In this document: one piece after another, positions 1-64,000 of the stretch
Position numbering within the stretch: the stretch's first letter is position 1
Layout: the number at the start of each line of letters is the position of its first letter
NCBI GenBank assembly: GCA_976226885.1
Contig: OZ320313.1
Span: 73,594,001 to 73,658,000 of the forward strand
Origin: Iphione sp. A-MEVVRFRX5
Taxonomy: Eukaryota
Direction of reading: 5' to 3'
DNA length: 64,000 nt
The notes under the pieces: model-generated
Databases searched by the model: none
What the model saw: only the letters and a program-made list of their open reading frames with translations
Told to the model about the DNA's origin: nothing
Translations under genes and position numbers: made by a program

Positions 1-181
1 AGAAGTCGGGGGCACCTGGTCCCAGCACAGATCGAATCAATGGCCTACTTCAAGCAGGCGTGAAACCTTATAACCGTATAACTCCGCTTCATTTAATATT
101 AACGATTTCAGTAGGAGCAAGAGTTTTCAGAGCTCAAGTGTTGTACCCTGAAACTCAAATTGTTTCGTCTTTCCTCTTCAG

Positions 182-225
182 GAAACTATTGCAGGAAAAC
201 AAAATGATGGGCCAAGATAGAGATG
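182..225 (+). CDS. IRAG2: IRAG/LRMP (MRVI1/Jaw1) family protein, internal exon at the end of the coiled coil; the gene starts upstream of the window
   Basis: ttcctcttcag acceptor and GTAGGT donor; encodes KLLQENKMMGQDRD. Phase 2 to 1 chains with the next exon. The full chain gives about 281 aa with family motifs. The symbol is approximate; this is probably a pro-ortholog of IRAG1 and IRAG2. Confidence 0.7.
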
Positions 226-419
226 GTAGGTGATTGCTGAATATGTAAAGGATTGCGTACAGACTAACTAAAGTAAAAACTATGTATGTACCAGAAGCCA
301 AGATGATTATTTGAAGTTTGATTCTTATTCTTTCGAATTATTATTTATAGAGACTGTCCTCCATATTTTTTAACATAATTCATTAGTTTTCATGTTAGGT
401 CTTTCAATTCCTTCCGCAG

Positions 420-472
420 GTGATGGTCTACAAAAGCGGTCATATTCATTAGCAGGAAGTGGAGGACTTAAG
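420..472 (+). CDS. IRAG2: IRAG/LRMP family exon with the first PKG/PKA-type site
   Basis: ttccttccgcag acceptor and AAG|GTAAAT donor; GDGLQKRSYSLAGSGGLK resembles IRAG1 RSMSL as recalled. Phase 1 to 0. Confidence 0.75.
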
Positions 473-3400
473 GTAAATATTGTTTGGTCCTTCCACTGTG
501 ATTTTATGTTTAATGCATTTCATGATTTCTGTTTCAGGCTATTTAGGCAGGATAAATATATGATAAATCGTTCTACTGAAATTGGTAATAAAAATCATGA
601 CGTCAAAGGTACAATATTGAAGAACCATTTGTGTTTCATTCGAGGTCAAAGCAATTTATGTAAGGATAATTTCATAATCAGGTGTGTCTCTGCGAACTAA
701 TACCAGTTGAATTACAAAATAATGTTTGTATATCTGTGTATGTGGTTAGAGACAGAAAAACGCCCAATTATTACTGTTATGTAAAGGACGCTTTATATGC
801 CGATTGTTATATTCGTATGACGAAAACGAAAGCGTTTATACGTTAGGCGGTATATTCCCTACTATTAGTCTTCACCACACCTAAAAGCTTTCCTGCGCTC
901 CTTCAGTGACAGGCGACCGACCTTCCCTTCTCAATAAAGCTATGGTTGCTAAGTAGGGCAATGACGAGCGATGTCAGAAGGATTTTAGATCGAGCCAATC
1001 TACGCTTGACAGGTTATATGGTGGTGGCGGGCGAAAAGTCACAGGAAAGACCTGCAAAGATTGGGTAGGAGGACTGTGGGCGAACGGGGAAGGCAGGCAG
1101 CAGGATACAGGTCGGGCACGTCAGTGTCGATATAAGGAAAATGCCACAGTTGCCGAATAATTGCATGGATGAACTTGCCCTGCCTGGCGTCGGGACGGAG
1201 GCTGTTGTGCCTCCGGCTGGGTTCTGCCTAATCCACGCAAGCATGCAGAAATTTATCGAGCAACTCATTTTTCACGGCCGAGCATTGCCACCATTCGCCA
1301 GGGAATGTTGTCGTCCTTTGCAGAAGCAGGCTGTATTTCAGTCCCGGTATCTCATATATCTGCCACTCAACCCATCGAGAAAGCTTGCAGTATAAAAGGA
1401 GTCTACATCAGCTAATACTGGTCGCGACTAAAAAAAAATGTCTTTTAAGATTATGGGGAACTCGTACTTTGCAGGTTAACAATGCAAGTAGTGCAGTTTG
1501 GATGACTTCGACTTAAAGAAAATAGTAAGGACATTCGTTGGGGTGGCAGCTTCCTAACCTTAGATTAAGACTGCCTCATATGAGGACAAAACGGTGACGA
1601 AAAAGGGTATACATGTATATGTAACACTTTTAGACAGTAAAAATGAAACCCAGAGAGATGATGTATGATGAATCGACGTGGGGAGTGTTTGGATTGATGG
1701 AGACTGGGGAATGTGTGAACCACCTGCGCAGGAAAACGCTGTTCACTGTGGGGAGTATGTATAGATGTAAGCCTGGCTCAAGGCCTTACTCAAATAATTT
1801 GGATAAATGTGCAGCTGTAGGGCTCTAGGTGCCAGGACTTCCTTGGCTGCTCTTATTCCAAACAGTATACCTAATATGAATTGTTGATTTTGATCAAAAT
1901 TTAGCAGTCCTCTTTTTATTACAACATCTGCACTTGACATTATACGTTGCTACCTTGTCGGAGTGTCGTAGAAGCAATATTGCATGTGATATGAACTCAT
2001 TTATTGAATAATCATCGTTACAAGGTACTTTTACATCGTCCTTACCTTGAAATTTGATAACATGAATGCAGAAGCTTATAGGTCTTCTCATCCACCTGCC
2101 TAGACTGTTACGTCCAGCTTACCCTGGACGACACTAAGATGCTGCCAATTCAGAAAAGCGCAGTGATGCATCGGCCAGTAAAAGAAATGTTCTCTTCTAA
2201 ATATGTAGATGTAATTTAATATTTTTGAACTACGTTTTGTCAGTGGAAATTCAGTAGGCCCCGCCATTAAAGACGTAATAGAGATGTACTTTATATCACG
2301 CGTTGGAGACGAGAACAGTTTTGATGGATGTTTCTTTGCTACTTTTATGCATTATCTAAATTAGCGTAAGCTTCCTTTCTTCACCCTTTCTCACCCTAAA
2401 GTAAACTCATTTTCGTTTTATACATACATGTATATGATAATTGGATCATAGCGTTCGGTCAGAATATTGCGAATGAACGTTTTAAGTCCATCCTCTCGGC
2501 ATAAGCTGAAATACTGCAGTGGTTATTAGTTTACTGTTGCCTGGCACTATTTCTAATTGAATCTATCACCAAGGTAAAGAAATTACCACTCGGATTAGCC
2601 ATTGCTCTTGTTATGTAAAGGCGGGCTTGTTCAATTTTTATGTTGATCCTGTCATTTCAAGATGGCAACATTCTTATTAATTTGGAAATACAGTGCGTGC
2701 AACATACAAAGAATCGATTTGCATGGTTGTACATTGAAAGATAGTTTAGTTGCTTCCTCGCCTCTTTCTCTCTCTTTCACGCAGAACTGTTCCCCTGAAA
2801 TCATATACTAATTGTCAATGATTCCTCCGAAGTAACTTTCCCTCCTCCTGTCAAACCTCCTGTACCTTGGTCGTTGTGTGTAATCCCTCCTTTGTCTAAA
2901 AATCTCCAGGGAGGGATGGATTCGTGGAACGGCATGTCTAACCGCTCCTCCAAACCCGGTGCTTCTATGTCGTCCTCCATGAAGGTATATGCGCCTTCCT
3001 CTGTGACAAGTGTCTTCGGGTCTTCTATGTTCTTTATGCCCGTGTCCTGGCGTTGTGTAACCCCGTGTAACCGTGTGCCTCTGTGTTTCTATGTGTACGT
3101 ACGTACGAGCGCTTTGTAGTTTTCACCCTACAGACATACTGCATGCAGACGTCTGTGCGGAGTTGCTCAGCTGCTGGCAGGCAGATGTATAAGGATGAAG
3201 TTCAACACTTGATAGGAATGCTACATGTTTTCTTGTTGATTTTCTTACACTACAGAGTTTGTCAATTAATTTTATTACACTCTGTTGACCTGTACAGTAC
3301 TCGTGTATAATAGAGAAAATGACATTACTGCAATACATCATGTAGCAAATGTTCGTCTTCATGTTACCTTTTTTATTTCAAGACATTGTCCTGAGATTTA

Positions 3401-6400
3401 TATTGAGGCTGCTTGAAGTTGGTGGCCCAAGTGAGAGTAACATTGTTACATAATGACAAAGTACAAGGCTAGTTTTCATAATCTCACGTAAGACAGTGTT
3501 TATTGAATGATATTTTTGAAATACAGAATGATTTTGACCTATGGAATACTAAAGGTCTTTAAACTGCATTTGGATGAAACCATGTCCTCTAGTTTGGCCC
3601 ATATTCTAAGTGTTGATGTTTCTTTAGTAGAGTAGTATCTTATTGTTCAGCAAAACATTTAAGAACTGGAAGTTATGGTAATATTAGCAATATCGATAGT
3701 TTTAATATTTAACCATCACTGTCCTGTACTTCTAAACCTTATACATGTACATGTATTTTCAGACAGATTTCTCTTTAAATATTGATCATCGAAACGAATC
3801 GTTGACAGTACATGCAGGCTAAACAGTACTAAGAAGGAAATTATCATGTGCACAAACACATTTTGTTGTTTTCTATTTTAGACAATGGTGGTAGCTAGGA
3901 GGTTCTTAAAAAGTATGCGGTTTCTTACTTTTTTACCTTATTCCTCTATATCTTCGTGTTGTGGATACAGTATACGACCATTTATATCGCCCCTATAGTC
4001 TTACTTTTTTTAAGTAATGCAAGGCACGAGTTGTGGAACTTTGGTCCATTGGTGATATTTTAATGGTTTGTTGTCGCAATGGTACCGCTAGTCATGTGCA
4101 CCTTAGGAGGAATAGGGGTACATACATGTTTGAAATCAAGCTTGCACTGCTGCTGCTGCAGGACTAACAGAACCTTGTCCATCTTGCCCTAACTTATGGC
4201 AGGTCAAAGACAAGACGCACGCCAATTGTAAGAAGTAGAATTAGCCCCTGGTCGAGTGACTTGCCAAATGCTAAGGGCACGATGTGTGTATGGCCCCTCG
4301 GGGCTTTATCGCAGTTTGTGTGTATAACCTCGTTATACTTTACCTTATATAAAATTTGCTGAAGAACATTGAAGCGCCAGGTCTCATATGAAGAAAGGAT
4401 GTTTTTAAATGGTTTGCTGTTTGATGAAATTGACAATGAAACCGACTCCCAGTTTCAAATCTAATGAAGACTAAGTAGCGGCGAAGTATATTAGTTTAAA
4501 TTGATGTTAACGTTAGTCAATATGGCACGTGATAGTGAGTTACATAATGCTGCATTGGTGATTTTAAGCCTAGAGGTCTTTGTTTTAAACTAGGAAAACG
4601 TTAATATAGTAACATTCATATCACACTTTCACATTTATAGTCTAAGTTACAAAATGTACATGCGGCGCGTTTTCTCTGGAAATGATTTTAAGTATACTCC
4701 TCTCGAACATATGCCTGTATGTCTGACCCCCACTATCCCCACTGTATTATTAGGCTTGTGGAAGGTATTGAATTTCATTACTTACTATATACATATAGGA
4801 AACAAAGAAACTCAAGAAGAATACCTATAGGCCATAAACGTGACCAATTTCCTTAAGAGGTCGCTTGAGGAACTTGGTCCTTCATGTTTTTCTGGAACTG
4901 TGACAAGAAAATGCAGTTTTTATGTTTGCTGCAAATAATTTCTATCAATATTTTCGGTCTATTTGATTGCTCTTTGTTAATTTATGCACCAAAAGACCTT
5001 TCTTGGCCAAGAGCATAATAAAAGTATGGTCTATGCCTTATATATTATTTTTTATGAATTTGGCAGTATGCATATTTTTTGCCTTTCTTATTTGCATTTT
5101 AGTTTAATTCGTGTTTTTATTCATTTCTCCGAATTAGCACACTGCTAGGTGCATGTCTTCTATATATACAATTAATATGAAAATGAAAGAAATTCTCGTT
5201 TGAATGACAATGAGAGCCTCAAGAATATTCCCATTCCCTTCCCCCCTCTCACTGCCTCCCCCCTATCTTTCACTTTTCTCCTGTCTCTTTCTTTCGAGGC
5301 TATCCCTGTCTCTATCTTCCTGACCTCCTTCACTTGCATCCATTTGTCGCACTGGCCTCCACCCCGCCATCCACCCTTTCGTGTTTTTTTTCACGTACAT
5401 TGTTGACATTAACCTCATTTCGATCACATATGTTACGGTTCTTGCTTACGAAGTACCATATATGCGCACAAACAAGAAGCAGCTGGGCGGAATTTTCGTG
5501 ATCATGGTGACATGTGTGCTGTTATCGTATTCTAGTGTGTAATTTATATTGTATCAGCTTTGAAGGCGCTAACTTAGCCATTGCTTGTTCTCTCTTTCCT
5601 TTTTTTTCACTATTTTTAATGCTGGGTTGATTGTAACAGAGGACCACCATTAGTAAGCCATCTCATGTGCTCGCCGCTGCCTCTTTATGTCAACACGCTT
5701 TTTTCTTCTGGCCAGTTTCAAAAGACACTAGTCATCTAACTTTGGATGTGCTTCTAACTTTACGGCAGTGCTAAATCGTTAGATATATTGGTCACAAATG
5801 TCATGTATTGTTATTTATCTTTCCTTCTGTTTAGTTTCCGGACGTTTTTACACTCTCTTTATGTTAGCCTTAAACCTGTTTCCTAATTGTAGGTTTGCAC
5901 ACTCTATTTTTCAAAGACGTACCTTTTTCACCTTTGAGCATGTTAGGTAACTTTTCAAATGACATCAGCCTTTCTGCGCCTTTTTCAGTATTGTAAAAGC
6001 ACTATAGAATAAAAAAAAATCTCTTGAAAGAGTATGATAAAATGTTTTAAAAAAATCTATCAGTAGGAGACGTCCCCTCACAGAATTTTGAGTTTGATAA
6101 ACAATCTCCCATCCGTAAAAAAAGAAAGATATATGCATTTAAGGTATTTAGAAGTTTCCTCTGGAGGTGGCTTACCTGAACGAGCCAGTGCGCTTGTGAA
6201 AACCCTCTATGTCTAGGGACACACTTGTACCTATTATCCTGGTTAAGTTTAGGAGAGGTTTGCTGTGCCACATGTACCCGAAGCACCTTTGTTTTAACTC
6301 TTTTCGCGCTCTGAACTGCGCCTCTTGCCCCTTTTATCCCGTTCTGCATATCTTGATATCACTATTGAAGTGTGTTTCCTTTAGTGGCAACAAGAAATTA

Positions 6401-7111
6401 AGCAGCGGTTTACCGCTTATATAATCGGCCTTCTAACAGTCATATTCTTCAACTATATATGACAAAAGGATAGATTCACATGTATTTTTACCTGGTTTCA
6501 TTTTCCAACTACTTACGCAAGTTTGTAACAACGAAGGCATGATATTCCTCTGCAAGAAATTTTGCTGTTTAAGCTTATTGTACATTCAAGGTAACAGCTG
6601 TGTACCTGCATGCCACACGTAGTTAGACAGGTAGTTTTTCTGCTTTTGTAGCCACATACCATCACTCAGCAACAGTACATGCATAGGAAAACTGTCGTTT
6701 TTGTCAACGTCAATATGAGAATTAAACAGTGTTTGTTGATTCATTTATTGATACATATGTCCTCTCTCTAAACTGACGAGCCCAAGCTGCTTCTTCTTTT
6801 CTCTTCTTCCTACGTCAACCCAGCCCGTGAATAATTCTTTTAATATAGAAGGCGATTACTCTTACCGTACTTACATAATTAAATCATTTTCGAATTGGAA
6901 GTACACCATACCCATGTACGTAAAGAGGAAACGATGTCGAAGGGCATATAGTATTTTTTATTTATTTCGGACAGAATCACACATTTGATAACGATCATTT
7001 ACCACTGGCGCCCTTCCATTCATGTGATGGAGCCCACCCCCGTGGGCCCCCTTTAGCCTGTTATGTTGCTTAACAGGCAGTGTTTTTTTGCTGTTGCTCC
7101 ATCGCCATCAG

Positions 7112-7207
7112 CCGGCAGGAAAACGTCGCGCGAGCGTTGCAGCGTTTCCGAGAAAGCTGAGCACGCTGGGGGTGGCGTCTAGCACTTCCGGCCTCGACCA
7201 ACCAATG
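7112..7207 (+). CDS. IRAG2: IRAG/LRMP family exon with the RRASV site
   Basis: ctccatcgccatcag acceptor and ATG|GTGAGT donor; PAGKRRASVAAFPRKLSTLGVASSTSGLDQPM matches IRAG RRVSVAVxPK as recalled. 96 nt, phase 0-0. Confidence 0.85.
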
Positions 7208-8437
7208 GTGAGTGAGTCGTCACCTCCTTCCAGTAAACAAGCCTCAGCGTTAAGACGTATTACCATAGAGGAAGGTCGAATGGCTTTTACCCCAGGAAGC
7301 TTTGCCTGTGGAGTATATTTTATCTGATACGTTTTGCTTTTATTTTTGAAACCAGTAGGCCTATGGTTTATTCTGTAAGAGCCATATGCATTAATACCAT
7401 CGCCTCTTATGCTGATTTCCAAGCAGTCCACTAGAGTGAATGAGTACCTTACAGGAAAGCTGATTTATTAGTGCCTTTGCATCATTTAGCCGTACTATGC
7501 TCCCAAACACCTGGATATGTATGTGCAAGCACCACCATTTCTTTGTAGCTACCCTGGCTGCAACTCAACTGAACTTTTACATTGTATTGGCAAATGAATG
7601 TCTTTAAGCCTATAATCCATGTGCACGCATGTCCAAATGCAGATTTGAAGGATCAATACAGCAGCAGGGTTGCCCTGTATGGACTGGTACTATGTGTCAT
7701 GGTGTCTGTCAATTATCTCTCAAATCTGTTTGCAGCCTTGTCGAAAAATTTAGAGAAGCCAGACTTGTATAATGACCAATGGAATTACGTACGGGCACAT
7801 GGATCTTAGGCCAAAGTCCTTAAGTAGCGGAAGCTAGAGGGGAGAAACGCTAATAGATGTTATGTTTAATCTATTCAACGCACCATATAGGATAAAGACC
7901 ACTAGTTTATAAGAAATTAGAGGTAAGACTTACTGGTCGGTATTGAGTACGACGCGCATCGTCTTTTCTCTTTTGGTGCATATTTGGCTCTTAAGTTATC
8001 ATTAGCTAGGTCATTTTCATTGTGTGAATTAGTTGATTACTATCTCTTTAACATGGATGGGGCATACAAGCTTCAGCTGGCATGCATATTTAATCGATAT
8101 GGTTGATGTGGGATGTTTTATTTTATTTTGTTTTGAAGTTGTAATTTGTAACAGCTTGAGGCACCTTTATAACATTAATTAATACTATTAATGGTGCATA
8201 TATGTACATGTATATATCAGTCACGATATACAGCAAAACGAAGTCCGTCTTTCTATATAGTTTAATGAAAAAAAAATGTTTAGGTACGATATAAAATGAA
8301 TCCATAAAAAAAACTGAAAAAGACTCATATTTTGTGATTCCAATAAAGATATTTTTAGCTTTGTCATATCGAATGTTTCTCGAACACAGGCTGTTCATTT
8401 TTATCAAATTTAATTTTGTCTTGTTTTTAATCAACAG

Positions 8438-8473
8438 TTTTCCAAGGTCTTACTCCATCAGGCCTTTGATGAG
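8438..8473 (+). CDS. Candidate 36-nt cassette exon of the IRAG/LRMP gene
   Basis: ttttgtcttgtttttaatcaacag acceptor and GAG|GTATAC donor; FSKVLLHQAFDE; phase 0-0 inside a phase-0 intron. No homology support. Confidence 0.4.
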
Positions 8474-9109
8474 GTATACATTAAGTATTGCTCCTCTCCA
8501 GATAGGGATTCGTAAAACGACTCGAATTAATAATATGAATTACTATGATTCCTACTGCACCTATATTGATTAAACATGTCTCGTTAGTATTAGAATCGCC
8601 TTATCTTTCTTGGACATTGTTTTGGATTAAGTGTAGGTACAAAATACAGCGATTTGTTGATGACAGCGATTTCTATACATTTGTTGCATCTGTCTGCGGC
8701 ATGACTATTCGTCCCATCCTTTGTAGACTTAGCATTCTATTATTTATAGGTGAATTTCCTTTCCCTGTATGTTTTATTCACGTCTACCTGAAAACTTGTC
8801 CTGCTGAACCCCTCTCAGCAAATTATTTATTAAACCAACTCCAAAATGTGAAGTAATATTTTAAACCACTCTTCATAGATATAAGAGAAATGTACCCTGT
8901 AATCAATGTAAAGCTTCCAGTGCCTGTTGATAAAATTAATGTCTCGACACTCCACTAAGGAGAATACAGATTTGTATTCACGATTTGTTCATAATTTGTA
9001 GAAACAAGTAATGCTTGAGCAACATATCCGGGATGTAAAATTACCTCGAACATAAACATGAACACCCCTGAGTGTTGATGGTGCCTGTATTGACTCTTGT
9101 GGCCTGCAG

Positions 9110-9252
9110 GACCCCAAAACTAGATTCCAGACGTTAATCGCCGACACGGCGGCCAAGGCGAGCGTACTCGACCAGTTCCGGAGGTCCATATCACTCGACC
9201 AACAGCCAAGCCGCCCAGTCGACGAGCAAGACAAATCTACCATAAAACACAG
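9110..9252 (+). CDS. IRAG2: IRAG/LRMP family exon
   Basis: ctcttgtggcctgcag acceptor and CAG|GTAAAC donor; DPKTRFQTLIADTAAKASVLDQFRRSISLDQQPSRPVDEQDKSTIKH; phase 0 to 2. Confidence 0.85.
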
Positions 9253-10367
9253 GTAAACAGGCCATACCACAGCTTCTCGTTATGGGCGGGTGCACATGTG
9301 TTTAAATATAATTTAACTGCAATGCGTTGCGAACAGGATATGCCAGGTTTATCTAAAGGCATTCGATTTATTTGTATGTTTTATGGGATAGCAGTTAATG
9401 CTTGGGTTAATACGGGTTAAGAAGTAGCAGTCTCACCTTTGCCAACGGTGAGGTCCGACATACAGGATAAAGTAGGGGACGAAATATCTGATTCCACAAG
9501 TGTAAGTCATAATTTTTAAAGGAAGGCTTATTTGTGTGTGTGTGTTTNNNNNNNNNNNNNNNNNNNNNNNNNNNNNNNNNNNNNNNNNNNNNNNNNNNNN
9601 NNNNNNNNNNNNNNNNNNNNNNNNNNNNNNNNNNNNNNNNNNNNNNNNNNNNNNNNNNNNNNNNNNNNNNNNNNNNNNNTCTTTAGTCTATTGGCAATAG
9701 TTCCTGGAGTGTATACAGCAGAACGCCACATTACGAACAGCCCTGGGACTGAAGCAGCAAGTGTCCATAAGGTGGTCATGTCCGTATTATGATCTACATT
9801 GTTATAAAGAAAATGCAGGTTCTATATTCACTAGGTAGTCGTGTCCACTTCACGATCTTCCTGCAAGGTGGCCATCCACTGTTTATACTAATGCATATGT
9901 CATTGTATGAAGTAGACTGTTGGTTGGGGAGCTGAGACAGGTACAGAGTGTGCAAAAGCAGGTTATACCTGCAAGCCTGTGTGAATGGCTTTGTGAAGGG
10001 CATGCATACATGTATTTTCACAGTTAGAGCGACACTATAAAAGGTGTGCGTGGACTTAAGAAGAGATCCGGAAATCTGGCGAGTGTCGTTGACACCAATA
10101 TACATGTTTTTAAATTCAGAAAGATTTAATGTAAATTATCTTCTTTCAGTATCAATAGTATTCTATTTTGCTCGTATTTATAAAGAAAGAAAAATATTCT
10201 GCCTGAGGAAGTCTACGGGAGTAGACGAAACGTCGCAGCAGCTCATGTACACATCAGTCAAAAAAAGTCCTAAAGTCTTTGCAATTGTTGTTGGTTGGGT
10301 GTTCTCTGTCATTAGATTTATAAAGAAATAGTTTGTTAGAGATGTTAATAAAACTGTTTTGTTGCAG

Positions 10368-10502
10368 CCTAACGAATGGTGCTAAGCTGAACTCTTCACA
10401 AGATCAGCACGAGACTGCAGAGAAGTCGCTGAATAGTGAGAATTTACAGAAAAACCTAGACTCCAATAGCAACATAAACGAAGAGGCAGCATTTCAGAGA
10501 GG
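10368..10502 (+). CDS. IRAG2: IRAG/LRMP family exon
   Basis: ctgttttgttgcag acceptor and GG|GTAAGC donor; ...NSNINEEAAFQR; 135 nt, phase 2-2. Confidence 0.85.
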
Positions 10503-10774
10503 GTAAGCTTCTAAAACATGACCCTAACACTTGTATATTGGTGGCATGACATGGCCATCACAGAAAGCACGATCTTTTCATTATCATGATCTGTGACGAC
10601 GGATTTTTGCCTCTAGTGGAGGTCAGTTATTCAAAATTTGGGGGGATTCGTCACCCAACTGCCTGAAGTTTTGAAGATTTCTGATGTACTATCGGAAGCA
10701 TTGGAATTTAAAGGAGATTCAATATCTGATAACATTGACTAAAACTCTGGTTATTTCAACCAGTTATAATTATA

Positions 10775-10954
10775 CAGTTGAAACCCTATTTGCAACCACA
10801 TCATTTTGTGGACCAAGCTTAAGTGGTCGCATTGGTGAATTTGGTCATAAATAGGGTATCAAGTGTGTGGAATCAGGATTTTTGTTGCAACCTCGGGTGA
10901 TCGCAAATAGAGAATGGTCACAAAACGATGTGGTCGCAAATAGGGTTTCGACTG
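10775..10954. mobile_element. Tc1/mariner (pogo/Tigger-like) MITE, 180 bp, in an IRAG intron
   Basis: TA|CAGTTGAAACCCTATTTGCAACCACATCATTTTGTG ... CACAAAACGATGTGGTCGCAAATAGGGTTTCGACTG|TA; about 36-bp TIR with 3 mismatches; TA flanks on both sides. Confidence 0.85.
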
Positions 10955-11343
10955 TACATATACATATACGCCAAGTGCATGCACATGGACATATTTCCTG
11001 GGTTACGTTACTGTGCATCACTCACCAACAGGTGGCTTCAACACATAGTGGGTTGTCACTAGAACAAAGATCAAACATTGGAATTTCTGCCAGTTGTTTT
11101 GAAAGGTATAGCAGTGAAAATATATATGTACAGGGATTCCTGACACAGAATCCGCTATGTGCACACTCTACTAGCTCTCTAAGACGGAAAGCAGACACGT
11201 CCTTTACTCTCATTCTACTTGATATGTAAACGTGCACGTCCGTATTACGAATTAAAGTATTTTCTGTGTGCTATGATTTATTTATGCCTCAAGGATAGCG
11301 GAAGCTTTGCATTGATGGCACATTCATGTCTAATCCGCCACAG

Positions 11344-11472
11344 GTATGAAGAGGGACTGCGAGCCAATCTAGGCGCTGAGTTCGCCGAGCTGCGACAACA
11401 ACAGCGGGCCCTGCATGACAATATCGAGAGTCTGACCGACCAGAATGAAGTCCCAGATGAGGAAGAGGAAAG
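11344..11472 (+). CDS. IRAG2: IRAG/LRMP family exon (short coiled coil and acidic stretch)
   Basis: ccgccacag acceptor and AG|GTAGGC donor; GYEEGLRANLGAEFAELRQQQRALHDNIESL...EEEE. Spliced EEAAFQRGYEEGL resembles IRAG1 EEEAYSKGFQEGL as recalled. Confidence 0.9.
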
Positions 11473-12076
11473 GTAGGCCCCTACACTACATACCTTGCTG
11501 TACACACGTGGCCAGTTGCATGGATACTTTCTTCACGTGAATAACTCATCGTGAAGGAAATGTGATTATTCATCCTAAAATATTAGTTGTGTGGAATGTA
11601 GAACTAAATTGTTTTGCTGTACCAAGACCTGCATAAACATATATGCACATATATGTTCTTCACTACTAGATTATTTCTATGCTTTTTTGCTCAGTTCAAA
11701 AAGTTCCTTATTCATAAGGAACAAACTGTCCCTGCAACTGGCCAACACTGTGTATGCATCAGTAAGATAAGCTGCGTCATGTGATGGAGAAATTTCCGTG
11801 TTCTGGACACGTAACGTCCTCTTTGTTGGCGCGCCGTTTATTTTATGGTAACTGTAGAATACATGTCCCTTATGTATATGACTAAAAATCGTCAAGAACC
11901 AACCGTGTGTCGTCCATTTGGGCATGTTATTTGCCTTGTACAGATAAGGAGAGTTGTAACTGCTATCACTGTCTGCAACAGATAACCAGAGGGGATAAAC
12001 TTAACGGATGTACCGTTTATGCACGTGATCTGTATCCTTTGACCTGCGCCAAATGCCATCTTCTGTCTGTCCACAG

Positions 12077-12323
12077 TTTGAGCAGCAGGTGGGTAGAGGT
12101 GGCGTGGCGCCTGGTGCCAGGCTGGCAGCGCGCAACTGCCCCCAAGCTCCGCTTCACGCTGGCCGGTATCGTCTTCCTCCTGGCCCTGCTCAGTCTGGTA
12201 CTGACTCTCGTCCCGGTCGGTTCGGCGACGGAGCGTTGCCCGCGGGTGTACGGCTGGACTTCGGCCGGCGATCTCCTGCAGTCGCATCTCTCACTGCAGC
12301 ACAGCGGAAGGCCGCCCACTTAG
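12077..12323 (+). CDS. IRAG2: IRAG/LRMP family last exon: transmembrane helix and KASH-like luminal tail
   Basis: ttctgtctgtccacag acceptor; TLAGIVFLLALLSLVLTLVPV TM followed by ...GWTSAGDLLQSHLSLQHSGRPPT-stop (TAG at 12321-12323). Confidence 0.9.
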
Positions 12324-13806
12324 AGAGCCTTCTACACCCACCACGCCCGTTCAGTGCCCGCCCACGAACCCTAGACGGTGGCCTTAACGCTGATCAGTGA
12401 TACAGCACAGGAGAGAAATATTCCTCTGCGTGTAATCGGGTAAAGAGACCCGCCGCCCTCCGTTTACTCCTCAAAACATCTAGGAACACTGCCTTATCTA
12501 TTGTCTCTGCATGGCTCAACCATGGAGATAGGTCTTTTAGTTCTTCTTTGCATATCATAGTCGTGCATATAAACAATGTGACTTAAACGGTAGTGACAGG
12601 TTTGAATGTCCATCGGAAATGCCACCTGAAATGACTTGAGGTGAGAGGAAGGACGCTGATTTATAAATCTAGTCCCTATCAGGGCTGCCTTGTTCTGCAA
12701 GCGCCGCACGTCCATACGATCACGTACTTAATTCTGATCATTTCTGGTTCTGTAGCCAGTCCTTAAGAAGTTTATTGGCGAGCAGAATCTGTCGGCTCGG
12801 ACTCGTCCAGGAAGTGCATGTGGCTCGTCGGTAGGGATCGTCATTGTAGTCATGGTCGGAGCCCGGGAGAGTTGGCGACCGTGTCGGTGATGTTTATTCT
12901 GTATATATACAGACTGTGATCAGTGCCGCCTTACTTTTAGCGGACTCCTACAAGCAGTTGGCGACCAGGTCTAAACTGACCGGCGACCAACGGCAAGGTG
13001 GGTTACGTATACATTGTATGTCGGGAATCTAGTTTTGGGGAAATCTTTCCTGTATTGATTTTATACCGTTTCTTTTCTTTTCGTTGTTTCGGGAAAAAAT
13101 ATTGATGAAACAGTTGTCTCTGTACAAAGTTTGCTGTAATATCTTGTAAATAACCTTCTTTTGGTGTTCTGTATTCCTCGTTCATGTATATAAAACCAAC
13201 TAATTTCGTCAATAGTGAGGGAGATTAAGTCGGTCTGCGAATGGTATGTATCCAGTAAAAGGGAGGACATCCCGAAGAAAACTCTTGCATCAAAGAATAC
13301 ACTAGGGTTAATTATCTTTCACATGGTGTATGCAATATTTATCATAATTGGAGCCCCAAGTCAAATTGGAATATTTTAAAAGGCTCTGATATTATTAGTT
13401 GTATTCAGTCCACCATACACCACTGCCATCTACTGACGGACACCTAGATAAGGCAGGCCAGCAACCAAAGCGTCTTCCCTCAGTCAGCTGAATACCGATT
13501 CGTGTCCAAAATGGTCTACAATGAAACAGCCTGCAGTTCACAGTTTTGAACAATGTCATTCCTACCGGAGAGGATATGATTTTAAGTTTAAAGGTACAAA
13601 AAAAGCATATTCTATACAAATTCGGCATATGGTTTGATCGCAAACCATGAGCTATTTGAAATGACCCAATGACAATTCATTGGTACTAGTAGATTTTAGT
13701 CTTTACCAATTCCGTCAAAAATTAGTTGGTGAGTCTATAAGAAGCATACTTTTACGCAAAGGAATTATTTTCTTCGTTGAGTACATAATATAACAATACA
13801 CCAGTG

Positions 13807-13812
13807 AATAAA
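13807..13812 (+). terminator. Candidate polyadenylation signal of the IRAG/LRMP gene
   Basis: AATAAA about 1.5 kb downstream of the stop codon. Confidence 0.4.
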
Positions 13813-14694
13813 GATCATAAAGAACAGAAACGTGGTCACCTTTGAGTGTCCTGCGCTTTCGCCTTGTCAGTAGTAGTCTACGCTCGTCCAGTCTTCGTCC
13901 TGAGATCTGTATCCATGTGTCAAAATACTGCCGGTTGACGTCCAGGATGGAGATGCTTGACAGTTGCTCGCGCTACTACATGTATACGTATGTGACGAAC
14001 ATGCATTGTTCTGGGATGATCAAAAGTCTTGTAATAAAACTGTGCATACTTAAAAAAAGGATTTTGTTTGCTTTTGTGGTGAGGCCACATATGCTTGGTT
14101 TATGTGCCATTACATACTTTATACATTCATTGGATTCAGGCCTTCATCCTTTTTGTCCCCTGCCTCATACAGGGTTCCCACAGCACAGGGAAAACAGGGA
14201 AAATGGCCCAAAAAAATTCCCTGTCCAGGAAAACACAGGGAATTTGGAAATTTGGGGCAAACACAGGGAAAACACAGGGAAAAAAATTTTGAAAATTCAT
14301 TTTTAAAAATCAAAAAATTTTTAAACATCATTAGTTAGAAAATCATCCATATGTAATCAAATAGTAAGAAATACTTCATGGCAGTCATAAACATTAACTG
14401 CTTATATTTTCAATGGAGGTCATATCTGCACTGGAAGTGGAGATCAGCAGATAAGATGACCTCCATTAGTGGAGCCAGGAAAACCTGAAAAAGGGGGAGG
14501 AGCCTATTCTTTGAAGTTAGAGCCGGTTTGGAGGCTGGGCCTCCAAGTACGACTAAGAAAAAGTGATGTCATGTTGCACAATCCCCCTTTTCCCCCTATA
14601 GCTGGAGGGAACTGTGAGACTCAGTGTTATATCATGTTGCACAAGCCCCCCTCCTGCAGGGGAGATGGCCAGAGCAGGAGGGAACTGGTGGGGC

Positions 14695-14900
14695 TCCCAG
14701 GCCGCCCGCCGAGGCTCCCGGCCGCCCGCCATGGCTCCCTGGCTGCCCCCCGTGCTTCCCCGGCCACCCGCCGTGGCTCCCTGGCTGCATGTCGTCGGTC
14801 CCCGGCCGCCCGCCGTCGGTCCCCGGCCGCCCGCCATCGGTCCCCGGCCGGCCCCCCTCACTCCTCCTCCTCCTCCTCCTCCCCTCCTCCTCCCCCTCCT
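14695..14900. repeat. GC-rich 20-21-bp minisatellite followed by (CCT)n
   Basis: Repeats of CCCCGGCCGCCCGCC(G/A)TCGGT-like units, then ctcctcctcc. Confidence 0.85.
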
Positions 14901-15580
14901 GTCCTTCTATGTGCAATAGTTTCCCAGTTATCACAGTTTTTCTTTGCCCACCTCTTGAATGTCCTTCTATGTGAAATAGTTTCCCAGTTATGACAGTTTT
15001 TCTCTATACCCACCTCTTGACTATGTCACCTGATGCCACCTCAATCATCTGCGTCATTTGGTCGTTAGTATTTTGGTTCAGGTCCTGTCATTCTATGTGC
15101 AATAGTTTCCCAGTTATGACAGTTTTTCTCTCTACCCACCTTTTGACTAGGTCACCTGTTGCAGCCTCTTTCACCTGCGTCATTTGGTCGGTAGCATTTT
15201 GGTTCAAGTCCTAACAGTTTTTCTCTTTACTCACCTTTTGACTAGGTCACCTGTTGCTGCCTCTATCACCTGCATCATTTGGTCGATAGCATTTTGGTTC
15301 AAGTCGTGTCCTTCTATGTACAATAGTTTCCCAGTTATGACAGTTTTTCACTCTACCCACCTTTTGACTAGGTCACCTGTTGCCACCTCTATTACTTGCG
15401 TAATCAGATCGGTAGCATTTTGGTTCAAGTCATGTCCTTCTATGTGCAATAGTTTCCCAGTTATGACAGTTTTTCTCTTTACCCACCTCTTGACTAGGTC
15501 ACCTGTTACCACCTCTTTTACTTGTGTCATTTGGTCAGTAGCATTTTGGTTCAACTCCTGTCCTTCTATGTGCAATAGTT
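14901..15580. repeat. 126-bp tandem repeat array, about 5.5 units
   Basis: Unit start GTCCTTCTATGTGCAATAG at 14961, 15087, 15308, 15434 and 15560 (126-bp period; one unit lacks about 31 bp); partial unit at 14901. Confidence 0.9.
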
Positions 15581-15613
15581 GCTAAGTTATTATGGTTTTT
15601 CCCTTTCCCTTCC

Positions 15614-16048
15614 CACTCTATGTTCATATTCTCCAATATGTTCATACTCACACTTGTGTTCTCATTCATATTCCTGCTCTCTTCATGTTCTTACTGATAC
15701 TCATGTTCTCAATCTTATTCTTAGTTATATTCTCACTCACATTCATGCTCTCATTCATACTTTTGCTCTCTTCATGAACATGAGTAAGAGCATGAGTGAG
15801 AACATGAGTGAGAGTATGAATGAAACCATAAGTATCAGTGAGAACATGAAGAGAGCACAGGTGTTAATGAGAACATGAATATGAGTGAGAACATAACAGA
15901 GTATGTATGTGCGAGTATGAGTGTGAGTGAGAACATAACTAAGAATAAGATTGAGAACATGAGTATCAGTAAGAACATGAAGAGAGCAGGAATATGAATG
16001 AGAACACAAGTGTGAGTAAGAACATATTGGAGAATATGAACATAGAGT
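15614..16048. repeat. Long inverted repeat (about 128-bp arms) built from TCTCAT/ATGAGA-like simple repeats
   Basis: 15614-15741 is the reverse complement of about 15921-16048 with 2 mismatches. Confidence 0.9.
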
Positions 16049-19000
16049 GACCCAGTCAAAAGGTGGGTAAAGAGAAAAAACTGTGATAACTTAGAGACTA
16101 TTGTACATAGAAGGATGGGACTTCAACTAGAATGGTCTAGGGCAATGGATACAGCTGATAGGGGGTTGTCAGGATGACCTGGTGTATGCACATGAAAAGA
16201 GAAAAACTATAATATCTTGACAACTATTAATTCACATGTACCATTTTAACATTATAGAGGAAGAATATAACCTCCATTTGCAGCCCTGGCTGCACCTGTT
16301 ACTTGTCCTTTGACATATTATATACTAGAGAACAACAAACTTGGATTATAATTTGATAACTCAATGTCCTGTTATGTAAAATTGTACAGAAACAAACACA
16401 GGGAAAACTACCATGACACAGGGAAAACTCAGGGAAAACACAGGGAATTTGAAAATGAAATTTGAGTGGGAACCCTGCTCATAGAGAGGCGGGAACCTTA
16501 GGAATACTTCTGTCTGACTGTCTGACCTTCCGCCCCACTCTTGCAGGTCTTATAACTCTAAAACCCTTCTGTCAAATGAACCGATTTGATAACTGGCTAT
16601 TTTTGGTAGTAATGCAAGTATTAAAAAGGAGAAAATATGTCAGTTTACTCTTCTACAAATATACCCACAAACATACATAGCTTATTTGGAGATTTCTAAG
16701 CACTCACATGCACACACACACTCACCAATACCCCCTTGTGCCAGTGGTACCACCTTGTAGCAATCTGAGCAAGGGAGGTGCTATCAAGCATGAAATAACC
16801 ACTTGACAACCGAGGACAATAGACCTTGCAGATCCATACTCTTGTAATCTGCCTCAAAGGATGGGTTGGTAGGGGGGCTAGGAATGTTGCAGTCTCTGAC
16901 ATATGGACATGTTCATGCGATTGGGTGCATTAATGTGAGTGCGACACTGAATTTCACCAACTGTTTTACATGTACCAGATCACAATGCTTACAGATGTGT
17001 TTGCGTGAGGTAAACTTGTCCAGGACGTGTTTTAATGCAAACACATGCATAATCCTATGAATTTCTACAGTATACATCATCAACCTGTGCGTCTATATAG
17101 CTCATTAGTCATGTACTCTCCCCCCAAAGTAATGCAAAATGCAATGTTTGCCATGAAAATCAACATGTACATGTATGTGTAAAACCCACCTTAGCCATCA
17201 TAGACTAACTCAGGCAGAACTAGGCAGAGTGAGTTTGGTTAAATGGCAGGACTATAGGCTTCTCAGGCCGTTTTCTTGTCTTTAAAGAAGTTTATATAAA
17301 AGTCAAGTGCCATGTCTTCTACCTTGCACATTAGCTTTTGGGCCCCAAAAGGAACGCCTTTTCTTGACAATCTGGTAAAACTATTTATTTGTACATGTAG
17401 TTCTAACTATTGCCCTCTGCCATTGAAGATTCCAGAGCAGGTTAAGTTGAAGACAAAATATTTATTTTAGAGAGAGATACAAAAGGCAGCTGGTGGGTCC
17501 TCTGCAAAAAAACGTTATGTACACACTCAGAATCCTTCTGCAACAACAAACCCCCCCAGAAACACAATCCCCTCCACCCCTTCACTAAATCTTGACAAGG
17601 GCTCTGTCATATGATAGAGAATATCTAGTTCCTGGTTAAAATACAATGAAATGAATTAAAATTACCTTCCTCTTACCCCTCTGTGACTGTCTTGGTGCCC
17701 CTCCCTGATAAAACTGCCCCTACCTCATAAGAACTCTTCCTGAGTAACACTTTAAGCCTCCACAACTTCTATCGTGATGGAATCTCTAATAACACTAACT
17801 TCAAAATCAAAGTTGTCAATACTTAATTCAACAGGTACTGGGGCCTTGTGATGGAACCACACAGATAATCCTACTGCATCTGCACTGTAGAGTTCCCAAT
17901 TTACGTTCAGGGTATGTCAGGCTGAGATCATAAGCCTCCCCCTCAGCACACTACTCATCCACATCGCTCACTAGATCATATGCTCCACCCTCGGGGGGAT
18001 TACAGTCATATGTTAACAGCTGAGCGGAGGCTGATCAGGCCCATGTTTGACTGACCAGTTGAGCTGATTGAGGCCAGGAACTAGCCTCCTCAGACGCAGC
18101 TTGACATCATCACTGTGAAGACTACAGGGGGTCCAGCCTGGCCTCCCCCTCTGTATGTGCTCCTGTAGTGGGGGCTACAACCACTCCTTGATGTGGGGAG
18201 GTGCCGACCTGGACACCTCCCCGTCTTTGCCCCCTCCTGGTCATAGGAGGAGCCCCCGCTGGGCCGCCGCGCTAAGGAGTTGGCCTGGCACCCTTCCCAT
18301 CTTCACCCTTTCCCACTTATGGGGAAGATTCCACCACCACTGCCTCATTACAAAGGGAAGCCAACCTGCGCCCTCCGCCCTCTCCTTGATGCATTAGAGG
18401 GGAGACCAGCATGGTCTCCCCACCAACGTGTCCTGCCTCTACCCCAGGCAGCCGCCCACATAGATCGAGATGGGGAGAGGCCAGCCTGGTACCCTCCCTG
18501 CCTTCATCCTCCTCCACTTGGGTGGGAGGCATTGCCACTGCTATTTTTATGTGGAGGGAGGGCCGGCCCTCCACCTTCTTTCTGGGGAGAGAAGAGGGGA
18601 GCCGACTGGGCTCAACTGCCCTCCCCCTCCTCCATAGTCAATCCATCACCCTCAGGTGGAGTACCCACAGTTGCCTTGACATGGAGACTGGCAGGCCTAG
18701 CCAACCCTCAGCCTTCTTTCTGGGAGAGGAGGGGAACCAATGAGGCTCGGCCAACCCTCCCCCCTCCACAGGTAGTCCATCGTCCCCTGTTGGAGAGTCA
18801 GCATTGGGGGGGTGGCAGCCTCCCCATCCCTCCAGCTTCCCTCATTGAAAACCTCAGAAGTCTGACCACTGGTCGTCAAAGACCTCTTCCTGGGTACATC
18901 GGCTATCGAGCTGGCACTCACCTTGGTCTAGCTGCCTCTGGAACTACGGGTCTGGACCACTGCCACCACAGTGCTTGCCCCTGCTGCTGTCAGCCCTAGG

Positions 19001-20500
19001 GTAGCTGGGGCCACTGCTGGGCCTCCCAATCAAGTACACCTCCTGAGGAGGGCCCTTCTTCCTCCTTCTCACTTTCCCCTATGGATACTTCCTGCACAAT
19101 CTGGGTCAGGGTCTTCCTTGCTGCCCTGGGTAGAGGTGCCTTTCCCAGCAAAAGGGAGGTTCCTGTGACTTCCAACTTCCCTGGAATCTAATGGGTGGCA
19201 GGGAAACATGACTGGGCTGGGAGTTCCTCCTAGGTTGCAGTGTCGTCTCCCTCCTCTGACCTCATTGGCTCAGCCCTGGGCAGAGGCTCAGGGCACACCT
19301 GGAGGATCTAGAAACCCTCAACCTTGAAGAATTGGGAGATACTGCTTCTTGGCCTGCTGTCGGAGTTTTGTAGAGCCTCCCTCTGCCTCATGCTGGTGAG
19401 TCTCAAGGTGCCATCATAAATCTGACCTGCCGGTATGTGAATGTACCTCACCCAGTTATCTTTCCTGTCACAGTGCCAAACTTTCCTCAATCATGGCATC
19501 TTGGCGACTTGAAGTGAAGAGTGGTGAAGCCCTCAAGCCAGTGCTGCTTTTATATGCTGACTTTCGCGGAGGACCTTTGTGACTGCCTCTGCCTCCGTCT
19601 ATTGGCTGAGGGTTCCTACCTCATGCAGGCCACTGTAATGGTCACTGTCAGTGGTTCACCCTCCGCCACCTCAATCATAGAAGTTCCCAGTCCTGGCTTG
19701 AGCAAATCCGCGTGCACAACTTGCTCTTGTCTACCCTTCTTGATCCTGTAGATAGCCAGGGAGAGGGCTTCCTGAACAGCCTAGGGACTTCCCATAAAGT
19801 ACTGAAGTTTGGAGGGCAACCCCATCATCTTCACCGGATGAAACACATAGACCACTTCCCCAGGCCGGTTTTCAGCATGATGCTCTTGTTGGTAAGACTA
19901 GTCTGTCTGCCTCCAAATGCTCTTCAGCACCCTCATGAAGGTTACCATGTAGGCCTTCCTCATTCATTCTTTCACTTGCACTGCATACTTTTCGTTGGTC
20001 TTCCGGTCTGGGCCCTCCATACACCGTCTCTAAAGGGATGGTCAGTTCTCATTGGAACATCAGTAAGTTGGGGGTGTAGCTTGTGAACTTATGTGGGGTT
20101 GCCTGATAGGCTGCAGTGACAAATGCCATGTGGAGGTCCCAGTCCTCTTGCTCCTCCACTACGGTGGTGGCAAGCATGTGCTATAATATCCTATTGAATT
20201 TCTCCACCTGCCCATTGGCCTGGGGGTGATACGGGGTGGTCCATGTCTTCTCTATGCCACATAAGTGCAGTAGCTCCGCCACCAGCCTGGATTTGAAATG
20301 TCAACCTTGGTCACTGTCGATTACTCAGAGCAGCCCGTAACAACAAATGAGTTCCTATATGAAGATGGCTGCCATGTCCTCCACTGTCAGGGACCTCACT
20401 AGGAATGCCTGGGTCCATTTAGTAAAGTGATCACTTATTACCAACATATATTTTGCTCCCCTTGCTGTGCATGAGAAGGGGCCCAGAATATCCACTGCAT

Positions 20501-20840
20501 TTGACTCATTGCTATACTATCACATAGCCACACCCACCCATCACACTGTGGCAGTCATTTTTTCATTACGGTCATGTACAATGTTCAAAATTTTTAAAAA
20601 AGGTGTCTTGTTACAGTGTCAGTAAACTGCACGTTCACATATGTTTTGAAAATAAATATAGATACTGCATCATGTTCTCAGATTTACATAACCACGTAAT
20701 GACATAACAGTCATAATTTTAATACGTTGTCTGCGTGGATTGGTTACACCAATTACATGACAAAATGGCATCATTGGCTATGGAACACTTTGATTGACAG
20801 ACTGTAAAACATGCTGTCCTGTCACACAGCAATGCATCAA
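20501..20840. mobile_element. AT-rich insertion of about 340 bp with imperfect 13-bp TIR, interrupting the Gypsy-1 integrase
   Basis: TTGACTCATTGCT ... AGCAATGCATCAA. Removing it rejoins integrase PWER-AVDILGPF. TSD ambiguous. Confidence 0.6.
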
Positions 20841-23800
20841 TTCGTTCCCAGGCCTCCTGGCATCCTCCTCTGCAAGGATGTCCTCCACCGCCCAATAACA
20901 GTGCCCTGGCTTACTCAGTGCCAGGCTGGCATATGCTAGCACTCCCTGCCTCTCCCTAAGAGAGCACAGCCCCGAGTCATTCAGCAGAGGCGTCTGTGTC
21001 CATAATCAGCTGTCCCTCTGGAATGAGATACCCTAATATGGATGTGGTGGTTAGGCATGTGCACAAATCTTCGAGGGCTCTCTGCTGGTCAGGTCCCCAT
21101 TGGAATGCCATCTTCTTATTGAGTAGCCAATGCAGGGCTTCCACCCTCCTGGCAAAGTTCTGTATAAAGGACCGGTACAATGAGGATAATCCTAAGAATC
21201 TATGGAAATCCTTGAGATTTGAGGGCAGTGGCCATTCCAGCACAGCCCACACCTTTTCCAGCTCTGGACACACAGAGTTTACACTCACCACATGGCCCAG
21301 GTAGGTAACCTCCCTCTGCAATAGCTTACACCTCTCTGGCCTGATTCAAAGCCTCGAAGTCAGCACAGGACTCCCATGCAGTCTCACATTTGCTGTACCA
21401 AGCTGCCCATGACAATGACATCATCCAAGTACATGAAGCAGACCTCTCCAATCATGCCAGTGTAAACCACTTCCATTAAGCATTCAAATGTTAAGGGAGC
21501 ATTACACAAGCTGAAAGGTATCATTCGGAATTGGAATAACCCTCCTGGGGTGCATACCACTGTATTCTTCGTTCTCTTCCTTGACTCCCACCTGCCAGTA
21601 CCCAGAGACCATATTGATGACAGAAAAGAACTTTGCCCCTGCCAGAGCATCAAGAGTGTTGTCCACCTGAGGAATTGGATAGGCATCCTTACTTATTAGC
21701 CCATTTAGTTGCCTGAAGTAGATGCAAAATCGCTGCTTTCGAATCCTCTTCTTTATGAATATGACTGGTGAGGCCCAGGGACTCCACAACGGTTCCAGCA
21801 CCCCTTGCTTAACCATCTTCTGCACCTCCACCTCAACAATCTTCCTCTTATGTGGGGGGCAGACAGTGGACTTCCTGTCAGGTGGGTTCAGCGTCACCTG
21901 TTCAAATTTTGTGCTGCACGAGTTTAGTCTAGCCAACCGTCCCTCTGCAGCTGTGGAATGCACTTCCATTGGCGTGCAGGACCTCTCGTAGAGCTGTCCG
22001 ATCCTCATTGCCATAACCATCTGGAACCATGCTAATCAATTCTTCCACCACCCGTTCCTCTTCCTGGATGATCCCATCCCCACCATCTTCCTCTCCTACT
22101 TTAGTTAGGGTAGCCACCTCCGCCGCCCCCACCATGGCCCCTCTGTGCAGCCATTGTCCCTCTGCCATAGGGTTCAAGCACAGGAGCGACATCCCCCCAC
22201 TTCCCCCACCAAGGTAGGTGTAGTCCTGTCCTCATCTCAAACTTCTCCTCTGGTTCCACAATCCACCTCTCTGCTACCAATGTCACTACTGTGACAGGAA
22301 TGAAACTCCCCCATTGGCCTTTGACCTGGACATCCCTGGCTACGCTGACAATCGCTGCTGGTTACCTTGGAGGCTGAAGCTGTACTATTCCATCCACGGT
22401 GTCCACCAGTGCAGAGTGCATCCATCCCCAGGATGACCCCGAAATCCGCCTCCACGACTAGTACATGGAGAGACCACCTAACTGACTGGAATTTGACTTC
22501 AAACTCTGCTTCCCCCCCCAGCAAGGCAAAGGGTGTCCATCGGCCCTCACGATCTTCTGACCCGGCTTCTTCTTCACTGTCAACTTCCATTTCTCTGCCA
22601 TGTGGGCAGCCAAGATAGTAGATGAGGCCCATGTGTCCACCAGCCAGGTGATCTCCATTCCTTCAACCATTCCTTTCAGCATCAAAGTTCCCATGTGCAG
22701 GTCCACCACTCCTCTTAGTGTCAATGAGCCTCCCTCCACCGATTCAGTCATCCCTGGGTCTTCCTCTGCTAATGAACTTCTGGGGATGAATGTCTCTGCT
22801 GTCTATCTGTCTCCCCTTACTGGGAGGATAGCAAGGCATTTTCTGCTGGACAGTCCCTCTTGAACTGCCCTTATTTACCACAATGGAAGCATCCAGTTTT
22901 CTCTCCTTTTGGCCCTCTTCCTTTCTTCTACTTTCCCTCGAGCTGCTTGATCTTCTCTGCCAACTGAAGCAACAACTCCTCTGTCAAGTTGGGTTTCACC
23001 TCTGGGGCTCCCTCCTTCATGCCCTCTGTCACCACCATATGGCAGTTTGCCCTGGCACCTTCACCTCCTTGGCTGCTGGCCTCCCTCCCATCCCTGTTAT
23101 TGTAATAAGCCTATGTGAAAGCAGTCTCTGACATGACAGCTCAGAACCCATCAACATGCTTCTGCATGATCCACTTCCTCACCCACTCCTCTTGCACTGC
23201 CTGGACAAAGCTTTCCTGGCAGAGGGCATCGGCCCAACACCCCTTGACTCCCGGGTAAGCGTCAATTTTGTTCACTAGCTGAGGCAGGTCTTACCCAGAC
23301 TTTTGATGGTACATCTTCAACTGTTCCTTAAACAAATCAACACGGCCTGGAGACTGAAATCTGTCAGCCTCATGGTGGTTCTTGGGGGCCCCCTCAGATA
23401 TACACCTAACTGCACTGCCTTCTCCTTTTCACTCCAGCTATTGGCCATCGATACCAAGTGGAAATGATGGAGGTAGTCCTCCCAATCCTTGGACCGTCTG
23501 ACGGGCACCTATCTCTGTGGTGGCAATCCCTTCTGTGGGTGCCACAGTGTTCTCCAGCATACCATCCTCCTCCACATCTGAATCACTACGATCAACAGTT
23601 GCAACCACCTATGTGGACACCTTCACAGGATCCCCTGTATTCTGAGGCTCCTCTATGGAGGGGGGCTGCCTGGCCCCAGGCTCCTGTGGCTGTCCTGGGG
23701 AATCAGCCTCCCACACCCCCTGGCCCCCATCCCAAGGCCAGAAGGGGGTCCTTCAAGGACAGTCCTGCCCTCGCTCCCACTGCCCTTTGGGGATTCCCCC

Positions 23801-23929
23801 CCAGGTGCTCTTCTGCTGCTCATTATGATCCTCTGACCTAATGGCCCTTCCTCCATGGGTTGGGCATCCAACACGGGGGAATTAGGAGTCATGGTAGCAG
23901 TAGTGGTTGGCTCTCAGTCTTGCTGCCAG

Positions 23930-23947
23930 ATCCCACTTCTGACACTA
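23930..23947 (-). other. Primer-binding site of Gypsy 1, tRNA-Leu(CAA)-type
   Basis: Plus strand ATCCCACTTCTGACACTA matches the recalled tRNA-Leu(CAA) 3' end ATCCCACTTCTGACACCA at 17/18; adjacent to the LTR terminus. Confidence 0.75.
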
Positions 23948-26900
23948 ATGTTTGCCTCTGGCATTGAAAACTCCAGACCAGGTCAAGTCATAAATGAAAT
24001 ATTTATTCTCGACAAAACCACACTTATATAAACAATCAGAATCCCTCCGCAACAACAAACCTCTCCAGAAAACGATCCCCTCTGCCCCTCTGCTAAGTCC
24101 CAGCTAGACCTTCCTCTTACCCCTCCACAACTGTCTTGCCTGCCCAATAACATAACAAATTGTTGTGTTCCTGTAAATGATTGCGTCATTTGCATGCTTG
24201 TAATAACCTATAATAATAACCCCAGGACATTTCCTCCAAACGAAGCGGATAACCTCCGCAAGCGGTCAACAAATCAGTCAGTTGCCATCAAGGAAATTAT
24301 CAACTCTGGGGTTGTCCTTCTCTGAATTTCTTTCCGATCTTAGAAGTAATTACTGTACTTTTTGCCACTTCTATGACTTGTGGTATTTACACTCTCCACG
24401 GCAGTGATGATGACAATTTTCCCTTAAAATGGCGTTGTCTTTTCTCATGGTACTCGCCTATTAAGCTTATCAGTCTTGAACGAGTCTCTCTAACAGTAGC
24501 ATATGAAATCGAGGAGGACTTTTCAGTTAAGGAATCCGCAAAGAGGTCTTGCGGATTCTGCTGGATTGGACATCGAAGAAGAGGTGGCGGTATAAGCTGG
24601 TAAAGCTTTGCTGAGGCCGCTTTCATCAGAGGATTTTTTTCCCAGAAGGCTTAAGCCTACCCAATCCTCACGCAATTCCTTTCACCTGCCGGTCCAACAA
24701 ACGCACGAACAGCGCTGGGCAGTTCTTCAGAAGGAGGCTTGGTGTCTTGCCGAATAACTTCACCACCACAACTGTTGTTTTCAAAGGCGGTCGTGTGCGA
24801 AACATCATTGGCCTTCAGTTGTCATAAACATATACATGTACATGAATACTGAGCTGTTATAGACCGTTATACAAACCAGAGCAGCACCGTCGTCTTGCGA
24901 GCGCAGTTGCCTGCAAGTAATAATTTTATGCTCCAAGAGGGAATCAGAAATCATCAGGATTGTGAGCAATGATGGTACTAAACAATCCAAGGGAAGAGTA
25001 TACGATCATCGTAACCCTGACAAGAGTTGCTACTTATATGCATGACAGTCCATGACGTCCCTGAAAATTGGTACGATCAGTGATTCCTGCGGGACAAACA
25101 CTATATAATCACTCTAATTTTACATGCAAGAGTGATTGAGGAAAGAGGGGCTGTCACAACATCGGGAAGACCTGGCAACGTTCTTGAATGAAGACATATA
25201 CATGTACTTTGGAATAAGAAGCCAAGGGCATTTAATTCAGTCCAGTTGAAGGAGAGCTCTTGAGTAGGCCCTGAAAATTGTCCAGTGGTTTGACATTTAT
25301 TCCATTACACGACATGTATAAACGAGCTGAAGGGATTAACGCCAGTCTTCAACCTACTTAAAATATCCCAGCCTTTGAAAACACTAAAAACACCTACTGA
25401 AAGATTTAAAGATGACAGGCTTTCATTATTTTCAAAGGCCTTATTTGTCACATTCCTGTCGGTTTTGGTGTGTCCTGGCCTGTATTTTACTCACTTTGTT
25501 ATGATCATGTACTCCTCTTTTACCCTGGCCTTTCCCCCGCCCCTTGCCCCAACCTCGTCCATGCTGGTCTCCGCAAACGGTTCAAGCCATTTAACCCTCC
25601 CCAACCACCACCTTTAACAACCATCATTCATTTGTCCTATCCAAGCGAGCAACTGAAATCGCAACTTACTTTTGTATTTGGACGACTCTGTAGGTTCAGT
25701 TCAATGTATGGGAGGAAAGGGTAAATGGTTGATGCATTCTGTAAGCAGAATTGCTGCTACGGGATCTGAATCGGATGGTGAACAAACCTAGCTGTTAGCA
25801 ATCATTACCTCAAGGTTTGTCTACCCTTTCAGTGTGATATGAATCGCTGACATTGGGGTGTAACGAAATAGATTTTTTTTAAATGTCCAGGTTATGGAAT
25901 ACATATACTATATCACCATGTACTTAATACAATCAAATTGTCTACGCTGTACACGTGCACATGTATACAGATGAGTAGTTATGAACTCCAGACGGGAAAC
26001 ATTACAGAGGAATGAACTGAATTCAACTACATGTAAGTAACTTACGGTGAAATCATTTTTTTTTTACAAAATCTTTAATTAAGCCTTTTTCAAATCATTT
26101 ATAAGACAAGAAGAGTCCTTTTAAGAGTTCCCAATCGAAGTTGGAAAAACTGCTTATAACTCACCTGATCAATTTATTCAATGTCAATTAAGTGGTCTCA
26201 GAACCAGACTTAATGGTAAGGTGGCGCTCGGAGCAGAATTTATGCACACAGGCTTAAATAAGTGTTTAGGAGAATTTATTGAAAATGATGAAAATTACTG
26301 ATTCAGGCTGGTTTACTTTTCTTCAATTTGATTAAAAATCCAAAAACATTGTCACCTCTTGTCAAAACAGAGCTATGCTGACCACAAGCCGCTGTCCTAA
26401 GAAAATTTGGCCCCCAGCACACGAAAGAAGCTGTAACTTGGGCGCCAGTTTCCTTTCGTGTATTTGTTCAGTGTTTTAAACGAGCATACTATAATCAATG
26501 CAACCCTCATACCTGCCTTGTGATAACGCGCACATGAAGGACTTGAGGACTAATTTGCATTTCATTATTGTAACAAATTCCATAGATTCCACAGATTTGG
26601 CTTAATTTACACAAATAATTAATGCAAATTTCTACCACCACACCACTGCATCTACCACTTTCAAGCAAGTGAGTCCACTCCCACCCCACACCCCCCGCAA
26701 CCGCCAGCATAAGCATGTGAAGAGGTCGTCCCAGCCAACTCTCATGCAGATTAATTTATAGAAACTGGCCCTAACAGGCTTTTAAAAATTCGGAATCGCT
26801 TTAAGCTACAATTTCCAAAGTAAGACATTTTAATTGACGAACGTCATCCTAAGACCATTTTAATTCACACAATATTCTCCTGACCACAAGCGATGGTAGA

Positions 26901-26952
26901 ATGAGCTATGGGAAAGAAAAAGACAACCCAAAACATACAAAATAGAGACGTT

Positions 26953-26958
26953 CTTTAT
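26953..26958 (-). terminator. WEE1 polyadenylation signal
   Basis: AATAAA on the minus strand, followed by a GU/U-rich downstream tract; about 1.45 kb after the stop codon. Confidence 0.6.
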
Positions 26959-28411
26959 TCAATCTGTAACAGTATACATGTATTTACATTCTTAAATTTG
27001 GAAACGTACATAATTTTCCTATCGTGATACGGACACCAGGATACTTTGGGAAAAAAGATTTAACAGATTTGACCAAAATAAAATGTTTATACTGTTAAGC
27101 TCGAGCCATTTGTGCAATTCGACCTAAAATAAATTAAACCCCGTTATGAATATTCATATTAGAAAAATATTTATTCTTGCCATTATGTAAAGCGTTGGAT
27201 ATGTCTAGTATGCTTTCTTTTTGAAATACAATTTTTATTATAATGACTATTTATCCTTTTTTGTACAGGCACGCCTCGTTCAACTACCATGTACATGTAC
27301 ATCCCGCTAATTATTGTGGAGTACACTCTCTACCCACGTAACCCTTTTTACTTCATCAATGACTAACAGTCTATAAATCACAAGGCCTGCAAGTGAAACT
27401 GAAGTAACCATGACGGCCCTTCTGATCGTGAAAATTAAAACGCGCTCGTCCTCTGCTACATCTATCTACAGTCAGAACGACCTCTCTTACGTTAAAAAAA
27501 AATCCAAGGCAAGCCAGCACCGACGGCGAACCTCGCAGAACATGCCATCCAAACGTACCAGTTTAACATCAACATGGACACGACACGGTGCGCTAGTCTC
27601 GGTCAGGCATGAACGTTAAAATTGTCGGTAAAAACACAAATTCCCGATTGACAGACAACACCGGCGAATGGGTAGATAGTAACATGGTAAGTAGTTGAAA
27701 CAGTGTTGTACCGTCCTACTGGATACGTTCGCACGCGTTGGGGTTTTCTGAAGCATCTCTTTCTTAATTAAAATCAAAACGTAACCATCACTGTTGCAGA
27801 TACAGGTACATACATGTTTAAGGTTCATTAGTTATGTGAATTCCAGACTTCAAATAATCCTGTGAAACCGACGGTTTCGACAAGCTTCAAATTTCCTCTG
27901 CAGGTCAGCGGCTTTCACCTGAGGCGTCGAGAGCTGCATGGCAACATTATCAGGCAGAACTTCAACACTATGGGCAAATACCCGCATCATCTGCAGAAAC
28001 ACATGGACTGAATTCGGAGAAGCACCTAGACGACTAACATAAAACTTTAAAAAGCCAACTGTGACTGATTCCTCAAGATTTAAAAACCTCCCTTGCCTTT
28101 GTAAAAACGATTGTTGTTCCCCGAATAACAATGAATGCTGCCAGAATTAAACTTATTGCAAAATCGATACACATTTTTTCGGGGGGTATAACAAATCTAT
28201 CCTGTCCGAAGATTGCTCTAGCAACACTTGTGAGCATACACCACACATAACTGTTAGGTTCGCGATTAGATTCTGAACTAGAAAGAAAACCTAACCGCAT
28301 TCCAGATTTTACACTAACATCCCGCAAATCCAACCAGTAGGTGATTTGCTGCAGCGCTTTGTTACTTAATGGAAGACAAATGAGCGTTGGATGTGTTAAA
28401 GTTGGCCTATT

Positions 28412-28852
28412 TTAGAAACATGTTAAGCTCATACTGCGGTTGACCTTCTTGCCAATGAGGCGCGAACTACGACCCGCTCCCACCTGCGATGGCAACACGT
28501 GTGTGACAATATTCCCCCCGCCCCCGCCGGCGCCTCCTGTTGCCGCCGTCGCCCCGTCCGCTGTCGTCTGGTTGTGTTCCGTGGCCGCCTTGAGCTGACG
28601 CGTCAGCAGCTCGTTCTTGAAGCGCTCCTCGTTCAGCTCCTGCCGCAGCTGCTGCCGCGTCTTGCGGGCAAACGGACACAGCGTCGGGTGTTGGCACAGC
28701 GAGGCGGCCGAGGGGCGAGCGCGTGGGTCAGGTTGCACCATCGACAGGAGCAGGTGATTCAGCTCGGTGGAGCAGCTCTCCAGTGGCGGCAGCTCCCCAC
28801 GCCGGATTGCCTGCCAGGAATCGCCGTTCTTGGGTAGCTCTCCTCCACCCCC
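28412..28852 (-). CDS. WEE1: Wee1 kinase, coding exon 7 (C-lobe end and coiled-coil tail)
   Basis: tttcccacag acceptor; GGGELPKNGDSWQAIRRG...MVQPDPRARPSA...KKVNRSMSLTCF-stop. Confidence 0.95.
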   Translation of the reverse strand, partial: GGGGELPKNGDSWQAIRRGELPPLESCSTELNHLLLSMVQPDPRARPSAASLCQHPTLCPFARKTRQQLRQELNEERFKNELLTRQLKAATEHNQTTADGATAATGGAGGGGGNIVTHVLPSQVGAGRSSRLIGKKVNRSMSLTCF

Positions 28853-29401
28853 CTGTGGGAAAAGACACAAATTATGCCTTACATTAGATGCCTAAGGATT
28901 ACGATTACACCAGCTTTAGGGTGATATAAAGCCATCAGTGAGGTCATGCTACTAATAACCAAATATATTTTGGACCTATTTCAAGCCAGTGAAATGACAG
29001 GCGTTTCATATTCATTTAGACTGGACGAGGACAAATAATCACGAAAATCTCATTTTTGATAGCTGTACTAAAATCGTTTTTACGTAAACACTTTTTCTAT
29101 AAGGGAAGAGAAAAGATTAGTATACCAAAATATATCTTTCCATTTCAACAGATGAGACGAAACAACACGAGATCAGAAAAAGTCGTGATTAACATTCACA
29201 TGTATACGGGACAATCTGGACAGACAAACAAAAGCTGGACTAGCCTTATCATAAACAGGCATTGCTCTGTCTTATAGTTCGTATTTTAATACTAAAAACA
29301 GAGCAAAGGACTGTGTGTGGAACCGAAGATAAATTCTCGCTGTCGGATAACCACCAGAATACACACAAACACACAAAAAGATAAATGTTAAGGAAACATA
29401 C

Positions 29402-29643
29402 CGCTTCCCAAATGGTCAGCGCCAGGGAGAAAATATCAGCCTTTGGGAGGTGCTCAAAGCTGTCTCTGAGCAGTTCGGCCGGCAGGTAGCGACAGTCGCC
29501 CTCCTCCACCGAAGTGGCCGTCAAGGATGTGACGTGGCCCAGGTCGCCTATCTTGTAGGTAACGTCCTCCTCGGTGTCCTCCAGGTCCTCCTCCAGGCCG
29601 GACTCGGACGACTGCTTGGGGTCCGAGTGAAGGAAGATGTTAC
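29402..29643 (-). CDS. WEE1: Wee1 kinase, coding exon 6
   Basis: NIFL...[10 protein letters not shown]...[11 protein letters not shown]...[10 protein letters not shown]; GT-AG sites, phase 1 to 0. Confidence 0.95.
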
Positions 29644-29883
29644 CTGTATAAATGGAACGGGGGGGAATGTTATCCGCCAGTCCCTCTTTAATCTGTCTGT
29701 AATACAGGACTCGTAGTTTCAGAATATTGCGTTATATTCCCATGTGCTGACTAGCCTGCTTTGCATTACAAATAAAAACTGCTTTGGATAACAAAAAAAT
29801 GACTGAAACCTAGTTACAACTACCCAACAGAGCTGGCAAAAATCCTTTTCTGAAGATTTGTCCCAGCGGGGAGCTTGACTCAC

Positions 29884-30018
29884 CTGGCTTGATGTCTAGG
29901 TGCACCAGCTTCTGGGAGTGGATGTAGCGCAGGCCACGGGCACAGTGCAGCAGCACCTGTTTCAGCTGTGCTTCACTCAGCGGACCCTCCGAGGCCAGCA
30001 CGTCCGCCAGACTACCAC
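29884..30018 (-). CDS. WEE1: Wee1 kinase, coding exon 5
   Basis: GSLADVL...GLRYIHSQKLVHLDIKP; CAG|GTGAGT donor. Confidence 0.95.
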
Positions 30019-30340
30019 CTGCACACACAATGAGGGGAAAATAGGGAAAAATGCCTGCGTATCCGTCACGTAAAAGACAGTCAAGTCAAATACAACTAAC
30101 AAGACTAAGGTAAATGTAAATTGCCGAGCTGAAGGTGTCTGTGCCAAGAGGGGGTGTTAATGCAAATTTAAAGAAAGACCCTGTGAATCCAGTTGTGGGT
30201 CTGAAAAATTGATGACTTTGAAATAAAAAAATGACTTAGTTGGTTAAATATTCTGTTGAGCCTCCGATATGTCTCTATTTGTTGTTGTTTCATTTTTTAT
30301 TTATTTTTTGGGGGGGTGAGGAGAGTAGGGGGTGGCTTAC

Positions 30341-30462
30341 CGTTACAGTACTCATTCTGGATGTACATGTGGTCATTCTCGGCCCACGCTGAGAAGTAAC
30401 GCACCACGTGGGGATGCTTGCCCAGAACGGCGTGCGCGTAAACTTCATTCATGGCGGTCCGT
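30341..30462 (-). CDS. WEE1: Wee1 kinase, coding exon 4
   Basis: [38 protein letters not shown], containing the Wee1 EVYAHAVLG signature. Confidence 0.95.
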
Positions 30463-30930
30463 CTGAATGGAAAGTCAAGAGCAGTTAGTCAGCAACAAAA
30501 CGTATTCAAAACCCGACCATCAACGCAGACCAAAGACGATATTTAAAAAAAATGCATGAAAACATAACAAGAAGTATATTATTCCATTTTCCTTGAAAAA
30601 TCACAGCACGAACATAGTGAAGGACAGCGTTTACATGATGTATTCAAAATACTAGGAGTGAGTAGTTAGCCTGACTGCTGGGAAATGCCCAACGTTTAAA
30701 GGGGATCTATTGATGGTTGCAAATACAATCAGTGATGACAGAGACTGATGGTATTTCGACGAAGGAGGGAACGATGATATCATGAAGCTATCAATATCAT
30801 CAGCACTGACACGGAATCCCACGCTATCAGTACGGTGCAACAGCTTATTACACTGAGGACACAGCGCCAAATGTCTGCAACCTCCCCAACCCATCCACCT
30901 ATCTACCTTGACATGCATATTGACACTCAC

Positions 30931-31100
30931 TCGTAGACGCTGCCGGCAACAGGTGTCTTGGACTTCTTGATGGCGTACGTGCAGCCGTCGAGCCGGTGGA
31001 TACACTTGTGCACGGCGCCGAACTCACCGTCGCCCAGCTTATCCGTCTGCAGGAACTCCTCGTGGTAGCGGGACAGGTTGATGTCGTGCAGGGCGAGTTT
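30931..31100 (-). CDS. WEE1: Wee1 kinase, coding exon 3
   Basis: SRYHEEF...LGDGEFGAVHKCIHRLDGCTYAIKKS; GTGAGT donor. Confidence 0.95.
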
Positions 31101-31519
31101 CTGGTTAATGACATACAGGTGAGCTTTTGTGGTGAAATGAGATGTCTCTCAACGGTAGTCGAGCTATTAAAGCAGTTTGCGTATGCTACTATGGTGTACA
31201 TGTATATGAAAACACTATGCAATTACGTCCCTCAAATTGTATCAAAACGTGAAAAGCATACAGTATACACGTCACATCCATCATTGTGTTGTACGCCGTA
31301 TGGCATAGACACGTTCTACCCTGCACTCTACACAACAAATCTACACACAGAAAAAGGGATATTTCTCAGAGTTTCACATCGATAATTCAAGATTCCTTTA
31401 CCACCGTGGAGTGGGTCACCACAAGCACAAATTTCCCAGCAGTGATTTTTCCCCCCTTGATTTGTTTTTACCAATTCAATCAATGAAAAAATGATGATGA
31501 CTTTGTAATACAAATTTAC

Positions 31520-31574
31520 CTTCGTGCAAGGTAGGTCTTCTTCCATTTCCTCGTCCAGCGAATCGTCGAAGCTT
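31520..31574 (-). CDS. WEE1: Wee1 kinase, coding exon 2
   Basis: SFDDSLDEEMEEDLPCTK; 55 nt; phase 2 to 0 links exons 1 and 3. Confidence 0.85.
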
Positions 31575-32082
31575 CTGAAATTGACAGGAACGATTAAAGA
31601 TAAAACAATTTCGTGATACACAACTCTTAACTGCATTAGCTATATGAGGTTCTCTTATAAAGAGGGGATACACATATCAGGTTAATCATGGTAAGCCATC
31701 TTACAGGATGGAATGGGGTTCCACAGGCGTATCAACAGGTCAGAATCCTGTATCTCAACTATACCTTCAGACACTCCGCCCCACCCCTACCCTCTCCTCT
31801 TCCCTTTTTGAAACAGACAAGCAGACTAGGCATTGAAAGTAATGCAGAAAAGGTTCTGCTTCGTAAATAGGAGATCCCTCCCCCCCCCTTCCCCCTTAAA
31901 AAAAACAACAAAGAGACGGAGGCGGAATGGCCGCCTATGGGTTGGAGAAACTGTCACTACGGACTTGAATAAAGGATGGGATAAAAAAAAAAACACTTGA
32001 TCTAAGAATGGGAGCGGGAAGGTTTCATCAGTCCTACGGAGCCCCAACAACACCGCCCCCCCCCCACACACACACAACCAAC

Positions 32083-32109
32083 CAGACAGACAGACAGACA
32101 GACAGACAG
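32083..32109. repeat. (GACA)n microsatellite
   Basis: Direct reading. Confidence 0.9.
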
Positions 32110-35100
32110 TGGGTATTCACGTCACGCCCGTGTACGTCCAAAGGGCGCTTACAGCCTTAAACGTAGTCCCTTGTTGCGATCATAATGACTGGATGCAACC
32201 ATCATACATGTGCTCATTACCTACAAATGACATTACTCTCTCTAAGATGGATCCTCTTAATTTAAGCAGTTCTTTCTAGGTATGCCGTATTAATCTGCGT
32301 AATTCATTTCTAACTAAGCGGATCCTAAGAGGATGTTATGGTCGTCTACATGTGATGAATTGTAAAATACACATGTACTTGGAATTGATTACATGTATTA
32401 GTATTTTTTTTCCTTTTACCAATCTCGATCTCAATTCACTTGACGACTACCAAAATATGCCATCGACTCGGCAACTTTGAGGTCTGACGTCACGACGCCT
32501 GCACCTTAGTAATCTTACTAGCTTAAGTTCAAAGAATCAATCACTAAGAAATTAAAATGCCGATAAAGACGACTCGACTGGGACCCGATCTGCTTACTCT
32601 CCAATCTACCACGAGTCGACGCAGATAGAGGGATCACTACGTGTCAGCACTAGTACGACCGTGAAGCCCCAAAACGTTGTCCGGCGTCTGATACATAAGG
32701 TTGGAAATCCAGCAGACCCATTTTGGTGTGGCCTCCATGTGTGGCTTTTGCATACAATACACGTAATCTACAACTGACCTTAAAAAATTCTTATCAATAA
32801 CCGTGACTACTACTCGACAAGTTTTTTTTGTTTTTTTCCCCAAGTTCAACACTTTATTTCACCATTTAACGGCCATGTGCTCGCATGTAGTGTGAGTGGT
32901 AGTTTCTGTCTGACTCCCAATGATTCCTTGATGCCTGCACTGGCGCTCGGGTGATTTAAATTAACCAGTAAGGCTATACAAAAATGAAACTGGGAATATA
33001 CGGTTATGCATAGGTCTACATACTTAACACCTACATCCACTTACAGTGCCCCTCAGTCATATTCACAACGATAAACAGACTGATTTACTCCAATTCCGGA
33101 GCTCCTACTCCTTATTCCTGCAAATTAATACATGTACATGCTGTTCTTTTTTACGCATGAATAGCGAAAGTGACACACCGCTGACACGTCCCTTTCAACG
33201 CGTTCAGTTTTGCGGATAATAGCTGCATGGCAGCTCCTTTTGTGATGGTGACGTCACTAAGTGTCAGGCGCCTGCCCCATTATCCCCGACCGAGCGTCTT
33301 TGCACATCTTGTTTACGCATCCCTGCGACTCCCCACCAAATACTCACACTCGAAAACACCCGTCTTCTCTGGCAACATTTTGCGTGACCAGCTGCTAGTA
33401 CGGCCCGTGCAAGCACGACAAGTACAAGCGACTTGTCTCACACCAACCCCAACCCTGACATCCCCCATCCGGCCCCTAAATGCCTGGAAAGGTGTCCCCC
33501 TTCATCTGGGTACACGCAATCCCTCCTACCCGTGTAATTTGGCCGGGGATTATGACACCCCCGAAAGGTCACAGCTATCACCCCTGCAGGTCGGGGAAGG
33601 CCCAGGTCCCTGATGGCGACAGGTGAAAATATCCACATCCAAGACGTTTTGAGACGTCCCCATGCTTTTCCCTGCGTAATTTTAGTCCCCAAGTCGCTAA
33701 GCGTTCCTGTCATCAAGAGGAAAAATAGTGGTGTATCCAGCTGTTGGCGAATACACAGAGCTGCACCAGAGAGAGGCACCTTTTTCAGGGATAAAAACAT
33801 GTTAATGTCACCCAGTTTGTGAACAGTAGCCTCCGTAAACGTTGACTTTCTTTTGCGCCGCCGCATCACTGGTGACGTGGTAGTTGGCAAATATTTAAAC
33901 GTGGGATTCCAGGAATAATTCCCAGCGATAGAAGAACTATGCAATCGTCTGGTCTATCACTGGGATACGACCAAAGCGCGCTCTTTGATACTACTACGGA
34001 TACTGCTATAGACGTTGGCCGTTGTTTTTATCAGCTTGTGTGGGCAAAGGCGGACGCCGCCACCAGTCTCCTCCTCACCAGATAAGTTGTGAGATACCTT
34101 TAAACGGCCCTTTGAAGCCGCCGCCGCCCGCTGCGCGCCCCACGTTAAACGGCTAAAGAGACCGGCAGCTCTGAGTTGGGGAGGATAGCCAGCGACCCAC
34201 CGGGTGTGAGTGTGGGAAGATGCTACACAAAATGACACTGTTGTGTGACTGTCTGTGTGTGTTGGGGCGGGCGGGAGGGAGAGATGCTGCCTCATGAGTG
34301 ACATGACACAATACGCATCGCTCAAATTCCTACTGGACCGGCCGGTTCTGCGTACAGCTGAGGGGCGGGACAGCGAGGCCCCAGGGATTAATCAAGCCAT
34401 ACTGCGACCACATGTGATAATCCACCCCTATAAGCAGCAGGTTGCCTAGATGTCATGTTCATTTAAAAATGAATACAATAAATCGAATAGGCTTTCATCG
34501 CCCAAAGCATGACGTAAGACAGTTCCCCTAAACTGGGTTCTGGTAACACCCCACACATTTATGTAAACGACGTTATCCGAATTGACTTCGCATAGAAATG
34601 CGACTCCATATTCAAGTTTCTTCATTTGCTGACCGAAATTACATAATGTAAACGCACATGAAACGATTATTGGTATAGTAAGGAACGGCTCTACACAAAT
34701 AATTTCGTGTGCATGTATTTGTAAAAATGTGGGGTACATCTGAACATTTAAATAACTAAATATTTAAATGAGGCCGCTTCTCGGTCAATGAAAAATATGA
34801 CCTCCGCTACAGGACCTGCAAAGGTAACCTTTTATAGTTTTACAAGCGCCTTCGGCGCCTGCACTGCCTGGTAAGAGTGTGTGTGTAGTTTTGTGGTGGG
34901 GGCTGGTGTCAGAGCCAGGAGGGGGGGGGCAGGGGTTAAGGGTCAAAGTACAGACTCATCTGGCCTTTTACAACTCTCGGTTCTGCTTGACTGAACAGAG
35001 GGGGTAGGAATACAGCACTCTCTGGAGAAAATAGGGCCACATATGTCATTATGTTTTTAATAATAGGCATTTTACATACACTAAAGGTTAGTAACCATCT

Positions 35101-37046
35101 CTGTCTTGCTTTCAAATATCCTCATGGATCAGTCAGTATAAAAAATAAGGTAGTTCTCGAAAATCACACCACTACGAGTAGGGCCACATATGTCAGCCTC
35201 CATGGCCGGACTACTTTTGGGCAACGTTTTATATAGGTAGTTTTAAAAGTTTGGACCCTTTGCTACTTGAAGCCCTCTCATTTAGGGGTCATGACAATGC
35301 CAACCAGATTAACCGGGTACAGAATGCAGCCGGATAGCCTAAAATTCCGTTAGTTTTCCAACTCAAAACAACTTATACACTTAGAATAATGACTGGTTTC
35401 TGTACTTTGGCAGGTGAAAGACCGTCTCAACGACCCCTTGCTGCGCCCAGTTGCACAGGGGGTCAGCATTATTCAATCGGTTCCCCTCTACGCATTTGAC
35501 ACCGCCTAATATGAGATAACTGTGAAGAAAATAATGACAATTACCATTAAAATAGTACGTGTAATGTCTTCTGCCTTCGTGAACTAGGTACTATTGTCAA
35601 CGATGTTCACTCTTGATTAACTGTATAGGAAGAGAAACATTTCCCTCAAAAAGGAACAAAAAACACTTACTTCCCTTCATAATCCTGATATTCGCAGCTT
35701 TATGCTATTTAATCTATATATGATGCACAAGGGTAAAAAGTGAGGGAATATAAGTAAATGGCATGTCGTTCTAACTGCAACTACAACACGAAATTGAGTT
35801 GTCATAAATGGCTTTTCTGGTCATACAAAGAGGTGGGCTTCCGGACTTCATTTAGAAATCTACAAAATTTGGTAAAACTTTCCATAACTAAATGAGCTCG
35901 TGGAGTGACAATGCATATAACGGAAATGTTCGTGTAGCATGAACACTTTAAACACCTGGATCTCAACGAGTGCTACGTCAGCTTGAATGGCAAGCTTTGT
36001 AATGTGACAGTTTGTTTGGCAAGTAGTAATTTCTAAATGCTGAATTTCCATGCAACTATATATGTTCTGTCTTCAATGTGGATTTTGGCCAGACAGTAGA
36101 ACCAACAGGGGTGTACCCATGTTTCCATGTAGTATGTTTTGGAATGGAACATGTACCATTTCGCAATGATCCGTGTAGCATGCGTCTGTTTGGAATGGGA
36201 ACCATGCTTAACTATGTAGGTGTAAATGAAGAACACAATACGCATATGCATGGGAACCCAGCCTTAGACCAATACAGTGAGGAGAATCTTAGGCAAGTCC
36301 TCTGAACCAAGCATATGCAGTTGAGATCCACTATATTAACCTTCTTATTCAGCTGCTGATACCAATCCTCTACCCAAGTAGGAAGGTGACCCCAGTTTAG
36401 AGAAACAACCAAAAGGACATGTCAAACTTCCAGGGCTGGTTTATGAAACAAATGTATCCTTACAATACAATGAGACTGCCAACCTCCTAAGACCCAATTA
36501 CGCCTAGTACTTTCTCATTTAAGTATCTTGTGTGGGTCTATTTTTTTTTTCAAAATGCGACACTAATATACTGTTGTAATCTATCCTCATCAATCAGTTT
36601 CCTTATCTGTCACATCCTTCTCCCTCACCCACTCAGCCAGGCTTGGTATGCGTCACTATGTGCGTCATGGAATGCGTCAGCCTCCGTCATCCACAGGTGG
36701 CCATGAGTCACCGCACACGGGTGGGTGTGGATGGTCCAAAAAAATAGGTCAACACGCAAACTGACAACCGCCTGTTGACGGCCTTTCCATTTAAATTCCT
36801 CCGAATAATCCTTTTGTTGCATACTACAACACCAGTCAGATGTCATTCTGTAAGCATTAGTGTTTTTTTTTTTTTACAAAGCTAAACTAAAATAAAAAAA
36901 ACAGAATAAACTACCATTCTGTTAGAAACTTTTAGAACTGTTAGATAAATAGGATTTCGCAACATTGCACATGTACGTACATCAGTTAACAAACATATGC
37001 ATATACAGAGTGGGATAATTTGGAAAAATTACCAGTAAGTGCTTAC

Positions 37047-37699
37047 CGGTCTAATTCTGGTCTACTCCTTTTCGTTCCGGAATGTCCAATATGGTTGTCA
37101 GATGCTGGGGTGAATGGATTTACGTTTGCCTGTACCCGAGAATCTGAAGATGGTACCCTGACATTGCTAGGAGTTTCTTTTGAAATAACAGATTCTTGTG
37201 GTAGAGATGTCTTTTTTGCACGATGTAACCGCGTAATCCTCCGCTGCGCTTTTTGCAACAGGCTTTTTGGTGTGTGTGGCGTGTCGTATAACCGAAGGGA
37301 TCTCAATTTCTTATGTGGTGGTGTCAAGGAGTTGTCGACGGGACACGCCGCATTGTCGCCATCTGCCTCGTCAGAATCGTACATGCTAAAGGGTACGGGT
37401 GACAAATTTTCCTTTGGTGGGTAGCGTACATTCCGACGCTGGAGAGACTTGGGGGTCGGACTGCACAAACCAGAGTCCCAGAGGAATGAGTTGTCCATGT
37501 CTGGTGTCGTGTCTCCGCGGTGAAAAGCCGGAGAACCTGCTGGCCTGACATCACCGTCCGAAACCCCATCGCCATCATAACATTCGCCGTCGTTGTCCGA
37601 GTCGCACTGGTTAAAATTTAGGACCTGAATAATCGCCGAATCGTGGGATCGCTGCTGAGGTCTTGTCTCAAAGAAGAGTCGTCCCCGACAGAACGCCAT
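37047..37699 (-). CDS. WEE1: Wee1 kinase, coding exon 1 (regulatory N-terminus)
   Basis: ATG at 37699; TPPHKKLRSLRLYDTPHTPKSL and NVNPFTP are Wee1 N-terminal motifs; CG|GTAAGC donor. Seven exons total 1818 nt (605 aa). Confidence 0.92.
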
Positions 37700-37800
37700 C
37701 CTCGTGAATCTGTCACATTCGTTAGTTGCAACTTGAGGGATTCACCACGTCAGTTTTTTAAAAAACGTTCACAGCCGTACCCTTATTCCACCCAGGTGGC

Positions 37801-38031
37801 CCAATGGGAAATCCCTTATCCCACGCTTGTTTTTGGCGGGACCGTTAGACATGTGACCCCAGCGGACCAATTACAGCGAAGGAGACATTCAGGAGAGTCA
37901 CGTGACAAACCGTACCCTTACCTCCGCGCCAAAATCTTGTTCTAAACAACAGATGGCGTGCCAGGTAGTGTGAAGAGTCTTCCGTGCCCTTCTTACTTTC
38001 CCGCTCTCAAACCTGGGGGAGAATATCGATA
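37801..38031 (-). promoter_or_regulatory. WEE1 promoter region with E2F, CCAAT and DRE motifs and a probable 5'UTR intron (37710-37921)
   Basis: CCAAT at 37801 and 37867; TTTTGGCGGG at 37831; TTTGGCGC (minus) at 37926-37933; TTTCCCGC at 37997-38004; TATCGATA at 38024-38031; minus-strand donor GAG|GTAAGG at 37921. Confidence 0.6.
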
Positions 38032-38212
38032 TTGTATCCATATATATTACGTAGTGTCTTTTACTAGATAAAACCCATGAAAAAATGAATGATTACTTAC
38101 TTTTTACTGAACTGGCTGGGCATTGTGTATCAATGGCCATAATGCTTAATTTGAAAGTGTTTATAACATAAGAGGAAACAGGTTGTAGTTCACAAACTAT
38201 CAAATAAGCCTA

Positions 38213-39386
38213 CCGTAAAGCGGGGCTACTTTGTAGGGTAAAAACTGCTTTTTTAACTTTTTCTCTAGCAAGAGGTTCCCTTAGTCTAAGCCTAATACTT
38301 TTATATGAAGGCACCCATAGATGTCTGTCACATGGATTGTTACCATGGTAACCACTAGCAACTGCCTAAGAATAATAGGCTATTTTCGGCTCCACAAAGT
38401 AGCCCCATGGGTGGGGGCTACTTTGTTGGGGTTTTTTTCTATATAGTTTTCTTGATTCGATAAAGCATTTTTCAACTTTTCCCTTTTTGTGTCTTATTAT
38501 AAGCCTTTCCCTTTATACATTGTATCTTTTTTTATTTACTAGACAACATTTTTATTTCAGTGGGGAATGTGAACCATTATGATTCCAGAATTTTCAGGGC
38601 CTTGTTTTCTTTTTATCACCATTTATAGCTCCTTTTATTTTTTATGTCTAACTCACTTATATTTTATTAGCATCATCAATAGACGTAAGAGAGAAGCTTT
38701 AGCGATGAACTGTATTGAAAAATATAGGGTCTAAGTACTTTGTTAATTCAAAATGTATGATTCTTTATTACATGACCTTCAAAAATCCATAGATGACCTT
38801 GAACAAGAGCAGTAATATTAAAGCTTCTATGTCATCTATATCTAGACTATAGAATCTCATTGTCACCACTTAAATCTGCCAGATGTTTTTAAAGCCATAG
38901 TCGTTTATGTGAAATAAACTATCACAATAGAAAAAAATCCACCAAAGTAGCCCCTATGGCATTTTTGGCCACAAAGTAGCCCCATTTTTGTAAAAAAATT
39001 GACATGCATTTGCATTCCGTTAAATATTTCCCTCACTGGTAGGAACATCATTTTGCCCATATAGTTCTAAGGTCTAAAGCCAACAGTGATGCTAGTGGTG
39101 GGCATGAATATCCTGCTGCCCACAGCAATGTAGCATCTACATAGACAATTTGACACACAATAAAATAGGATAAAAAAAGGATCATTTTCTAGCATGTATC
39201 CTGAGATGACCTCAGTTGACCTCAAAAAATAAAAATGGTTTAAACATAAAGCTAAGTTGTTTTATTTTTGTATACATTGAAATTTCAATATAAAAATTAT
39301 ATTTCTGATGCTCGGCATCTGAAAACAACACTTTTTCACTACCCCACAAAGTAGCCCCACACAAGCAAAGTAGCCCCACTTTACGG
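38213..39386. mobile_element. Tc1/mariner-type non-autonomous DNA transposon, 1174 bp
   Basis: TA|CCGTAAAGCGGGGCTACTTTG ... CAAAGTAGCCCCACTTTACGG|TA; 21-bp TIR with 1 mismatch; CAAAGTAGCCCC also repeated internally 5 times; no ORF. Confidence 0.9.
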
Positions 39387-40656
39387 TACCTATATCAATC
39401 AAGGTACAGATAATATCTAATATGGACACCTGTTATATATTTATGTACTCTTATGGGTTAATGTTTTAGAGATGACAAAATCAGCCCTATGATCTTGAAG
39501 TTATTGTGTAACATATCCTGGCCCACCTATCGTGTGAAGGTGAAAGAAAAGATGTACAACCATGGAAATCTGGTTCACTCCAAGTGTAGAATCTGCCAGG
39601 TAGGCTACTTCTCTTAAAAAGTGCAGAGAGAGTTTGTCTATTTATTCAGGAAAATATCCCTTCTTATATAGAGTCAGAGCCCTTGTAGCTGACATACTAC
39701 CGGTACGTGATTTTGCAATAATAAAATGTAGTAGCTATTTCGCAATACATGATCCAGAAACTCTACCACATTACACAACACCAACCACCAGATTACAGAA
39801 TAACAGAACCAGAATACCAGATCATGTCCTGGTATCAAACTTGTTTACTTATACATGTATATGCAATATTAAAATTGAGGGGTTATGACCCTAATTGGTC
39901 TGTACCATATAAGCCGGGCAGACGCGTGGTTGGAAGAATTTTGTGGCTACAAATTTGAAATCGTCTAGCAGTGAGGAGTCTCATTTAAGAATGCCAGTTG
40001 TGCTATGGAAGCAACATGGGCTAGAGGAGGACAATGGTCATCTCAGTTCATGGTCTGTTAAATCAACTGGCCCAAAACAAAATGGACAGGCAAAGATACA
40101 CGTTACACCAAGTGAACGGATCGAGAACTTAGAAATGAACAAGACAGGTATTATAGGTGACATGGCATTGTTGCATATAACTTCCAGACTTGTTGCGATG
40201 TAAAAATGTAAAAAAATAGGCAATGCCAGTGACTATGTCAGACTGAGTGGGGATGTCGCGCCTCATCAGGAGAATGCCCTATTATCTGAAGGACTTTTAC
40301 AGTCATTATGTTTATCGAAGAAATCTGACATTGCTCAACTTAAAACACTGTATTCCCACAAGATAAGTAACCAATACACATGATCAACTAAGTAATCATG
40401 GAACAAACTGAAACGTTACTTCCCGCCTGTGCTTCTGCATGAGCCAGCGCTGAATTTTTATTTATGAATTCTATTTGTTAATGTATGCAAACTCTTCCTA
40501 GTCACGTTTGTTTGGTTAAGCATAGAAAAAACAAAATCTGTGTTTCCAATTATCCGACTGACCCTGATTTGGGTCCCGGCTGAACACTTTACCTTTTTTT
40601 TTGCTTGTGAATATCTTTGGACTGAATAAAGCTAGAGACGTAATTATACAATATAC

Positions 40657-43600
40657 TGTTATGATCCTGCCCACTTTGGTGACTCATGACTAGGACTCCA
40701 AGTAAATTTTCAATGTTTATTCCAAATGTAACACAAGCAAACTAACTCTGCCCCACATGTCATCCCTTATATACACAGCCATATCCAGTGGGTCATTCAC
40801 ACACTAGATGATTAGTCTAGCCTGCACGGACACTAACAGACACACACCAAACAGATGTCCTGCATGCACCCCACACTTGCTCTCACTCATGCTAAATTCC
40901 CCCCTCTTAGCATTACCATACTAGTAACAACTACAACTAATTATCCTATTGTTTGACAAATTATATAATAGCAAAGGGGGCAGTTCCAGTATAGGAAATG
41001 CAACCTGGGATGTATTCCCCAATCTGGTAAAGACAACTCGGTCGCACCTCATAGAGGCAAGAGCTTAGTATTCATCCAAGCCAATCTGGTAAAGAGATAA
41101 CTACAACTCCAAACTTTAAAGGCGGGAGATTCTATACTGAATCTGCAAAAAGAGAAAAGCCTTGGGACCAAGTCTGTGATTAACTAAAAAGAGGTTCCAA
41201 TACAGGTTCCTCACAAATTGCATACTGCTGATTCTGCGGATGATACTGGAAAACTCCATGGATGGTCACTTGAATTCCCAGATATTATCCTCCTCGCATT
41301 GGAGGTGCCACAAGTCCCCAATCATACGGCATTGTCTCCCCTCCAACAACACTGTTCTGTTGTCATACCACATGCAAATGTCCATGGTCGGCCCTGCCCC
41401 ATGAATTAAAAAGCACAGAACCTCATCAATGTGGATGCACACTTCCCCATGATGTATTATCATTCAGACTTCCCTGTGAATGGAGACGATCGTGAACCTC
41501 TTGGAGGGACCACTTCCACTGTGACTAACCGGTAGGTGGTCATTGAGCTTCCATCAGAAGGAGACCTGTGGCACCACCCAAGTGGCCGGAGCAGCAACTG
41601 GAGGTTCAGGAAGATGTAGGAGCCACTAATCATGGAGGAGGTTTTCTGCAGCACCCATAGTAGCCTCTGTGTTGGGGGAGGGGGAGCTGTTGCAAGCCCC
41701 ACAGTGGTGGTTGAGGGGGAGTTGTATGCAAGACAAGGTCATGGTCCTCTCTTGAAGTCCCGGCAGATGTACCTGCCACTGGGGATGGCTGGACAATTCG
41801 TACAACTCCCACTTCACCAGGTAGGAGCAAGATGCCCTCCACCTCAAGCTCATCTGGGGCATCGCCGGATCTGGTAGTAGTTAGCCAAGGATGCTCAGCC
41901 CTAACCAGGGATGCCTCAGGAGCCAACCCCTCAGCTAGGGTAACCAGGGGTAAATTCAATCTCCTTCTTCTTGGCCTTCATCTCCTCATGCATGCTCAAC
42001 CTTGCTGCACAAGTTTGAGCCTCCTCTCCTCTCCACTTGGGTCATTGGCCCCCTTTGGAAGGGTTTTCTGGACTGTGGAATGGATCCTCTCTTGGAATTT
42101 GATGGGCAGTTGTAAAGATGACCCAAGAAATTTTTCCAGCAGCTCTGCGGCTTGCTAATCTTCTGAATCTGAAGTACATGTACACCTCCACCGCAATGGC
42201 AAATCTCAATCCCTTCCTGGAGTGAGAGGGTTGGGCATCTCCAGCTCCCTCTTGCTATCTTCTGTTTCTCTCTGAAGCCTCTCTTCAGCAGCCTGTTGAA
42301 GATGGAAGATAAGTGTTGACACATGTCAGGCCCGTAGCCAAAGGGGTATCGGGGGTATTGGCCGATACCCCCACAGACATTTATGACTGTAGGCCTATAT
42401 AGGAATAAAAAAAACCATTAGTTCCACCTCTTGGGTATTGGGGGTTTTATCCGATACCCCCCCCCCCCCAGAAAACTTCCTGGCTATGGGCCTGCATATC
42501 CTCTAAAGAATGAACCAGTATGATGACATTGTCCAAGTACACTAAAGAGGTGGTTCCAACAAGTCTGCACAGCACAACCTGCATCAACCTTTCAAATATT
42601 GATGAGGCATTACATAGCCTGAATGGCATTACTTTGAATCGGTACAGGCCTTCCGTAGTACACATCAGTTTTCTCCTGGTCAGTCGGATGAAGCCCCACC
42701 TGCCAGTATCTACTGGCCAAGTTTATCTTCTCCAGCCGCCCTACTGCACCGGAGCAGTGGGGTCCTGTTTCCCAGCACTTCAGCCCTCAATTTGGGGCAC
42801 TCTCATTTAAAATGTTCCACTTCATCACAACGGTGACACTTCCCCTTTTGAGCACAGCAGGGTGCCTTCCCTTCACCTCCGACTTTTCCTTCCAGCAATT
42901 GTCAGATGAACTTCACAACACAGTCCATGGGGGTGTCTCCCATTGGCTTGGCTACTATATCACCACTGTGGAGGTCTCCAGCAGGCCATCATCCTCTCCG
43001 GTCATCTGGGCATGTTGCATCGGTCCCCATTCTTGTTCTGATCTATAATATGAGTTGACTAACGAGGCCTGGGACAACACCCCTTGAAAGGATACTGGCT
43101 TGGGTAGGGTTACCTGCTTTCATATTCTCTTGTCTTTGTGGTGCTGGTAAAGTATTCCTGGTACATCCTGTCAAGCCATATCCCCCTCTGCCTCTTGGTA
43201 GGCTTGATGAATGAAACATTCAATCTCCTCAGCCAGTTGATGCATATCCTCATCCGTACCCCTTTTCAACTGTTGTCCAAAGAGGCCCACTTAGTCCTTC
43301 AATATGAAGCAGCATTTCAACAATTCCACTAGTTCTGAATAGGTGCCAGGGCTTTTGACATTCCACCCCACAGTCCTAAGGACGATCTGGGCTGATTTGA
43401 TGAGATTAATCCTCATTTGCAGAGCCTTTTCATGTTTATCCCAGCAGTTGGATATGGCAATCTACTCGAAATGTTAGATGAAGTCCATTAGAGGCACCAT
43501 TCTGACATGTACTGTTCTGGCTGTGCCAGATATTTACACGGGGCAGACTTGGGTCCCGGGGCCTCATGTACTCCTGCCACTAGGGTCTCACTCAGACTGG

Positions 43601-43880
43601 GACGTGGGGGTTAGTAGCAGCTAGGTCCGCATCCTGGGGAATCCCACCACTGCTGACAATGTTACAATCCCATGCACTTCATAGACTCGTGACAAGAACT
43701 CTAGGTAAATTTACTATGTTTATTCCAAAAGTAATAAAAGCCAACTAACTTTGCCTGGCATGGCACTCTTTGTATGTACAGCCATATCTAGTGGGTGATT
43801 TACTCAACTCTGTACGGACTCACAGCCGCACACGCACCATGCACTCGACCTCACTTGTATTCTACATTAGGTCCTCAGCT
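40657..43880 (-). mobile_element. Internally deleted Ty3/Gypsy LTR retrotransposon 2
   Basis: LTR pair starting TGTTA at 40657 and 43660 (shared atgtttattccaaa and acagccatatc.agtgggt); PBS-like ATCCCACCACTGC at 43641; gag (HFE.IAISNCW..EKALQ) with a CCHC knuckle at 42794-42840; RT fragment YWQV..MPFRLCNA..YLDNV. Protease, RNase H and integrase not seen. Right boundary approximate. Confidence 0.8.
42327..42494. mobile_element. 168-bp MITE (hAT-like CAGG termini) inserted in the Gypsy-2 RT
   Basis: TIR CAGGCCCGTAGCCA/TGGCTATGGGCCTG (13/14); flanks CATGT/CATAT. Removing it plus 5 bp restores RT SLEDMCQHL. Confidence 0.8.
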
Positions 43881-44774
43881 CTCACGTGATGTAAGTTCCA
43901 CGAAGATCCATGCAGTACAAGTGCTAGTTTCAGGCTTAGAAATGCCCATAGGCCTATGTTGTCTCCAGGCTCCATTTACAATGAAAGAAAAGGGGAAAAA
44001 ACTAGGTAGGTACTGACCCTAAATTGTTTCAGCATGCTACCAGAACACGGATCCTTATAAACAAAGCAAGCATTTCGGAGGTAGGCCTATATTTCGCACG
44101 AGGCTGGAGGTAACGAACCAATGTCAAATAGGAGAATAAGAAAAGATAAATTATAGGGAGAGACGGGGAGGAGGAAATGAAGAGGGAAGAGGATAAGATG
44201 CCAGTGAGGTCACTAGACCGCGGCTGGTAAATGTGAGGAGACGTAAAGAGGGGGAGGTGCTGGGTTTCATCAGATGTCTATGTGACTAGAAAGGTTTTGT
44301 TGGTTTATATCCAGGAAGAATGATACAAGAGAAAAGAAAAGAAGGAGAGTGGGACATAGAAGTTCAAATACATGATCAAATCTGGTGTGAATATTCCATT
44401 CTAAAACCAGTGTTTACCACTCTAAAACCAGTGTTAAAAAAGGTGCTTTTTGCAGTTAAAAGTCAGTGAAAGGGGGTAGATTAGATGCTGTATAATGCAT
44501 ATGTATCCTCCCTTTCATGCAGGAGTGTGGGGATCAGGATTATCTCCGTATTCCCTGTAGGTACTCCAGAATTAGCAAGAATTCATTTAAGAGCGCGGAT
44601 CCAGCCTCTTGTTGGGACAGCACGCCCCAGTCTTTGGTGTTCCTCCTATCCCACGCATGGCGCTGCGTTCGCTCGGTCACGTCGTACCACAGACGCGAAA
44701 ATCTAAGGCTATCATGCCTAAAATTGACCAATCAGACAACAGTATGTTATCGTGCCCGAAACTAGCATACCATA

Positions 44775-44787
44775 ATGGCTGTAGGAG
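44775..44787 (+). CDS. Candidate first coding exon of TMEM216 (MAVG)
   Basis: ATGGCTGTAGGAG|GTAAGT with a CCAAT box upstream (about 44728). Phase 1 does not fit the phase-0 acceptor at 47575 without an extra exon. Confidence 0.35.
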
Positions 44788-46153
44788 GTAAGTTTGAAAA
44801 CAAAACATGGCTAATCTATATTCCCCAGTCGATGTGCTTCTCAAAAACGGACGCTTATTGAGTGTTTGAAGTACTAATGACATAGTTTTCAATGCATGGA
44901 ATTATTTGCTAAAATCCCTGCACGTGGGCCTGGTATTTTTCGTAACACCCAGCTTAGTACATCTTGTCAAGGGACGTGTTTTGATTTGTCAGTGATTCAG
45001 GTACGTGTTAGTTACACCAAGTACGAATCAAAACCAAAGTAATAGCGACCTCTGATCCACTGCGTCTTGATAACTAAGAATAACCCTACGTTTCCCTCAG
45101 CCTGTAACTTAGGGGTACATCTAAAATGTAAAGATTAGTACTTACATGACTTAAAAATAGCACCCCTGGACATCTACACCTGATGATTTTATTTGAAAGT
45201 CAAGATATACCTGATTTGATAGATCACTTTTGTATGATTTGTACGTTCCCCGTTACACTTGTTTCTCATTATGTGTTTTTTTTTTCAGTTTAGTAGTGTG
45301 AACAGCGAATTTGAAATTTTAATGTATTGCTTGGAAGCTTGGGCATTGCCCAGTTTTAATTAGCTGTGACCGCTGCCCCAACTTAAAAATTGTATATGTT
45401 ATCTGTTGCGAGCAAACGAGTAAAACCTGCAGTCAAAGTTGTCCCTTGGTCGTTGCATCTCAGTCAATATATTCTGTCTCAAAACGTTGTCTCAATGTTT
45501 CCTAACTCTTAGTCAGTGTATTCTGCCTCTGTTGATTCATTTAAACAAACAGGAAATTGTATTTTAAGACTTAGGCGAGATTCGGATGTGTCATTAGAGT
45601 GCCATAAGCACTGGGCCTATTCATTGTGTACAGAAATTTCCATAGAGACCGATCCAGGTGGGAGAAAAGGATGTTAAAGGTAGGGATATGATGGTTTATA
45701 TCAAGCCCAGGCTTAGGGTGTGTGAAGGGAGAGTGCCTATCATATATGTTAAATTATGTTTAGAGAATACCTAATTTGCATATCATTTTGCATGATAACC
45801 ACATTATTTACACAGCCTTACTATTTGATCTGTGAATTCCTGTTCTAAATTTATGAATTCATTTAACACTATCCCTGACCCTTACACTATGGTAACAATT
45901 TGCTAACAGTGCTGACATGCACCTCAGTCTTAACATATATAATCTTCCTTTCCTATCCTTTACCCTACCATTAACTTTTTTCCATACACTTATTCATGTA
46001 TACATAGTCTGTTGTCTGTGGTCCAGACGCCGGGCACACTAGAAGTATAAAAAAGGTGGTTTTTCTCAAGGCCAACACTAGAAAAAAACTGTCTAACATA
46101 TGTTAGATGATATGAAGTATTTTCTCATTTACATATAATTTGCACAAACAATT

Positions 46154-46333
46154 CAGTTTACACAGATTCGGACAGGTTTCCTAGAGATCAGCACCAAAAA
46201 ACTCACAGATAACACTGAATCAGACAGAATTCCTGGAGATCAGTGCAACAAAAAAACCTTGCAGTTTACACAGAATTGGACTGAACTCCTCAAGATCAGC
46301 ACAAAAAACTCAGCATTTACACAGAATTGGACA
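46154..46333. repeat. Minisatellite of about 53-bp units running into an assembly gap (N 46334-46473)
   Basis: Unit CAGTTTACACAGAATTGGAC...GAGATCAGCAC.AAAAA, about 3.4 visible copies. Confidence 0.75.
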
Positions 46334-47344
46334 NNNNNNNNNNNNNNNNNNNNNNNNNNNNNNNNNNNNNNNNNNNNNNNNNNNNNNNNNNNNNNNNNNN
46401 NNNNNNNNNNNNNNNNNNNNNNNNNNNNNNNNNNNNNNNNNNNNNNNNNNNNNNNNNNNNNNNNNNNNNNNNNCACCTCTCTGGACAGTTTCAGAAAATG
46501 AACCAAAATTTCTGCAAAGCCACATATATGGAAAAGAAATCCTGACACATGGAAAGCAGGCCTTAATTCATCCACAAATAAAGACAGGACACATTCACTT
46601 AGAGGCAGGATGCATCATTTTCAAGGAAGAATGCACTGACTAAATTATGTAATAATAACAGGACCTATTGCCCAGTTACTTGTAGAATGAGGCGAATAAT
46701 TAGGTTCTCCCATTAATCTCAGCTTTTTTCAAATTCAAATACTTTTTACATGAAGAGTTAAAGGTTTTCCAGCAAGTTTAGCACAATGTTAGGTTCCTGA
46801 TACATATTTCCTATATGTCACTTGCAAAACCATTAGGGGAAATGAGGCAGTGAGCGTTTTTCTTTTATTATGCGAAACTATTCATCATAACATTATGACT
46901 GTTTTCTGGTCATTCTAGCCTGAAGAAGGGTCCTGATAAGACCCAAAAGCTTGCTACTCCTGACCATCAAGACATTAAAAGCCAAGTTTCGGTATCCAAC
47001 GGGTTCTGGTTTTGTTTCCACTTATCCATTATACTGTTTTGTTTACTGTGAGCCAATAAGGAAATAAAAGAAGATAGTCTCGTTTGGTCATATTTTGAAA
47101 ATGAAACAAATATTTTCTTTTTCAGGGAGAGTCCAGATTGTTGTATCCTTTTACTCAGTGCAAGAAATACTTCCATCAAGTTATTTTGTACAACTGTGAA
47201 CTATAATTTATAATCTGCCGGTTGTATTCATATGTTTAATATTCCATTTCTAAGATAAGATGATATAATTTTGGACGCAAGCACTTTAAGTGTTCCATGT
47301 TCCTCTAGGATATATCTTCAGACGCACATACACGTGTGTCCTGC

Positions 47345-47400
47345 AATAATGATGACAATAATAATAATGATAATAATAATTAATAATAATAATAATAATG
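47345..47400. repeat. (AAT)n microsatellite
   Basis: Direct reading. Confidence 0.9.
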
Positions 47401-47574
47401 AATTAGTAGTAAATCATTTCCAACTGTCTCCACGACAATAGCAGTTTTCACAGACGGATGCAATCTAATATTCTCTACCAAGCTTGACAGTTATTAGCAC
47501 TGATAGGTGAATGATGAAATGAAATAGAATATGACCCCTGCATGAAAGATTCGACTTCCTTAATTTTGAAACAG

Positions 47575-47668
47575 CGGTCTTCTTTACCCTATCAATTACT
47601 TCTGTATATCAATGGATGGTATTTCGGGTTGTTTTGGGTTGCGGAGGTCCTTGTATTCATATTTAAAG
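47575..47668 (+). CDS. TMEM216: TMEM216 (TMEM17/216/80 ciliary transition-zone family), exon
   Basis: RSSLPYQLLLYINGWYFGLFWVAEVLVFIFK; AAG|GTATGT donor; matches the recalled TMEM216 LNGWY motif. Confidence 0.85.
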
Positions 47669-48042
47669 GTATGTAAATTTTGAAACTTACTTGACGACTA
47701 GTGTGAGTTGTGATTTTGATAAGGATATACATTGCACATTTATGTTTAGATGATTGGCATTTTTATTATGAACCCACAAGTCATAAAGTTGAATGACGCC
47801 TCATAGCTGTTCTGTCATGTCAGGTTTATGGGTCAGGCCTCTGTGCATTTATTCATTCTGTGACAAAGATATACACGTACATAAATATAACAAAATAATA
47901 TTAATACATGTTTCCAAAGACTTCCAGTATCCTTAATTTAAAGAGCATGGCCGACTCATTTCTTTCCCCAGCTGTAACATTTTTTAATACAGTGTATAAT
48001 TTAGAGGTGAGTATGTCTTTCTAATATTGTTTTCTTTCACAG

Positions 48043-48135
48043 GAGAAACTTTACCCTATCCATCAGGAGCTCTGGCAGCAGAAATTATCTTGTTGTTTGT
48101 CATGGCAGCACTTGAAGCGTTAAGACTGTTCTTTG
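48043..48135 (+). CDS. TMEM216: TMEM216 exon
   Basis: ETLPYPSGALAAEIILLFVMAALEALRLFFG; tttctttcacag acceptor and GTGAG donor. Confidence 0.9.
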
Positions 48136-48408
48136 GTGAGCATTTAATGTTCCCCTCTCTTTTCTGTGGGTCCAAAAGTAGGAGAAGTAGAAAAGAAACC
48201 ACATCCTATTCTCTGAAGTCAATAGTGCATTTGTAATGTGGGTACAATGTAAAGTTCCTTAACTTAAAACGGGGTGACGTTTAAAAGGAAAAGTATGTTT
48301 AGTTCTTAGGCACTCTTATTGTGCCAACGTGTCCTTGTACATCTCGAGCAGAGTTTTTCTTAAATCAAGACTGATTGATGTTAAATGATCCTTCAATTTT
48401 GTGTACAG

Positions 48409-48610
48409 GCCAGAAAGGCAACCTGACGGAGCGTGTACTAGCAGTACTGTGGTCGATCGTGTTGTCAATACCATCACTCTTTTGTGCAGTTTATCTGCTC
48501 ATCTGGCAGACTTATGTTCTTCGAGTTGAGGTCATCACAGTCGCCATCCAGATCACCTTCATAGGTTTTGAGCTGCTTTTCGGTATCATCTCATGCATTA
48601 CATTCGCCAG
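48409..48610 (+). CDS. TMEM216: TMEM216 exon
   Basis: QKGNLTER...YLLIWQTYVLRVE...GFELLFGIISCITFAR; KGNL and QTYVLR are family motifs. Confidence 0.9.
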
Positions 48611-48854
48611 GTAGGAGGAAACGAGGGGTTTGGTTATTTATGTGGGGATATCGCGATTATCCTGGAACTGCCTTTATTGGAAATGTATACATATAAACTT
48701 TAATACCTTTAAAACTACTATATTGGGAAAATTCTGGATGGTTGTAATTTTCCGCATGTGGGTACTCCAGGTATTGGTTTGTTTGGCTTGTCTTCTTATT
48801 TTACACACTGCGTTTTTAAAGTTGAATATCTTCATTGGACTGTTTTTTTTTCAG

Positions 48855-48870
48855 GGCCACACCATACTGA
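48855..48870 (+). CDS. TMEM216: TMEM216 probable last coding exon (ATPY-stop)
   Basis: tgtttttttttcag acceptor in the required phase 2; AATAAA at 49256. Confidence 0.6.
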
Positions 48871-49654
48871 AGATCTTCACTGATCCTTTTGGAAAGCTGT
48901 GATAACGTCAAAACCTTGGATTGTGATGTCATAGTTTCTCTACAGGAGCAGTCCTTATTCACGGTTGCTACGAGACTATTCCAATGAGTTATTTGGTTTT
49001 TTTTGCTCATCTTATGGAAACAATTTTATTCCCTCATTGTTGTATTGTATATTATTTTGACTTATAACATGCCATGTATTCTTTAATATAGCAACACATC
49101 ATCCCACTATATGTACTATCGAAAATTATGCAAGAAAACATATGTGAGAAAATCATGTTCTACATTTTTGTGTATAATGTTTCCAAATACCGAAAACGCT
49201 AATTTAAGTTGGCAGTGTATCATGGTTTTTTGGTAATCCGTCCATCATTATGTAAAATAAATTTATTGACTTTTATACAAAAACACTGAAGTGGCCATTT
49301 TATTTCATTCCCTTTTAAGGAGTCCTAAGTTCCAACTTTAGGTTGGGGGGGGGGGCGTGTTATAGAGGTTGAAATAAGCAGCCAAGGCTATATGATGAGA
49401 TCTTAAAATTATGCACATGTGATCAAGTCAGCAGGACTCCACTGCACAGCAATCTATCAAAGCAGCCATAATAAGAATCTCGCCCGCCCTATAGTCTTTT
49501 CATACCATGGCCCTGTCGCCCTTAATGGGTTAATACCTAATTCAAGGGTTCTTAAAACTCCTATACCAAACTTGGGGGCATCATGCCATTTTAACTAAGT
49601 CCCCTGGGCTCTCATAAATCTGGTATCTCTGATTTTTTGGTGTATGTCCAAACT

Positions 49655-62157: not shown

Positions 62158-62688
62158 GTAGGACTGACAGTTTATAAAGCTACTATTCATCATGCTTATG
62201 GTAGTAAAATGGACAATAAGGGTTGATTTATAATTAATTTGAAACAAATGTTTTGAAAACTAAAATAATGTTAAGTTCCATTGCTACTTGTACCTACTTT
62301 TACTTCAGCATTGATCAATGGCATAAAGCAATATACATGTACATGTAGCTGACCGGTATCCAGTCAGTGTGAGCGGCAGTTCTAACACTCGCGCCATGAT
62401 CGTCGTCTATAGGTGCAGTGGACACAAGTGGGGCATGAGTCTCAGGACCCAAAAACGTTCCAACATGTCAGAATTGTAAAAATAGAGATTAGCATCACAT
62501 TTTTCATCAATTTTAAGTTTAAAATGGTCACTTTCTTTTAGAATGTTGTTTAGATTACACCAAACTCAAGATAAACTCCAAAATGCTTTGACCAGTGCTA
62601 TCCTGTAGTTTCATATTTTAAAAGATGTGGATTTTACTTCCATAAAATACTAAATTTAACACTGATTAGTAGTGCTCGTCGTTAGAAC

Positions 62689-62860
62689 AGCGGTTAAGTG
62701 CGTTTTCTGGCTTTGGTCAGTAGGTTTTAGCCCCTTAGCCTCGGGCCTAACGGCCCTCGACTTTGGGGTTAAAACCTGCCAACCAAAGCCAGAAAATGCA
62801 CGGCCCAAGGCTGAGGGGCTAAAACCTGCCGACCAAAGCCAGAAAACGCACTTAACCGCT
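62689..62860. mobile_element. Fold-back (MITE-like) element in the first PDXK intron
   Basis: 47-bp arms at 62689-62735 and 62814-62860 (2 mismatches), extendable to about 60 bp; a third, direct copy of the unit at about 62752-62801. Confidence 0.65.
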
Positions 62861-64000
62861 TCGTCAGTGTGAGCGGTGGTCACTATGAGCATATAAGAAT
62901 GCCACCAATTTTTAATAAGTTATGAAGTTATAAGTTACACTGGTAATTTTTATGTTATGATTTTAATATAAAGTCATATTCACACTATTTAATAAATGAA
63001 TGGCATGCTAAATCCCTGATTGGCCATTATGGACGATTTTAGGGATAATTTTAATTCTTGCCCCCCCTAAAAATTTCATGCTATTAACACATTATATGGT
63101 GAAACGGCCGCCGATACAGCCACCAATATGATTAATGTTTACTAGAATGAAAATTATGTTGGTTTACCCTTAGTGGGATATAGGATATCCAATTGTATTA
63201 TAGGATCGGCCTGTGCACTTGTTCATAATGTGTTACTAAATTCTTAAAAGGTTTGTGATTTGCATGATCATTTATCATCTGTTTTGGAACATAATGTATT
63301 GCTTTGGGAGGCCGATACACCGCTCACAGTTACTGCTGCTCACAACAACTGTCAATGACCGCCGCTCACAGTTACTGGCCACTCACAGTTACTGGAATTC
63401 ATCTGACCGCCCTTATCAATATTGCCGATTTCCAACACTGTGGTATATAAGGATTCAGGTATCTGAATGTTTGTATTTGACGCTTTCTATCTCTCTCCGT
63501 ATGTGCAGGATAGGGCACGATCGAGTCTCTCACTCAGTAATAGCTTCCAAGTTGAAATGTTAGCAGGTTCACGACCGAGCCTCTCACTCAATCATATAAA
63601 CTTGTCTATATTGGGGCGGTTGTTGAAATTTTAGCATGTTCAAACAACTGGTCAATTAAAACGATAAAATGTAAATCCATGATGCAACCATGTGTCTTGC
63701 CATTAGCTGATGCGAATACCATACGTTTTGTCGATTAGACCTTTCGCTCTGGATGGTTCACATGTTTTTTTTATTCCTCAACTGCCGGTTGTGGTGGCAG
63801 TACCTTCACCCCCAACCAGGCCACCACCACCGTCTGTTCATCCAAAATTTGTGTGAAACATCAAGTGTGAACTGTCCAGTTCACAAAACATCCATACCCC
63901 GCTGATATATCTTGGTTTGAAAGTTGATGCATCCCATCTTTGTAATTGATGATTTTAGTGCAAATGGAAATCAAGCCTTATGTTACAGCAGCCGTTAACA

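What the first reader, a model, noticed from the sequence alone, without database searches (positions are those of the whole stretch)
182..12323. IRAG/LRMP gene that seems to combine IRAG1 regulatory motifs with an LRMP-type KASH tail
Seen: seven phase-consistent exons give ...KLLQEN..KRSYSL..KRRASVAAFPRK..EEAAFQRGYEEGL..TM..WTSAGDLLQSHLSLQHSGRPPT*. Knowledge (recalled): vertebrate IRAG1/MRVI1 has RSMSL, RRVSVAVVPK and EEEAYSKGFQEGL but no KASH; IRAG2/LRMP/Jaw1 ends WTSLEHILWPFTRLRHNGPPPV, a SUN-binding KASH. Inference: a single pro-ortholog could link cGMP/PKG-IP3R calcium control and nuclear-envelope LINC anchoring in one protein, before the vertebrate paralogs divided these roles. The supplied ORF track mostly misses this gene.
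Basis: partly seen in the sequence, partly recalled or inferred. Interest (0 to 1): 0.7.

Follow-up and report, generated by a model that had tools for sequence, protein, structure and literature searches.

The report
Invertebrate IRAG/LRMP gene end, KASH6-like tail
The region holds the last seven exons of an invertebrate member of the IRAG/LRMP family of calcium-channel-associated membrane proteins, and its short tail resembles the nuclear-envelope anchor of vertebrate LRMP; this is an ordinary but previously undiscussed relative, not a new kind of protein.

Summary
Seven exons with canonical AG/GT sites and consistent phases (182-225, 420-472, 7112-7207, 9110-9252, 10368-10502, 11344-11472, 12077-12323) splice into 281 codons ending in a membrane anchor and a 34-residue luminal tail ending RPPT-stop.

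The N gap (9548-9679) lies in the intron between exons D and E. Its flanks are non-coding. A relative has no extra exon at that place.

The same exons occur in the same order in contigs from at least four other species. In two of them, the exons just upstream pass the Pfam MRVI1 (IRAG/LRMP) threshold. Those core exons lie off the 5' end of this window, so the window's own pieces give no MRVI1 hit.

A profile of the tail exon matches the solved IRAG2/LRMP KASH6 peptide right up to the C-terminus (E = 3e-5). The canonical Pfam KASH model is not reached, and the end is RPPT, not PPPX.

The "IRAG1 motifs" are not specific to IRAG1. Published work shows that IRAG2 has homologous RSAS/RRVT sites, binds IP3 receptors and is phosphorylated in response to cGMP. 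The protein therefore looks like LRMP/IRAG2, not like a new combination.

SUN binding, PKG control and the pro-ortholog position were not tested. Verdict: new member of a known kind, modest interest.

The parts
182..225 (+). Exon A (..KLLQENKMMGQDRD, plus 1 base). It starts with one base that completes a codon, so the gene continues upstream of the window.
   Evidence: Acceptor and donor. Its phase fits the AG| end of the MRVI1 core exon in L002 and L005.
420..472 (+). Exon B, with the basophilic-kinase site KRSYS at 434-448.
   Evidence: Homologous LNKRSYSVVGPG in L002/L003/L004. Pattern R-S-x-S as in RSMS664 of IRAG1 and RSAS363 of IRAG2 (PMC9223716).
2910..2984 (+). Candidate cassette exon X (25 Ser-rich codons, phase 0/0). 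Unverified and not counted in the seven exons.
   Evidence: AG..GT and an open frame. Only a weak alignment across the X-C junction to L002 (E = 0.8). No Pfam hit.
7112..7207 (+). Exon C, with the RRxS site KRRAS at 7121-7135, followed by VAAFPRK.
   Evidence: RRRASVAVVSK in L001, RRRASVAVITK in L007, RRRSSAVVLPRR in L002. The exon ends ..M|gt, as in L001.
9110..9252 (+). Exon D (starts DPKTRF), with a third basic site RRSIS at 9179-9193.
   Evidence: Equivalents start with DPKSRL in L001 and contain EDPKSRL..FRRMSL in L007. DTKTRF in L002.
9548..9679 (.). Assembly gap (N) inside the intron between exons D and E. Left unfilled.
10368..10502 (+). Exon E. It ends ..LDSNSNINEEAAFQRG, with the final Gly codon split by the intron.
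   Evidence: LDSNRNIDQELIFQKG in L002/L003/L004 and LDNNSNVNAQDLYKRG in L008.
11344..11472 (+). Exon F (YEEGLRANL.., a heptad-like helical stretch, then an acidic run).
   Evidence: FEEGVRAQ.. in L005 at E = 1.6e-7. YEEGLRAH.. in L008.
12077..12323 (+). Exon G: a conserved segment before the membrane (..WRLVPGWQR..KLRF), the membrane anchor, the luminal tail and the stop codon TAG.
12153..12218 (+). Transmembrane segment (22 residues, FTLAGIVFLLALLSLVLTLVPV).
   Evidence: The best 19-residue Kyte-Doolittle window averages 2.7. AlphaFold helix over residues 3-44 of the exon, with pLDDT up to 92.
12219..12320 (+). Luminal tail of 34 residues. GSA directly follows the membrane segment. The last 22 residues (12255-12320, WTS..HSGRPPT) are the KASH6-like part.
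   Evidence: The family profile hits the IRAG2 KASH6 chains 8b46_D and 7z8y_D at E = 3e-5, aligned to the last residue. 9 of 22 residues are identical to human KASH6, and none of 100000 shuffles reaches the score. All ten relatives stop at the same place.

Best explanation
The region is the 3' part (last seven, possibly eight, exons; about 281-306 codons) of an IRAG/LRMP (MRVI1-family) gene of a non-vertebrate animal.

Shown:
- The exon model and its collinear conservation in other species.
- A C-terminal membrane anchor.
- A 34-residue luminal tail that is homologous, end to end, to the SUN-binding KASH6 peptide of IRAG2/LRMP and stops right after RPPT.
- Two conserved basophilic-kinase sites (KRSYS, then KRRAS 16 residues later) in the order and pattern published for both IRAG1 and IRAG2.
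- Purifying selection on the tail in two pairs of relatives.

Inferred:
- Its coiled coil, encoded upstream of the window, binds IP3 receptors.
- Its cytosolic linker is phosphorylated by PKG or PKA-type kinases.
- Its tail can insert its free C-terminus into the pocket of a SUN trimer, as KASH6 does.
- The conserved (G/A)-S-A motif right after the membrane segment may be a signal-peptidase site, like the one reported for Jaw1.

I put identity as an IRAG/LRMP-family gene at about 0.9 and SUN binding at about 0.5.
For: - Exon model.
- Collinear exons in L001, L002-L004, L005, L007 and L008.
- MRVI1 Pfam hits above the 27-bit cut-off on the exons just upstream of the KRSYS-type exon in relatives: 45.7 bits in L002, 48.8 and 27.1 bits in L005.
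- The tails of P0002 and P0006 match the last 80-90 positions of the MRVI1 profile weakly (E = 0.007-0.01).
- Profile A1 against the PDB: only IRAG2 KASH6 chains are significant (E = 3e-5).
- End-anchored comparison and membrane segment.
- pN of 0.2-0.37 against pS of 0.7-0.85 in the luminal part.
- The stop position is conserved in all ten relatives.
- A Wee1-like kinase gene lies tail to tail downstream both here and in L002/L003.
- Literature on the IRAG1/IRAG2 sites, IP3R binding, Jaw1 cleavage and KASH6 residues.
Against: - No window exon hits MRVI1 at E <= 1. Even the 344-residue open frame of relative L007 does not, so family membership of the window's gene rests on collinearity, not on a direct profile hit.
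- The Pfam KASH model scores 13.3 bits against a cut-off of 23, and the match covers only the membrane part.
- The end is RPPT, not PPPX. Relatives end QPPS, NPPS, DTPI or GPAL, so the first proline positions are not constrained.
- The KASH6 contact residues L537, E538 and H539 are A, G and D here.
- The luminal part is modelled with low confidence (pLDDT about 50).
- There is no transcript evidence for this species.
Confidence: 0.6

Rival explanations
1. Same gene, but the tail is only a diverged luminal segment used for ER insertion or processing. It does not bind SUN proteins, and the protein acts purely as an ER-resident partner of IP3 receptors.
For: - RPPT instead of PPPX, with very variable last four residues among relatives (DTPI, GPAL, QPPS).
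- The Pfam KASH model is below threshold.
- No nesprin or KASH5 peptide in the PDB is matched even at E <= 10.
- The KASH6 residues L537, E538 and H539 are not kept.
- The luminal domain of Jaw1 is reported to matter for ER targeting and to be cleaved off.
Against: - The stop codon sits at exactly the same place in all ten relatives.
- The W, L541 and H549 equivalents and the PP pair at positions -2/-1 are kept.
- The tail is under purifying selection.
- The solved KASH6 peptide is the only significant PDB match.
Confidence: 0.35
2. One reading: a pro-ortholog that unites IRAG1-specific PKG/IP3R regulation with an LRMP-specific KASH anchor, two roles that the vertebrate paralogs later divided between them.
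For: - Both kinds of motif are present in one protein.
- The sequence is far from vertebrate KASH6 (41% identity in the tail), and CpG observed/expected is 0.52, which fits a non-vertebrate.
- Several non-vertebrate-like lineages carry the same architecture.
Against: - The sites are shared by IRAG1 and IRAG2, and IRAG2 itself binds IP3R, is phosphorylated after cGMP and binds SUN. The roles are therefore not cleanly divided in vertebrates.
- The PKG I-beta docking region is not in the window.
- No tree could be built, and the IRAG1 tail could not be examined.
Confidence: 0.25
3. Artefact: a pseudogene, or two loci joined wrongly at the assembly gap.
For: A gap lies between exons D and E. No transcript data are available. 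A Ty3/gypsy-like remnant and satellite DNA lie nearby.
Against: - All seven exons are open, with canonical splice sites and matching phases across the gap.
- Exons from both sides of the gap occur together and in the same order in L001, L002 and L007.
Confidence: 0.03

Closest known systems
IRAG2 / LRMP / Jaw1 (vertebrates), including its KASH6 tail solved with SUN1 (PDB 8b46, 7z8y)
   Same: - Tail-anchored type II layout.
- Paired RSxS and RRxS/T sites after the coiled coil.
- A luminal tail of similar length (34 residues here, 39 reported).
- The same 22-residue spacing from the Trp to the C-terminus, with W534, L541, H549, G551 and the final PP kept.
   Different: - Only 9 of 22 tail residues are identical.
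- RPPT instead of PPPV.
- L537, E538 and H539 are replaced.
- The site spacing is 16 residues, against 12.
- The N-terminal half is unknown (outside the window).
- SUN, IP3R and microtubule binding are untested.
IRAG1 / MRVI1 (vertebrates)
   Same: - Same Pfam family in the relatives' core exons.
- RSxS then RRxS, as in RSMS664/RRVS677.
- A C-terminal membrane anchor.
- From memory only: human IRAG1 and WEE1 both lie in 11p15.4, which would echo the Wee1 neighbour seen here.
   Different: - The PKG I-beta docking site (bovine residues 152-184) cannot be assessed here.
- Whether IRAG1 has or lacks a KASH6-like tail was not tested with these tools.
Zebrafish Futile cycle (Fue/Lrmp)
   Same: An LRMP-type protein with a KASH end. 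It shows that family members can carry extra functions in one gene (PMC3787381).
   Different: Fue has a KASH5-like N-terminal extension that binds dynein. The N-terminus of the present gene lies outside the window and was not recovered from relatives.
Canonical KASH domains (nesprin-1 to -4, KASH5; Pfam PF10541)
   Same: A membrane segment followed by a short luminal peptide whose free C-terminus ends in prolines plus one residue.
   Different: - Below the Pfam threshold (13.3 against 23 bits).
- No PDB nesprin or KASH5 peptide is matched.
- His instead of the usual Tyr at -6, as in KASH6.
- The only Cys is at -27, not -23.
- The first Pro of PPPX is Arg.

Membership tests
IRAG/LRMP family (Pfam MRVI1, PF05781) | Match to the MRVI1 profile at or above the 27-bit gathering score | tested here: inconclusive
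   Window exons C-G and X give no hit at E <= 1. Exons A and B are too short to scan. The conserved core (profile positions 251-313) is encoded upstream of the window. In collinear relatives the core exons score 45.7, 48.8 and 27.1 bits.
IRAG/LRMP family (Pfam MRVI1, PF05781) | Same gene as relatives that carry the MRVI1 core (collinear exons, shared intron positions) | tested here: met
   The B, C, D, E, F and G equivalents follow in order after the core exon in L002. The C|D intron position is shared with L001, and E- and F-equivalents lie on separate open frames in L002 and L008 as well. The phase of exon A fits the core exon's donor.
IRAG/LRMP family (Pfam MRVI1, PF05781) | C-terminal membrane anchor with a short luminal end (type II, tail-anchored) | tested here: met
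   A 22-residue hydrophobic segment 34 residues from the stop. AlphaFold models it as a helix.
IRAG/LRMP family (Pfam MRVI1, PF05781) | Paired PKG-type sites RSxS and RRxS/T about 12-13 residues apart | tested here: met
   KRSYS and KRRAS lie 16 residues apart without exon X, compared with the published motifs. Phosphorylation itself was not tested.
IRAG/LRMP family (Pfam MRVI1, PF05781) | Coiled coil that binds IP3 receptors | not testable with these tools
   The homologous exons lie upstream of window position 1. A tblastn search with the relatives' core exons finds nothing in the window.
KASH6-type tail (IRAG2/LRMP) | Sequence homology to the solved KASH6 peptide, aligned to the very C-terminus | tested here: met
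   Profile A1 against the PDB: 8b46_D at E = 3e-5 and 7z8y_D at E = 3.8e-5, both ending at the last residue. For the window alone: 9 of 22 identical, BLOSUM62 score 48, reached by none of 100000 shuffles.
KASH6-type tail (IRAG2/LRMP) | Contact residues W534, L537, L541 and H549 named in the SUN1-KASH6 structure paper | tested here: inconclusive
   The W, L541 and H549 equivalents are kept. L537 is A, E538 is G and H539 is D.
Canonical KASH domain (Pfam PF10541) | Profile match at or above 23 bits | tested here: not met
   13.3 bits, E = 0.11, and only over the membrane part of the profile (positions 13-37 of 58).
Canonical KASH domain (Pfam PF10541) | Free C-terminus ending in PPPX | tested here: not met
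   The end is RPPT-stop. Only the last two prolines are present. Relatives end PPPT, VPPV, QPPS, NPPS, DTPI, DTPF or GPAL.
Canonical KASH domain (Pfam PF10541) | SUN-dependent nuclear-envelope localisation and SUN-domain binding | not testable with these tools
   This needs cell biology or a model of the complex. Only single-chain prediction is offered.

The most novel reading that the evidence does not exclude
The KASH6-type tail is ancestral to the whole IRAG/LRMP family and is a working SUN binder in several invertebrate lineages. If so, a regulator of IP3-receptor calcium release was already tethered to the LINC complex at the outer nuclear membrane before vertebrates arose. LRMP would then be neither a vertebrate novelty nor an atypical latecomer among KASH proteins, and IRAG1 would be the derived paralog. 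The unseen N-terminus might also carry a KASH5-like dynein-binding part, as in zebrafish Fue.
Probability: 0.3. Interest if true: 0.55.

Novelty: new member of a known kind. Interest (0 to 1): 0.35.

Why it matters
If the tail binds SUN, it dates the LRMP/KASH6 branch of LINC-complex proteins to before the vertebrate genome duplications. It would also offer a single-copy system in which calcium-release control and nuclear-envelope anchoring can be separated genetically. In the held literature I found no paper that discusses an invertebrate IRAG/LRMP. As it stands, this is a correct gene identification with a modest evolutionary inference, not a new mechanism.

Tried and rejected
- Pfam on single exons: no MRVI1 hit, and the KASH model is below threshold.
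- phmmer of exon G against the PDB: nothing. Only the family profile worked.
- Word search with exon G: nothing in the 45-142 aa range.
- Word search with profile A1: only five short exon-sized ORFs, none named.
- Word search with the 344-residue open frame of L007: only its own ORF P0004.
- The one big search gave nine hits. Seven are exon-sized relatives. P0005 and P0007 are long proteins with many short stretches, and I set them aside as chance or low-complexity matches without inspecting them.
- Cluster look-up gave no names or organisms. Literature searches for the assembly accessions found nothing. The species of the window and of the relatives remain unknown.
- The apparent read-through of P0006 and P0009 past the tail was rejected. 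It comes from the gene caller reading TGA as a sense codon.
- A vertebrate or human origin was rejected: CpG observed/expected is 0.52, and the Wee1 and KASH6 matches to the human proteins are modest (44.5 bits over 64 residues; 9 of 22 identical).
- The AlphaFold model of exon G has low confidence in the luminal part and was not used for a fold search.
- The Kozono 2018 paper on Jaw1 is not held.
Full report
**What is in the sequence.** Reading the + strand of 1-13000 and splicing in a script confirms seven exons.

| Exon | Coordinates |
|---|---|
| A | 182-225 |
| B | 420-472 |
| C | 7112-7207 |
| D | 9110-9252 |
| E | 10368-10502 |
| F | 11344-11472 |
| G | 12077-12323 (includes the TAG stop) |

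Each exon has an AG acceptor behind a pyrimidine tract and a GT donor, and the phases carry over at every junction. The joined frame is 281 codons without a stop. It contains KLLQEN, KRSYSL, KRRASVAAFPRK and EEAAFQRG|YEEGL (the bar marks the intron). It ends with a 22-residue hydrophobic segment and a 34-residue end, ..WTSAGDLLQSHLSLQHSGRPPT-stop.

My first coordinates for exon C were 3 bases off; they are corrected here. Exon A starts at an acceptor with one base that completes a codon, so the gene continues upstream of the window. A further open 75-nt piece with AG..GT in phase 0/0 (2910-2984) could be a cassette exon, but it has no solid support.

**The assembly gap.** The gap at 9548-9679 lies in the intron between exons D and E, 296 nt after the donor and 688 nt before the acceptor, and directly after a (TG)n run.
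- Both flanks have stops in all three frames and show no similarity to any relative.
- The phases of exons D and E fit each other.
- Exons from both sides of the gap occur together in relatives.
- In L002 the D-equivalent (DTKTRF..) is followed directly by the E-equivalent.

So nothing conserved seems to be missing. A lineage-specific exon or a wrong gap size cannot be excluded.

**Relatives.** Single exons give no Pfam MRVI1 hit. The word search with exon G found nothing in its length range. Because the word search cannot see full-length proteins with an 81-residue query, I used the one big search.

It returned seven short exon-sized ORFs with the same layout, which I then aligned. The layout is a W-P-G/A-W/F-E/Q-K motif, a K/R-L/V-R-F/Y motif, the membrane segment, (G/A)SA, and a tail ending in prolines. 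A profile search added two more.

The contigs that carry these ORFs hold collinear equivalents of the window's exons.

| Contig(s) | Equivalents found |
|---|---|
| L002, L003, L004 (apparently one species) | KRSYS, RRRSS, DTKTRF, LDSNRNID..FQKG, FEEGVRAQ.., then the tail |
| L005 | F- and G-equivalents |
| L001 | RRRASVAVVSK ending ..M before GT, then DPKSRL.., then the tail |
| L007 (a 344-residue open frame) | C- and D-equivalents and a tail ending RHHRPPPT |
| L008 | E-, F- and G-equivalents |

**Family.**
- In L002 the exon upstream of the KRSYS exon scores 45.7 bits against Pfam MRVI1 (cut-off 27; profile positions 285-313).
- In L005 the same exon scores 48.8 bits, and the exon before it scores 27.1 bits.
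- These core exons end with two bases of a codon, which fits the one-base start of exon A.
- They are not in the window.
- The tails of P0002 and P0006 match the very end of the MRVI1 profile weakly (E = 0.007-0.01).
- The long C-terminal open frame of L007 does not hit MRVI1 at all. This shows that the region covered by this window is too diverged for that profile.

Membership of the window's gene is therefore inferred from collinearity, not from a direct hit.

**The tail.**
- A profile of six tail exons searched against all PDB chains gives only two significant matches. Both are the IRAG2 (JAW1/LRMP) KASH6 peptide co-crystallised with SUN1 (8b46_D at E = 3e-5, 7z8y_D at E = 3.8e-5), aligned to the last residue. 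No nesprin or KASH5 peptide appears even at E <= 10.
- I compared the window's last 22 residues with the KASH6 letters printed in that output. This is a 28-residue PDB peptide, not a contig. Nine of 22 residues are identical, the BLOSUM62 score is 48, and none of 100000 shuffles reaches it.
- The distance from the Trp to the C-terminus is the same 22 residues.
- Of the residues the structure paper names (PMC10827754), the W534, L541 and H549 equivalents are kept. L537, E538 and H539 are not.
- The end is RPPT rather than PPPX. Relatives end PPPT, VPPV, QPPS, NPPS, DTPI, DTPF or GPAL, always followed at once by a stop.
- Two apparent read-throughs were TGA stops that the gene caller had read as sense codons.
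- Between two pairs of relatives, synonymous sites in the luminal part are saturated (pS 0.7-0.85), while pN is 0.2-0.37. The tail is therefore constrained.
- The canonical Pfam KASH model is not reached (13.3 against 23 bits).
- AlphaFold models the segment before the membrane and the membrane segment as one helix. It gives a low-confidence helix over the Trp-containing part of the tail.

**The "IRAG1 motifs".** The published human sites are RSMS664 and RRVS677 in IRAG1, and the "very homologous" RSAS363 and RRVT375 in IRAG2. IRAG2 is also phosphorylated after cGMP stimulation and binds all three IP3-receptor types through its coiled coil (PMC9223716 and PMC10298018). The window's KRSYS and KRRAS, 16 residues apart, fit this family-wide pair.

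They do not mark the protein as IRAG1-like. Vertebrate IRAG2 already unites IP3R binding, cGMP-dependent phosphorylation and a KASH end. What is specific to IRAG1, the docking site for the PKG I-beta leucine zipper (bovine residues 152-184), would lie upstream of the window.

**Likely mechanism.**
- Shown: gene structure, membrane anchor, homology of the tail to KASH6, and conservation of the sites and of the stop position.
- Inferred: a tail-anchored protein of the ER and outer nuclear membrane. Its upstream coiled coil would bind IP3 receptors. Its linker would be a substrate of PKG or PKA-type kinases. Its tail may dock its free C-terminus in a SUN trimer.
- The (G/A)-S-A motif right after the membrane segment is conserved in most relatives. 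It could be a signal-peptidase site like the one reported for Jaw1 between Ala509 and Ala510. Cleavage there would release the protein from SUN, which gives a way to switch between nuclear-envelope and ER pools.

**Origin.** CpG observed/expected is 0.52. The tail and the neighbouring Wee1 exon match the human proteins only moderately (9 of 22 identical; 44.5 bits over 64 residues). The closest relatives are unnamed ORFs on metagenome, run-assembly and unannotated genome contigs. I take this for a non-vertebrate animal. It is not human, and no contig here was taken for human. The species could not be named.

**Surroundings.**
- A Wee1-like kinase gene lies tail to tail downstream, with exons between about 28412 and 37699 on the minus strand. 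The same neighbour lies downstream of the homologous gene in L002/L003, so this microsynteny is conserved.
- From memory only: human IRAG1 and WEE1 share band 11p15.4.

**Verdict.** The tail really is of the LRMP type. The claimed unusual combination is the normal make-up of this family. The finding is a new, uncharacterised invertebrate member of a known kind. Its interest lies in dating the KASH6 tail to before the vertebrates, which still needs a tree and a SUN-binding test.

Noticed in passing
window 28412-37699, minus strand: A Wee1-like kinase gene lies tail to tail with the IRAG-like gene. Its exons are at about 37046-37657, 30927-31112, 30339-30452, 29864-30022 and 28412-28870. The best PDB matches are human WEE1 and WEE2. 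The same neighbour lies downstream of the homologous gene in L002/L003, so the microsynteny is conserved.
   Followed up: partly
window 20977-22632 (minus strand) and 54821-58804 (minus strand): At 20977-22632 there are ORFs that look like remnants of a Ty3/gypsy-type retroelement; the only profile support is a weak RT_RNaseH_2 hit on one ORF. The ORFs I scanned at 54821-58804 gave no Pfam hit, so their retroelement origin is only a guess.
   Followed up: partly
window 14692-16026: A block of tandem repeats lies about 2.4 kb downstream of the stop codon: a 21-nt GC-rich array, then about 126-nt units in several copies, then 42/131-nt units. It produces the long repetitive ORFs at 14469-15585.
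   Followed up: no
window 10773-10956: A 38-nt inverted repeat (92% complementary, 108 nt apart) in the intron between exons E and F. It looks like a miniature transposable element.
   Followed up: no
window 46334-46473: A second assembly gap, preceded by a 52-nt tandem array at 46154-46333. It was left as it is.
   Followed up: no
L009:326-850 and L010:263-691: In the protein collection these two relatives are listed with products that run through TGA codons, so the gene caller used a code in which TGA is a sense codon. With the standard code both proteins end exactly at ..VPPV and ..QPPS.
   Followed up: yes
window 12219-12227 and the aligned position in P0001, P0003, P0004, P0011: A conserved (G/A)-S-A motif lies immediately after the membrane segment. 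It could be a signal-peptidase site like the one reported for mouse Jaw1.
   Followed up: partly
window 13807 and 14033: The first AATAAA signals after the stop codon, which would imply a 3' UTR of about 1.5 kb or more.
   Followed up: no
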